54,024 nucleotides of DNA from a virus (lineage: Duplodnaviria > Caudoviricetes), in IMG/VR virus record IMGVR_UViG_3300027741_000087, positions 1-54,024 of that record. One strand, given 5' to 3'. A program made the translations under genes and the position numbers. The notes below the pieces were generated by a model. The model was given only the letters and a program-made list of their open reading frames with translations. It searched no databases and was not told the DNA's origin. Positions 1-54,024 of the stretch are shown piece by piece. Each line of letters opens with the position of its first letter. Position 1 is the first letter of the stretch.

Positions 1-348
1 CCCCCTGTTGGGCTTGCCCTGGAGAGATTACAACAATGCTTTCTTGAAGGAATCAATAAAGAGGTTCTTTATATAAGAGCAGAAGACTTAACCAGTTATC
101 CAGACAGAGAAATGAATAAAGTTTATGAATATCTAGGACTCAATCCTTATAAGCATGACTTTGATAATGTTGAACAGAGTATTAAAGAGGATGATTCTGT
201 CTATGGTCTAACCAAGGACTTACACACAATTAAAAGAAAGGTTCAACCTTTGACACCTGATTATAATCAAATTTTAGGTAAACAGGTATGTGACTGGATT
301 GATAATACCTTCTCTTGGTACCAGCAAGGGTTTGGTTATACCAAGTAA
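1..348 (+). CDS. Sulfotransferase-family protein, C-terminal part (5' end outside window)
   Basis: Frame is open from base 1 (PPVGLALERLQQ...YIRAEDLTSYPDREMNKVYEYLGL..HDFDNVEQ..EDD.VYG...LHTI), a pattern typical of the C-terminal half of phage sulfotransferases. Confidence 0.7.
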   Translation, partial: PPVGLALERLQQCFLEGINKEVLYIRAEDLTSYPDREMNKVYEYLGLNPYKHDFDNVEQSIKEDDSVYGLTKDLHTIKRKVQPLTPDYNQILGKQVCDWIDNTFSWYQQGFGYTK

Positions 349-351
349 GAG

Positions 352-594
352 TTATGCAAACTGGACAGTACCAGCATCAATAAGCTCTTTAGCTCTTTGA
401 AGGGCTGATTCATTAGTCCATATTCCAGCTAAAGCATACTCTTCAGCACCTCTCCAAAGGACAATATCCCTCCAGATATTATCAATAGTAGCTGTAATGA
501 TTTTTTCAGCTGAATTATCAACAACTTGTCTAAGGGAAAAGTTATTTGTATCAATGTCGATTGTTCTTGCAGGTTCTAGAATAAGTGTTGCCAT
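352..594 (-). CDS. Small hypothetical protein, paralog of 23846..24085
   Basis: Shares EKI.A.I....R.(I/V)VLW.G..EYA.A..WTNESA..RA.E with the 23.8-kb ORF; TAAATA motif just upstream. Confidence 0.75.
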   Translation of the reverse strand: MATLILEPARTIDIDTNNFSLRQVVDNSAEKIITATIDNIWRDIVLWRGAEEYALAGIWTNESALQRAKELIDAGTVQFA

Positions 595-607
595 ATAATA
601 TTATTTA

Positions 608-3600
608 TTACAGACTCCTTACAAACGTTCCATTAAACTGAGGACCAACGGTTGGTCCAGAATTTTCGTTTGTTACTGTACTTGATGAACCTTGGTTTAG
701 ATACAATTCAAAGTAATCAGTTGATCCATTAGCTGATACAATCTGGGATATTGTTAATCCAACACCAGCTGTGTTTAATGGCATACGACTGCCTCTCTTA
801 AATTCAGCACCATTTTTGTATATAGCAAATATTACAGATGATGTTGCAGGTGCACCTACTGATAGCTGTATAGAGCCATTCAATTGATAATAACCAGCAA
901 TAGTTGGTGTAAACCTACCACTGAAACCTGTATTAAGTGTTGTATTAAAGTTATTATTTGTATCTGTTTCTGTTGTATCAATAACTACTTTAGTCCAGAC
1001 ACTAGTTGGGAATGTGATGGCTTTAGTACCATAACCACTGAATACTGGAGGATTGCTATAGACAATACCCTGAGCACTTAAATTGTTTACATAAGTTGTA
1101 TTGATCTGGGTAGCACTTAAACCAGTACCAAGAATAAAGGTATTAGCAAAACCCTTTGTATCATTACCAGAACCTGCTGCAATGAAGGAATATCTACCTG
1201 AGTTTGTGTTTTTATAACCACCAGTAATAGATGAATAAATGCCTGATGCTGTATTACTAATACCACCAAGTATTGATGCAGCTATTGCACATGTTATAAT
1301 GTTACCATTTCCTCCTGCAATTGTACTATTACAACTAACATTAAGTATCAAATTATTAATACCACCACCAATTGTCGCATAGGTACCTGAGCAAATTTTA
1401 TTACTTATACCACCAGCAATTGTACTATAGTTACTAAGAATACCATTTGAACTTCCTCCACCAATTGTATTTAAACAGTTAGAGGCACAATTACATAAAC
1501 CACCACCAATAGTAATATGAGGTGAATTACCAACAAAATTTCTAAAGCCACCACCAATTGTACCATAACATCCTGAGTTTGTATTTAAAACACCACCTCC
1601 AATAAAGTTATTACATCCAATTAAGTTAACACATCTATCATAGACCCAAATGTTACATGCACTTAATCCAGATGATGTACAGGTACTATAATCACCATTA
1701 ATAATAATACAGTTAGCAGCATTAGTACAAATGTTAGCTGTTGTAAAGCATGCTGATGATAAAGATGAGTTGGCTGTACCTGATGTCATCCAAACAAGAG
1801 TTACAGCATTTTGTGTACCAGAATTACTAAAGCATGAACCAATACCAGTTTGAATCAGTGCTGTACGAGAGCCATTACCAGATATTGAAGCAGCTGTTGT
1901 AAGGTTTGATGGAATACATCCACCAGTATGATTAAAGGCACCACCATGAATATCAGAGTTAAATGATGGATTGTAATTAAATCTACCACCAATGAGTGTA
2001 TTGTATCTACCTGATGCTGTATTACAAATACCTGTACCAACGAGGGAATAAACACCTGATGCTGTATTACAGACACCAGAACCTACAAAGGAATATGGTG
2101 CTGCAACACTTCCACTATTACCATTAACAATAGTACTATAGCAACCTGATGCTGTATTTTTATTACCACCACCAATAAAGGAATTATTTGCTGATATTAT
2201 ATTATTACTACCACCACCAATAAAGGAATTAACAGAATTGTTTGTTGGTATACATAATGTATTGTTACTTCCACCAACAATTGTGTTATTTACTGATGAT
2301 TGATAAGACAGAATATTTACTGTTGGTGGGGGGTTTGAGGCAGATATATTAATATATGGACCTGTTATTCCACTTAAACCAGATAAACTTGACTGATATG
2401 CTTGGGCTCCTCCACTACCAAAATACCAAACACCATTACTACCACCTGTATAATATAAACCCCAAGTAGGACCAGTATATAAAGATGGATTTGAATAGGT
2501 ATATACTCCATTGAAGTTTGAACTTCCAGCATTATAAGCAGATAATTGATATATTACAGGAGCAACAATATTATTATTCTGTCCACCAAGAATGCTATTA
2601 TAATTACCAGATACTATATTGCTTCCTGTTAATGGAACAATTGATGAACCAGAAAGAGTAAAGGCTTGGGATGAAAGTTTTGAGTATAAGGAAGCTGCTG
2701 AAGCTTGGGTTAAGAATGTACCAGAATTAGTACTATAAGAAGTATATGTATTATTCCACTGACTACTATTATTGGTTGCATCATATACTAAGCCTTGTGA
2801 ACTCAGGTTATTAACATATGTAAAGTTAGCTTGGTTTGCACTTAAACCAGTACCTAAGATAAAGGTATTAGCAAATCCCTTAGTATCATTACCAGAACCT
2901 GCTGCAATGAAGGAATATCTACCTGAGTTTGTGTTTTTAAAACCACCAGTAATAGATGAATAAACACCTGATGCTGTATTACACTGACCACCAACAACTG
3001 TTGAATAGTTACCTGAAGCTGTGTGACTTCTACCACCAGCTATTACTGCTGCGATTGCATTTGATGCAATATTGTTGTTACTTCCACCTGATATAACAGA
3101 TCTTGCACCACATGCATTGTTTGCCAAACCTCCACCCACAGTTGCACATGCTGAAGCTGTATTAGAACTACCACCAGCAACAGTACTATAGTTACCTGAT
3201 GCTGTATTCTTATTACCACCAACAGCTACAGCATAGTTGCCTGTAGCACATACTCCAGACCCTGCTCCTACAAATGTTGCATAACCTGTAGCACAACTAC
3301 TGAATCCATTAACAATTGTTGAATATGTTCCAGATGCTAAATTACATTGACCTCCTAAGACTTCTGAGAATGTATTATTAGCTGTATTAGAACCAATAAG
3401 AGTTGTTGTCGAGGAGAGCGATTGATTGAGAATATGAGGATTTGTAGAAAGGGATTGGTAAGCTGTATTCCAGTTACCTGATACAGAATTAATAGCAGTA
3501 TATTGTACAAATGAGCTAGAGGCATTTTGATACACGCTCGTTGGCAATAAAGTAGCGGTAGAAGATGCTACACTTGTTTGGTAGCTACTAAAATCTGTAT

Positions 3601-5770
3601 TTTTAACTAGCTGAGATGTCAGTGTACTAACATTTGTATTAGTAGCAAATTTAGTCCCTGTAATCTTAGAATCAGCTAAAGATGTAATCCAAGAAGGATC
3701 TGAGTATGATTGATTCGTATATACACCGTTAGTAACAGTATCTGCGTTGCCTGTTACATTACCGATTAGATTAGCACTCAAGCTATCGACAACTAGGTTC
3801 TTATCATTCCAATCGATATTAGAAGCAGAAGCAGGCTCTGTCGTTAATCCAGAGAATAAAGTCCAAACACCTGGTATACCTTGTCCGGCTCTTCTCACTA
3901 AGCCTGTATGGTTGTAGCCAAGAGGTGCTTGTGTAAAGTGGGACACAAAACCTGTGTCGAGAACATTGCTACCGTAATTATCGTTGTTAAGATAGATAAG
4001 ATTATCACCAACAATAAGATTATCGGTGTTAATATACGTAGCAGAACCTGCGATGCTAAGATTGCCAATAATCGATACATCACCAGGGAATATCGCACTA
4101 CTTGGAAGACTTAATGTAACAGTAGAGCCGTTTGTAGAAGCATTAATCTGATTAGCTGTACCGTTTACATTTTGAATAAATGAACTAGAAGCGCTTTGAT
4201 AGGCTGTGGATACATTATAAGCTGAACTCCAATTACCGCTATTACCACCGACAGTTGTATAGGTTGAATTCCAATTTCCTGATACACTTAAGAAGCTTAA
4301 ATCATATCCGCTCAAATAAGCTGACGAATTTGATACTAAATTTGTATATGCCGTATTCCAGAAATTAGATGAGAGGTTTAGTGCTGTTGTTGAAGCATAA
4401 GCGCTATTCCAATTACCAGATACTGATAGGAAAGAGAGGTCAACCGGTACACTACTGAGGGAAGCTAATGATACTGTATTACCGTTAGAAATAGATAAAT
4501 TGTAGGAAGAAGGATTGTATGTTAATGTCTGACTATCTGTTTCATGGGTAATAAAAATCTGATCGAGATTTCTACCACCTGAAAGAATATTACCGCTAGT
4601 ATTAATAGAGCCGCTTACATTAAGCGTATTACTAGGCCCTGTTATATTACCCTGGTCATCTAATGTCCATGTATAGTTGTCAGCTGTCTTAAAGACAATC
4701 GTATTACTAACACTATCAAATGATATCGAATCACCGCCATTATCATACGCAATAAAACCATGCGGTGTTAAAGCAACTTGCGTATAAGCAGAGAGAGAAG
4801 CATTTTCAGACTCTAATATAATCTCCGTATCGTCAGTTGAACGAATGATATTATTAGGGAATTGCAGAGTGCCATCAGAATTGAGAATAAGAGATGAAGG
4901 ACCGGCTATTAATCGATCACCATAACCACCCCCACCGCCGCTAAAGATGCTAGATAAATCAACACCTGCAGAAAGATACTTCCCGGTAACATTTAAGCTA
5001 CCATTCATCGTACCACCGTTGGCAAACTGCTGAGCTACAGAACCACCACCTCCACCGAGATCAAGAATTCTCTTAGCATAAGCTTTAACATCATCAAGCA
5101 TTTTCGATGTCTGTAGCTCGACCTGCTGAGTGATCAAAGTCTTAATATCATTCTGCTTTGTTACCTTCTTCGGACCTTTCTTTTCTTCACCTATTGCCTT
5201 TAACTCTTTGACATATGGTTGTTCACTGTCTTCTGCTTTAACCGTGGTTTTTACCTCTACAGGCTTTTTCTCTTCTAACTCAACAGGTTGAACGACCGGC
5301 TCTTCCTTTTGTACCTCTATCTCTTTAACGTCGTTATCAATTATTGATTGAAGCTCCTTCTTACGCTCATCTTCTGGCTTTTCTTTTAATTCAGTTATAA
5401 AGCCTATTGCAGCATCTTTAATATTCTGCTCCTTTTTACTCTTAACGATTGTCTGAAGCCTGTCAATAAAGTTGTTAAATGGATCCTCTTCTGTAGCTTC
5501 AACAACGGACACAGCTTCGACCTTTTCAACTTTTACAGGCTCCTCTACAGGTTCAACCGTTTCAGTGACTGTTTGCTGTTTAATAAGATCTTGTTTTTCT
5601 TTTAGATTTTTATTAAGAGTTAATAGAAAACGAGCGAAAGGATCTGTAGGCTCTTCAACAGCTTCTACAACTACAGTAGCTTGTTCGCTAACTTGTTCAA
5701 TGGTAGATGGTTCTTCTACCGACTTAGCGTTATTCGCTTGTTTATAAAATTCAATAATATCTTCTGACAT
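608..5770 (-). CDS. Giant fibre/virion-surface protein: acidic coiled-coil N-terminus, W-N-x-A-Y repeats, GG-N-x-A-S-G beta-solenoid repeats, C-terminal C1q/TNF-like domain
   Basis: 1720-aa ORF; C-terminus PPVFSGY...WTKVVIDT...GRFTPTIAGYYQLNGSI is C1q-like; modules shared with neighbouring fibre genes. Confidence 0.7.
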   Translation of the reverse strand: MSEDIIEFYKQANNAKSVEEPSTIEQVSEQATVVVEAVEEPTDPFARFLLTLNKNLKEKQDLIKQQTVTETVEPVEEPVKVEKVEAVSVVEATEEDPFNNFIDRLQTIVKSKKEQNIKDAAIGFITELKEKPEDERKKELQSIIDNDVKEIEVQKEEPVVQPVELEEKKPVEVKTTVKAEDSEQPYVKELKAIGEEKKGPKKVTKQNDIKTLITQQVELQTSKMLDDVKAYAKRILDLGGGGGSVAQQFANGGTMNGSLNVTGKYLSAGVDLSSIFSGGGGGYGDRLIAGPSSLILNSDGTLQFPNNIIRSTDDTEIILESENASLSAYTQVALTPHGFIAYDNGGDSISFDSVSNTIVFKTADNYTWTLDDQGNITGPSNTLNVSGSINTSGNILSGGRNLDQIFITHETDSQTLTYNPSSYNLSISNGNTVSLASLSSVPVDLSFLSVSGNWNSAYASTTALNLSSNFWNTAYTNLVSNSSAYLSGYDLSFLSVSGNWNSTYTTVGGNSGNWSSAYNVSTAYQSASSSFIQNVNGTANQINASTNGSTVTLSLPSSAIFPGDVSIIGNLSIAGSATYINTDNLIVGDNLIYLNNDNYGSNVLDTGFVSHFTQAPLGYNHTGLVRRAGQGIPGVWTLFSGLTTEPASASNIDWNDKNLVVDSLSANLIGNVTGNADTVTNGVYTNQSYSDPSWITSLADSKITGTKFATNTNVSTLTSQLVKNTDFSSYQTSVASSTATLLPTSVYQNASSSFVQYTAINSVSGNWNTAYQSLSTNPHILNQSLSSTTTLIGSNTANNTFSEVLGGQCNLASGTYSTIVNGFSSCATGYATFVGAGSGVCATGNYAVAVGGNKNTASGNYSTVAGGSSNTASACATVGGGLANNACGARSVISGGSNNNIASNAIAAVIAGGRSHTASGNYSTVVGGQCNTASGVYSSITGGFKNTNSGRYSFIAAGSGNDTKGFANTFILGTGLSANQANFTYVNNLSSQGLVYDATNNSSQWNNTYTSYSTNSGTFLTQASAASLYSKLSSQAFTLSGSSIVPLTGSNIVSGNYNSILGGQNNNIVAPVIYQLSAYNAGSSNFNGVYTYSNPSLYTGPTWGLYYTGGSNGVWYFGSGGAQAYQSSLSGLSGITGPYINISASNPPPTVNILSYQSSVNNTIVGGSNNTLCIPTNNSVNSFIGGGSNNIISANNSFIGGGNKNTASGCYSTIVNGNSGSVAAPYSFVGSGVCNTASGVYSLVGTGICNTASGRYNTLIGGRFNYNPSFNSDIHGGAFNHTGGCIPSNLTTAASISGNGSRTALIQTGIGSCFSNSGTQNAVTLVWMTSGTANSSLSSACFTTANICTNAANCIIINGDYSTCTSSGLSACNIWVYDRCVNLIGCNNFIGGGVLNTNSGCYGTIGGGFRNFVGNSPHITIGGGLCNCASNCLNTIGGGSSNGILSNYSTIAGGISNKICSGTYATIGGGINNLILNVSCNSTIAGGNGNIITCAIAASILGGISNTASGIYSSITGGYKNTNSGRYSFIAAGSGNDTKGFANTFILGTGLSATQINTTYVNNLSAQGIVYSNPPVFSGYGTKAITFPTSVWTKVVIDTTETDTNNNFNTTLNTGFSGRFTPTIAGYYQLNGSIQLSVGAPATSSVIFAIYKNGAEFKRGSRMPLNTAGVGLTISQIVSANGSTDYFELYLNQGSSSTVTNENSGPTVGPQFNGTFVRSL
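1113..2982. repeat. Internal ~145-bp direct repeat in fibre gene (about 1113-1257 and 2838-2982)
   Basis: Both copies encode NTASG(I/V)YSSITGG(Y/F)KNTNSGRYSFIAAGSGNDTKGFANTFILGTGLSA. Confidence 0.85.
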
Positions 5771-5804
5771 GTGAAAGCTTGTGATTATTTATCATAAGAA
5801 GCTT

Positions 5805-6005
5805 TCATGTCAATACAAATAAGAAATTCTTGCAATCTATAAAACGAGCATATAAATTTGTTAATAGTAAATTAGCTAAGGTAACAGCAAGAGGGGTAAC
5901 AGTTTCCGGGGCTTCAAGCCCTTCCATAATGGCTTTATGCTCTTTCTCAATATTAATCTTCTGGGAAAGATTAGATAGAAAGCTTAATAACGGATCTTGT
6001 TCCAC
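5805..6005 (-). pseudogene. Probable truncated fragment resembling a fibre N-terminus
   Basis: DPLLSFLSNLSQKI resembles the DPFARFLLTLNKNL and DPFNNFIDRLQTIV segments of the 1720-aa ORF; GTG start after TAAATA. Confidence 0.4.
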
Positions 6006-6086
6006 GCTATTATTTACTTAAAAAGTAATGCAATTCTAGTACGCTATTACGACAATTTAGCACCTGTAACATAATAATGATTTATC

Positions 6087-6125
6087 TTTTCTTGGTATCA
6101 GCAAGGTTTTGGTTATACTAAGTAG
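6087..6125 (+). pseudogene. Duplicated 3' end of the sulfotransferase gene (FSWYQQGFGYTK*)
   Basis: Matches 310..348 codon for codon with only synonymous differences. Confidence 0.8.
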
Positions 6126-6891
6126 AAGAGACTTTATTATAAAGCTCCACATCATCAGCATAGTATTGTTGTAGTTTTGCTATTTGATCTGATGTTAAAA
6201 CAGGTTTAAGATTTAATCCTTTATTAAGAAAGGGGAGAGGGTTATCAAGATCTAATATATTTGCAATAGGTGTGAGATCTTTTGCAAAATCGTAATATGT
6301 AATATTAGATATATTTTTAACAAATAAAGTTTGTAGTCTAAAGTGCGGATCTACCCCTTCTTTATTTTGAGAAATTAACCAAGAAATAAAAGAATCAATA
6401 TCTAATTGTGGTAAACTTTTTAAATTCATAGCAAACGCGGAAATAAACCTATCAATAGGGTCTCTTATAATCGCATGACAAGTTCCTGTTGGTCTTGCAG
6501 AAAATTTTATTAAATTAAACTTTTTATTAATTGCGTCTTCAATAGAGGAAGAAGCGTTTTTTGCTATTTTACACCATGAATTACCATTATTTAAATCTAC
6601 CCAAAAAGCTTCTGGAGAGTAATTCGATGTATTCAATAAATAGCCATCAGGAATAGGGGGTATAAAAGCATCTAATTCTCTATCATATGTAAAACCAATT
6701 CCTGCATAATTACCTCGCAATGCTATACCGTTATCTGGTTGCATTGTGTCAGGAGAATAATGTAACCCGCCTAAAGTGTTATAAGAGGTTTGTATCCAAT
6801 CTTGCGCATCAGGAAGCGAAGCAATTAAATCAGCTTCAGCAACGATAACGCTATCGACTATATTGTTGGTAATATGGGCGTAATGACTCAT
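6118..6891 (-). CDS. Phage M(A/S)H(F/Y)A-type small domain fused to a Sulfotransfer_2-like sulfotransferase domain
   Basis: N-terminal WIQTSYNT...RGNYAGIGFTYD..LDAFIPP; C-terminal KNASSSI (5'-PSB), IRDPIDRFISAF (3'-PB), DPHFRLQ, YYADDVELY. Confidence 0.7.
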   Translation of the reverse strand: MSHYAHITNNIVDSVIVAEADLIASLPDAQDWIQTSYNTLGGLHYSPDTMQPDNGIALRGNYAGIGFTYDRELDAFIPPIPDGYLLNTSNYSPEAFWVDLNNGNSWCKIAKNASSSIEDAINKKFNLIKFSARPTGTCHAIIRDPIDRFISAFAMNLKSLPQLDIDSFISWLISQNKEGVDPHFRLQTLFVKNISNITYYDFAKDLTPIANILDLDNPLPFLNKGLNLKPVLTSDQIAKLQQYYADDVELYNKVSST

Positions 6892-7739
6892 GCTGTATAA
6901 TAAAGAGTTGTTAAGAAAGTTATAACTGTATTAGAACCATTTATAGTTTTTGTATATTGGGTATTTATTGTTGCAGGTGTTGTTCTATCTGTAGTGATGT
7001 TATTGTCTCCTGAATAATTTGAAGTAGGTATAGAGATAATTATAACTCCGGAACCCCCATTTCCACCTTTTCCGTTATATGCACCACCACCACCGCCGCC
7101 TCCACCGGTATTCGGAGTTCCGGAGGTTGCGGTTAAACCTCTTCCAGCATTAGTTCCTTTACCACCTCCACCAGCACCTCCTGATCCACCAGTTCCTGAA
7201 ACAACTTGATTTGTACACCCACCGCCACCTCCTGCGTATGAAGTAGGTGTTCCTGTAATTGAACTTAATAATCCATCTCCACCATTAGCACCATCATTAG
7301 TTGTCGCATCGGCTCCCACAGCACCAGCACCTCCACCACCGCTTCCTCCACAATTATTAAAATCAGTACCTTGTCCACCAGCGTTTCCTTGGCCAGATGT
7401 ACCAGCAGCCGGAGTTGCTGTTCCACCGGCACCATCCCCACCGCCACTACCTCCAGTTATACCGCCGCCGAGATTGGTTCCACCTCCTCCTCCACCAACA
7501 GTTGTTATAGTTGAAAAAGATGATGTTGTACCGTTTGCCCCTACATTAGAATTATTACCAGCTCCCCCTGATCCGACGATTGCAAGATAGGAAATACCTG
7601 GAGTTAACTTGATAGATGATCCAGAGAGTAATCCTCCTGCACCACCACCACCACCGTTATTGCCTCCACCAGCGCCACCACCAGCAACAATAAGATAATT
7701 TGCAAATATCACCTGTCGAGATATAAAATGAAAAGCCAT
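6888..7739 (-). CDS. Glycine-rich domain protein (putative virion surface)
   Basis: YLIVAGGGAGG...GGGGGAGG...TPNTGGGGGG...GGSGVIII pattern. Confidence 0.75.
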   Translation of the reverse strand: MAFHFISRQVIFANYLIVAGGGAGGGNNGGGGGAGGLLSGSSIKLTPGISYLAIVGSGGAGNNSNVGANGTTSSFSTITTVGGGGGGTNLGGGITGGSGGGDGAGGTATPAAGTSGQGNAGGQGTDFNNCGGSGGGGAGAVGADATTNDGANGGDGLLSSITGTPTSYAGGGGGCTNQVVSGTGGSGGAGGGGKGTNAGRGLTATSGTPNTGGGGGGGGAYNGKGGNGGSGVIIISIPTSNYSGDNNITTDRTTPATINTQYTKTINGSNTVITFLTTLYYTA

Positions 7740-7742
7740 ATA

Positions 7743-8570
7743 CTATTTTATTAACGAGTTATATAAATCTACATCATTAGCGTAGAACGCTTGTAGTTTA
7801 GATATTTGCTCGTTTGTTAATGCTGGTTTCGAATCTGGTGATGACAGGTTAATAGTAGGTAGCGATGAAAGACCTAAAGCTGTAGCAAGAGCGGGTAAAT
7901 CTCTATTAAAAGCAAAATAATTTACCTTCTCTACATCTTTGATAACAAGTGTTTGTGGTCTGAAGTGAAGATCGAGAGCTTGTGGATCTTGAACTATAAT
8001 CCAGTCAATTAGATCGGATAAGTTTGAATCCTGTGGTACCCCGTGTTTATTAGATGTATAAGCTGACAGAAAACGATCAATAGGATCTCTTATAACCGCG
8101 TAACAATCACCAGACGGGGTACCAGTCATTTGAAGTAATGTTCTATTCGGGTTAGAGAGACTATTTGTAGGTATACTATAAAGCTCTGTTAAGATGGTCG
8201 AACTAATAGAGCTAGATGCATTTTTATAAATCATAGCCCAATATGTTCCATTAGGTAAAGCAACCCAATTTGATTCCCAGCTATATAGAGAAGGGTTAAA
8301 AGAAGTGCCTTCCTGTTTTGGAGGGATAAAGGCATCTAGATTTGAATCATAAGTGAATCCGATTCCAGCATAATTTCCACGAAAGCCTTTTGTCCAAGTA
8401 GGTAACCTATCTTCACTAACACGCATGCCCCTTAAAGTGTTATAACTGGTTTGCTTAAGCGTATATCCATATAAAGCCGATAATTCGTCTTCTCTATTAT
8501 TCCAAGAATCATCAACAGGGAATACACCTGTAACGGTATTATTTTCATCAAGTTGTGCGAAGTTTGCCAT
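7743..8570 (-). CDS. Paralog of 6118..6891: small phage domain plus sulfotransferase domain
   Basis: MANFAQLDENN..QTSYNT..RGNYAGIGFTYD; KNASSSI, IRDPIDRFLSAY, HFRPQ. Confidence 0.7.
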   Translation of the reverse strand: MANFAQLDENNTVTGVFPVDDSWNNREDELSALYGYTLKQTSYNTLRGMRVSEDRLPTWTKGFRGNYAGIGFTYDSNLDAFIPPKQEGTSFNPSLYSWESNWVALPNGTYWAMIYKNASSSISSTILTELYSIPTNSLSNPNRTLLQMTGTPSGDCYAVIRDPIDRFLSAYTSNKHGVPQDSNLSDLIDWIIVQDPQALDLHFRPQTLVIKDVEKVNYFAFNRDLPALATALGLSSLPTINLSSPDSKPALTNEQISKLQAFYANDVDLYNSLIK

Positions 8571-8571
8571 A

Positions 8572-10206
8572 TTAATTGGTAAATGTAAAAGTTATAGTTG
8601 ATCCAGCTGGAGCTGATTTAATTATTAATGTATTGTATCCAGCTATAGCTGTCGATACTGTGTATGAAACAGCACCGGCGAAAGAATATGACCCATATGT
8701 AGGTACTTGAATAATAACAATACCTGATCCACCGTTTCCTGAACTATAGACGAAGTTATTGCTGTTTGAATAATAACTCCAGTCGCCGGCACCACCTCCG
8801 TCACCGGTATTCTGTCTCCCGCTTGCACCATCCGCATTATTTTGACCACCGCCATTACCACCTATACCTAATGTAGATAACGTACCGGTAATTGTTGTGC
8901 TTATACCTATACCGCCGATACCTCCAACGGATCCACCTGGATCGTTTTGCCCGTTACCACCAGCGCCCGCACCACCTCCACCGTTACTGACGTTGTTCCC
9001 GTTGCTGTATCCGCCTGTATAACGTGCATTACTACCACCGGTGCTACCAGGTGCCTTACCACCGCCAGTAGCTGTAACAGTATGGAAAATAGAACCGGTA
9101 CCTGATGTAGCGCTATTAGCGTTACCGGGCCCGGTTCTGTTTCCGGAACCACCGCCGCCGACAGATAGTATATACGGTATACCGCTTCGAAGAGTATCAA
9201 GCGTACCGATTGTTACTATTCCTGCAGCTCCACCGCCTTGTGATGCTGTTCCACCGCCGCCACCTGCACCACCGCCAGCTACTAAATAATTAACCATAAA
9301 CGGAATGCGATTAATTAATCTAGCATTATTCGTAGTATAACCGGAAAATGTAGCTGTTGATGCTCCTGCTGTTGTAAAAGTATGTGTAAAATAACAGCTA
9401 CCAGCACTAGCAAACGAGGTTACTGTATTACCCCCGGAAAATAATTGCTTTCTAGAAGGTGATTTATATTGCATAATAACAACTCCACTTCCCCCATTAC
9501 AACTAGTACTACCACCAGCACCGCCACCTCCACCTGTATTAGGTGTACCTGCTGTAGCTGCTACATAAGATCCATTGGGAAGTAAAACAGCTCCACAGCC
9601 TCCACCTCCAAGACCACAACAGCCGCCTATAATTGGGCTAACATCTGGGTGCACTTGTGTACCACCCCCACCACCACCGATATAATATTTACCTGCTGAT
9701 AATTGACCAATTGTTGAGTTTAATATAGGGTTTTGTATACCTATACCACCAGCACCTCCAAAGGGTATAGATCCCCCCCCGCCATTAGTATTTCCGTTTA
9801 AACCAACTCCTCCTGCTCCTCCACCTCCACCATAACCAAAACATGTGTTATAACAGCCGCTACCACTACCTCCTGAAAAACCTTGACCTAGAGTACCTAA
9901 ACCACCATAAATACCACCGCCGCCGGATCCACCGTTTGAACCACTAGTGTAACCACTCGCCGTTGAGCCAACACCGCCTCCAATTGCTGTTAATGAACCA
10001 AATATAGAATTTTGCCCATTATTTGCAACCCCTCCTGCTCCTACATAAACATAGAAAGCACAGCTTGTAAGAGGAGATGCAGACAAGCTACTAGTTAATA
10101 TACCACCAGCGCCTCCGCCTCCGCCACATCCTGATCCGCCTCCACCTACTACAAGAGCACATACACTTATAGGTAGTGGGTCTCTTGTTATAAAATGAGT
10201 AGGCAT
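8572..10206 (-). CDS. Glycine-rich protein with two tandem Gly-rich domains
   Basis: Two (L/Y)(V/L)V(G/A)GGG...GGSG(V/I)VI units. Confidence 0.75.
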   Translation of the reverse strand: MPTHFITRDPLPISVCALVVGGGGSGCGGGGGAGGILTSSLSASPLTSCAFYVYVGAGGVANNGQNSIFGSLTAIGGGVGSTASGYTSGSNGGSGGGGIYGGLGTLGQGFSGGSGSGCYNTCFGYGGGGGAGGVGLNGNTNGGGGSIPFGGAGGIGIQNPILNSTIGQLSAGKYYIGGGGGGTQVHPDVSPIIGGCCGLGGGGCGAVLLPNGSYVAATAGTPNTGGGGGAGGSTSCNGGSGVVIMQYKSPSRKQLFSGGNTVTSFASAGSCYFTHTFTTAGASTATFSGYTTNNARLINRIPFMVNYLVAGGGAGGGGGTASQGGGAAGIVTIGTLDTLRSGIPYILSVGGGGSGNRTGPGNANSATSGTGSIFHTVTATGGGKAPGSTGGSNARYTGGYSNGNNVSNGGGGAGAGGNGQNDPGGSVGGIGGIGISTTITGTLSTLGIGGNGGGQNNADGASGRQNTGDGGGAGDWSYYSNSNNFVYSSGNGGSGIVIIQVPTYGSYSFAGAVSYTVSTAIAGYNTLIIKSAPAGSTITFTFTN

Positions 10207-10213
10207 ATCTTTA

Positions 10214-12067
10214 TTATGCTATTCTCGTTAGTTTAGCAAAACTACCTTGTTTTGGTGTTATTGTTGTGGAGCTTTCTGTTGTAGCAAGAAATACAGAATT
10301 ACCCAAACTACCAGCCTTTATGATATATCTAATACATGCATTATGGTTAACGCCTGTTGTTAACGATGCAGTAGCGTTTGCAAACGCTGCAACCGGACCC
10401 GTTGCACCAATTAAATATGCTTTAGTTGGTGCAGAGAAAGTTGTAACACCAGTATTGATAGTTTGTACTACTTCAGCATTAACAAAACCAAACGTATTAT
10501 TGGACGATAAACTATATAAAACAGTGCCAGCTGTGTTTTTTGTGTAATACAAATCGTATAATAATTCATACACCCCATTGGCTACTAGGTTAAATGTCGT
10601 CAATCCATAATTTGTTATCGCTGGACCTATAGCTGTACTATCATTAGTAAGATAAGAATATACTGGTACAGAATTAGCTGTGATATTAGTAGCCGTAAGA
10701 GTTTGTGTGCTTAAGGTATTGGTTGTTGTATTAGTAACAGTAATATTTGTAGCAGTAAGACTTGTAATTGTTGCCCCGGGTGTTGTTAATACACCATTAC
10801 CACCAACAAATACACCACCGGAGAAATTTAACGATAATGTATTATTACCATTTCCTAAATCATTAGTACCTAATCCATCCGATAGAACAGTTTCTGTACC
10901 TGTACCGAAAAGATAACTAGAAGAAAGAGCTGGAGCAGATAAACCACCCGTCAATGTACCACCGGAGAGTGGTAGATAATTTGATAAAGAGGTATAAGCA
11001 CTATTCCAGTTAGCACTTAATGAAGAGACCGTACCATAAGTGCTCTGCCAGTTACCTGAAAGTGAATTTAAAGTAGTATTAAGAACTAATTGACCTGTTA
11101 AAGAATTAGTAAGTGTTAAAGGAGTTAATAATGCTGATGTAGACTGAAGTAAAGTATTAGTTGCAAAAGAACTAGAAGTACTTTGATAATTTGTAGAAAT
11201 ATTATAAGCACTATTCCAGTTAGCACTATTGGAATTAACAGTTGTATAGGTACTATCCCAGTTATTTCTATTTGGTCCTGTTATTTTTGTATCAGCTAAA
11301 GATGTAATCCAAGAAGGATTAGAATAAGATCCATTTGTATAAACACCATTTGTTACAGTGTCTGCATTACCTGTTACATTACCAATTAAGTTAGCGCTTA
11401 ATGAATCAATAACAATGTTTTTATCATTCCAATCAAGATTAGCAGCTGAAATGGGTTCAGTAGTTAACCCCGAAAATAACGTCCAAATCCCTGGTACACC
11501 GCCACCAGCTCTTCTAACCAATCCTGTATGATTGTATCCAAGAGGGGCTTGGGTGAAGTGTGATACAATACCTACATCCAATACATTACTTTCGTAATTA
11601 TTATCATTAAAGTAGATAATATTATCACCTACTACAAGGTTTTTAGTATTGATGTACGTAGCCGATCCTGCTATTGTTAAATTACCAATAATGTTTACAT
11701 CTCCTGGGAATACAGCACTCTGAGGTAAGCTCAGGGTAACTGTAGATCCGGATTTAGAAGCATTAATTTGATTAGCAGTCCCAGAAACAGCTGTAATAAA
11801 TGAACCAGAAGCTGTTTGATAGGCTGTAGCAACATTATAAGCACTATTCCAGTTAGCACTTAAAGAAGAGACTGTTCCATATGTACTCTGCCAATTACCA
11901 GAAAGAGCTTTTAAATCAGATCCTTGATAGAGACCAGTAAGATTAGATCCATTACCGTAGTGAGTGCCAGAGAGAGATACAGCTGATACAGAATTAAATC
12001 TAGCAGAACTTAACCCTGTTACTGTGCTATTAAACTGAAATGACTGTGTTTCTATTTGTAAGGACAT
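10214..12067 (-). CDS. Fibre/virion structural protein
   Basis: S/T/N-rich, W-(N/Q)-S-(A/T)-Y repeats, long module shared with 608..5770 (HFTQAPLGYNHTGLVRRAG). Confidence 0.7.
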   Translation of the reverse strand: MSLQIETQSFQFNSTVTGLSSARFNSVSAVSLSGTHYGNGSNLTGLYQGSDLKALSGNWQSTYGTVSSLSANWNSAYNVATAYQTASGSFITAVSGTANQINASKSGSTVTLSLPQSAVFPGDVNIIGNLTIAGSATYINTKNLVVGDNIIYFNDNNYESNVLDVGIVSHFTQAPLGYNHTGLVRRAGGGVPGIWTLFSGLTTEPISAANLDWNDKNIVIDSLSANLIGNVTGNADTVTNGVYTNGSYSNPSWITSLADTKITGPNRNNWDSTYTTVNSNSANWNSAYNISTNYQSTSSSFATNTLLQSTSALLTPLTLTNSLTGQLVLNTTLNSLSGNWQSTYGTVSSLSANWNSAYTSLSNYLPLSGGTLTGGLSAPALSSSYLFGTGTETVLSDGLGTNDLGNGNNTLSLNFSGGVFVGGNGVLTTPGATITSLTATNITVTNTTTNTLSTQTLTATNITANSVPVYSYLTNDSTAIGPAITNYGLTTFNLVANGVYELLYDLYYTKNTAGTVLYSLSSNNTFGFVNAEVVQTINTGVTTFSAPTKAYLIGATGPVAAFANATASLTTGVNHNACIRYIIKAGSLGNSVFLATTESSTTITPKQGSFAKLTRIA

Positions 12068-12073
12068 ATTTTA

Positions 12074-14911
12074 TTAAGACGAGTAATCCCAGAGTTGTAT
12101 AGCTTTATTTACTCCGTTAATATTTATAATCAAAAATGAACCAGAAGCTGTTACAGGGTTTATAAATGTCGATGGCGATTTATTAATTATAATATTTGCA
12201 GCAGCTATGTTACCTTGTGAAGAGAGATTATTTACGTAGGTATAATCTGCTGAAGGTGCAACAATATCTGTTCCAAGAATAAATGTATTATTAAATCCTG
12301 AGTTATTAGCTGAACCACCTGCGACAAAGGAATTAATTCCAGATAGCGTGTTGTTTAAACCACCGACAATCGATGAAAAACAGCCGACTATAAAATTATT
12401 CTGCCCACCTACAATAGAGCTATGATGTTTGAGTACAGTATTACTGTAACCACCTCCAACGAATGAATAACCGTCGCTAGCGTAATTACTTTGACCACCG
12501 GCAATATTAGACCCATAACCATCGGCAACATTAAAACTACCACCACCTATAGAGGTATAGGTATTGCTTGCAGTATTACACAATCCACCTAAAATTGCAG
12601 AACTCGGTCCGTATGCTGCATTATATTGACCGCCTACAATAGAGGAATAACTTCCAGAAGCACTATTACCGGCACCACCAGCTACATTAGAGTAATTTGC
12701 GGTAGCAGTATTGCTCTGACCACCGAGAACAGAAGCACCATAGCCAGTACTAGAATTCTGATTACCACCAGCAACTGTAGCATACTGAGCTGATGCTGTA
12801 CTCAATCTGCCACCACCAACGAACGAAGCACCTCCTGTTGCACAATTATGGTCACCACCTGCAACGACATCATTCGCGTTTGTAGTGCAATTTGTATCAC
12901 CACCGCCAACAAACGAATTAGCTCCTATCGCACAATTGAATTTACCACCAGCTACATTAGAATAAAATCCAGAAGCTGTATTCCCTGTACCACCAAGAAC
13001 GGAAGAATAAGATCCAGAAGCTGTATTGTTGCCCCGTATAGGTTGAATAGAGCTTGTTGAATCAACAAGTGTAAAAGGCTGAGATGAAGCAGATTGATAT
13101 ACAGAATTCCAATTAGCGCTTAAAGAAGAGACCGTTCCGTAAGCACTATTCCAGTTAGCGCTACCTGCATTAACAGTTGTATAGCTATTATTCCAATTTG
13201 CACTATTTGAATGAACAAGAGAATTAACTGCAGGGTCACCAGCACTACCTGTCGCGCTTAATGCAGATAAGCTAACTGTATTTCCGTTACTAATAGAAAG
13301 GTTTGCGTTAGTAGAGTTAAAGGTAAGAGTTTGATTACCACCGCCTCCGGAAAATATACTAGCTAAATCGACACCACCGGAAAGATACTGACCGGTAACA
13401 TTAAGACTACCATTCATTGTACCACCGTTAGCGTATTGAACGGCGTTCGAGCCACCACCGGATCCAAGATCAAGAATACGGCGGGCGTAATTCATTACCT
13501 CCTCTGAAACTTGAGCTACTTTTGTATCTGTATACTTCTTAGCATCATCAACAAGAAGTTGAACATTACGCTTTTCAACGACGAGCGTTTGAATTCTCTT
13601 ATTAATATCCTTTATCGTTTCATCTAGCTTTGGGAGCTTACCTTCAATGTCAGCTGTAAATTTACTAACTGAGGTACTAACCTCGTTAATTTTTTGATCA
13701 ATTGTTGTGTTAAGATTATCGCGGTGCTCATTGATAACGAGCTTTAGAGCTGTATTGAGCTCTTTCGTTTTTTCATCAAATAGCACCGTAGCGGTTTTTG
13801 TTGATGTGTTTTTAAATTCTTCAAATAATTCTGCCTTATGCTTATCAAGCTGCTCTGTAACTGTTACATTAAATTGATCCTGTAAGATACCGGACCGATT
13901 AACGAGAAGTTGATCGACAGCTTCATTATTAAGTGTAAGCTTTTTCTCAACAAGTCCATCTATTGTTGTTGTAATATTACTAAGCTCACTCTCAACGTCA
14001 CGCCTGTGACTTTCTAATTCGGTAATAATTTTTTCTGTAAAAAGAGCTTCGAGGGTTGAAGCACGCTCGAGAAGAAGCTTATCTGTTGCAGTAGCGTTTT
14101 CCTCTAGTCTTTCAGTCAGAAGAACATTAATTTCTCCCTTAATATATTCAATCTGTTTGTCCTGGTATTCTTTGACTTCTGTAAGATTAGCTTGACTGAG
14201 AGTGTCAAGATACTTATTAACATTAATTTGCTGGCTGTCAAATTGCTCCTGAAAGGAAATGCTTAGATCGTTAACGGCCTTTTCTAATATGTTCTTTTGA
14301 TGCTCACCAATATGAAAGGATTCATCAAGTAATTCAGCTTTATAATCTTCTAACGTCTTTTGAAGTTTTCTATCAGCTTCTAATGTTTTACGTTCTTTTT
14401 CGAAAGCCTTTTTCTCTTGTTCGATTTTTTGTTGTTCGGCAATGAGCTTGGATTCTAATATTTTGACCTTTTGTATTACTTCACTGCTATCAACACTACA
14501 GGAAATATTATGTAAATCGCTAAAATCATCATTTTCTTCATCTATAGAAGGTAGTATGTACTCTTCTTCAATTAATTGAGTAGGCGTTAAAACGTCATTC
14601 GCTGACGGCGTACCGAGTGATGTAAGATTAATTGTTGATGGTGGTAGCTCTTTACCTTCCTCAATGGTAATAAGTTGAAAGCGAACATCTTTAAAAACCG
14701 TACCATCATCGAGAGCGACACTTGTTACAAGATAGTTACCTGATGATTCTTCTATATAATTATGAATAAACTCACCATCTTTTGTAGTGATTAACGAAAT
14801 ATTATTAAGACTTTCCTCTAAAGGTCTACAAAAAATCACATTCCCAGCAACCACCGTCTCTAAAAAAGACAAAGAGACACGGTTACTGAGTGTGACGTCT
14901 ATATATTGCAC
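12074..14911 (-). CDS. Fibre protein with long acidic coiled-coil N-terminus and GG-N-x-A repeats
   Basis: Shares the junction YA(K/R)RILDLG.GGGS....ANGGTMNGSLNVTG.YLS.GVDL with 608..5770; GTG start just after TATAAATA. Confidence 0.7.
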   Translation of the reverse strand: MQYIDVTLSNRVSLSFLETVVAGNVIFCRPLEESLNNISLITTKDGEFIHNYIEESSGNYLVTSVALDDGTVFKDVRFQLITIEEGKELPPSTINLTSLGTPSANDVLTPTQLIEEEYILPSIDEENDDFSDLHNISCSVDSSEVIQKVKILESKLIAEQQKIEQEKKAFEKERKTLEADRKLQKTLEDYKAELLDESFHIGEHQKNILEKAVNDLSISFQEQFDSQQINVNKYLDTLSQANLTEVKEYQDKQIEYIKGEINVLLTERLEENATATDKLLLERASTLEALFTEKIITELESHRRDVESELSNITTTIDGLVEKKLTLNNEAVDQLLVNRSGILQDQFNVTVTEQLDKHKAELFEEFKNTSTKTATVLFDEKTKELNTALKLVINEHRDNLNTTIDQKINEVSTSVSKFTADIEGKLPKLDETIKDINKRIQTLVVEKRNVQLLVDDAKKYTDTKVAQVSEEVMNYARRILDLGSGGGSNAVQYANGGTMNGSLNVTGQYLSGGVDLASIFSGGGGNQTLTFNSTNANLSISNGNTVSLSALSATGSAGDPAVNSLVHSNSANWNNSYTTVNAGSANWNSAYGTVSSLSANWNSVYQSASSQPFTLVDSTSSIQPIRGNNTASGSYSSVLGGTGNTASGFYSNVAGGKFNCAIGANSFVGGGDTNCTTNANDVVAGGDHNCATGGASFVGGGRLSTASAQYATVAGGNQNSSTGYGASVLGGQSNTATANYSNVAGGAGNSASGSYSSIVGGQYNAAYGPSSAILGGLCNTASNTYTSIGGGSFNVADGYGSNIAGGQSNYASDGYSFVGGGYSNTVLKHHSSIVGGQNNFIVGCFSSIVGGLNNTLSGINSFVAGGSANNSGFNNTFILGTDIVAPSADYTYVNNLSSQGNIAAANIIINKSPSTFINPVTASGSFLIININGVNKAIQLWDYSS

Positions 14912-14916
14912 ACCAT

Positions 14917-14924
14917 TATTTATA
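14917..14924 (-). promoter_or_regulatory. T4-like late promoter TATAAATA
   Basis: Exact motif immediately upstream of the fibre gene cluster. Confidence 0.65.
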
Positions 14925-15173
14925 TGATTTTATATGTTTTCAATATCGCAATACACGGTAGTTTAACACTTATAATGTAAAATAAAGTTGATTGCGTATA
15001 AGTTAAATGTATATTTTATGTATAGCAACGTATCTGCGATCTATATTGCAGCAACAAGCATCTTATTGAATTTTATCAAATACAGCGACGGAAAGATTTA
15101 AATGAAATAGTGTCTAGGAAATACAAACAACCATCATTAGTCTCAGAGGTTCAAATTCCCTCGTCTCTTTTTT

Positions 15174-15181
15174 TATAAATA
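15174..15181 (+). promoter_or_regulatory. T4-like late promoter TATAAATA
   Basis: Exact motif 7 nt before ATG 15189. Confidence 0.6.
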
Positions 15182-15188
15182 TTAGTAT

Positions 15189-15356
15189 ATGAGTGATTTT
15201 CAAATAGAAAAAACACTTCTCTATCAAAAGCGCTTAGAAGAAAAAAAGCATATTGAAAACAATAAATGGTATATGTCAGAACGTGCGGGTAAAGATGTTG
15301 GTTGGGAAAAAGCGCTACTTGACTGGTTGTTAAATAAAAACAAGTATCTAAAATAA
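15189..15356 (+). CDS. 55-aa DUF4032-C-terminal-like protein (not in ORF track)
   Basis: MSDFQIEKTLLYQKRLEEKKHIENNKWYMSERAGKDVGWEKALLDWLLNKNKYLK; KW..SE.AG.D.G.E.ALLDW motif. Confidence 0.65.
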   Translation: MSDFQIEKTLLYQKRLEEKKHIENNKWYMSERAGKDVGWEKALLDWLLNKNKYLK

Positions 15357-15457
15357 TATTAGATAATCCAAGTGTAATGATGGTAACTTGTAGGATTCAG
15401 TACCTATAAATAATTTTGTTAGACTCGGTAGCCAACGAAGAACTATCTAGTATATAC

Positions 15458-15465
15458 TATAAATA
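15458..15465 (+). promoter_or_regulatory. T4-like late promoter TATAAATA (second copy at 15405..15412)
   Basis: Exact motif 4 nt before ATG 15470. Confidence 0.65.
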
Positions 15466-15469
15466 CACT

Positions 15470-16453
15470 ATGATGACGTTTAAAGATTATATTTTTGTTA
15501 ACGAAAAGACATTGCAAAAAGCTGATATAAACAAATACCCACAGCGATTACAAGCTTTTATTCAGAAGCTTGAAACAGGTACACCATTCTCACTCGCAGG
15601 AAACGCAGGTGAGGAAGTTATAGTACCAGATAAAAACTGGCTTAAAAACGTTAAATCAAAGCATACCCTCGACACACCTTTTATCTTAACGAAAGATGGA
15701 AATAAGATGTTGCTCAATAAATTGGAGAAAACAAAAGAGTTTGGTGGATTAGGCTTTCATAGAGAGCGGAAACAAGTAGCGCAAACAGAAAACTTGCAAA
15801 GTCAGATAACAGATCTCGGTCAAGGTAATCCGATTACTATTAAGGTTGGAGTCAATGTTTACGAGAATTGCGTAGGTGCGAGAAACACAACAGGAAATTT
15901 CCCGAAATCAGATATTTCGATCATTAACGCTCAAGGTCAAGAAGTCATCTTCATTTCACACAAGGATAATGCAAGAAACGGATTACCGTCACCTAAAGGT
16001 TTTCAGCGCTGGTCAGGTATCACTGACTACGTTAACGAAACATACCCTGAAGTCGGAGCATTTATAAATGATGTTAAAAAGATTCTAACTAAACAAGGTA
16101 GTAAGACGGAGAAAGGTGAATTTTTAATGATCCCCGGTACTCTTAAGCGTGATATTAAAGACGAGAACTTAAAGTTTAAAGCATGCTTTGGTAAAGATTA
16201 TGGATCCGGAACCTTTGATGTCGATAACGTCCATTGCATTATTCAAGGCACTGTTGGTTTAAAGCCATTAAGCGACGGATCATACGAATTAACAGGTGAC
16301 CGTATATGGTTGAATGGCGATGTACCGAAAGAAGATTACGACCCTGTATTGACTGTATATAAGAGCGGTGGACCGGGCCGTTTTGATCAAAAAGTTCGTA
16401 ACGCTATCTTCTGCATTTATTCAAAAGAAGGAAGAAAGGGCACATACATCTAA
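15470..16453 (+). CDS. Putative PD-(D/E)XK restriction-endonuclease-like protein
   Basis: PKSDISII...FISHKD...FQRWSG motif; start reassigned to MMTFKDYI after the late promoter. Confidence 0.55.
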   Translation: MMTFKDYIFVNEKTLQKADINKYPQRLQAFIQKLETGTPFSLAGNAGEEVIVPDKNWLKNVKSKHTLDTPFILTKDGNKMLLNKLEKTKEFGGLGFHRERKQVAQTENLQSQITDLGQGNPITIKVGVNVYENCVGARNTTGNFPKSDISIINAQGQEVIFISHKDNARNGLPSPKGFQRWSGITDYVNETYPEVGAFINDVKKILTKQGSKTEKGEFLMIPGTLKRDIKDENLKFKACFGKDYGSGTFDVDNVHCIIQGTVGLKPLSDGSYELTGDRIWLNGDVPKEDYDPVLTVYKSGGPGRFDQKVRNAIFCIYSKEGRKGTYI

Positions 16454-16457
16454 TCTC

Positions 16458-17144
16458 ATGACCTTTAAGGAATTTTTACAGGAAAAAAAGAAGCATAGTA
16501 AGGCTGAAGCTGAATACGTAGCTCATCCTGTAAGAGGCGAAGCATGTAAACATTGCACAATGTGGAGAGAGCCAAATCAATGTACAGCTGTAGCGGGTTC
16601 AATCGATCCTGACGGGTGGTGTAAATGGTATAAGAGAACCCATCGAAAGAACTTAACCGAAGCTGTAACTCCTATAGATGTTCTTCAAACAGCTCTTGAT
16701 ACTATAGGGTTTGTTCCAGAAGTTGGTTCGTTTGCTAATGCAGCTAATACTATAATATCTACCCTACGAGCTGCATTAGCAAAAGAGAAAGACGAAAAAA
16801 AGAAACATATTATCAATGCAGGTATTAGTGCAGTAGGTGTTATACCGTTTGCTGGTCTTATTAATCTATTAAAATTAAGAAAAGTAAAGCCTGTAGCAAA
16901 AATTACCGTGCAGGGAGCTCGAGCTTTAAAAGCGTACGGTAAAACACAGCAAGCAATAGGAAATCGTTTTAATTCAGTAACAGAGAAATCTATTCACGAT
17001 CCCGTCCACCCTGGCATTCTTAAGCGACAGATAAAGGGTAAAGTAACCTGTGCGAAAGCTAGAGCATTAAAAGCACGTCAGAAGAATAAAGGCAATGCAA
17101 CTGCAAAAGCCGCGAATCGTTTTCAAAACTATCATTGCCAATAA
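16458..17144 (+). CDS. Multidomain protein: HiPIP-like 4-Cys domain, pre-toxin-TG-like helical segment, basic C-terminal domain
   Basis: AEYVAHP..GEACKHCTMW..PNQCTAVAGSIDPDGWCKWY fits the short HiPIP pattern; ALDTIGFVPEVGSFANAAN resembles TG domains; start MTFKEFLQE. Confidence 0.7.
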   Translation: MTFKEFLQEKKKHSKAEAEYVAHPVRGEACKHCTMWREPNQCTAVAGSIDPDGWCKWYKRTHRKNLTEAVTPIDVLQTALDTIGFVPEVGSFANAANTIISTLRAALAKEKDEKKKHIINAGISAVGVIPFAGLINLLKLRKVKPVAKITVQGARALKAYGKTQQAIGNRFNSVTEKSIHDPVHPGILKRQIKGKVTCAKARALKARQKNKGNATAKAANRFQNYHCQ

Positions 17145-17175
17145 AAGAGGTTCCTATATAATATATAAATTATAC

Positions 17176-17264
17176 GGAAGTTGCCCGGTAGGTCGAGGAC
17201 ACGCTCTTGAAAAGCGCTGGGGCCTAAAAAGCCCTCGAGAGTTCGAATCTCTCAGCTTCCGCCA
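17176..17264 (+). tRNA. tRNA-Ser(UGA)
   Basis: Cloverleaf, loop CTTGAAA, long variable arm, GTTCGAAT T-loop, GCCA end. Confidence 0.9.
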
Positions 17265-17275
17265 TTTTTTTATAT

Positions 17276-17350
17276 CCCTGGTGAGACAGCAAGTGAAGTT
17301 CGTAGTCTGCAAAACTACTATGCTCGGAGCGTTACCGAGACCGGGGTCCA
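17276..17350 (+). tRNA. tRNA-Cys(GCA) with atypical T-loop
   Basis: GTAGT-CTGCAAA-ACTAC anticodon arm, U73, CCA; T-arm CTCGG-AGCGTTA-CCGAG. Confidence 0.8.
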
Positions 17351-17384
17351 TTTTTAAAGTAGTCCTCTGAACATAAATAATCAT

Positions 17385-17528
17385 ATGACAACGCCTGATG
17401 AAGGTGCTTTCCTTGGTTTAACGTTGATTCCCTTCGTTACCGTATGTCTTCTCTGCTACATAGCTTGCGGAATATATAAATTCATCAAGTGGTTACATAA
17501 GCAATTCAAAAAAAATTCCGGAATTTAA
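17385..17528 (+). CDS. 47-aa putative membrane peptide
   Basis: ATAAATA upstream; single hydrophobic stretch FLGLTLIPFVTVCLLCYIACGIY. Confidence 0.5.
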   Translation: MTTPDEGAFLGLTLIPFVTVCLLCYIACGIYKFIKWLHKQFKKNSGI

Positions 17529-17574
17529 TTTTTTTCCTGGATATTGAATTAAATTCCGCCATAATAAAGGGGTC

Positions 17575-18678
17575 ATGAGTAACACAACTACAATAGAAAA
17601 GTTCGTAAGCAAGCGTTCGGAAGTTCAATCACGAGTCGATGACCTTCGTCTCGTACCGTTGAACCTTCGAAACATTCACAAGAACGGTAATAAGTTCTAT
17701 AATAACGACACAGAGATGGAGTCTTCTTCCCTGAAGTCTCTCCTTGGTGTTCTCGGCGTTAAGGAAAACCTTGTTAACGAAATTAAGGATGACCGCACCC
17801 AGTGGGAACCTCTTCATGAGGCTCTTGCTAACATTAAGCAGGATAAGGTTATTACCGCGGTCTACGATCGTAAGAACAACAATATCACACAAGTCTTAAA
17901 CCGTAGTATAAAAGAGGAGAAGCCAATTGATCTTTCAAGTGGTCTTCGTTTTACAGAAGAATTTCTGAAAAATACCGATACTAGTCTTGATCTTCAAGAT
18001 TTTAACTTTGATGCGCAGAACATTTGCATCAATATTAATTTCAAGAACCCAGATGCTGATATCGACGTATTCAGTGACGGTAAGGATATGTGGAAGGCAG
18101 GATTTAGTCTTCAGTTCCATTTGAATAAGTTCGTCTCTTCACCTTATCTCCTTCGTCTAGTTTGCTCTAACGGAATGGTTGCTGCTCATCGTATGTCTCA
18201 GCGCTTCATTAATTCCGATGAGTTTAATCAGCGTACATTCGATCGTCAGGTTCAGAAGTATGTTGGACCTACATCGCAGGTTGATGAGGTTATAACCTAT
18301 TGCAACCGCCTTAGGAACAATAACGCGTCACTTCGTGAGTACTTTGATGCGCATGATGTTGTTGCAAACTTCGATAGGGATCTTGCTAGCGAAGTGTTTC
18401 CGACTGTTGATATCTCTAGTCGTTATCGTTCAATTGGTATTGAGGCACGGAAGCAAAACGCTCGTTGGAAGGCTACAGCAAATTCTAACGTCAATAGCTA
18501 TGATGTATTCAATCGCTTGACGAACGTTGCAACACACCGTCTATCCGATCAGGATATTGCAATGAGGATGGAGATTAACCGACTTGCGTCCGGTCTCTTC
18601 TTCAACGGTCCAGACTTCCAGGCTGTAGCACCGGATCCGTTTAAGAAGGATCTCGCTTCAGCGACGCTCGATGCCTAA
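17575..18678 (+). CDS. DUF932-like domain protein (probable early gene)
   Basis: PYLLRLVCSNGMV motif and C-terminal YDVFNRLTNVATH; sigma70-like elements upstream, hairpin downstream. Confidence 0.55.
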   Translation: MSNTTTIEKFVSKRSEVQSRVDDLRLVPLNLRNIHKNGNKFYNNDTEMESSSLKSLLGVLGVKENLVNEIKDDRTQWEPLHEALANIKQDKVITAVYDRKNNNITQVLNRSIKEEKPIDLSSGLRFTEEFLKNTDTSLDLQDFNFDAQNICININFKNPDADIDVFSDGKDMWKAGFSLQFHLNKFVSSPYLLRLVCSNGMVAAHRMSQRFINSDEFNQRTFDRQVQKYVGPTSQVDEVITYCNRLRNNNASLREYFDAHDVVANFDRDLASEVFPTVDISSRYRSIGIEARKQNARWKATANSNVNSYDVFNRLTNVATHRLSDQDIAMRMEINRLASGLFFNGPDFQAVAPDPFKKDLASATLDA

Positions 18679-18686
18679 GTAACAAG

Positions 18687-18716
18687 AAAGATCTCGGTAT
18701 TAATACCGAGATCTTT
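18687..18716. terminator. Perfect 30-bp palindrome, probable bidirectional intrinsic terminator
   Basis: AAAGATCTCGGTATT|AATACCGAGATCTTT directly after a stop codon. Confidence 0.75.
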
Positions 18717-18726
18717 TGCTTAGATC

Positions 18727-18802
18727 GGAGATGTAGCATAACGGCTAATGCACTTCTTTGCCAAAGAAGATACTGCCAGTTCGAATCTGGTCATCTCCTC
18801 CA
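18727..18802 (+). tRNA. tRNA-Gly(GCC)
   Basis: CTTCT-TTGCCAA-AGAAG, TTCGAAT T-loop, TCCA end. Confidence 0.9.
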
Positions 18803-18847
18803 TTTAAAAACCATTACTTTTTCAGATTAATCATATATAATACATAC

Positions 18848-19063
18848 ATGAAAATAAAATCAGCTAGATTTAAAAAAAGTGAAATGTACACAATCTCGGT
18901 TAAGTTTCCAAACAATTGTACATATGAAGAGCGAGAGCACGTGCTTAAATGCGCAATTATTAGAGAGAACTGCAAATACGATAAGTTACCATTTCACTAT
19001 ATTATTACTGAAAAGGATATGAAATCCGCTAAGGTAAATATCTTTGTAAAAAAGAAAAAATGA
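18848..19063 (+). CDS. Hypothetical protein
   Basis: Start reassigned to MKIKSARF; the longer ORF call overlaps tRNA-Gly. Confidence 0.55.
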   Translation: MKIKSARFKKSEMYTISVKFPNNCTYEEREHVLKCAIIRENCKYDKLPFHYIITEKDMKSAKVNIFVKKKK

Positions 19064-19269
19064 AATACAAATTTTTAGCTAGATTTTATTATATTATTGG
19101 AGATATCTCCTGGAGGATATTTGCAACTTTCGATAGGTGTTTTCTTCGTGTATTTATACCGTATTTTTTTTGGGAATGGTATCAAATCTGTATGCTAAGA
19201 TCAATTACATATGACAAAAAGGCAGGTTTTACTATCTGGAAAACACTAGAAGATATATATAAGAAGTAA
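19060..19269 (+). CDS. Hypothetical protein
   Basis: ATGA overlap with the previous ORF. Confidence 0.55.
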   Translation: MKYKFLARFYYIIGDISWRIFATFDRCFLRVFIPYFFWEWYQICMLRSITYDKKAGFTIWKTLEDIYKK

Positions 19270-19309
19270 TGTGTATTAATATATAAATAAGATATACACG
19301 TTATTTTTT

Positions 19310-19492
19310 ATGCATATTGTTCACGTTTATAAAGGAGAAGCTATTGACCGTGCCTTAAAGAGACTTAAGGCTAAAATGGATATTGACGACGTATTAGAGG
19401 AAGTTAGGAGTAGAAAGGAATTTGAAACAAATGCGCAAAAGCGTAAACGTAAGCAAAAATCATTAGATAAGAAAAGAAAGCGTAACCGATAA
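19310..19492 (+). CDS. rpsU: Ribosomal protein bS21
   Basis: KGEAIDRALKRLKAK...LEEVRSRKEFET..QKRKRK fits bS21; TATAAATA at 19282..19289. Confidence 0.85.
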   Translation: MHIVHVYKGEAIDRALKRLKAKMDIDDVLEEVRSRKEFETNAQKRKRKQKSLDKKRKRNR

Positions 19493-19501
19493 TTATCTTG
19501 T

Positions 19502-20356
19502 ATGCAAAACTTTAGGCTTTTTACTGAAAAAAAGACCTACACACTATCGTCAAAAGACGAAAAGCAAGTAGAAAAAATTTTACAGAATTATAATGCGTTT
19601 TTTAATCCTGTAACAGTTGGAGATAATCCTGAAAAAAAGCTTTCTAAAAATAAATTATACAATAAAAAAGAAAGAACGTTCTTTCTCGGAACTATAAAAT
19701 ATCACGATCCTATTTTAAATGATGAAGGTATCGTATCTGTTGTTGTTAACTTCGAACCTAATATAAGTGCTCGAGGCGCGTATATACATGATACAAATAC
19801 AATTGAGCTCTTTTATGTGATTTTTAATAATCTATCAGAGAATTTAAAACGAAATACAATTGCTCATGAGCTTTTCCACGCCAAGCAACACTACAGAAAG
19901 ATCTCACCAGAAGCGAGAAGAGCTGTGCATAAACGTACTCTCGATGACGGTGCTGTAACTATTCGCAGTAAGCGCGGGTATTATTTTAGTCAGAATGAAT
20001 TACCCGTACAACTAGCATCAATTGTATATGAACTAGAGCGTCAATATAATCTTATCTTAAAGCATATCAAGACAGGTAAAAACGCTAAGTTCTGGGAACG
20101 TCAACGAGGAAGTTTTTTACAATTATTAGAGCGTTTTTTAAGAGAGCGTTCTATTAAAAATTTCCCCCTACCTAGCTATTTACATGATCAACAAGATTTT
20201 ATTGAAACACTTTTTCGTAATAAAAATAATCCTAAATACGCTAAAACATACAAAAACTTCAAAATAAAGTTACATTTTACATACGATAAGCTGCGTAAAT
20301 TAAAAGCACCTAATATTAATGAACCAGAAATTAAAACTAGCGTATCAAAGTCTTGA
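19502..20356 (+). CDS. Putative zincin-like metallopeptidase
   Basis: TIAHELFHAKQH (HExxH) and downstream YY...NE. Confidence 0.5.
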   Translation: MQNFRLFTEKKTYTLSSKDEKQVEKILQNYNAFFNPVTVGDNPEKKLSKNKLYNKKERTFFLGTIKYHDPILNDEGIVSVVVNFEPNISARGAYIHDTNTIELFYVIFNNLSENLKRNTIAHELFHAKQHYRKISPEARRAVHKRTLDDGAVTIRSKRGYYFSQNELPVQLASIVYELERQYNLILKHIKTGKNAKFWERQRGSFLQLLERFLRERSIKNFPLPSYLHDQQDFIETLFRNKNNPKYAKTYKNFKIKLHFTYDKLRKLKAPNINEPEIKTSVSKS

Positions 20357-20549
20357 TTGGGTCTATGAGCAGATTAGCGATTTAAACCAGCGCATTAACG
20401 ATTACATCTTCTTTTCAGGGTGCGATATTAAACTCAAATCTGCAGATGTTGTTCAGTTAAAGGCTTTTAGCATTGAATGCGATGAGTTAATGGCGCGTTA
20501 TTTAAAAGACCTTCGAACAATTGAAAAATTAGCTGGTAAAGAAGAATAA
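20319..20549 (+). CDS. Hypothetical protein
   Basis: ORF track; helical composition. Confidence 0.55.
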   Translation: MNQKLKLAYQSLDWVYEQISDLNQRINDYIFFSGCDIKLKSADVVQLKAFSIECDELMARYLKDLRTIEKLAGKEE

Positions 20550-20568
20550 GTGTATCTATTATATAGAG

Positions 20569-20964
20569 ATGCACGGTCAAGAACAGCTGCTCAAATATAA
20601 AAACATTAAAGTGTATCTTGCGCGTTTTATTAATAAAATAACGAGGGAGAGGTTTTTTAAATTTGGTGTCACAGGTAAATATGACGCAGCTAAGCGTTTT
20701 ACAGATAAGGAATACGATCTATGGGACATTAAGATAATGGCAACTGCCTATGGTCCAACCCTTGAAGTACTTGAGCTTGAGCAAGAGCTACTACACCAGT
20801 ATCCGAAGAATTTTTATCTTCCGGAAAAAATAAAAGGAGTTAGAGAGATTTTTAAAATTGAAGCAGAGCTAGAACATGCAACAGTGAATAAAATTATTAC
20901 CTTTATGAAAGAAAGAGGCAATATCTGGTATGATCAGCGAAAAATCCTTGCCTCACATATATAA
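20569..20964 (+). CDS. GIY-YIG/T5orf172-like nuclease-fold protein
   Basis: VYLARF...FFKFGVT....KRF...ELEQELL...GVREIF. Confidence 0.55.
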   Translation: MHGQEQLLKYKNIKVYLARFINKITRERFFKFGVTGKYDAAKRFTDKEYDLWDIKIMATAYGPTLEVLELEQELLHQYPKNFYLPEKIKGVREIFKIEAELEHATVNKIITFMKERGNIWYDQRKILASHI

Positions 20965-20987
20965 GCCAGTATAATCAGCTTTAATAA

Positions 20988-21079
20988 GCTCCCGTAGTTT
21001 AACAGTAAAACACTAGTCTTATACACTAGAAGTCCTAGATGAGGGCGTGATCCCGGGGCAGAACCGGGCGGGAGTACCA
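20988..21079 (+). tRNA. tRNA with UAU anticodon (Ile) and long variable arm
   Basis: GCTCCCG/CGGGAGT acceptor stem, CTAGT-CTTATAC-ACTAG, ~22-nt variable region, T-arm CCCGG-GGCAGAA-CCGGG, ACCA; TTGCCT-N16-TATAAT promoter at 20948..20975. Confidence 0.8.
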
Positions 21080-21226
21080 ATTTCTAAATTAGTGAATAAA
21101 AACAATCTCTACCGTGTTTGGACAAATGTATGGAATGGTGAGAGAGTTATAATTATTGCAATTATTTGCTGTATTATTATTTTTATTCTTGAGTGCCTGT
21201 ATCTAAGCTATTAATATAATAGAAGC

Positions 21227-21553
21227 ATGGCAAAACAATATATCCTAAAAGATATCGACGCTAAGGCTAAAGTCTTACAGAAGTCATTTACAAAAGCTCA
21301 CAAAATTATTGAACGTGCTCAAAAACGTGTTTCGCGAACAGGTAAGGATAAGTCTCTTCTTAAAGCAGCCTGTGAACTTGGATATATTTGTAATAACGCT
21401 CCTATTACCAAAGATGGTAACCGCTATGTCAATCCTATGACATCTGGTGATAAGCTATTTCTAGAAGAGATGGGCACGTATAAGTGTATAGAATTTAAAC
21501 AAAATGAATTTTTTGATTGCACTGGCATGCCAGTCTATCTAAAATGGTATTAA
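21227..21553 (+). CDS. Hypothetical protein
   Basis: ORF track, plausible start context. Confidence 0.6.
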   Translation: MAKQYILKDIDAKAKVLQKSFTKAHKIIERAQKRVSRTGKDKSLLKAACELGYICNNAPITKDGNRYVNPMTSGDKLFLEEMGTYKCIEFKQNEFFDCTGMPVYLKWY

Positions 21554-21566
21554 CAAATTTAGCTAT

Positions 21567-21642
21567 GGCTGCGTACGCTAACTGGCATCGCGACCTTACT
21601 TAAAATGAGGTGTTTTTGTGGGTTCGACTCCCACCGCAGCTA
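21567..21642 (+). tRNA. tRNA-Leu(UAA), short variable region, no encoded CCA
   Basis: GGCTGCG/CGCAGCT acceptor stem, CCTTA-CTTAAAA-TGAGG, GTGGG-TTCGACT-CCCAC. Confidence 0.75.
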
Positions 21643-21692
21643 GCTAATTACTTAAAACGTGATTAATATTACGGGTTCAGAACAAATAATCT

Positions 21693-21848
21693 ATGACAAC
21701 AAAAAACAACATCGTAAAAGTCTGGGGTGCTACTACTTCAAAAAGTAGTTTTGCTGCCAGAGAACAAAAAGAAACTGCAGCTCGTCGTCGTATGTTCGGT
21801 CAGAAGAGTCGTGCCCAGCGTTCAGACGCTGGAAAGAAGAGGAAATAA
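21693..21848 (+). CDS. 51-aa basic peptide ending RAQRSDAGKKRK
   Basis: MTTKNNIVKVWGATTSKSSFAAREQKETAARRRMFGQKSRAQRSDAGKKRK; paralog of the next ORF. Confidence 0.7.
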   Translation: MTTKNNIVKVWGATTSKSSFAAREQKETAARRRMFGQKSRAQRSDAGKKRK

Positions 21849-21849
21849 T

Positions 21850-21987
21850 ATGCCAAAAGGAACTAAAAACGTAATCGTTAAACATTCCAGTAATTCTGGT
21901 AATAAGAGCTTTGCTTCACGTTCGCGTAAGATTGGATTCCATTCCGTTCGCGCGCAACGTAGTGATGCAGGTAAGAAGCGTAAATGA
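21850..21987 (+). CDS. Short basic peptide ending RAQRSDAGKKRK
   Basis: MPKGTKNVIVKHSSNSGNKSFASRSRKIGFHSVRAQRSDAGKKRK; ATG directly after the previous stop. Confidence 0.65.
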   Translation: MPKGTKNVIVKHSSNSGNKSFASRSRKIGFHSVRAQRSDAGKKRK

Positions 21988-22160
21988 AGTTAGAACAAAA
22001 CCAAGAGCTGACTTTGTTCCAAGCACTCAAAATGTATCTTGTAATAGGTTGTTTTACTATTATATTACTTGCATTATCGGTGGGTGTCATCTATACACCT
22101 ATAAGAAACTTTATTCGCAATTATAAACCTACTCCGACATCCCAGCTTCATCATACTTAA
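21984..22160 (+). CDS. 58-aa putative membrane peptide
   Basis: MKLEQNQELTLFQALKMYLVIGCFTIILLALSVGVIY...; stop overlaps the next ATG. Confidence 0.5.
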   Translation: MKLEQNQELTLFQALKMYLVIGCFTIILLALSVGVIYTPIRNFIRNYKPTPTSQLHHT

Positions 22161-22372
22161 TGAAAACACATAACCAATATTCCTTTACTATTATGTATAG
22201 TGGAATGGAGTTTAATTGTGAATTAAATGGGTTACAGTTAACCGTGCAATCACGAGGCTTTTTTGAGGAACGAGCCTATAAGAGTCTTAAAAAGTATCTT
22301 GAAGATGAAGGTTTTATTAAAGAATTAGATGAGCAAAAAGGTATTTCTGATAGATATAAAAAATTACTATAA
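22160..22372 (+). CDS. Hypothetical protein (L..YL..EGFI family)
   Basis: C-terminal motif shared with 29998..30201. Confidence 0.6.
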   Translation: MKTHNQYSFTIMYSGMEFNCELNGLQLTVQSRGFFEERAYKSLKKYLEDEGFIKELDEQKGISDRYKKLL

Positions 22373-22379
22373 AGTCTTT

Positions 22380-22451
22380 GCATCATCCGGCGGATTCCGG
22401 GCAGGAAACTTCTAATTTCTTAAGCCGAAAGTTCGACTCTTTCATGATGCA
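22380..22451 (+). tRNA. tRNA-Arg(UCU), irregular D-arm
   Basis: GCATCAT/ATGATGC acceptor stem, GGAAA-CTTCTAA-TTTCT, GAAAG-TTCGACT-CTTTC. Confidence 0.7.
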
Positions 22452-22460
22452 CTATTTTAA

Positions 22461-22543
22461 GCTCGGGTGGTGAAATTGGCAACCACACAGGTTTTAGAGT
22501 CCTGCGCCGAAAAGGCTTGGAGGTTCGAGTCCTCTCCCGAGCA
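22461..22543 (+). tRNA. tRNA-Leu(UAG)
   Basis: GCTCGGG/CCCGAGC, loop TTTAGAG, long variable arm, canonical T-arm. Confidence 0.85.
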
Positions 22544-22545
22544 CT

Positions 22546-22962
22546 TTATTTGTGAAGATGTTTGTGTATATCTTGTAAAATAGCTTTTATTTCTGCTCTC
22601 TCGGCAGAAGCTATTTTAAGTTCTTCTAATGCAGATTTATCAAGACGAATATCTTCAACTAATTTTTTAATAACAATATTTGTCTCCTCATCTAAAGCAA
22701 CATCTTTAATAAGGTGTTCTCTATCGCGTTCGGATTGTCGATTAGAGGACATTAGAATAAGAGGGGTAGCATAAGCTGCTTCAAAGGATAGAAACAAATT
22801 AAGAAGAATAAAAGGATAAGGATCAAAATTTACAATCTTATCAACATTAATAAAAATCCATATTAATAAAATAGATGATTGAATGATAATAAATTTCCAA
22901 GAACCGAGAAATGAGGCAATGTTATCTGCTAGATTTATACTAAAGTTCTTAAGCTGTTTCAC
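22546..22962 (-). CDS. DUF1003 membrane protein
   Basis: GSWKFII...FDPYPFILLNLFLS..AAY..PLILMS.NRQ..RDR signature. Confidence 0.85.
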   Translation of the reverse strand: MKQLKNFSINLADNIASFLGSWKFIIIQSSILLIWIFINVDKIVNFDPYPFILLNLFLSFEAAYATPLILMSSNRQSERDREHLIKDVALDEETNIVIKKLVEDIRLDKSALEELKIASAERAEIKAILQDIHKHLHK

Positions 22963-23022
22963 TATATATATTTAATTTTATACTTGCTCTCTTCTTTATT
23001 AGCCTATATATTTTAAGAACAG

Positions 23023-23097
23023 GCACGGATAGCTCAGCGGTAGAGTCCTCGGTTTACATCCGAGTTGTCGTGGGTTCGAATCCCTCTCCGTGTACCA
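23023..23097 (+). tRNA. tRNA-Val(UAC)
   Basis: Canonical cloverleaf, CTCGG-TTTACAT-CCGAG, ACCA. Confidence 0.9.
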
Positions 23098-23184
23098 TTT
23101 TTAGGGAATATAACTTATCGGTCACGACAGCTATTAGCTCAACGCTTGCTTTGTACTTTTCAAAAACAAGTACTATTGGATGCT

Positions 23185-23355
23185 TTATTTAAAGCTCTTT
23201 AAAGTAGAGCTATTGTGATGGTAGCGCTTTGGTACGTATACACCACGACCTTCAGCAATTATCTGCGTACGTGTCTTGTAGATAGGGTATTGGACTGCGT
23301 TAATAGTTTTTTTATTAAAGAAGTTTGCGAAAGCGTTTTTTATAAATTCAACCAT
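23185..23355 (-). CDS. 56-aa hypothetical protein
   Basis: MVEFIKNAFANFFNKK...; TATAAATA on the minus strand shortly upstream. Confidence 0.45.
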   Translation of the reverse strand: MVEFIKNAFANFFNKKTINAVQYPIYKTRTQIIAEGRGVYVPKRYHHNSSTLKSFK

Positions 23356-23411
23356 ACCCGGGTTAAAAATATTTATAGTCTATTTGTTCTTTATTTTCAA
23401 TAAATAATTAT

Positions 23412-23750
23412 GTGCAGTATATTTCTTTAACATATCCACAAACCGCATCACTCCTATTGCAAGGATACAGATATGATAGTCTTTTTAAGGTGTATCTGAG
23501 CTCAGGAAGCATAGTATTTCCGGGTCTAACAGCTATTAATTTCTTTTCTAACAACCATACAGTTTCTGCTGCTTATCCTCCGTTTTCCGGATATGAATAC
23601 CCGTCAAAATACTATAACGTTTTAGATAAGAATAATCTTCAAGTAACGTTAACAAGCTTCAACGCTATAGATCAATTATATGATATAATTATATTCAATT
23701 ACGCAGGATATACAAAATTATCAGATCATGGATTTTTAATAAAAAATTAG
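23412..23750 (+). CDS. Hypothetical, possibly structural (beta-rich) protein
   Basis: GTG start after ATAAATA; S/T/Y/F-rich. Confidence 0.6.
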   Translation: MQYISLTYPQTASLLLQGYRYDSLFKVYLSSGSIVFPGLTAINFFSNNHTVSAAYPPFSGYEYPSKYYNVLDKNNLQVTLTSFNAIDQLYDIIIFNYAGYTKLSDHGFLIKN

Positions 23751-23845
23751 CTGTTAGTTATTTAAAACGCTATAAACCTAATCAACGATAGTTAAATCTT
23801 GTACGAGTATAAAATTTTCAATAGGCTGTGAATAAATACCTATAT

Positions 23846-24085
23846 ATGAGCTATAATATTACAGTAGGCAAACCACAGGTAGTTACTCTCGATAGCGTTG
23901 TTATTGAGGTTGTACGTGATCTCTTCACACAAGAAAAAATCGTAGCAAGAATTAAAGATCTCCCGCGTCCGGTTGTTCTTTGGAGCGGCTCCACAGAGTA
24001 TGCAGCTGCCTCGGCATGGACAAATGAGTCAGCACATGCACGTGCTATTGAAGTGCTCTCGCTTAGTGCTGTTCCTTTTGAATAA
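23846..24085 (+). CDS. Small protein, paralog of 352..594
   Basis: Start MSYNITVG after ATAAATA; VVLWSGSTEYAAASAWTNESA motif. Confidence 0.75.
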   Translation: MSYNITVGKPQVVTLDSVVIEVVRDLFTQEKIVARIKDLPRPVVLWSGSTEYAAASAWTNESAHARAIEVLSLSAVPFE

Positions 24086-24126
24086 AAAGCAGTTGATTTA
24101 AAATAAAAAAAAGCGCATACTTAAGT

Positions 24127-24384
24127 ATGCGCTTTTTTATTTGCTTAATTACTCTTATTTTGTCAGGTTGCGTCACCATACCCCCACAAGACACCATTGT
24201 TACTACTAGCAGCTGTTTACCACGAACGCCTACCAGTATAACACCGTTCCAAAAGCCAATGTCTTATATAACAGAAACACATCGACCTCAACAAATTACG
24301 GACCAATATCATTATGTCTGGAGCTGTATGGTGAATTATGGCTGGGGAAGAGGGTGGGTTGATAAACAGAATTTTAATAATTGA
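24127..24384 (+). CDS. Putative lipoprotein
   Basis: Signal peptide with LSGC lipobox. Confidence 0.55.
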   Translation: MRFFICLITLILSGCVTIPPQDTIVTTSSCLPRTPTSITPFQKPMSYITETHRPQQITDQYHYVWSCMVNYGWGRGWVDKQNFNN

Positions 24385-24482
24385 AAAAGCGATTATTTAA
24401 TCTATAATCTGTTTATATTTTACCACAAAAGTTTTTTATGAAATCCACACGCCGTGAAACCACCAAATAAATATAATAGATT

Positions 24483-25457
24483 ATGAAGATATTCGACGAA
24501 CAAATTAGCCGCAAGCCAAACAATTATAAGTGGACAGATGAATTTATTGAATCAATGCACAATGGATTCTGGACAGATAAGGAATTTAGTTTTAAATCCG
24601 ATGTTCAGCAATTTAAGGTTAATTTGACCGATCAGGAGAGAGAGATTATTATTCGAGTGTTATCAGCTATCGGACAAATAGAAATTGCTGTAAAAACATT
24701 TTGGGCTAAGTTAGGTGAGAATCTACCTCAGCCCTGCTTTCAAGATCTTGGCTATGTAATGGCAAATACCGAAGTTATTCACAATAATGCCTATGAACGG
24801 TTAATTTCTATTCTAGGGCTTGAAAATGTATTTGAAGAAAACCTAAAGCTTGAATGGATTGAAGGTCGAGTAAAATATCTTCGTAAGTATACTCATAAGT
24901 TTTATAAGGACTCGAAGAAGCAATATCTGTATGCTATTATTCTTTTTACTCTCTTTGTTGAGAATGTATCTTTGTTTAGTCAATTCTACGTTATTAATTG
25001 GTTTGCGCGGTTCAAAAATGTTCTCAAGGATACCGATCAGCAGGTAAAGTATACCCGTAATGAAGAGAATATTCATGGTATTGTCGGTACAAAGATTATC
25101 AATACAATTAGAGAGGAATATCCAGAACTCTTTGATAAGGAGCTTGAAGATCGTGTTCTCCACGAAGCTCAAGAAGCTTATAAATCTGAAGCTAAGATTG
25201 TTGATTGGATGGTTAATGGAATCAAAGAAGAAGGGCTTTCAGCTCCTATTCTTAAGGAATTTATTAAAGAAAGAATTAATGAATCTCTTAAGGGAATTGG
25301 CTTCCCTACAGCCTTTGAAACTGACAAGGACCTTCTTAAAAAGACGATATGGTTTTCCGAAGAGTTACTAGGTAATAATCTCTCAGATTTTTTTCATAGT
25401 AAGCCCACCAGCTATGCTAAAAAGAACCAATCTTTTTCTGAAGACGACTTATTCTAA
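24483..25457 (+). CDS. nrdB: Ribonucleotide reductase class I beta subunit
   Basis: FW..KEF, QIE, EVIH..AY, VENVSLFSQF, EENIH, DFF motifs. Confidence 0.95.
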   Translation: MKIFDEQISRKPNNYKWTDEFIESMHNGFWTDKEFSFKSDVQQFKVNLTDQEREIIIRVLSAIGQIEIAVKTFWAKLGENLPQPCFQDLGYVMANTEVIHNNAYERLISILGLENVFEENLKLEWIEGRVKYLRKYTHKFYKDSKKQYLYAIILFTLFVENVSLFSQFYVINWFARFKNVLKDTDQQVKYTRNEENIHGIVGTKIINTIREEYPELFDKELEDRVLHEAQEAYKSEAKIVDWMVNGIKEEGLSAPILKEFIKERINESLKGIGFPTAFETDKDLLKKTIWFSEELLGNNLSDFFHSKPTSYAKKNQSFSEDDLF

Positions 25458-25492
25458 TTGTTATTTGAATTTTTGAGATTAAAATACTACGC

Positions 25493-27142
25493 ATGAATAA
25501 GGATATCTATTGGCTTAATAAGGACTCGAGAAAGTTTCTCAGTCGTGGTTACCTTCTCGAAGATGAAACCGCCGAACAACGCATTAGAGACATAGCAGAA
25601 AAAGCTGAACATTATCTTAATCTCCCAGGCTTTGCTGATAAATTTGAAGATTATGTCTCAAAAGGCTGGTACTCACTTTCTAGCCCTATATGGAGCAATT
25701 TCGGTAGAGTTAGAGGTTTACCTATTAGTTGCTTTAACTCTCATGTATCAGACGATATGAACGCAATTCTATACAAGATGGCGGAAGTTGGATATATGTC
25801 AAAAGTCGGTGGCGGTACATCTGGTTATTTTGGAGATATTAGACCAAGAGGAACAGCTATTTCCTCAGGCGGTGAAGCGACCGGTGTCCATCATCAGCTT
25901 ACAGTATTTGAATCATTAACGAATTATATTTCCCAGGGTAATGTTCGCCGTGGCTCGTTTGCAGCTTATCTACCTATCGATCATGGAGACATTGAAGAGT
26001 TTTTGAAGATCCGAGGAGAAGGTGACGATATTCAAAACCTTTCAATCGGTGTTTGTATATCGGATAAATGGATGAAGTCCATGCTTGAGGGGGATAAGGA
26101 AAAACGTCGCATTTGGGGACTTGTTATTAAAAAGCGTTTTGAGTCTGGTTACCCTTATCTTTTCTTTACCGATAACGCTAACAATAACAAGCCTCAAGTT
26201 TATAAGGATAAGAATTATAAGATTAATGCGAGTAATCTTTGCAGTGAAATCTTTCTTCCTTCTAAGGACGATGAATCGTTTGTATGTGATCTTTCTTCAA
26301 TGAATTTGCTTCACTGGGATGAGTGGAAAGATACAGATGCTGTTGAGACGCTTGTATATTTTCTTGATGCGGTCATGACAGAGTTTATTAATAAGACAGA
26401 AGGAATTGAGTTTATTAAGCATGCTCGAAATTTCGCAATCAATCATAGAGCATTAGGTGTAGGTGTTCTTGGATGGCATTCTCTTCTTCAATCAAAGATG
26501 ATCGGGTTTGAGTCAATGCAAGCTAAAATGCTCAATACCCAGATTTGGAAAACAGTTCGTGAACAAGCAGATAGAGCTACAGAAAAGCTTGCTACAGAAT
26601 ACGGTGAACCGTCTGTTCTTAAGGGATACAAGCGTAGAAATACTACAACCCTCGCTGTAGCACCAACCACATCGTCTTCGTTTATTCTTGGACAGGTATC
26701 TCCATCTATTGAACCGCTTGAATCAAATTATTATATCAAAGATTTGGCGAAGGGTAAGTTTACTTATAAAAACCCTTATCTCAAGGAGTTACTCAAATCC
26801 AAGGATAAGAACGACGATGAAACCTGGATGTCTATTCTTAAGCATGGTGGATCGGTTCAGCATTTAAAGTTTCTTTCACAGGAAGAAAAAGATGTCTTTA
26901 AGACATTTGGAGAGATTTCACAAAAGGAAATTATTATTCAGGCTGCCGGTCGTCAAAAATTTATTGATCAAGGTCAATCATTGAATGTGATGATTCCTCA
27001 CGATGTAAAGGCTAAAGATGTAAATGAACTCATTATCTTTGCCTGGGAACAAGGTATTAAGAGTCTTTACTATCAGCGTAGTACCAACCCTGCACAAATG
27101 CTTGTTCGTTCAATCCTTACATGCTCATCTTGCGAGGCATAA
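25493..27142 (+). CDS. nrdA: Ribonucleotide reductase class I alpha subunit (short, no ATP cone)
   Basis: PISCF, GGGT, RRGS, SNLCSEI, APTTSSS, KSLYY, C-terminal CSSC. Confidence 0.95.
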   Translation: MNKDIYWLNKDSRKFLSRGYLLEDETAEQRIRDIAEKAEHYLNLPGFADKFEDYVSKGWYSLSSPIWSNFGRVRGLPISCFNSHVSDDMNAILYKMAEVGYMSKVGGGTSGYFGDIRPRGTAISSGGEATGVHHQLTVFESLTNYISQGNVRRGSFAAYLPIDHGDIEEFLKIRGEGDDIQNLSIGVCISDKWMKSMLEGDKEKRRIWGLVIKKRFESGYPYLFFTDNANNNKPQVYKDKNYKINASNLCSEIFLPSKDDESFVCDLSSMNLLHWDEWKDTDAVETLVYFLDAVMTEFINKTEGIEFIKHARNFAINHRALGVGVLGWHSLLQSKMIGFESMQAKMLNTQIWKTVREQADRATEKLATEYGEPSVLKGYKRRNTTTLAVAPTTSSSFILGQVSPSIEPLESNYYIKDLAKGKFTYKNPYLKELLKSKDKNDDETWMSILKHGGSVQHLKFLSQEEKDVFKTFGEISQKEIIIQAAGRQKFIDQGQSLNVMIPHDVKAKDVNELIIFAWEQGIKSLYYQRSTNPAQMLVRSILTCSSCEA

Positions 27143-27150
27143 ATAATTCT

Positions 27151-27519
27151 ATGAGATTAGAAGCTTTAATGGAAGCTGTAAAATCAGCATTGAATACAAC
27201 AGAATCCTTTCTTGAGTTTCTCCATAAGCGTTTAGCTGGTGCTATTAAGATTGAAAAGATGACTAGAGAGAAAGGAGGCTATAGCCTTCTTACAGCTATT
27301 CACTATAAAGCCAAGCTTAAACCTTATAAGGATGCTATCAAACATGCTGATAAGGAGGATAAGGATAAGCATTACAAGATGATGGCTGATGAAACTTATA
27401 AGAAGCTTAAGGATTGGGATAAGATGTCCCAGCGTGAATTCCAAGCTGCTATGGGTATTCTAGAGGTATACGGCGAGGTATACATTCGCTCTACAAAACC
27501 CGAAAGCATTCGGTTGTAA
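27151..27519 (+). CDS. Hypothetical protein
   Basis: Start MRLEALME after ATAAATA. Confidence 0.65.
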   Translation: MRLEALMEAVKSALNTTESFLEFLHKRLAGAIKIEKMTREKGGYSLLTAIHYKAKLKPYKDAIKHADKEDKDKHYKMMADETYKKLKDWDKMSQREFQAAMGILEVYGEVYIRSTKPESIRL

Positions 27520-27520
27520 T

Positions 27521-27679
27521 ATGTTTAAAGAAGAGAAGCTAGAAAAAGTTGTTCTTTCAAGAGAAGAATTTAATTATTATCAACAACTTCGAAAGCAGGC
27601 TCGTGTGTATGATGCTCCTAATTACGGTGTAAAACCATTTAGAGCCAATAAAAACAGGCATTACAAAAAGAGGTATTGA
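27521..27679 (+). CDS. 52-aa hypothetical protein
   Basis: MFKEEKLEKVVLSREEFNYYQQLRKQ...; fills the gap between adjacent ORFs. Confidence 0.45.
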   Translation: MFKEEKLEKVVLSREEFNYYQQLRKQARVYDAPNYGVKPFRANKNRHYKKRY

Positions 27680-27681
27680 TT

Positions 27682-27915
27682 ATGTTCAAATGGCTAGCTA
27701 TAACTATTATTCTTACAGTTACGAGTTTAGCCGAAACAAATACACCAACAAAATCGATCTTACATGATCGGATTGATCTTATAAATGTTGACATGCAGAC
27801 AAGTTATCGCTTACTGTTAAAAGCTGATAAAACATTCCTTTTAACTGGATATACAATTCAAGACAATTATACTAAGCTCATTCACACGTATTCCGTGCTC
27901 CATATAGATCTTTAA
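27682..27915 (+). CDS. Hypothetical secreted protein
   Basis: MFKWLAITIILTVTSLA signal-like N-terminus. Confidence 0.45.
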   Translation: MFKWLAITIILTVTSLAETNTPTKSILHDRIDLINVDMQTSYRLLLKADKTFLLTGYTIQDNYTKLIHTYSVLHIDL

Positions 27916-27919
27916 ATTT

Positions 27920-28495
27920 ATGATACGAGATAGAGAAATTGTTTTAGTATTAAATCGCTGTTGGCAGGCTATTGCAACCAAGACCCCTGCAGAAGCGCTT
28001 TCTATGATGTACGCTGATGCTGCTACAGGGTTAGATGTTCGTGGTACAGAGACTATGATACCTTGCAAATGGAGTAATTGGATTACCTTACCGTACGATA
28101 ATAGTTCTTCGTATATTAACACTGTTCGCGGACAAATAAAAATACCAAAAATTATTATTCTCAGTAAATTTGACCGCGTACCGAAGAAGCGTCCAAAATT
28201 CTCCACACGCGCTATTTGGGTGCGTGATGGTGGTGTTTGTCAATATACAAATAGAAAACTAACCCCAAAAGAAGCTAATATCGACCATATTGTCCCCCGT
28301 TCACGGGGTGGTAGGACGGATTGGTTAAATTGCGTAATAACAGATAAGAAAATCAATGCATATAAAGCTAATAGAACACCTGAAGAAGCGAATCTAAAAC
28401 TTATTAGACCTCCTAAGGAACCAGCTGAAATCCCCGTTACTCTTTATATTAAAAATAATCACGGAATTCCGGAATGGGATTTGTTTCTTAAATGA
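27920..28495 (+). CDS. HNH endonuclease (McrA-like)
   Basis: VLVLN..WQAI; RDGGVCQY; NIDHIVPRSRGG.T.W.N....IN..K.NRTP.EA. Confidence 0.9.
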   Translation: MIRDREIVLVLNRCWQAIATKTPAEALSMMYADAATGLDVRGTETMIPCKWSNWITLPYDNSSSYINTVRGQIKIPKIIILSKFDRVPKKRPKFSTRAIWVRDGGVCQYTNRKLTPKEANIDHIVPRSRGGRTDWLNCVITDKKINAYKANRTPEEANLKLIRPPKEPAEIPVTLYIKNNHGIPEWDLFLK

Positions 28496-28905
28496 AAAAG
28501 GAACGAATATCATGGGAGCAATATGCCTTAGAGCTTGCTAGGGTAGCGTCGCTTCGATCCGAAGACCCGCGAACAAAGGTAGGTTGCTGTTTATTACGTC
28601 ATGACCATACAGTCGCTAGTCTCGGTTACAACGGTGCACCTGCAGGCGTAGAGATTAATTGGGATAATCGAGAAGAAAAACATAAACGTGTTATCCATGC
28701 GGAGATTAATGCTTTGAGAATGGTTAAACCAGGTGAGATTTACTTAGCTGCTGTCACTCACGCCTGTTGCAATGATTGCTTAAAGTCCTTAGCTGCTTAC
28801 GGTGTTAAAAAAATCGTATATGCTTGTGATTATATATTTAAATCTGACTATTCCTTTAAAGATATAGCATCAGAGTTTGGTATAGAAGTTATTCAAATTA
28901 TATAG
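28492..28905 (+). CDS. dCMP deaminase
   Basis: RSEDP.TKVG, GYNG, HAEINA, CCNDC zinc motifs. Confidence 0.9.
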   Translation: MKKERISWEQYALELARVASLRSEDPRTKVGCCLLRHDHTVASLGYNGAPAGVEINWDNREEKHKRVIHAEINALRMVKPGEIYLAAVTHACCNDCLKSLAAYGVKKIVYACDYIFKSDYSFKDIASEFGIEVIQII

Positions 28906-28942
28906 TTGCTATTTCTAGTAACACTCTTTATTCTTTATATAA

Positions 28943-29470
28943 ATGAGCACACTAACAACATTTGAAGCAAAAATAGCAAAATCCATACACGACAAATTTA
29001 CTTCTGTAATTTCAAGGCTTTCGTCTAGCTCTCCCTTTGCCGGTGTAAACCTTAATGAGAGTCTTTTGGTTAAAGCTATTGAGAGACGATTAAGCATTGC
29101 TTATCGTGCAGTTTTGGACGAGAAAAACCTTATTGAAGAACCATACAGTGTTTATGGTAGTGTAGATAGCGTGGAGAACGCTCTGCTCGCTATTAAAGAT
29201 TTGATCACTGGAGGGTATTGCGGTAACCGCAATTATTTGTTCAAGCGACTTGATTTTCTCACAACTTCAGCTCTTAATGATCTCAAGGAGCGAAATCATA
29301 CAGAGTGGATACAACGCATCAATCAAGAATTTTGCGCTACTAGCGATCTTACAAAGAGCGCTCAGGTTATTCGCGCAAGAAAACGTAAGCGCAATGTACA
29401 AACACGTCTTCGTGATAAAAGCGGTCGGTTTATTAAAAATAAAAAGAAGACCAACCGCTTGCGTAAATAA
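28943..29470 (+). CDS. Hypothetical protein with basic tail (RDKSGRF)
   Basis: ORF track. Confidence 0.65.
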   Translation: MSTLTTFEAKIAKSIHDKFTSVISRLSSSSPFAGVNLNESLLVKAIERRLSIAYRAVLDEKNLIEEPYSVYGSVDSVENALLAIKDLITGGYCGNRNYLFKRLDFLTTSALNDLKERNHTEWIQRINQEFCATSDLTKSAQVIRARKRKRNVQTRLRDKSGRFIKNKKKTNRLRK

Positions 29471-29478
29471 ATATTTAC

Positions 29479-29736
29479 GTGACTGTAAATTTTAAAGAAT
29501 TTTTTGAGAAAACTAACTTAAAGCCAAATGAATTAAAGACCGGCGATAGGGTAGAAAACTGTAACTCTGACTGTAAGCATCATAAATCTACAGGTACTGT
29601 TACAAGGGTAATAAAACTCAAGGACGGTAAAGATATAGCAGGAAATGAAATTGAATACGAGTGCGATAACAACGGCAGTACTTGGAGAAAAGGTCAAAAG
29701 CTAAAAAAAACCAAATTCCAACTTAAAAAGATATAA
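29479..29736 (+). CDS. Hypothetical SH3-like small protein
   Basis: LKTGDRV...GTVTRV pattern; NFKEFFE leader. Confidence 0.55.
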   Translation: MTVNFKEFFEKTNLKPNELKTGDRVENCNSDCKHHKSTGTVTRVIKLKDGKDIAGNEIEYECDNNGSTWRKGQKLKKTKFQLKKI

Positions 29737-29780
29737 ACCTTACTTGCATTTAATATAGTTTGTAGCTATATTTTTTTATT

Positions 29781-29996
29781 ATGATTGAAGATATCCTTAA
29801 AAAGAATTTGCAGACGTTAGCGGAAGCGCAATTTGCATTTGAAATTAACGGCTGGGAAAGAATTGATTCTATACAAAAGGATAGGCAGAGTAACTCCACA
29901 GCTTGGGGTATTCTTTATACAAAGAACGGAAAAAAATTTTATCTTAATATCGATTCTGCAGCAACAGCGCTGCAGGTCGCTAAACGCATTCCTTAA
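29781..29996 (+). CDS. Hypothetical protein
   Basis: ORF track; sigma70-like TTGCAT upstream. Confidence 0.55.
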   Translation: MIEDILKKNLQTLAEAQFAFEINGWERIDSIQKDRQSNSTAWGILYTKNGKKFYLNIDSAATALQVAKRIP

Positions 29997-29997
29997 C

Positions 29998-30201
29998 GTG
30001 AGTTCGTTTAATTGCTTTGAAATTACGTTTCAGGGCATTAGATACAGCATTGACGTTGTAGTGCAAAAAGGCGACACGTCGGTATTTGTTGAACACGTTG
30101 ATAGCGACGATGATGTAGAGGAATCAACATTACTAAAATTAATACCTTACCTTATTGGAGAAGGTTTTATTGATAACCCAGAACGAGATATTATAATATA
30201 A
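29998..30201 (+). CDS. Hypothetical protein (L..YL..EGFI family)
   Basis: GTG start 1 nt after the previous stop; LIPYLIGEGFI. Confidence 0.55.
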   Translation: MSSFNCFEITFQGIRYSIDVVVQKGDTSVFVEHVDSDDDVEESTLLKLIPYLIGEGFIDNPERDIII

Positions 30202-30205
30202 TTAT

Positions 30206-30328
30206 ATGTCAAATAATAATCAATCAAATTACTCTATTATTCTCGGTGCATTTATTCTTCTTGGTCGCATTGCTATTAAGATTGTAGCTCTATACGTAAT
30301 TATTCACTTTATTGTAAAGTTCTGGTAA
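30206..30328 (+). CDS. 40-aa membrane peptide
   Basis: MSNNNQSNYSIILGAFILLGRIAIKIVALYVIIHFIVKFW, followed by a terminator. Confidence 0.55.
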   Translation: MSNNNQSNYSIILGAFILLGRIAIKIVALYVIIHFIVKFW

Positions 30329-30331
30329 CAA

Positions 30332-30359
30332 AAAACCCCTACCTTAAGGTAGGGGTTTT
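30332..30359. terminator. Perfect 28-bp palindrome, bidirectional terminator between convergent genes
   Basis: AAAACCCCTACCTT|AAGGTAGGGGTTTT. Confidence 0.8.
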
Positions 30360-30381
30360 AATGTATTAATTAATTTATAAA

Positions 30382-30582
30382 TTAGCTCTTTGATTTAGCG
30401 GGCTTCCGTGCGTTCTTCGTCTCTTGAATATTTTTTCTTTCAGCACGACTATACTTAATGACCTCTTGAAGAAGCTTACGTGCACGTGCACCAGCTGCAT
30501 TATTACCATTATAAAACTTTTCTGCTTCAACAGCAAAAGAAGTGGTTAGTTCGGTTAGTGTTGTTGATGTGTTTGTAGACAT
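30382..30582 (-). CDS. Histone H1-like Hc1-family small protein
   Basis: KF..GN.AAG.RARK.L.E......RK.IQ motif. Confidence 0.7.
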   Translation of the reverse strand: MSTNTSTTLTELTTSFAVEAEKFYNGNNAAGARARKLLQEVIKYSRAERKNIQETKNARKPAKSKS

Positions 30583-30613
30583 ATACAGATATATACTATT
30601 TAACCGATTAAAA

Positions 30614-30793
30614 TCAACTTATAGAAGGTTGATTACCGCTTGTCTGCGCTGGGAGAACCGTTGGAGACGACATATTGCTGGTATCCATATGATTTGATTG
30701 AGTACACTGAGGTAGTTCGTTTCTTTTGCGCTTTATAAGGCGTTGAATCTTTCTCTTGTTTTTCGGATTACGAATATATTCTTTAAAAGTCAT
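30614..30793 (-). CDS. 59-aa hypothetical protein (MTFKEYI leader)
   Basis: MTFKEYIRNPKNKRKIQRLIKRKRNELPQ... Confidence 0.5.
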   Translation of the reverse strand: MTFKEYIRNPKNKRKIQRLIKRKRNELPQCTQSNHMDTSNMSSPTVLPAQTSGNQPSIS

Positions 30794-30803
30794 AGGAACA
30801 TTT

Positions 30804-30892
30804 ATGCTAGGTAGGTCTTCGTTGGCTACCGGGTCTTTAACCCGCTGGTCGAAGAAGCGCTAATTACTCTCTGCCTAATCGAGTCTAGCCAA
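30804..30892 (-). ncRNA. Candidate structured ncRNA, family not recognised
   Basis: Nested pairings GCTAG/CTAGC, TAGG/CCTA, CTTCG/CGAAG, CGGG/CCCG; GC-richer than flanks; partial copy at 15413..15453. Confidence 0.45.
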
Positions 30893-30900
30893 AGTATTTA

Positions 30901-30992
30901 TGGTAGAGCGTGAGGGATTCGAACCCCCGGTACCTTTAAAGGGTACGATTGTTTAGTAAACAATTTCTTTAAACCAACTCAGACAACGCTCC
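30901..30992 (-). tRNA. Ser-type class II tRNA with ACU anticodon
   Basis: GGAGCGT/ACGCTCT, ATTGT-TTACTAA-ACAAT, long arm GTACC-CTTTAAA-GGTAC, canonical T-arm, ACCA. Confidence 0.8.
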
Positions 30993-31020
30993 TTAAATCG
31001 GTATTTCGTGTATTATAAGT

Positions 31021-31604
31021 GCCCCAGGTGCTCAATCCAGAGATTTTAGTAAACTTTATTTAACCTCGATACTAATATTGTGTACCTCCGGTTTCACAGT
31101 TGGGACCTTAACTCGCAAAAGCCCGTCTGTGTATGTTGATGAAATGTTCTTAACGTCCGTATTATCATTAAGAGTGAAGGACAACTGTCCCTTTCTCTTG
31201 CTGATACCCTTACGATGGAAGACAACTGTCTCATCATGTTCGACCTCTTCCTTATCAACCGCGATCACGAGCTTACCCTCCTTGACCGATACGTTGATAT
31301 TATCCTTCCCAACACCAGCCAATGCTACTTCGATGTAGTAGGTGACTGGATTACCGTCTGGGTCGGTTTCAGATACGATGTTATAAGGATAGACAGCATT
31401 TGGTACGTCAAATGCTTTGTCGAAGTCCTTAAAGACATCACTTAGCCATGTTTCGTTAAACAGTGCCGGGAGATGGCTAAATCCCAAGCCCTGGGCAGGA
31501 ACAAGCCTGCCGACTGTGTATGGTGTTATTTGTGTTGTCATATGTGTTCTCCTTTATTAAGCGAGTTAATATGTTTGCTTTAGTCTCGGTTTGAGCACCT
31601 GAGC
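31021..31604. repeat. Imperfect ~33-bp inverted repeats flanking hsp20 (31021-31054 and 31573-31604)
   Basis: CAGGTGCTCAA downstream versus TTGAGCACCTG upstream, with similarity extending on both sides. Confidence 0.75.
31056..31541 (-). CDS. hsp20: Small heat-shock protein (Hsp20/IbpA family)
   Basis: YPYNI, IEVALAG, HRKGISKR, YTDGLL motifs; AAGGAG Shine-Dalgarno; TATAAATA at 31610..31617. Confidence 0.9.
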   Translation of the reverse strand: MTTQITPYTVGRLVPAQGLGFSHLPALFNETWLSDVFKDFDKAFDVPNAVYPYNIVSETDPDGNPVTYYIEVALAGVGKDNINVSVKEGKLVIAVDKEEVEHDETVVFHRKGISKRKGQLSFTLNDNTDVKNISSTYTDGLLRVKVPTVKPEVHNISIEVK

Positions 31605-31628
31605 AATATTATTTATAGCAGCTATTTT

Positions 31629-32315
31629 TTAAAAATCAATATCCTTTTTATATTTTTTAAAAAATGCTTTTAATAAAATCGTTACATCGGTTACACTACA
31701 GAGCTCTGTTTTATTGAATTTAGCTTCAGAGTGTATTGTATCAGCTCCCGTTGTTAAATATGCTTGAATTTCATCCTTAAGTGTTTGCTTACAATATCCA
31801 AGATCGAGTAATACTTTTGATATTTTTTTATAAGCTGTAGGCTTGATTTTATTAATAATATGATTTACCCCATCTCTGTATGTTTTATCTAAACAATATA
31901 GCCCATGACATACTTCATGGTAGATAGTGCTTTTTTCAGCACCACCGCATGCAATTAGATAATAGAGCTCGTTTGTCTTTTCAGATATTGTATCATTAAT
32001 ATCCATGATCGTAAGATCATATTCGTTTATATCCATTAGACGATGTTTATCACTGTAATAAAGATTCTTAATAATATTTCCAGGTATATTAAAACCACAC
32101 CAATGCTCTGGGTATAAAAAACTCTCTTCTTTTCTCTTTTTAACGTAAGTTTTCATTAGATCAAGAAGCCTAAAATGCTTTCCTCGAATTTCCTTATAAG
32201 GAGACTCGTAGAATTCTTGAACTCTACAAAACGTCATTGCTAGGTCATATCTATCTTTTATAGTACATAGATATATTCCAGGGTATATCTTTTTAAGTTT
32301 GTATTTGATATTCAT
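31629..32315 (-). CDS. Conserved phage hypothetical protein with HExxH
   Basis: TFCRVQEFYESP, W.GFNIP, YHEVCHG, DEIQAY; start MNIKY because the longer call overlaps tRNA-Glu. Confidence 0.65.
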   Translation of the reverse strand: MNIKYKLKKIYPGIYLCTIKDRYDLAMTFCRVQEFYESPYKEIRGKHFRLLDLMKTYVKKRKEESFLYPEHWCGFNIPGNIIKNLYYSDKHRLMDINEYDLTIMDINDTISEKTNELYYLIACGGAEKSTIYHEVCHGLYCLDKTYRDGVNHIINKIKPTAYKKISKVLLDLGYCKQTLKDEIQAYLTTGADTIHSEAKFNKTELCSVTDVTILLKAFFKKYKKDIDF

Positions 32316-32326
32316 TTTAAAAACAG

Positions 32327-32398
32327 CGACCCTATGCAGAATTGAACTGCAGTTCTGCGGATGAAAACCGCATGTCTTAACCACTAGACGATAGGGCC
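32327..32398 (-). tRNA. tRNA-Glu(UUC)
   Basis: GGCCCTA/TAGGGTC, TGCGG-TTTTCAT-CCGCA. Confidence 0.85.
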
Positions 32399-32451
32399 AT
32401 TTAACACTCTGTATCATTACAATATATAGGCTATTTAATTCTATGCAAGAA

Positions 32452-32481
32452 AAAAGGCTCTATCTTAAGATAGAGCCTTTT
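32452..32481. terminator. Perfect 30-bp palindrome terminator
   Basis: AAAAGGCTCTATCTT|AAGATAGAGCCTTTT downstream of the beta-barrel gene. Confidence 0.75.
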
Positions 32482-32504
32482 CTATTTTTATGTACGTCTC
32501 AGAA

Positions 32505-33152
32505 TTAAAATATCTTCTCAAGAACCATCTCTACACCATTTCCTTGATAGTTCTCACCAAAAGCTGTTATGTAACGCGCTCCAAGTTCAACACCCTTAAC
32601 AATCTCGTAGTTGAGAGCAAACTTAAAGGTATTAACGTATGTATTACCGTAGCTTGCATTGAATGCACTACCGCCATCATAGCGAACCCATGTACTCAAC
32701 TTATCGTTAATCTTATACTTCAAGCGAAGCTGTGACAACCAATACGGAACGTTCAGTGCGGTGGGATCGGTATAGCTATAGCCGTCACCAATACCACCGC
32801 GAACACCAAGTTCCCAGTTTTTCCAGAGCTGCCAGGAATAACGAAGCTTGAACTCAGTATATCCACCGGTCTGTTGATCTGGACCTGTAGTACGAGAAAC
32901 ACCTTGTTCAGCCTCAATATCCCAACCGTTCTTAAAGTCAGTCCCTACAGAAAGAGCCTCGGTATTATTCCACTGATAAGCACTCCATTGTCCGTCAGAC
33001 TTTGATCGCTGATACATACCAGTCCAATGAGGCTCGATTGAGAATTCAATTGGCTCGTTAGTTGTTGTGAGGACTACGTTCTTCGTATCACCGGCGTAAG
33101 CGGTGACAGTAATTAGCATTGTGATAATTGGTATGATGTATTTGTTTTTCAT
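32505..33152 (-). CDS. Outer-membrane beta-barrel (porin-like) protein
   Basis: Signal peptide (AYA), alternating aromatic beta-strands, C-terminal Phe. Confidence 0.7.
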   Translation of the reverse strand: MKNKYIIPIITMLITVTAYAGDTKNVVLTTTNEPIEFSIEPHWTGMYQRSKSDGQWSAYQWNNTEALSVGTDFKNGWDIEAEQGVSRTTGPDQQTGGYTEFKLRYSWQLWKNWELGVRGGIGDGYSYTDPTALNVPYWLSQLRLKYKINDKLSTWVRYDGGSAFNASYGNTYVNTFKFALNYEIVKGVELGARYITAFGENYQGNGVEMVLEKIF

Positions 33153-33153
33153 A

Positions 33154-34251
33154 TTATTTGATTAAAAAAGTAAAGATAGCTGCTGTTGAGAGTAAAAGCA
33201 AGACCCAAGTACATAGCGTTGAATAATACGTCCAGAGGCTTGTACCAAAGTACCGCTTACCAATAAGAACACACTCATGGAGGGGTGAAATAAGATAACC
33301 GGCATAATCAAGAGCAAAGAACCAGAGAAGATACTCCTTACCGAAAATTGTACTCATAAGAACGGTAAGGGCGGCGAACTTACCATCCGAACCCATACTA
33401 TAGGATGCAATAAACGTGATAATACTAATAACAATGAACCCGACTGATGTATGCATTGATACACCGAGATTCTTTACTGAGGATTCAATCCATTCATGAT
33501 GCTCTTGCATGTAATCTGATAAAAAGAATACAATACCGATAATCCAAATTGTATTCCAATTAATATAACTATTAAGCTTCTTAAGGTTGAAGTTCTTGGT
33601 AAGAACGAGATAATAAGACATAAGCGCTCCAAAAACTGTAAAAACAGCTAATGGTCCTTCACCGCCTAGAAGGATATACCCAACAATAGCTAAAAGAAAA
33701 GGAACGACATTCTTAAAGAAGCCACCGAGATTAAACTTAGGCTTCTCGACAATTTCAACTTCCTCTTCTTTAACGTTGAACCAAATATAATAACCAATGA
33801 AAAGAGCTGAAACAGCGATTAACGGCCAGATCATTCTAAGCCATGCTGTATAACCAATACTGAAAGCGGCCATCGGTAGAATAACGGGCTTCTCTAACGG
33901 CGACCACATATAGAAGTGATGAGCGGTTAAGAAGTCTACAATACCAAGCTTTTTTCTACTATCGGAATTTTCTTCTTCATGATCAATACAGTTACAGTTT
34001 GATGTCGCCGTATCGAGAATACCGGCAGAAACGGTTGCTCTTCCTTCAATTGGAAGGATACCACTGACAAAGGAAAGCAAAGAAATAACCACGCGGTTAC
34101 TCTTAAACTTTGATTTAAGATAGCCGTAGATATCCTGGAAGATACCGTGTTCCTTAATAGTTCCGGATACAATCATGATTGCAATGAGTACGAACAGATA
34201 TATCTCGTCTTCTAGATATGACCAGTTGACCCAGTCCAGTATATGTTGCAT
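33154..34251 (-). CDS. Ion-transporter-superfamily (CitMHS/SLC13/DUF401-like) permease
   Basis: About 10 or more hydrophobic segments, SGILPI.GR, GYLISPLH; start MQHILDW because the longer call overlaps tRNA-Trp. Confidence 0.7.
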   Translation of the reverse strand: MQHILDWVNWSYLEDEIYLFVLIAIMIVSGTIKEHGIFQDIYGYLKSKFKSNRVVISLLSFVSGILPIEGRATVSAGILDTATSNCNCIDHEEENSDSRKKLGIVDFLTAHHFYMWSPLEKPVILPMAAFSIGYTAWLRMIWPLIAVSALFIGYYIWFNVKEEEVEIVEKPKFNLGGFFKNVVPFLLAIVGYILLGGEGPLAVFTVFGALMSYYLVLTKNFNLKKLNSYINWNTIWIIGIVFFLSDYMQEHHEWIESSVKNLGVSMHTSVGFIVISIITFIASYSMGSDGKFAALTVLMSTIFGKEYLLWFFALDYAGYLISPLHECVLIGKRYFGTSLWTYYSTLCTWVLLLLSTAAIFTFLIK

Positions 34252-34298
34252 AAGATTATATTTTATATGCTCAAAAAAAAAAAATCCAACTAGAAAAA

Positions 34299-34373
34299 TG
34301 GCACGCCGGGTAAGAATCGAACTTACTTGGGGCAGTTTTGGAGACTGCTGCACAGCCATTGTACCACCGACGT
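34299..34373 (-). tRNA. tRNA-Trp(CCA)
   Basis: GCAGT-CTCCAAA-ACTGC, GCCA end. Confidence 0.85.
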
Positions 34374-34378
34374 AAAAT

Positions 34379-34452
34379 TGGAGCCCAGTAAGAGAATCGA
34401 ACTCTTGTTTGATGATTACAAATCAACCGTTTTACCATTAAACTAACCGGGC
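34379..34452 (-). tRNA. tRNA-Thr(UGU)
   Basis: Loop TTTGTAA, canonical D and T arms, TCCA end. Confidence 0.85.
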
Positions 34453-34463
34453 GTTCTAATATT

Positions 34464-34604
34464 TTATATCAAACCAAGACTTTTTCTACCGTTTCCTTTG
34501 TTACGGCCTTTATAATGGTCTGATTGTGAATCACAATTATGGCATATAAGTCTGAGGTTATCAAGCTTATTATTATCGGCACGACCGTTTTTATGATCGA
34601 GCTC
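34464..34604 (-). pseudogene. C-terminal remnant of an HNH homing endonuclease
   Basis: ELDHKNG...NNKLDNLRLICHNCDSQ..Y.GRN with no native N-terminus. Confidence 0.8.
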
Positions 34605-34663
34605 CCGTGCCTTGCGGTAATAGATCCTAACTCTATCGTAGCTGCCAATTACACCACACGAGC
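34597..34663 (-). pseudogene. Truncated tRNA-Leu(UAG) lacking its 3' end
   Basis: GCTCGTG-TGGTGTAATTGGC, ATAGA-GTTAGGA-TCTAT, variable arm, then fusion to HNH sequence within the T-loop. Confidence 0.75.
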
Positions 34664-34725
34664 ATGAATTATAAGGCATGTACAAGCTAAAAGTTAAAAA
34701 AAACAATAGATTATCACTTCTAGGA

Positions 34726-34733
34726 TATAAATA
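34726..34733 (+). promoter_or_regulatory. T4-like late promoter TATAAATA upstream of the LCIB-like pair
   Basis: Exact motif 22 nt before ATG 34756. Confidence 0.6.
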
Positions 34734-34755
34734 CTTAGAGTATTCCTTTAATATA

Positions 34756-35835
34756 ATGAGTGGCAATAGACAAAACTACCTTAGCGATTTGCAACGACAA
34801 GATTTCTCTCGTTCCTCTCGCTTTCCACAGCCCCTACCGTATTACGGACCATATAGCGGTATGAGCTTTAACGAACGCCGCAATAAGCTCGTCCATGAAG
34901 CTATGGTACAATCAGAGATCGAGATGCGATTAATGATGGAGGCTGAAGAGCGTGCGCTTAATGAGCACAGTCAAAGTAGCTTGAGTACAGATGGCGGCGC
35001 GCCACCGGAACAGCAAATCTATTTGAGTGTTGTACGTAATACGTATCCTACAGCTCTTTTATCAGAAACTTTTGGTACAAAGACATTAAACTTTATTCAA
35101 TCAACTTTCGGTTATACACCTTCAAACGTATTAGTAGCTGAGTCAATTTGCTCTGATGACATCAATGCACCTGTTTTTAGTGGTAACCTCGGACAATTCC
35201 CAGATTCAATGACTTTAGCTCTTAATCCGTTCATGGCCGGTGGTATTGGCGGTTACCCTCATACAGGTGTTACAGGGTTAGCGGCTTGGATAAGTCACGT
35301 AACATCAGGTGGTGCGTTATTCCTCTTTAGTGCCCCTCACATCGGTGTATCAACTGACGGTACAATTGGTGCTGTAAAGAGAAGAGGTCAAAACGGTAGA
35401 TTGAATACCTCTTGCGGTGCTGTTAGAGCTGCTATTGATACTGTCTTAGGTGGTTGGACACCAAGCTTGAGCGGTACTTCACCAATCTTCACCGGTGCTT
35501 CTGTATATAATGATTACCAGCAAAATACTTTAACAGGTATTTTATATAATAATCGCGCCACTCTTTCCACCACACCTACCGACAAACAAATGACCGTTGC
35601 GACAGAAATGATTCGTGTTGCTTCTTACAATTGGATTAATGCAAACCTCTCTACAGCATATGCTGCAGTCTCAGGCGGTGTCGGTACACCGGATGTCTAT
35701 TTTGTTACAGGTACAATGATTAATGTCGATGATGGTTACAGTGGATTAACACAAGTAAATACCTTCCAGAAGTTCAGCGCTAACACCGGCTGGACGGACT
35801 ACACTAATAATTACCTCGCAGCTATAACACCATAA
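34756..35835 (+). CDS. LCIB/LCIC-like (theta-class) carbonic anhydrase domain protein with N-terminal extension
   Basis: SICSDD, F.AGG.GGYP..G.TG..A..SHV..GG, APHIGV..DG.IG.V.R.GQ, SCGA (Cys/His/Cys Zn ligands). Confidence 0.8.
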   Translation: MSGNRQNYLSDLQRQDFSRSSRFPQPLPYYGPYSGMSFNERRNKLVHEAMVQSEIEMRLMMEAEERALNEHSQSSLSTDGGAPPEQQIYLSVVRNTYPTALLSETFGTKTLNFIQSTFGYTPSNVLVAESICSDDINAPVFSGNLGQFPDSMTLALNPFMAGGIGGYPHTGVTGLAAWISHVTSGGALFLFSAPHIGVSTDGTIGAVKRRGQNGRLNTSCGAVRAAIDTVLGGWTPSLSGTSPIFTGASVYNDYQQNTLTGILYNNRATLSTTPTDKQMTVATEMIRVASYNWINANLSTAYAAVSGGVGTPDVYFVTGTMINVDDGYSGLTQVNTFQKFSANTGWTDYTNNYLAAITP

Positions 35836-35839
35836 TTTT

Positions 35840-36733
35840 ATGCCTATCTCGCAATCTACATATACATCTTTAGTAACAGCTAAGAGCGCTAGCTGGAGTT
35901 CGAATTTTTATAGTCTCTCTACAGCTAAACTTGCAAGTACCTTCGCTAACTACACAGTGAACTTTATTCAAACCCTTTCCGGTTTTTCAGCTTCTAATGT
36001 GCTTATGGCAACATCGATTTGCGCTGATGATGTCTGTGCTCTTTCAGCTTCAGGTAATATAGGTCAATTTCCTCGCGAAGCAATGAAATTTCTCGGGCCC
36101 TTTAGTTCGTCAGGGCTAGCGGGGTATCCGCATTATGGTATTACAGGTGTTTTTGCTTGGGCTACGCATATTACTGATGGTGGCGCGCTCTTTATTCTTG
36201 TTGCTCCTCACATTGGTGTAGCTTCAACTGGAGCTGTAGGTCAGATATATCGCAGAGGCCAAACAGCTCCTTCTAGTACATGCGGTGCTGTCAGTGTGGC
36301 TGTATCAGCTGTAGTAGCTGCAGCGACCCTTCCTCTCTCTAGTTCAAATAATAATAGCTGGTCTGGTGCTAGTTGGCATCCTAACGATTTCCAGCAATGG
36401 ACCTTAACAAAGGAGTTATATCCCTTACGTACTACGTTGTCGAGCGCCACTACAGCAAATCAAATGCTTATTGCCACGAAGACAATTCTCGATGCAGCAT
36501 CAGCTGTAGTTACAAATGTAGTAGTACCGTCTGCTTATAACGCTTATTTCACTGGCGGTTCTACAGTTACAAGTAGAACTACTCCAATCTTCACTTGCTT
36601 TGGTACATTCGTTAATGTTGATGATGGATACCAGGCTTATATAGCTCCCATCGCGTTCAAGAGATATGATGGAGTAACAGGTTGGGTTGATTATACCGCT
36701 AGCTACTTGAGCGGTTTGAATAGCTTAACCTAG
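35840..36733 (+). CDS. Second LCIB-like (theta-class) carbonic anhydrase domain protein
   Basis: SICADD, GLAGYPH.G.TG, HITDGG, APHIGV, RRGQ, STCGA. Confidence 0.8.
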   Translation: MPISQSTYTSLVTAKSASWSSNFYSLSTAKLASTFANYTVNFIQTLSGFSASNVLMATSICADDVCALSASGNIGQFPREAMKFLGPFSSSGLAGYPHYGITGVFAWATHITDGGALFILVAPHIGVASTGAVGQIYRRGQTAPSSTCGAVSVAVSAVVAAATLPLSSSNNNSWSGASWHPNDFQQWTLTKELYPLRTTLSSATTANQMLIATKTILDAASAVVTNVVVPSAYNAYFTGGSTVTSRTTPIFTCFGTFVNVDDGYQAYIAPIAFKRYDGVTGWVDYTASYLSGLNSLT

Positions 36734-36773
36734 AGTGACAATGCGGTGCTCTAACCAACTGAGCTACAATCCC
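36734..36773 (-). pseudogene. 5' half of tRNA-Asp(GUC)
   Basis: GGGATTG-TAGCTCAGTTGGTTAGAGC-A-CCGCA-TTGTCAC-T, then an abrupt end at the TAG of the converging gene. Confidence 0.8.
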
Positions 36774-36778
36774 TAAAA

Positions 36779-37222
36779 TGGTGGAGGTGTCGGCATACGA
36801 TAGCCGAGTCCACATCTTTTTCAACTTACACAATCTACATGTTTTGGTAAATTTGAGATTTGATTGACTACAGGCTCTCATGGCTTACCAACCTATCTTT
36901 TTTAGTCTACCTGACATGGTGAAGAGTCCATGCCCACCCTCTACGTTTATTTTACGAGTGTCGTAGATACCACTCTAACCTATTGCGATTCACCGAAAGA
37001 GTTAATAGGATTACTTTCGGTTCTTATGCTGCGAGAAGGTACTCTTCCTCAACACCACCGAGAAACTCGGCAGCATTGTTGAAGATGTATTCAGCTTCAG
37101 CTAAGATAGCATCAGTATTATCTTCTGCATTTATCTTTTAGTCTATTTTTAAAGTGTACCGTCTTAGACCAACCACTACATGCAGTGTAGTATCCAACTA
37201 TGTGTCGAATCCTTTCACCCCC
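36779..37222 (-). ncRNA. ssrA: tmRNA, tag ORF 37128..37024
   Basis: 5' GGGGGTGAAAGGATTCGAC, 3' CACCTCCACCA with G3:U pair; ATAAAT-GCA resume context; tag ends LLAA-stop. Confidence 0.92.
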
Positions 37223-37231
37223 AAAAATTAT

Positions 37232-37244
37232 TTATCAAAGATCA
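37232..37244 (-). promoter_or_regulatory. boxA-like antitermination element before the tmRNA/tRNA array
   Basis: TGATCTTTGATAA resembles rrn boxA; overlaps an ATAAATA motif. Confidence 0.4.
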
Positions 37245-37357
37245 ATACATGTTTTTAACACTCTCGTAAGCGGTAGTTTACATTTAGTAATTATTGCATT
37301 GAGCGTTCTTATGTATGTTTGTATATATTAAATGATATTACGAACAATTCAACTTCT

Positions 37358-37996
37358 TTATTTGTTATCTATAATAGTTGATGGTGTATGTATGGGGATT
37401 TGTTCAGCTTCTGTTGTATAATTTATATTAATAGCAACTCTTCTCGGTACAAGTGTTGGTGTGTACCCGCTGTGATATCGTAAACCTTCGAAGATTAGCA
37501 TTCGATTAGCTCTTGGCGAGACTGTTTCACATATTGTTAGCTTAGGTGGTGTGGCCTGAGTTATATATTTATCCCTTTCAACCATAGCAAGAGAGGGCAC
37601 GTAACGTTCATTATAGAGAACGGTATCACCGTCGGAATCATTTAAATAGATGAGAGCTGTACGATGTGGTACGGTGTGGTCTACGTGATAGCCAAAGTCG
37701 TAATTATTATCCGCTACTGTATTCATTATACAGCGCACACGTAGTATAGATGTAATTTTTTCACCAGCATAGTGTAACGCCATTCGAACAGAGCGCTCTA
37801 TAATACCATGTGGGTCATATATAAGAGCACCATCAAGAATAACCGGTTTTACAAAAGCAAATTGATGCAAATTAACTACCGTCTCTGATTCTTTAGCAAC
37901 GCGTCCGTAATGCCATGGAAAATCAAACTGCATGATTTCATCGTGTAAATTCTTAAATTCCTGCGCTGGTAAAATATTATCAAGTACCTTAATCAT
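37358..37996 (-). CDS. 2OG-Fe(II) oxygenase
   Basis: HVD, IYLNDSDGDT, NRMLIF.G..YH, R..ININY. Confidence 0.85.
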   Translation of the reverse strand: MIKVLDNILPAQEFKNLHDEIMQFDFPWHYGRVAKESETVVNLHQFAFVKPVILDGALIYDPHGIIERSVRMALHYAGEKITSILRVRCIMNTVADNNYDFGYHVDHTVPHRTALIYLNDSDGDTVLYNERYVPSLAMVERDKYITQATPPKLTICETVSPRANRMLIFEGLRYHSGYTPTLVPRRVAININYTTEAEQIPIHTPSTIIDNK

Positions 37997-38025
37997 CTAT
38001 AAGATATATTATAGTACCTTTATGT

Positions 38026-38673
38026 TTAAATCAAGTCAGCTAGTAGTTTACTTACAAGACTGTCAAAGGACTCAGCTTGTATTGAATGCTTGTTAATAAA
38101 CTCATTAAGTTGTATTTTTGCTTGTTCAAGCTTAGGTGTGAGATATGTGTATATGTCTTTAACACTATCAGTTCTCATCTCAATAGATATACCACCTGCA
38201 TCTCTCCAAGCCTGTATGTATGGTGGGAAATCGTCAATTAAAATGTTCGGTGTACTGTTATCACCGACAGCGTAGATGGATTTTTTCTTTGGAAAAAACA
38301 TTTCATTTGGTTGGATATTTAAATGTTTTTTAAGCCAAATTATTTTGCCTGCTTCCGACGCTCTCCAGTCAATACTCGCAGGGTGGGAGCAGATATAAAA
38401 CCCTTCTTCAAACACATCATTATTGTTCTTTGTAAAATCTACAACAAGCTTTACTATATCGTTCGTTTTACTGAACGGTTCGAGATTAGCAAAAAACTCC
38501 TTTACTTCACCAAACCGTTTTTTAAATTCATTAACATCTACCCAGATTATTTTCGCTTCCCGCTTCTCTTCGGCTGTTAATACCTTATATTCCTTGTTGT
38601 ACAGCTTGTGGCTGATTGTGTTGAATAAATCAGCTAACAAACCATCCATATCTAGAAATATCTTACTCTTCAT
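38026..38673 (-). CDS. 5'(3')-deoxyribonucleotidase (HAD, NT5C-like)
   Basis: IFLDMDG.LAD, K..WL..H, ILIDD, W...GG. Confidence 0.85.
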   Translation of the reverse strand: MKSKIFLDMDGLLADLFNTISHKLYNKEYKVLTAEEKREAKIIWVDVNEFKKRFGEVKEFFANLEPFSKTNDIVKLVVDFTKNNNDVFEEGFYICSHPASIDWRASEAGKIIWLKKHLNIQPNEMFFPKKKSIYAVGDNSTPNILIDDFPPYIQAWRDAGGISIEMRTDSVKDIYTYLTPKLEQAKIQLNEFINKHSIQAESFDSLVSKLLADLI

Positions 38674-38923
38674 GTTTTATAGGTTTTTCACAAAGTATGA
38701 CTGTAAATCTGTATAGAAAATATCCCTTAAAATGACGGTTTATAAAAAATAGCATCGATTGTACGACGAGCTTGTCTTCGATTTCAATAATTCTCGCTGT
38801 CTGTTCTTTTAAATGATCTTCAGCTTGTTTAGATGTAGCAAAATAACCGCTCCACTTAATGATATTATTGTTATATGTTGGCACTAAACCAGTAGGCTCT
38901 AGGTGAGTGTTAATAAGTGTCAT
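38663..38923 (-). CDS. Hypothetical protein
   Basis: TATAAATA at 38930..38937 directly upstream. Confidence 0.6.
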   Translation of the reverse strand: MTLINTHLEPTGLVPTYNNNIIKWSGYFATSKQAEDHLKEQTARIIEIEDKLVVQSMLFFINRHFKGYFLYRFTVILCEKPIKHEE

Positions 38924-39043
38924 GTATATTATTTATACTTTATTTGCAGCTTTTGAGTCTATGGCTTGTGTTGATATTATAGACAAACGAAGATTACCCT
39001 ATCGATACCCCATTTGTCTACTTCAGTTACTATTCGTTAAAAT

Positions 39044-39691
39044 TTAACTCCAAAAGAAATGCCGATATTTTATCAGTTGAGTTAAGATTTCTGTATCTTT
39101 ATCCTGAATAAGTTGCTCAAGACGATTAACCTCACCATATTTTTCCTCGTATGTTTTACCGTCGTCTACCATCTTTAGCATTTTTACCTTTCCTCTTTCA
39201 TCTGTTTCACACGGTACAAACATCTCATTAAGAGGACGGAGTGGTGGGTAGGCGTTATCCATGTCTTTTTCAAGCTGTGGACGTTCAATAGTAATATAGT
39301 CGTAAGCTGACTCTAGCCAACGAGCAAACTCTACAGCATGCTCTCCTGTTCCCTCCCAATCTGTATGCCCGTGAAGATATTCTCCTTCATAGAACCCTTT
39401 AATAAATTCAAAATTTACTGTCTCAATAAGAGAAGAAACATCAGACCATGTTTTAGGAATAATTTTACGATAACGTACGTTCTGTGGGCAGAAAATAGGT
39501 TTAATTTTTTCGTAGTAATAAACATCAGCCCAACGAGGAACAAAAGGAATTAACTGCCAGACCTTTCTTACACCAAACTTATCGTACAAAAAGTCATTAA
39601 ACTTACAGCGAAATGATTTTTTATAAGCCTCCATATCAGCAAAATCACAGCGAAGCTTGTGATTCCGTGCTTCAAATTTCTCAGGTATCAT
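39044..39691 (-). CDS. Conserved phage hypothetical protein
   Basis: 215-aa ORF ending KDTEIL..LIK.R.FFW. Confidence 0.7.
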   Translation of the reverse strand: MIPEKFEARNHKLRCDFADMEAYKKSFRCKFNDFLYDKFGVRKVWQLIPFVPRWADVYYYEKIKPIFCPQNVRYRKIIPKTWSDVSSLIETVNFEFIKGFYEGEYLHGHTDWEGTGEHAVEFARWLESAYDYITIERPQLEKDMDNAYPPLRPLNEMFVPCETDERGKVKMLKMVDDGKTYEEKYGEVNRLEQLIQDKDTEILTQLIKYRHFFWS

Positions 39692-39692
39692 A

Positions 39693-39818
39693 CTAGTACT
39701 TCTTTACAAGCTTTCCCTTAACCTTAGCAAATCCTTCCACTTTACCAGTTGTCTTAGGAAAGTTTGCTTGGTATTGTTTAATGTTTTGTACGCGTGATTT
39801 GTCGCCCTTGCCAGCCAT
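39693..39818 (-). CDS. 41-aa basic peptide (MAGKGDK...)
   Basis: Fills the gap between operonic genes; AGKGDK.R motif. Confidence 0.55.
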   Translation of the reverse strand: MAGKGDKSRVQNIKQYQANFPKTTGKVEGFAKVKGKLVKKY

Positions 39819-39836
39819 ATTGTTTTCTTGTTATAA

Positions 39837-40748
39837 TTAATGTATAGTGATAATAGCTTCTACCTTATTCACTTTCCACTTAGATTTAGATCCACGTAGT
39901 TTATTTTTCAACAATCTACCTTCGACAGTAAGCTCACGAAGAAGATAACTAGCGCGGGTAGCATCGATATTAAGTTTTGCGCAAACATCTGCTACTGTAA
40001 ACCGACCTTCCATGGAAAGGATCTGCTCACGAGCTGCGTCTTTCTTTTCAGCCTTTTTAGACTTCTTTTCTTCGTCATTATTTGAAGTATCGACAGACGT
40101 AAAGTCATAACCACCACCGGTAAAAGAGCAGGTGTAGTCGATGCCCGGGCCAAATCGGTTTTTACTAAAAGAAATTCGGCGATGGGTTGGCATTTCACCA
40201 ATCTCTACGTTCATATTAACGTCAACAGCGTAGGTGAGAAGGTTTGTCCCACGCATTACGCCTCCCTTTGTTAGGTGGCAGATGATGATAACAGCGCATT
40301 CTGTTGCTTTTGCATGCTGTACAAGAATTTCTATAGCTCTCTTCTCGTCAAGGTTGCCTTTATCGACGGCTTGGAAGGAATCAATAACAATCATCTCCAT
40401 ACCATTCATAATTTGAAGAATGTTCTTGAATTTACTCTCGTTACAGATACCAACATCCTCAATACCGAGTCGACGACATGCAAACGCGATCTGGTGGATA
40501 GATTCTTCAGCGCTTATATATCCAACTCGACGTCCATTCTTTACCATTCCGTTAAGAATCTGAAGAGCCATCGTAGACTTACCCACACCGGCCTTAGAGG
40601 ATAAGGTAATTGTGGAACCAGGGAGAACACCGCCTCCAAACATCTCATCGACTTCAGAGATAGAAGATTTGACCCTCCTGTTGTAAATATCGGGGATTGT
40701 AATATCTTTAACTGCTATGAATTCGGTGGTAGTAATATTAAGTTTCAT
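39837..40748 (-). CDS. radA: RadA/Sms-like RecA-fold ATPase with C-terminal winged-helix-like domain
   Basis: Walker A AGVGKST, Y.SAEES, IDSFQ, H.TK.G, KNRFG; lacks Zn finger and Lon-like domain. Confidence 0.75.
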   Translation of the reverse strand: MKLNITTTEFIAVKDITIPDIYNRRVKSSISEVDEMFGGGVLPGSTITLSSKAGVGKSTMALQILNGMVKNGRRVGYISAEESIHQIAFACRRLGIEDVGICNESKFKNILQIMNGMEMIVIDSFQAVDKGNLDEKRAIEILVQHAKATECAVIIICHLTKGGVMRGTNLLTYAVDVNMNVEIGEMPTHRRISFSKNRFGPGIDYTCSFTGGGYDFTSVDTSNNDEEKKSKKAEKKDAAREQILSMEGRFTVADVCAKLNIDATRASYLLRELTVEGRLLKNKLRGSKSKWKVNKVEAIITIH

Positions 40749-40800
40749 TGGTGTTGTTATTATTTTTTTATAATAAAGGAACGAGAAAAGGAATACAAGC

Positions 40801-41103
40801 TTATTTCCCGTTTATTTCTAAAGCGCGTTTGAGGAAATCAAAACCAAGTTCAATAGTAATTCCGTGAATACCAAGTTCTTTTCGAACTTCGGCGACAGTT
40901 TTTCCTTTCTTTAGCAAAGTTAGTGCATCTCGACAAATATAGTGCTTAAGGAATTCTTCCTTTGAACCAGCTTTTTTTGCCTTTTCTTCAAGATATTCAC
41001 TGTTTGTCGGTCGTTCTTTACCTGTAACAATGCATACAAGAGTATTTGGATCTCTTGCGATGCTTTTTTTAAATCTTTTATTAATTTCGTCTGCGTTAAG
41101 CAT
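40801..41103 (-). CDS. Hypothetical protein (C..TG family), paralog of 42055..42639
   Basis: L.C.VTG.E...KK.G....F...Y....A..LLK......EV...L shared; TTGCAG/TATACT promoter upstream. Confidence 0.65.
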   Translation of the reverse strand: MLNADEINKRFKKSIARDPNTLVCIVTGKERPTNSEYLEEKAKKAGSKEEFLKHYICRDALTLLKKGKTVAEVRKELGIHGITIELGFDFLKRALEINGK

Positions 41104-41183
41104 GTTTTTATAGTATAGAAAAAAATACGGAACTGCAAGTCTCAAACCGTTTGAGCTCTTTAAATATAAAAAGTTGAACAAAG

Positions 41184-41221
41184 AAAACCGGTAATTAAAT
41201 TATTGAAATAATTACCGGTTT
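41184..41221 (-). terminator. Intrinsic terminator
   Basis: AAACCGGTAATTA...TAATTACCGGTTT stem with U-tract on the minus strand. Confidence 0.7.
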
Positions 41222-41243
41222 AGCTTTGGTGTTATTATCTGTA

Positions 41244-41438
41244 TTACGCAACAGTAATATTGTTTGTAATTAGTGCCTGGCGAAGATCCCTGGCATCGAT
41301 ACGCTTAACCGTACGGCGGTACTGGTTGGCGCGATTGAGAACGCGAGCCTTCTTGACGGTAAAGGAACCGTCGCGATTGCGGAGCATCTCAACAAAAAAC
41401 GTCTTAGGACGAAGATTCTTGTTATTGTAGTTGATCAT
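41244..41438 (-). CDS. 64-aa basic protein with very strong Shine-Dalgarno
   Basis: AAAGGAGGTGA at 41456..41446, 7 nt from ATG. Confidence 0.75.
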   Translation of the reverse strand: MINYNNKNLRPKTFFVEMLRNRDGSFTVKKARVLNRANQYRRTVKRIDARDLRQALITNNITVA

Positions 41439-41495
41439 TGTTATTTCACCTCCTTTCGTTTGTATTTCAAAATAATGAATGCTTTAAAAAAGTAA

Positions 41496-41699
41496 TCAAG
41501 CATTAACTTTAAAATTTTCCGGAAGCTCAATCTCTTCAGGAGCAGGGAGGGTAAGAACGTCGGTCTTTGCTTTACGGCTTGTAGACTTACGACGGTACCC
41601 TACAAGATAGTGTTTACCGTCGTTCGTACTCTTAATAACAGGTACAAGGCGACCTTGTTTAATCAGTTTCTCGATGGTTTTTGGTGATATCTTGCTCAT
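41496..41699 (-). CDS. Hypothetical basic protein
   Basis: ORF track. Confidence 0.6.
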   Translation of the reverse strand: MSKISPKTIEKLIKQGRLVPVIKSTNDGKHYLVGYRRKSTSRKAKTDVLTLPAPEEIELPENFKVNA

Positions 41700-41716
41700 A
41701 GATTTATTAAATGATA

Positions 41717-41968
41717 TTATAAGTCGCCGTTTTCGGCAATCTTTTTTTCTTCGTACGGTGCAACTTGCTTTCGATAAAATTCAAGCTTACAACTTTCGAG
41801 AGCACCAATGATATCGTTGAGTGTTTGATAACATTTTCCGTTATCATCCATATAGTCGTTACAAATCATCGTGAGGGTATAGTTGAGTTCCCCGGCTGTA
41901 TTAATTTCTGGAATGTTGCAGAACATATCCGTAAACTTTGATCTATCTTCTTGTTTAATATAAGGCAT
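41717..41968 (-). CDS. Conserved phage small protein (MPYI...GELNY...YE..K...NGD family)
   Basis: Characteristic motif string. Confidence 0.75.
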   Translation of the reverse strand: MPYIKQEDRSKFTDMFCNIPEINTAGELNYTLTMICNDYMDDNGKCYQTLNDIIGALESCKLEFYRKQVAPYEEKKIAENGDL

Positions 41969-42054
41969 TTTTCAAACGTAGAGTTATTTTTTTATAAAAT
42001 CAAGAAAAAAATAATATTTGCATTACTTTTAAGCATACATAATATAATAGATTG

Positions 42055-42639
42055 ATGAAACGCAAAGTTAAAAAAACAAGCTCCAAGCCTCAAGCTAGTG
42101 GTTCATCTAAGCGCAAGCCTAAGGAGATTGCTTCAAGAGGTGATAGTATTACTATTAAAAGCAGGCTACTATCATGTACTGTTACAGGTATTGAAAAGCG
42201 TGTATCCAAGGGCGGTATAGTAAAAGGTATAAAGAAGTTTGGCGATTTAGCGACCTTCATGGAGAACTATGTATCGAATGAGGCTAAGCGATTACTTAAA
42301 CAGCGAATCTCTCCTGAGGAAGTACAAAGACAACTGCGTCCAACGCATCTCAAACCGTTTGAAATCAATCACAAATCACTGCTCAGGCAAAAACTTCTTA
42401 AAAAACCACGTCATAAAAAACTGTCAGAAGAAGAAGCCACAGCGACGGTTAAGGCCTGGAAGCCGGCGGAGCGTAGATCGTATTCTACTACAGCGGAATT
42501 TGTTTCTGATAATACAAGGAACGGTTCCTGCATTGCACCAGCTCTGTACCTTGATTCCGGTCGCGTGTGTGATACGTGCCCGTATACAAAATGGTGTCAG
42601 TCAACAGCTAAGCAATTTTCTAAGCAGTATAAGGGTTAA
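42055..42639 (+). CDS. Hypothetical basic protein with C-terminal Cys cluster
   Basis: CIAP...CDTCPY...C; N-terminal half paralogous to 40801..41103. Confidence 0.65.
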   Translation: MKRKVKKTSSKPQASGSSKRKPKEIASRGDSITIKSRLLSCTVTGIEKRVSKGGIVKGIKKFGDLATFMENYVSNEAKRLLKQRISPEEVQRQLRPTHLKPFEINHKSLLRQKLLKKPRHKKLSEEEATATVKAWKPAERRSYSTTAEFVSDNTRNGSCIAPALYLDSGRVCDTCPYTKWCQSTAKQFSKQYKG

Positions 42640-43799
42640 TATCCTTCGTAGGTCTTTGAATATTTTACACGACGTAGGTGGTCTTCCTGATCACAAAGAA
42701 GTGGTTTAGTTTCTATTTTTTCCCATCGCATTGAAAACACAATAATAATATCGCCAATTTCCATTAAAAATGCTAAGAGAAAGCAAACAAGAGCCGTTAT
42801 ATCAGCATTAATTAGAGCGGTAAACGAAACCTTGATAATATTATCAGTACCAAGAATCTTAACAGGGATAAATTTTGTATTGAGATTGGAGGCGATAGAT
42901 GAAATAAGACTGTTAGCTTCTATAACAGAGGAATCGAGTTCTTTAAAATTGTTAACAGTATTGATACTCTTTTTACATAAAATAATTTTATCACCGAGCA
43001 AACTATTTGATTTTTCTAATGCTTGTAGTTTTTGTTGCGTTTCTATATCTATAGCGTCGGCTTGTTTTTTAAATTCTGCTTTAGCACTTTGCATTTCTAT
43101 GTCGGATTGCGCTTGAAGTCTGCGTGCTTGGGACTGGAGTTCTTTCGTTCGAGGACCTTCACCTGCCTTTCCTTTAACACCTTGTCGCTCATCTATAACT
43201 TCCTGATTTGCATCTTCAATTTGTTTTTTAAGATCTATAGTTTTCGATAGCAAAGTCTTTTCAACAGCAGCTTTTTGTTCTTGTGATTGTTTGTTAATGT
43301 CTAGTGATTGCAGCTGTACAGCTTTTTTTGACTCTGCTTCAAAATATGACAAAGTTTCAGTTATTTGTATTTTGCTATTTTTGAGACTATCTTGTACGCC
43401 TGTCTCGGAGTATAAGCCTGCAAAGTCAAAAATAGTTGGTAGTAGGCTTAAAAATAAGCTCAACAGCGCTGCTTTAAGCGGATACTCTTTCCGACCGAAT
43501 AGTATTATTTTAACGCAATAAGGTAAGCCTACTACAGCAAAGCTTGCTAGAGTAACTAATAGCCAGTGCCATGTCAGGAGAATAGCGTTTAATGCGTGAA
43601 ATGCAAAACAATATGCAACAAAAATAATAAACCAATACACTATATCAATGCCACAGGCTGCAATCTTGCTATTGGTATTAAATCCGAAAATAGTATGGTA
43701 TTGTAGCTGTACCGTATCATCAGATATGGCATTTCGCTGGAATAATTTTGTAATAACCTTCACCCTATTATTTAATAGAGCACAAGAACGCGCGTACAT
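42636..43799 (-). CDS. Membrane-anchored coiled-coil protein (DUF4407-like); start uncertain
   Basis: Three N-terminal TM segments, coiled coil with E..G..GKAG.GP, C-terminal TM segment. Confidence 0.6.
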   Translation of the reverse strand: MYARSCALLNNRVKVITKLFQRNAISDDTVQLQYHTIFGFNTNSKIAACGIDIVYWFIIFVAYCFAFHALNAILLTWHWLLVTLASFAVVGLPYCVKIILFGRKEYPLKAALLSLFLSLLPTIFDFAGLYSETGVQDSLKNSKIQITETLSYFEAESKKAVQLQSLDINKQSQEQKAAVEKTLLSKTIDLKKQIEDANQEVIDERQGVKGKAGEGPRTKELQSQARRLQAQSDIEMQSAKAEFKKQADAIDIETQQKLQALEKSNSLLGDKIILCKKSINTVNNFKELDSSVIEANSLISSIASNLNTKFIPVKILGTDNIIKVSFTALINADITALVCFLLAFLMEIGDIIIVFSMRWEKIETKPLLCDQEDHLRRVKYSKTYEGY

Positions 43800-43970
43800 C
43801 TTCTCTTAACCCTGGTAGGGTTCTATCAACTATGTATGCTATAACCGCTAAAAGCAGCTTCATATTCGTATCATTGACACATTAATATTTATAGCTATAA
43901 AAATACAAAGTCTAGATATTAAATTATCCCTATTAATCTTAATTCACCAACATAAATAATCACATAAGCT

Positions 43971-46676
43971 ATGTCTGATAACGCACGCTTTCATAATAAG
44001 CTCCACAGAAGAAACCACCATACTAAAGCAACGGATGGTTTTCCTGATTCAGCTACTGATCCAATCGCTTCTTATACGGAGCCGTTTCAAGGTGATTTCG
44101 TTGTTAATGGTAATCTTAGTGCGTCAGGTAGTATTTTTAGCGTCTACTACACATTATCAAATATTAATATTGCTTCACCTATTCTGTCAGCGAATGTTGG
44201 CTTTAAGCCTACAAATTCTCTTATTGTAGTACTTTCAGGTATTAGTTACGCGATTCCGCTTACATACGTTGGTAGTTCAACATTTAATAATGGTGCATCA
44301 GGTGTGAGCTCGCTCTCGTCCTACGTAACGTACCTTGGACCTGTAAGTGTTGTTGGAGCGATTTCAGGTAGAGATGCCAATAATTGGAATAGTGTCTATT
44401 CTGTTGTTACCGCTAATAGTGCTTTTTGGAGTAACGCATACAGTCAGTTAACTGGCGGTATTACTACTAATTGGAATACTGCGTATACGCAAGGAACCGC
44501 ATACGCTAACACCTCATCAACGTTTATACCTTATGTATCAGCGAATACACTCTACGCACCGCTTTCCTCAAAAGCATATACGATAAATTTAAGCGGTAAT
44601 ATCGTACCGGTTTCAGGTAATAATGTAAGTCTCTCTGGTTATTATGCCGTAGTAGCAGGGGGTAGCTTTAACAGTATTGTTAGTAGTAGTTATTCAAATA
44701 TTAACGGCGGCTTTGTTAATTCTTTAACCGGGAATTATACAAGTATTGTCGGTGGTAGTGGTAACTGTGTTAATGGTAACTATTCTGTAGTCGCAGGCGG
44801 TGTTGGTAATTACGCCTCTTGTAGATATTCTAATATAGGTGGTGGTTATTATAACGTAGCTTTAGGCAATTATTCAAGTATTAACGGTGGTTTTTGTAAC
44901 AACGTTACCGGGGATTATTCAAATATAGTAGGTGGTTGTACTAATGCCGTATCAAATGACTATTCTTATGTAGTAGGTGGTAGTGGTAACGTCGTGCAGA
45001 GTAGAAAATCTGGAATTATTAACGGGTTTGATAATACATTGTCCGCGACTAACTCCCTTATTGCCGGCTGTAATAACACTGCTGTTAATTTAAATAACGT
45101 ATTTGTATTTGGCTCAAATATTACAGCAACAACAAGCGATTACACGTACGTAAATAATATTTCTGCTCAAAGCTTTATAAGATCATCTAGTGCGTATCTT
45201 GATTTTATTGATGTGAGCCCGGGCAATATCGGCACAACTCTTCCAAACACCCGTGGCCAGTTCTTTTCTAATGTTAACTCGTATTCGCAAGTTAATCATC
45301 AAAACATTAATAGCGGTACAGGTGCCACGACGGATTTTATTGCTACAAACGACGCCGGTAGTGATGTTTCTGGTTATATAGATGTCGGTATTAATAGTAG
45401 TACATATAATATGTCAGCATTTTCTGTGACAGGACCGAATGATGCGTATCTCTATACCGCCGGTGCCGGTAATTTAGTTGTTGGTACATCTGGTATCGGT
45501 AATATTGTGTTCTTTACAAGTAACACTTTATCAGCTAACGAGGTAGTAAGAATTACAAACAGTGGTAATGTTGGCATAGGTATTTCACGACCCGGTAGTA
45601 AGCTCACAGTTACTGGTGATATATCTGCAAGTGGTGCGCTCTACGGTAATAACGCTGTTTATATACGTAGCGTTAATCAAAGTATTGCACCAGTAAGAGG
45701 CAATAACACGGCATCCGGTGTTTATTCTTCTATAGGTGGCGGCTGTGGTAACAGTGTTGTCGGTAATTACTCCGGTATTTCAAGTGGTAATAGTAATGTA
45801 GCCACGGTAAGTGGTGTGTTTATTGGCGGTGGTGTGTTAAATACCGGGTCCGGTGTTTATAGTACAATTACTGGTGGTTGTCTTAATAACGCATCTTGTG
45901 CTTATAGTAATATTGTCGGTGGTGTATCTAACTGTACACAACAAATATATGCGTTTATCGGTGGTGGAAACACGAACACTGCGTCTAATTCCGGATCTGT
46001 AGTTACTGGTGGCTCGTACAACTCAGCATCAGGTGTATATAACGTAATAGGTGGCGGTACGAATAATAATAACTGTGGTGATTATTCAATAATAGTAGGT
46101 GGTAAAAATAATACTATATACCCGTCTGCATCGAGCTCTGTTATATTAGGATCTGATATATCTGCAAATTTACCAAATACCACATACGTATGTAATCTTG
46201 TTTCCTGCGGTGATGTTTGTGGTAGTATGCTATACGGTGACGGCTCAAATCTATCTAATATTGTACAAGTATGCCAATTACCGTATTACGTATATCACCA
46301 CATACCGAGTGCGATATACCCGGTTAGTGGTTCGAATTTAATGGCAAATAACGGTTGTTATTCGACGATCGCGGGTGGTGCGAATAATTCGCTATCTGGT
46401 AGCTTTTCATTTATCGCCGCCGGGTCAGGTAATAATACAAACTCCTTCAATAATACGTTTATTTTAGGATCTAACCTACAAGCTTCTCGTGCAAACTATA
46501 CATATGTTAACAATATTAGTTCCAAGGGTACAGTAGCTGGTAGTGTAGTTGCTGCACAAACTTTCTATATTAGTAATTCAATTGAAGCTACAGTTTCCGG
46601 CCCTGTAACGAAGAAATTCCCAGTATATGATCAAAACGGTAACTTACTGGGCTACATACCGATTTACGCATCGTAG
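43971..46676 (+). CDS. Fibre/virion structural protein with GG-x-x-N repeats
   Basis: 14-aa periodic repeats; GNVGIG.S.P..KL.V.G motif; C-terminal YD..GN..GYIP.Y shared with 47682..52391. Confidence 0.75.
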   Translation: MSDNARFHNKLHRRNHHTKATDGFPDSATDPIASYTEPFQGDFVVNGNLSASGSIFSVYYTLSNINIASPILSANVGFKPTNSLIVVLSGISYAIPLTYVGSSTFNNGASGVSSLSSYVTYLGPVSVVGAISGRDANNWNSVYSVVTANSAFWSNAYSQLTGGITTNWNTAYTQGTAYANTSSTFIPYVSANTLYAPLSSKAYTINLSGNIVPVSGNNVSLSGYYAVVAGGSFNSIVSSSYSNINGGFVNSLTGNYTSIVGGSGNCVNGNYSVVAGGVGNYASCRYSNIGGGYYNVALGNYSSINGGFCNNVTGDYSNIVGGCTNAVSNDYSYVVGGSGNVVQSRKSGIINGFDNTLSATNSLIAGCNNTAVNLNNVFVFGSNITATTSDYTYVNNISAQSFIRSSSAYLDFIDVSPGNIGTTLPNTRGQFFSNVNSYSQVNHQNINSGTGATTDFIATNDAGSDVSGYIDVGINSSTYNMSAFSVTGPNDAYLYTAGAGNLVVGTSGIGNIVFFTSNTLSANEVVRITNSGNVGIGISRPGSKLTVTGDISASGALYGNNAVYIRSVNQSIAPVRGNNTASGVYSSIGGGCGNSVVGNYSGISSGNSNVATVSGVFIGGGVLNTGSGVYSTITGGCLNNASCAYSNIVGGVSNCTQQIYAFIGGGNTNTASNSGSVVTGGSYNSASGVYNVIGGGTNNNNCGDYSIIVGGKNNTIYPSASSSVILGSDISANLPNTTYVCNLVSCGDVCGSMLYGDGSNLSNIVQVCQLPYYVYHHIPSAIYPVSGSNLMANNGCYSTIAGGANNSLSGSFSFIAAGSGNNTNSFNNTFILGSNLQASRANYTYVNNISSKGTVAGSVVAAQTFYISNSIEATVSGPVTKKFPVYDQNGNLLGYIPIYAS

Positions 46677-46696
46677 TGCTCTTATAAGTATATTAT

Positions 46697-47662
46697 ATGT
46701 ATACTTTACCTTCCGATACTGTAGCTAGTACAGTTTACTTTACAAAGTATCTTGATCCATCGAAAGATATTGTTATCACGTTTGACTTTGCATGTTATGG
46801 TCCAGTTAGCATGGGGTCAGAGGGGTTTTGCGTATTTTTATCTGATACATCGTTTAACTCGATACGCTACGGTGGTCCGGGCCCGGGCTTAGGGTATTCA
46901 AGTGTTTCAGGTGTCAAGGCCAATACACGAATTAATTTTCCTGGGTTGTTAGGAGGGGTTATAGGTGTAGGTTTTGATATTACCGGTAATTTTAGTAGCA
47001 ATAAATACAGCCGTACAGGGCTTTCAATAACTAACAAAAATTCTATTACTATTAGAGGTTCACATACTTCGTATATCCCTAAACTTTCCGGTTATCCGTA
47101 TTTAACATCGACAAATAACTTATATTACTACAATCCACTCTCACCGTTTAATATCTACGAGCAAATAACCGATAATAGATTACCTGCATTTAAAACAGCA
47201 CGTGTACGGTTATCTGATTTTGGCATGCGACTGCTTGTAGATTTGAAAAACCCACAAGACGAGGTATATACAAATTATCTAGATTATAACTTAAGTGGGA
47301 GCGTGGTGTGGCCTGAATCAATACGAATCGGATTAGCATTTTCTACCGGTCTTCAAACAAATACAATTTTTAAAATTAAAAATTTTAATCTTAATGGCGT
47401 GTTTACAGACGTAATTAGCCCAGATTATAATATCTATAGTTATAATATTGATCCTGTTACGCTCCAGGGTTCAACCATATCGTACGTGAAGGCAATTAGT
47501 GCTCTACTACCGGGTGACCTTTTAAGTGTAACAAATGTCGGTACATATAACGCAGCTTACAGTGGTAGTAGTAATCCTCTTATGTATGTTGACCCACAAT
47601 ACGGGCCTGAGGGTGCACCTTATCTGGTTGATGATGATTTTGTTAAAATAACACCGATTTAG
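46697..47662 (+). CDS. L-type (legume/ConA-like) lectin domain protein
   Basis: F.F.....GSEGFCVFL.D...GG.G.GLGY...IGVGFD..GNF. Confidence 0.65.
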   Translation: MYTLPSDTVASTVYFTKYLDPSKDIVITFDFACYGPVSMGSEGFCVFLSDTSFNSIRYGGPGPGLGYSSVSGVKANTRINFPGLLGGVIGVGFDITGNFSSNKYSRTGLSITNKNSITIRGSHTSYIPKLSGYPYLTSTNNLYYYNPLSPFNIYEQITDNRLPAFKTARVRLSDFGMRLLVDLKNPQDEVYTNYLDYNLSGSVVWPESIRIGLAFSTGLQTNTIFKIKNFNLNGVFTDVISPDYNIYSYNIDPVTLQGSTISYVKAISALLPGDLLSVTNVGTYNAAYSGSSNPLMYVDPQYGPEGAPYLVDDDFVKITPI

Positions 47663-47681
47663 TAATAAATACTCTTGTTAT

Positions 47682-50600
47682 ATGGCCAATAATATTGCAG
47701 CAACACTCTCACTCAACGTATCGGCTATTTCAGCTATTTGTACCGGGCCTCGAGGCTCAATAATATTTACCGGCTACGGTGTACCAACAACAGCCGGTGT
47801 AAATAACGATTATTATATTGATTTAAATACCACAATTCTTTATAACAAAATTAATTTTGCCTGGCGACCACTTTTTACATTAACTCGATCGATAACAAGC
47901 GCTGGTTTTACAGTTTTTAATAGTATTTCTACAAATGTTAGTATAGTACCGTCATACGGTAGCTCTAATACGCTAAGTGGACCAAACCTCGTTATTTTAG
48001 GCGGTAATAACAATAGCTTATCTGGTGGTAATTCTTTTATTATAGGTACGAATATAACAGCTGCTGCGTCGGGTTTTGTATTTACGAATAATCTATCAAG
48101 TACAGGCGTAATATACAGTAGTAGTGGTAATAGTAATGTATGGAGCGGTGTATATACTACTACTAATACATCATCGGCTAATTGGAATAATGCTTATACA
48201 GCTACTAGTACGTTTTCTGGTGACTGGAACAATGCTTATACAGCATTAACAGCATCATCTGCTAACTGGAATAATGCTTATACAGCATTAACAAGTACAT
48301 CTGCTAACTGGAACAATGCTTATACAGCTACTAGTACGTTTTCTGGTGACTGGAACAATGCTTATACAGCATTAACAGCATCATCTGCTAACTGGAATAA
48401 TGCTTATACAGCTACCAGTACGTTTTCCGGTGACTGGAACAATGCTTATACAGCATTAACAGCATCATCTGCTAACTGGAATAATGCCTATACAGCTACC
48501 AGTACGTTTTCCGGTGACTGGAACAGTTCCTATACAGCATTAACAAGTACTTCTGCTAATTGGAACAGTGCTTATACTACTCTGACCGCTACATCGGCAA
48601 AGTGGAATAATGCTTATACGCTATCAACAGGATTATCCTCTTTAAGCTCTAATTGGCAATCTGTATACACGACAACAAATACATCTTCCGCTAACTGGAC
48701 TAGTGCATATACAACACTAACTGCAACAAGTGCTTCTTGGATTACCAAACCTACCGCAGATACACTTTACGCACCTCTCTCAACTCGTGCTTATATCCAG
48801 ATTACAAGCACGAAATCTATTATCCCGGTAGCGGGATCTAATACAGCATCAGGTGTGTATTCTGTTGTTGGTGGTGGTACGAATAATCAGGTAACAGACG
48901 CATGCGCAGCTGTATTTGGTGGTAGTAATAATAAAGCTCTGAGCGGCTATACTATTGTCGGCGGTGGTAGCTACAACTGCGCAACATCGGGATATGCATC
49001 TATCGTCGGTGGTTGCTTTAACAAAGCATTATCGGTGGGAGCGAGTGTTGTGGGCGGAGGAAGCAATACAGCATCTGGATACTATTCATTTATAGGTGGT
49101 GGTAAGAACAACACCGCCTCGGGTAATTTTGCATCTATTCTTGGCGGTACAAACAATGCTACTAACGGATTATCGAGTGTGTTTATTCTCGGCTCTAATA
49201 TTACCGCAACCGCGCCTAATTACACATATGTTAATAACATAACATCGCTCGGAGGCGTCTACGACGCTGGCGGTAACTCTACTAATTGGAACAGCGTATA
49301 TACTACTACTAATACATCATCTGCTAATTGGAATAACGCTTATACATCACTTACTGCATCATCGGCTAATTGGAACAGCGTATATACTACTACTAAAACC
49401 TTATCTACTAATTGGAATAACGCTTATACGGCATTAACAAGCACGTCAGCTAACTGGAATAACGCTTATACAGCTACTAATACATCATCTGCTAATTGGA
49501 ACAGTGCCTATACAGCATTGACAAGTACATCGGCTAATTGGAACAGTGCCTATACGGCATTGACAAGTACATCGGCTAATTGGAATAACGCTTATACAGC
49601 TACTAATACATCATCTGCTAATTGGAACAGTGCCTATACGGCATTAACAAGCACATCGGCTAATTGGAATAATGCTTATACAGCTACTAATACATCATCA
49701 GCTAACTGGAATAACGCTTATACAGCATTGACAAGTACATCGGCTAACTGGAATAATGCTTATACAGCATTGACAAGTACATCGGCTAATTGGAACAGCG
49801 TATATACTACTACTAAAACCTTATCTACTAATTGGAACAGTGCCTATACGGCATTGACAAGTACATCGGCTAACTGGAACAATGCTTATACAGCTACTAA
49901 TACATCATCTGCTAATTGGAATAACGCTTATACATCACTTACTGCATCATCAGCTAACTGGAACAATGCTTATACCACACTTACGGCATCATCGGCTAGT
50001 TGGAAAGGTACATACACCGTCGTAAGTGCAAATAGCGCTATTTGGGGCACGGGAGGAACTCCTGTTAATATATCTTTAGTAGCAGCTACTAGTGGTAGCT
50101 GGAACAGCACTTATACAACAGTTAATTCAAATAGCGCTAGTTGGGGTGCTGGTGGTTCCCCTTATTGTTCTACAGGATTTCATTCAATTCAACCAATTAT
50201 AGGTTGCAATACTGCTTCAGGAAATTATTCAGCTATTGTAAATGGCTCAGCTACAATACCAGCTGGTACAAACTCTTGTTACTATATAGGATATCAAGGT
50301 GCTGATGGGTGTCTGTATAGTGATAATACATGTTCAAGTTATATTGGTCAAAATTATCCAGGAATAAACGAAGGTGCTCTGTATTGCTGTCAGTCGTTTA
50401 CATATAATGTCGATATCCAAGGTAATAAAGCCTGTGGATCAAATAGCTTTATAGGTAATGGACAGAGTGCTTGTGGTACAAATAGCTGCTATTATTGTGT
50501 TGTAAACAACAATACAGCGAGTGCTTATTGTCAAGGCGGTGGATGTGTTGGTACATGGGGTTCAGTAAATGTTGTTACTGGATGTTTTTCGAGTATATTA

Positions 50601-52391
50601 AATGGTACAGGAAATACAGCTTCTGGAGGTTATTCTACTGTAGCTGGTGGTAGTCATAATACGGCTTCTGGGTATATTTCTAATGTAGCTGGCGGTTGTT
50701 GCAATATAGCTTACGGATCATATTCCCACGTAGGTGGGGGGTGTCTAAATTGTGCTTGTGATAGCGCTTCTGTTGTTGGTGGCCTCTGTAATTGTGCCTT
50801 TGGTGCAACCAGCTTTATAGGTGGTGGAGCAGGTAATTGTATATTTTGTGATTTTGATTCTTCTATTGTATCTGGATGTCAAAATAACGTCTATGGATGT
50901 AGAAGTATAGTTGGTGCAGGTGTTGGAAACCTAGTATGTGGAAACTGCTCTGGTATATTTTCTGGTCAAGTTAATTCAGCTTCTGGAGGTTTTTCAAATG
51001 TAGCTGGTGGTTGGTGTAACATAGCTTCTGGAGGTTATTCTACTGTAGCTGGCGGTCAGGGCAATATAGCTTCTGGGTATGTTTCAAATGTAGCTGGTGG
51101 TCATGGTAATATAGCTTGCGGGAATTGTTCTACAGTAGCTGGTGGTCAGGGTAATACAGCTTCTGGAGCCTTTTCTAATGTAGCTGGTGGTGCTATTAAT
51201 ATAGCTTCTGGCTTCCAATCAAATATAGCTGGTGGTAATGACCATACAGCTTCTGGTATCCGATCCAATGTAGCTGGTGGTTGGTGTAACACAGCTTCTG
51301 GATATTATTCAAATATAGCTGGTGGTAAATTTAATTCTGCTAGCGGATACGCTTCGAATGTAGCCGGCGGTGGTGGTAATACAGCTTCCGGAGTGGCTTC
51401 AAATGTAGCTGGTGGAGGAACCAATACAGCTTCTGGAAATTATTCAGCAATTCTCGGTGGTCATGATAATAATACAAACAACCGATGCAATACCTTTATC
51501 TTGGGCTCTAATATAACAGCTTTAAGTGCAAATTATACCTATGCAAATAATTTAAGTTCTCAGTGTAATATACGTGCAATGCGTTTTTACGGTGATGGGT
51601 CTAATTTAACTAACGTAGTAGCAGTTTCTACTATAAATATCCTCTATAGTACTGGTTTTCCGTATTCAAGTGGTTCGGTTGTATATTCTATTAAACCTAC
51701 TCTAGGAGGCAATACAGCTTCTTGCCTTTTTTCTAATGTAGCTGGTGGTTACGGTAATACAGCTTCAGGAAATTATGCAACCATAGCTGGTGGTTACGGT
51801 AATACAGCTTTAGGAGATTATGCAACCATAGCTGGTGGTTGGTATAATACAGTTTGCGGAATGGCTTCAAATGTAGCTGGTGGTGCTCATCAGCTAGTTT
51901 CTGGAAATGACTCCAATATAGCTGGTGGTGTTTGTAATACAGCTTCTGGATGGAGTTCTGCTATAGCTGGGGGTTGGTATAATACAGCTTCTGGGGATAG
52001 ATCAAATGTAGCTGGTGGTTACGGTAATACAGCTTCAGGAAATTATGCAACCATAGCTGGTGGTAGAAGTAATAATGCTTCTAATACCTATGCTAATGTA
52101 GCCGGTGGTTACGGTAATACAGCTTCGGGAAATTATTCAGCAATTCTCGGTGGTCATAATAATAATACAAACAACCGATGCAATACCTTTATCTTAGGCT
52201 CTAATATAACAGCTTTAAGTGCAAATTATACCTATGCAAATAATTTAAGTTCTCAGTGTAATATAACTAGTCAATGCTATTCGTTTGCTGGTAGTACTGG
52301 AGCTGCTGGTTCACTAGGAACATTTAGCTGCAGGGTTTCAGCTTATGATGGATTAGGTAACTATATTGGATATATTCCTTTGTACAAATAA
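47682..52391 (+). CDS. Long fibre protein with 11-aa W-N-x-A-Y-T repeats and Cys-rich 14-aa beta-solenoid repeats
   Basis: 1569-aa ORF after ATAAATA. Confidence 0.8.
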   Translation: MANNIAATLSLNVSAISAICTGPRGSIIFTGYGVPTTAGVNNDYYIDLNTTILYNKINFAWRPLFTLTRSITSAGFTVFNSISTNVSIVPSYGSSNTLSGPNLVILGGNNNSLSGGNSFIIGTNITAAASGFVFTNNLSSTGVIYSSSGNSNVWSGVYTTTNTSSANWNNAYTATSTFSGDWNNAYTALTASSANWNNAYTALTSTSANWNNAYTATSTFSGDWNNAYTALTASSANWNNAYTATSTFSGDWNNAYTALTASSANWNNAYTATSTFSGDWNSSYTALTSTSANWNSAYTTLTATSAKWNNAYTLSTGLSSLSSNWQSVYTTTNTSSANWTSAYTTLTATSASWITKPTADTLYAPLSTRAYIQITSTKSIIPVAGSNTASGVYSVVGGGTNNQVTDACAAVFGGSNNKALSGYTIVGGGSYNCATSGYASIVGGCFNKALSVGASVVGGGSNTASGYYSFIGGGKNNTASGNFASILGGTNNATNGLSSVFILGSNITATAPNYTYVNNITSLGGVYDAGGNSTNWNSVYTTTNTSSANWNNAYTSLTASSANWNSVYTTTKTLSTNWNNAYTALTSTSANWNNAYTATNTSSANWNSAYTALTSTSANWNSAYTALTSTSANWNNAYTATNTSSANWNSAYTALTSTSANWNNAYTATNTSSANWNNAYTALTSTSANWNNAYTALTSTSANWNSVYTTTKTLSTNWNSAYTALTSTSANWNNAYTATNTSSANWNNAYTSLTASSANWNNAYTTLTASSASWKGTYTVVSANSAIWGTGGTPVNISLVAATSGSWNSTYTTVNSNSASWGAGGSPYCSTGFHSIQPIIGCNTASGNYSAIVNGSATIPAGTNSCYYIGYQGADGCLYSDNTCSSYIGQNYPGINEGALYCCQSFTYNVDIQGNKACGSNSFIGNGQSACGTNSCYYCVVNNNTASAYCQGGGCVGTWGSVNVVTGCFSSILNGTGNTASGGYSTVAGGSHNTASGYISNVAGGCCNIAYGSYSHVGGGCLNCACDSASVVGGLCNCAFGATSFIGGGAGNCIFCDFDSSIVSGCQNNVYGCRSIVGAGVGNLVCGNCSGIFSGQVNSASGGFSNVAGGWCNIASGGYSTVAGGQGNIASGYVSNVAGGHGNIACGNCSTVAGGQGNTASGAFSNVAGGAINIASGFQSNIAGGNDHTASGIRSNVAGGWCNTASGYYSNIAGGKFNSASGYASNVAGGGGNTASGVASNVAGGGTNTASGNYSAILGGHDNNTNNRCNTFILGSNITALSANYTYANNLSSQCNIRAMRFYGDGSNLTNVVAVSTINILYSTGFPYSSGSVVYSIKPTLGGNTASCLFSNVAGGYGNTASGNYATIAGGYGNTALGDYATIAGGWYNTVCGMASNVAGGAHQLVSGNDSNIAGGVCNTASGWSSAIAGGWYNTASGDRSNVAGGYGNTASGNYATIAGGRSNNASNTYANVAGGYGNTASGNYSAILGGHNNNTNNRCNTFILGSNITALSANYTYANNLSSQCNITSQCYSFAGSTGAAGSLGTFSCRVSAYDGLGNYIGYIPLYK
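48140..48740 (+). repeat. In-frame 33-bp tandem repeat block 1
   Basis: TGGAA(C/T)AATGCTTATACAGC recurs every 33 bp (SANWNNAYTAL / FSGDWNNAYTA). Confidence 0.9.
49280..50005 (+). repeat. In-frame 33-bp tandem repeat block 2 (about 22 units)
   Basis: GCTAA(C/T)TGGAA(C/T)A(A/G) every 33 bp. Confidence 0.9.
50970..52170 (+). repeat. In-frame 42-bp repeats (SNVAGG..NTASG.Y) plus ~150-bp internal duplication (about 51423-51572 and 52116-52264)
   Basis: TAGCTGGTGGT...AATACAGCTTC recurrence. Confidence 0.85.
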
Positions 52392-52530
52392 GTTCTAACC
52401 TACATATACATTATTCTTATTAGGTAAATTACACTGCTTTATACAGGTAATCTATATAAATAGATGCTATTTGGTAACGTTAATCTTTGGTACCAGCTTG
52501 TAATTTTTACTTTTTTTATAAGTAATTACT

Positions 52531-54018
52531 GTGAGATCTCGTACTGTAACGCTATCTAATAATCAGTTTAATGTTCTTCCACAGACGCTTGACGGTAATA
52601 CTTTTTTTTCTGTTGGTGATGGTGGTCGGCCAAATTCTAATTTTGTATACCCACTAACAGCTGATAGTAGTGTTTTTACCGCTACTACGGGTACATTTAT
52701 TTACCCAGTTACAGCTGATGATACATTTTTTACACCGTGGACGTATAAAGGTAGAGTTGAAGAAATAATTGTTGGTCAAACCCTTGATCCTATTAAAGGA
52801 CCGTGTACAATTTTATTTTCACCATCCGGCTTACAAGCGACGTACTCTTCTATTTCAAAAATTATATACGATTTTGGTGACGGTACATCACAGGTTGTTT
52901 CGCGAATTATTAATCCAAAATATACTATCGGTAGTCCTACCTCAGCAGGAGATCCGAATACTATTAACGTCACACACGATTATTTTCCCATTAGCTCTAC
53001 AAGCGTAACAGTCTTTAATCCAACTGTTACAGTTTTTTATTCCAATCTTGTTAAAAGTGTTATAACTTTAACAATTTCCGCCACACCGCTTTCAATTTAT
53101 GATCTTGAAGATGTTCATTTAATTAATACTGTACAAGAAACAAATAAAACAACGACGCAAAATATTCTCGAAATTGCAGCTCCTAATTATCTTACAGTAG
53201 GGCGTATTATTAGCGCAGTTGATACATCATATAACCGCGTATCTTCCTTTAACCCAAATACTGCTTTATCAGGTTATAAGCATAATTTAATTTTATGGCT
53301 TGATGCTGCTGACGGACCAACACTACAAAAAAATAGTAGTAATAATGTGCTTAAATGGCAAGATAAAAGCTCGTATGCAACAGACTTCTATTCCGGAAAT
53401 TTTTCGCCCTTATATCAAACCGAGCGTGAAACAAAATCAGGAAGACGTGCTGTTTATATAAAAAATAACGCCACTCTTTATGCACCGGCGTGCTCGGCGT
53501 TTGACTCTATTTTTACCGGTCCTAATACATCTACCCAATCGTACGGTTATTCGGTGTTTTTTGTTGGCCATCTCAATAAAGTATCGGGTACAGTGTTTTC
53601 TTATGATATAAATGATGGCGCTGCAGCATATATACCAAATCTTAATATTTCTTTTGATACCACGCAATCATTAACAGTCGAGCAGGGTCATGTTCCTGGT
53701 GATGTACAGAGTATTTACCAGCCTACGACTATTAGTGGTATTTCCTACAACCTATCTGGCTATAGTTTGTATTCTGTAACGCTGAGTAGTGATAACAACT
53801 CTTGGCAGAACGGTATGAACGACACCGGCGCACTTAGCGCTTATGCAATCATACAAGCTGATACACTCTTAGTCCGGAGAAAGCAACAAAACTATAAATT
53901 TAATATTGATCAAAATTATGCATCTAATAGTTTAAAATCAATTATACAAATCGGAGCAAGTAATGCGTATCCGGGTAGAAATCTCGTTAATATGGAAATT
54001 TCAAATCCTTGTGTTTAA
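52531..54018 (+). CDS. Structural protein with PKD-like and LamG/ConA-like domains (may be truncated at the window edge)
   Basis: YDFGDGT; LILWLDAAD...V..W.DKS. Confidence 0.65.
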   Translation: MRSRTVTLSNNQFNVLPQTLDGNTFFSVGDGGRPNSNFVYPLTADSSVFTATTGTFIYPVTADDTFFTPWTYKGRVEEIIVGQTLDPIKGPCTILFSPSGLQATYSSISKIIYDFGDGTSQVVSRIINPKYTIGSPTSAGDPNTINVTHDYFPISSTSVTVFNPTVTVFYSNLVKSVITLTISATPLSIYDLEDVHLINTVQETNKTTTQNILEIAAPNYLTVGRIISAVDTSYNRVSSFNPNTALSGYKHNLILWLDAADGPTLQKNSSNNVLKWQDKSSYATDFYSGNFSPLYQTERETKSGRRAVYIKNNATLYAPACSAFDSIFTGPNTSTQSYGYSVFFVGHLNKVSGTVFSYDINDGAAAYIPNLNISFDTTQSLTVEQGHVPGDVQSIYQPTTISGISYNLSGYSLYSVTLSSDNNSWQNGMNDTGALSAYAIIQADTLLVRRKQQNYKFNIDQNYASNSLKSIIQIGASNAYPGRNLVNMEISNPCV

Positions 54019-54024
54019 TACCCC

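Follow-up and report, generated by a model that had tools for sequence, protein, structure and literature searches.

A tandem gene pair in a T4-like phage

What role could two adjacent genes of an algal CO2-handling family play in a tailed phage? The LCIB/theta family is a component of algal CO2-concentrating mechanisms. The stretch of DNA analyzed here (54,024 nucleotides, referred to as the window) accounts for about 25% of a T4-like phage genome of roughly 216 kb. The two genes correspond to open reading frames on the + strand, 34678..35835 (385 aa) and 35840..36733 (297 aa), that are separated by 4 nt and encode LCIB-family proteins, here copy 1 and copy 2. They share 44% identity across 267 residues (E 5e-61), and the original observation of two neighboring paralogs hence stands. 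Copy 1 most likely starts at the ATG at 34756, because TATAAATA is located 22 nt before that codon. The features discussed below are:

34726..34733, + strand: TATAAATA, T4-type late-promoter-like motif (consensus match), upstream of the copy 1 ATG
34756..35835, + strand: copy 1, LCIB-family, 359 aa (385 aa if read from the open-frame start at 34678)
34756..35019, + strand: N-terminal leader of copy 1, ~88 aa, charged, absent from copy 2
35840..36733, + strand: copy 2, LCIB-family, leaderless, 297 aa
36020..36283, + strand: predicted zinc-ligand stretch of copy 2, containing C61, D63, H110, H124, R138 and C148
36020-22, 36209-11 and 36281-83, + strand: predicted zinc ligands C61, H124 and C148 of copy 2 (residue alignment)
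36026-28, + strand: Asp D63 of copy 2 (residue alignment)
36167-69 and 36251-53, + strand: interface residues H110 and R138 of copy 2 (alignment and predicted dimer)

The tandem arrangement is conserved. It was found at eight of 81 loci, and the leader-bearing copy is always upstream and the leaderless copy always downstream. Upstream-copy orthologues of copy 1 are present in L001, L002, L005, L006, L007, L064 and L073. The leader itself, predicted to be charged and about 85 residues long, spans about 85-88 residues before Y89, the first family-wide conserved position; charged residues account for 25% of its first 75 residues vs 12% of the domain. It is homologous to the upstream-copy leader in L001, L002, L064, L073 and P0012, while the leader in L005 and L007 is a different one, ~120 aa long. 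Cleavage by a prohead protease, or capsid targeting, was considered as a function for the leader of copy 1. Since no L/I-x-E site conserved across the aligned leaders was found, this reading was set aside and is kept here as a possibility.

Family membership and the predicted zinc site

The Pfam profile LCIB_C_CA (PF18599) matches both copies, copy 1 with E 6.1e-34 and copy 2 with E 8.3e-33, at scores of 117.7 and 114 bits relative to a curated cut-off of 25 bits, and the match was repeated on the genome. Together with the predicted fold, which matches those of PtLCIB4, LCIB and LCIC (see below), this places the pair in the LCIB/theta family, as was suggested from the motifs. The motifs C-x-D, PHIG and CGA are indeed present in both copies. 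The loop GG..G.P..G.TG, also claimed for both, is exact in copy 1 only (GGIGGYPHTGVTG); the corresponding sequence in copy 2, SGLAGYPHYGITG, begins with SG.

Classical beta-class carbonic anhydrases (Pro_CA) are characterized by the motifs C-x-D-x-R and H-x-x-C. The Pro_CA profile gave no match to either copy at E up to 1. Moreover, copy 2 lacks an Arg two residues after the Asp (V at position 65 and A at position 67), and 24 residues separate H124 and C148.

The active-site set comprises C132, D134, D135, H181, H195, R209 and C220 in copy 1, and C61, D63, D64, H110, H124, R138 and C148 in copy 2. Alignment of copy 2 with PtLCIB4 of the diatom Phaeodactylum tricornutum (phmmer, E 2.6e-19) brings the C, D, H, H and C columns into register, such that C61, D63, H124 and C148 align with C61, D63, H117 and C141 of the PtLCIB4 chain. 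The identities of the zinc ligands in the published PtLCIB4 structure were reportedly given by Jin et al. in 2016. Residues C61, D63, H110, H124, R138 and C148 are conserved in every one of the 40 viral domains compared, and residue 62 is Ser in 33 and Ala in seven of them, likewise Ser/Ala in PtLCIB4. The ligand columns thus conform to the predicted Cys/His/Cys zinc site. That the three side chains also converge in space is suggested by the matching columns in combination with the fold match. In addition, H110 aligns with the His that is mutated in the PtLCIB4 H88A entry. In Chlamydomonas LCIB, His162 and Arg194 are described as conserved and positioned at the intersubunit cleft (PMC5876011), and H110 and R138 are probably their equivalents.

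An intact site is no proof of catalysis, because LCIB and LCIC of Chlamydomonas possess this site too and are reported to be inactive in vitro (PMC8825250, PMC5876011). This raises the possibility that the phage has recruited the LCIB fold as a noncatalytic building block or decoration of the particle, with zinc bound for stability only. The structural-module context, composition and end modules of the viral proteins (discussed below) would fit such a role as well. However, zinc that serves only stability would not demand an invariant Asp, interface His and Arg, and these residues are preserved in all 40 domains from very different phage lineages. We therefore regard a purely structural recruit as improbable. 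A noncatalytic LCIB/LCIC barrier is said to have been proposed in algae.

A further possibility is that the fold and metal site act on another small substrate, e.g., carbonyl sulfide or carbon disulfide, on which known hydrolases with the beta-class fold act. Directly after Cys-x-Asp, the viral clade carries the specific loop N73-I-G75-Q76-x-P78, which is largely gapped elsewhere in the family and is located in the predicted dimer interface. This loop could be taken to indicate a changed specificity. No positive evidence points to another substrate, however, and the nearest solved relatives are carbonic anhydrases; hence, we consider this the least probable of the readings discussed here.

Predicted fold and dimer

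The AF2 model of copy 2, built from 129 sequences, has a pLDDT of 93.8 and a pTM of 0.92; an earlier model from eight sequences was weaker at the active-site loops (pLDDT 72.8). In Foldseek the model matches PtLCIB4 (5b5y_A; E 5.6e-17, TM 0.84, rmsd 3.0), and further matches are 6kfs, 5k5w and 5b5x. Classical beta-class enzymes rank behind the LCIB family, at E about 1e-3.

Prediction of the copy 1-copy 2 complex gave an ipSAE of 0.91, the best of three controls reaching 0.00; of 80 solved complexes, 58 attain the mark applied, as do two of 110 mismatched pairs. Runs share at least 73% of the contacts, with a partner pLDDT of at least 88. In the predicted interface, H181 of copy 1 contacts D63 and D64 of copy 2, and H110, R138 and the NIGQxP loop of copy 2 are also positioned there. 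The suggested hetero-oligomer is in this sense compatible with the prediction, but the pass may reflect likeness to solved homodimers of the PtLCIB4 type, and the method does not separate a heterodimer from homodimers. Formation of a heterodimer is accordingly a prediction of the models.

A phage-specific clade and its cellular relatives

The family had been described as unfamiliar in phages. This holds for annotated resources: tblastn against 50,697 GenBank phages gave no match, PHROGs had no family matched by the ten members scanned (structural families included), and in BFVD there was no significant match, giant-virus carbonic anhydrases being the best at E 0.04. Nor were members found in cultured phages. 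In unannotated viral metagenome contigs, on the other hand, the family is common, with 164 stretches in IMG/VR, and its ESM Atlas clusters are labeled mostly Viruses/Uroviricota. The pair belongs to a coherent phage-specific clade that annotated phage resources have missed. In the tree, the viral proteins form one branch, whose stem is long (1.09 changes per column) and has full support.

The sister group consists of Bacteroidota LCIB-like proteins, among which the viral clade is not nested. Their genes are chromosomal, and a Bestrophin_2 channel gene is positioned directly upstream in 60 of 79 loci. It is plausible that these bestrophin-linked genes are the source of the phage genes. A search for close cellular copies of window-type proteins yielded 73 pattern-matched stretches in genome contigs, none of which was confirmed. 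In one viral lineage, the tail sheath and its counterpart in a Flavobacterium phage are 54% identical.

The bestrophin operon favors a true bicarbonate/CO2 role for the family. It also brings in a cytoplasmic alternative, in which the pair is an auxiliary metabolic gene encoding a heterodimeric carbonic anhydrase that works unpackaged in the infected cell, either supplying bicarbonate for carboxylations in nucleotide or lipid synthesis or shifting pH and inorganic carbon. The intact residue set and fold, together with nearest cellular relatives that are chromosomal genes in a bestrophin operon, agree with this alternative. Against it, the five related viral records (three complete) have no bestrophin partner.

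The same five records, three of which are complete, also lack psbA. A cyanophage reading, in which the enzyme collapses the carbon-concentrating mechanism of the host, was therefore considered unsupported. Compared with the portals of cyanophages, that of one lineage shows only about 32-33% identity.

Probable late expression

The motif upstream of copy 1 was originally taken as a late promoter. In the T4-like relatives G001, G002 and G003, late-type motifs are found in front of structural genes: TATAAATA precedes the ATG of the tail sheath gene by 8 nt in G001 and that of the portal gene by 17 nt in G002, and CATAAATA is found ahead of the portal and sheath genes in G003. The position ahead of copy 1 thus supports the claim, but the motif is not over-represented across the window, where it has 14 matches (10.7 +/- 3.0 expected), a count attained by 20 of 100 shuffled sequences. 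For ten of the 14, a start codon follows no more than 90 nt downstream. Sigma-70-type promoters around the pair are at chance level (nine found vs 9.0 expected), and the one terminator-like site detected there is inside copy 1. Late timing of the pair is, on the basis of these motifs, probable.

Gene context, composition and possible particle association

The alternative that the fold has been recruited as a virion protein was raised together with the low-charge, S/T/A-rich composition of the products. The composition is as described: copy 2 contains 7.7% D+E+K+R and 37% S+T+A. Its charge corresponds to the fourth percentile among 728 other ORFs and groups with the giant fibre-like ORFs of the window (3-10%), while every recognizable enzyme in the window has 21-34%. 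The shift is common to the whole viral clade (67 domains), where charged residues amount to 12.2%, compared with 20.7% and 19.4% among other family members. Both observations speak against a cytoplasmic helper enzyme.

Moreover, the N- or C-terminal modules differ between viral lineages, and one module is common to neighboring PT-rich proteins. Such variable, anchor-like ends are hard to square with a soluble helper. The N-terminus of P0015 presumably resembles a tail-fibre motif; a tblastn search of GenBank phages with residues 1-86 of this protein returned a single weak match that lacks annotation (E 0.01), and the tail-fibre-like assignment was discarded as evidence.

With respect to genomic context, a co-oriented gene for a major head, portal, sheath, tube, adaptor or hub protein is present at 49 of 81 loci and in 18 of 37 clusters (90% identity), and is directly adjacent at 21 loci and in six of the 37 lineages; these counts are lower bounds and possibly biased, because only 20 neighbor clusters were annotated. 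The placement within head/tail modules in about half of the lineages again argues against the cytoplasmic alternative. At the tandem loci, the situation is the reverse. None of the eight, the window included, has an annotated structural neighbor, and in the complete relatives the portal and sheath genes are tens of kb away. The neighbors of the pair in the window, as at the remaining tandem loci, are instead metabolic and replication genes and tRNAs (RNR, NT5C-like, 2OG-Fe oxygenase, ExoX-like), which is what an auxiliary metabolic gene would predict. Genes inserted into late operons, moreover, need not encode particle proteins. A link to the neighboring DUF401/TIGR00529 membrane protein (33154-34257, - strand) was rejected, as the two are adjacent at no other locus.

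Collectively, context, composition and modular ends lead us to rank recruitment to the virion ahead of a plain cytoplasmic auxiliary gene, which we consider rather unlikely. The virion idea is thereby recast, with the catalytic site being retained instead of lost.

A model for the pair

Our leading, and still tentative, explanation is that the pair encodes a late, probably particle-associated heterodimeric LCIB/theta zinc carbonic anhydrase with a leader on copy 1; we give it slightly less than even chances. In this model, the two genes would provide the subunits of an enzyme with the beta-class fold. Each subunit would bind zinc through Cys, His and Cys, with the Asp beside the first Cys, and each active site would be completed by the conserved His and Arg that the partner contributes across the interface. 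The zinc-bound hydroxide would then interconvert CO2 and bicarbonate. One T4-type late promoter would ensure that both paralogs are made together late in infection and form the heterodimer. The most conjectural steps concern the leader and the particle: the leader of copy 1 might attach or target the dimer, with copy 2 riding along, and the product might be carried on or in the phage particle rather than acting as a cytoplasmic helper. Association with the particle is proposed because of the composition, the variable end modules and the frequent place among head and tail genes.

More broadly, a whole clade of tailed phages that have not been cultured, among them T4-like jumbo phages and relatives of Flavobacterium phages, might bear a working carbonic anhydrase in the particle. 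The enzyme, either exposed on the surface or packaged in the head and delivered along with the DNA, would shift the balance of CO2, bicarbonate and pH at or in the host cell when the phage attacks; the jumbo lineage would have it as a heterodimer with one leader-bearing subunit. We regard this wider scenario as doubtful. If true, a carbonic anhydrase borne on a virus particle would be without precedent, and the algal CO2-concentrating fold would have gained a new use; provided that the enzyme is active, inorganic-carbon and pH chemistry would join the infection process itself. Should the particle reading be right, these compact, low-charge proteins would also have to work outside cells, which could make them of interest for CO2 capture. 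Irrespective of the outcome, the phage branch of the LCIB/theta family keeps every catalytic residue and has the composition, the modular ends and often the address of particle proteins. The two genes are small and easily expressed, which makes the idea directly testable.

Comparison with known systems

The best match in both sequence and structure is the theta-class PtLCIB4/PtLCIB3 of P. tricornutum (PDB 5b5y). The phage copies share with these proteins the Cys/Asp/His/His/Arg/Cys columns, Ser or Ala after the first Cys and a single-domain and, by prediction, dimeric design. They are, however, only about 24-26% identical to them and have about half the charged residues. Features of the phage copies that set them apart from the diatom proteins are an additional N-terminal helix and hairpin, the NIGQxP loop and a conserved NVDDGY segment in the C-terminal sheet, and they show neither plastid targeting nor a link to photosynthesis (no psbA in the five related records). 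PtLCIB4/PtLCIB3 are reported to be constitutively active (PMC9614477).

The Chlamydomonas LCIB-LCIC system (PDB 5k5w, 5b5x) likewise consists of two paralogs of the family with the same zinc site, and these are reported to co-assemble. Its proteins are far more distant from the phage copies (E 1e-6 to 1e-7, TM 0.69-0.72). The algal complex is reported to be ~350 kDa and inactive in vitro, whereas the phage genes are adjacent in one putative transcription unit and their products are predicted to form a dimer.

Classical beta-class enzymes (E. coli Can/CynT and pea carbonic anhydrase; Pro_CA) belong to the same fold class and use the same kinds of Cys/His/Cys ligands. Their Foldseek matches to the copy 2 model are weak (E 8e-4 and weaker, TM 0.4-0.55), and the 24-residue spacing from the His to the second Cys in the phage proteins contrasts with H-x-x-C in the classical enzymes. 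In the publications consulted, viral carbonic anhydrases are described as alpha, beta or gamma class, with no mention of LCIB/theta.

Finally, the bestrophin-linked LCIB-like proteins of Bacteroidota (~247 aa) are single-domain proteins with the same conserved set as the phage copies. The viral clade is set apart from them by its long stem and its composition, and the Bacteroidota gene follows a Bestrophin_2 channel gene, which the five related phage records lack. This bestrophin-LCIB operon in nonphotosynthetic Bacteroidota mirrors the pairing of a bestrophin bicarbonate channel and a carbonic anhydrase in algae.

Family assignment and active site

By family, the pair is a phage-specific tandem of LCIB-type carbonic anhydrases for which catalysis is predicted, and it appears to have the features of a late protein linked to the particle. 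The original prediction described two adjacent paralogs that keep the family motifs; this description holds, as the two ORFs lie 4 nt apart, share 44% identity across 267 residues and have full residue sets.

Features of the locus in the window
34678..35835, plus strand: copy 1 (upstream paralog), 385 aa as an open frame
35840..36733, plus strand: copy 2 (downstream paralog), 297 aa
34726-34733: TATAAATA motif upstream of copy 1
34464-34679, minus strand: HNH-endonuclease-like short ORF between tRNA-Thr and the pair, 71 aa from an internal Met
Upstream of the pair, minus strand: tRNA-Trp and tRNA-Thr genes
36779-37222, minus strand: full-length tmRNA gene (Rfam RF00023), directly 3′ of copy 2
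33154-34257, minus strand: multi-pass membrane protein of the DUF401/TIGR00529 family (Pfam E 2.6e-13)

Both copies match Pfam LCIB_C_CA (PF18599; cut-off 25), with E 6.1e-34 and 117.7 bits for copy 1 and E 8.3e-33 and 114 bits for copy 2. The best PDB sequence match is PtLCIB4, the LCIB-type carbonic anhydrase of the diatom Phaeodactylum tricornutum.

PDB sequence matches
5b5y, PtLCIB4, E 2.6e-19 (best)
6kfs, LCIB_C_CA protein, E 8.5e-17
9vzj, LCIB_C_CA protein, E 7.6e-15
5k5w, Chlamydomonas LCIB, E 8.7e-07
5b5x, Chlamydomonas LCIC, E 3.5e-06

C61, D63, H110, H124 and C148 of copy 2 align with PtLCIB4 chain positions 61, 63, 103, 117 and 141; position 62 of that chain is the Ser mutated in the deposited S47R variant and position 103 the His mutated in H88A. 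We take the positions aligned to C61/H124/C148, D63 and H110 to be the zinc ligands, the Asp and the catalytic His of the published structure, identities that reportedly originate from the PtLCIB4 structure of Jin et al. 2016. In a 203-domain alignment, C61, D63, D64, H110, H124, R138 and C148 are kept in all 40 viral-locus domains, and position 62 is Ser in 33 and Ala in seven. The structure model of copy 2, built from a 129-sequence alignment (pLDDT 93.8, pTM 0.92), has PtLCIB4 as its Foldseek match (E 5.6e-17, TM 0.84 by target length, rmsd 3.0), followed by 6kfs, LCIB and LCIC, and classical beta-carbonic anhydrases rank after these LCIB-family structures (E 8e-4 and weaker). The three zinc ligands of copy 2 would thus be expected to meet in space. 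Profile, alignment and fold together confirm that the assignment to the LCIB/theta family was right. A review passage (PMC5876011) describes LCIB homologues as beta-carbonic anhydrase-like in fold, zinc motif and active-site architecture, and assigns importance to one His and one Arg in the cleft between subunits. Because Asp, His and Arg are invariant beyond the metal ligands, catalysis seems more likely to have been retained than replaced by a solely structural role.

A phage-specific clade missing from annotated resources

Searching 1.84 billion representative proteins by profile yielded 1064 relatives at E ≤1e-3 and 53 at 1e-30, and a scan of IMG/VR with alignment A2 gave 189 pattern matches, 164 of them encoding a relative, from which 80 loci were retained. 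All 40 viral-locus rows form one clade with 27 context-less metagenome proteins (support 100, stem 1.09), apart from the ~250-aa single-domain and the multi-domain proteins in the tree. Annotated phage resources miss this clade: tblastn with three divergent members against 50,697 GenBank phage records gave no match, none of ten members matched a PHROG family, and BFVD had no match at E ≤1e-3 (best, a Pandoravirus carbonic anhydrase at 0.04). ESM Atlas clusters of 136, 61 and 62 members (69-93% viral labels, mostly Uroviricota) are auto-named LCIB_C_CA; automatic pipelines therefore do detect the domain. Among the publications listed in literature searches, none treats phage LCIB genes, and the one naming the Pfam domain concerns diatoms; two papers on viral carbonic anhydrases describe the enzymes as alpha, beta or gamma or assign them no class, and LCIB/theta is absent from the main text.

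Putative late-promoter motif and surroundings of the pair

The first ATG after the TATAAATA motif, at 34756, follows at a spacing of 22 nt and is therefore the most likely start of copy 1, giving a protein of 359 aa. Within the window, 10 of 14 copies of TATAAATA lie at most 90 nt upstream of a start. The window record is estimated as 25% complete in IMG/VR, hence a genome of ~216 kb. A T4-type portal (phrog_213, E ~1e-100) and tail sheath (phrog_23), both absent from the 54 kb window, are encoded in three related T4-like viral records: G001 (complete, 217 kb), G002 (complete with terminal repeats, 203 kb) and G003. Exact TATAAATA stands 8 nt before the G001 sheath ATG and 17 nt before the G002 portal ATG, and CATAAATA precedes both genes in G003; the remaining two portal/sheath starts of these records have no such motif (exact in 2/6, 4/6 with one change). 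Since the motif lies near window starts and at the relatives' portal and sheath genes, it is a reasonable inference that the pair is transcribed late. The total count of TATAAATA in the window is at chance level.

With minus-strand tRNA genes upstream and a minus-strand tmRNA downstream, the pair is a self-contained plus-strand cassette in a tRNA/tmRNA region. The tmRNA scores 86.4 bits (gathering score 47, E 2e-33) and ends in CCACCA (36779-36784); it is not called by ARAGORN. The HNH-like ORF (...HKNG...N..LICHNCD...) gave no match in a family search; its position beside tRNA-Thr fits a mobile, variable tRNA region. The membrane protein also has an NCBIfam match (E 8.8e-17, far under the NCBIfam cut-off) and a weak CitMHS transporter match, and its true start must be later than listed, because the listed start overlaps tRNA-Trp; its gene is not kept beside LCIB genes at other loci. 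The window holds ten tRNA genes and also ribonucleotide reductase genes.

Several further elements were observed. By eye, the stretch ~36705-36778 resembles a minus-strand tRNA remnant overlapping the last part of copy 2. ARAGORN and Rfam report no tRNA there, and the sole megablast match of the region (46 nt, 91.5% identity, window 36743-36788) is to the terminus of MT835522.1, a phage contig that carries no annotation. ARAGORN reports a tRNA-Ser with the unusual anticodon ACT (30901-30992, minus strand) and a tRNA-Glu (32326-32398, minus strand) within the listed ORF 31629-32417, whose start is therefore probably downstream of the tRNA. A small heat-shock protein (IbpA/IbpB/Hsp20-like; 31056-31541, minus strand) matches at E 1e-9 to 1e-11, under curated cut-offs, and TATAAATA lies 69 nt upstream of its start.

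Particle protein or cytoplasmic enzyme

Across the clade, gene context, composition and modularity favour a particle protein. Neighbours were clustered and 20 representative clusters scanned against PHROGs, counting major head protein, portal, head closure, adaptor, sheath stabiliser, sheath, tube and baseplate hub. A co-oriented structural gene occurs in 49/81 loci (within three genes in 36, adjacent in 21), or, by 90%-identity LCIB clusters, in 18/37 (13/37 and 6/37, respectively), in at least four architectures: after two types of major head protein, after a T4-type portal, and between head-tail adaptor and sheath. The low charge noted in the original prediction is a property of the clade, with a median D+E+K+R of 12.2% (67 domains) vs 20.7% (93) and 19.4% (43) in the rest of the family. 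Window ORFs fall into two composition classes, giant/Gly-rich ORFs with 3-10% charged residues and recognisable enzymes with 21-34%. Copy 2 (7.7%; 4th percentile among 728 other ORFs of viral loci) groups with the former; copy 1 is slightly more charged than that class, at 13.8% for the 385-aa ORF. The giant ORFs (47682-52391, 43971-46676, 8572-10206, 6888-7739, 10214-12067 and 608-5770) have 29-39% S+T+A; one of 1569 aa has a D+E+K+R content of only 3.2%. Gly_rich_2 and/or phrog_2295 is matched by two of these ORFs, which are probably all fibre-like surface proteins; TATAAATA precedes 10214-12067, 12074-14911 and 52531-54018.

N-terminal extensions of 10-120 residues vary from lineage to lineage. 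Two lineage groups begin with a module of ~70 residues that also occurs in small proteins encoded nearby, where it runs on into Pro/Thr-rich linkers. At viral loci L042 and L046 (both 5644-7974) the LCIB domain (~residues 113-386) sits inside a 776-aa protein, flanked by N-terminal (~110 residues) and C-terminal (~390 residues) parts that match no known family, and L082 and protein P0018 have an added C-terminal extension.

The pair itself, however, has surroundings of another kind: tRNAs, the HNH gene, the membrane protein, a 2OG-Fe oxygenase and an NT5C-like nucleotidase. None of the eight tandem loci has an annotated structural neighbour, and tens of kb separate the pair from portal and sheath in both G001 and G002. 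Moreover, most neighbour clusters lie outside the 20 scanned and carry no annotation, and insertion into a late operon does not by itself make a gene structural. On balance, we would place particle association at a little over one half.

Predicted pairing and history of the tandem

The two copies probably form a heterodimer. When the complex was predicted from orthologue alignments of copy 1 (residues 80-359) and copy 2, ipSAE was 0.91 (runs 0.90-0.92) vs 0.00 for the best of three controls; the mark applied is reached by 58/80 solved complexes and 2/110 mismatched pairs. Runs had at least 73% of contacts in common, with partner pLDDT at least 88. The predicted interface comprises the C-x-D-D stretch, the GYPH loop, H110/H181, R138-Q141/R209-Q212 and the DYQQ motif, with copy 1 H181 contacting copy 2 D63 and D64. 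The modelled complex is the dimer expected of the family, in which each partner would contribute to the other's site. Since the structure of a similar homodimer is already solved, the pass reflects likeness rather than mutual preference of the two copies.

Conservation of the tandem is evolutionary evidence independent of the complex prediction. Tandems occur in 8/81 loci (the window, L001, L002, L005, L006, L007, L064 and L073), always with an N-terminal extension on the upstream copy and a downstream copy beginning M-P-I-(S/T)-Q. A FastTree tree places the upstream copies and the downstream copies in distinct groups of a single clade of 33 rows (support 97). This dates the duplication as old, and each copy has kept its full residue set. 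The distinct leader ascribed to copy 1 is real: it is homologous to those of L001, L002, L064, L073 and protein P0012 and absent from downstream copies, and L005 and L007 have a different, longer leader.

Cellular relatives and the bestrophin unit

Window-type patterns gave 73 matches in 185,579 species genomes, none confirmed as a relative; with the sister group (alignment A6), 410 of 443 matches in the same set were confirmed. By title these are mostly Bacteroidota (Chitinophagaceae, Chryseobacterium, Dyadobacter, Pedobacter, Flavobacterium, Cytophagales and others). This phylum is a plausible origin of the phage genes and may also contain the hosts. The sheath of one viral lineage has 54% identity to a Flavobacterium phage sheath. 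Neither a bestrophin gene nor psbA was found in five related viral records. Eighty of the confirmed loci were retained, 79 of them holding an LCIB-like gene (L106 lacks it in the clustering). A ~335-aa Pfam Bestrophin_2 gene (E 3.9e-46) is present in 69 of these 79, directly upstream and co-oriented in 60, at most two genes upstream in 64 and directly downstream in four. The median gap is 15.5 nt, and an Ion_trans_2 channel or Na+/H+ exchanger is often near the unit, upstream. With Bestrophin_2 next to the LCIB-like gene, this arrangement argues that the family has a genuine bicarbonate/CO2 function in bacteria that do not photosynthesise, and the two-gene unit of Bacteroidota is a bacterial counterpart of the algal bestrophin-carbonic anhydrase pairing.
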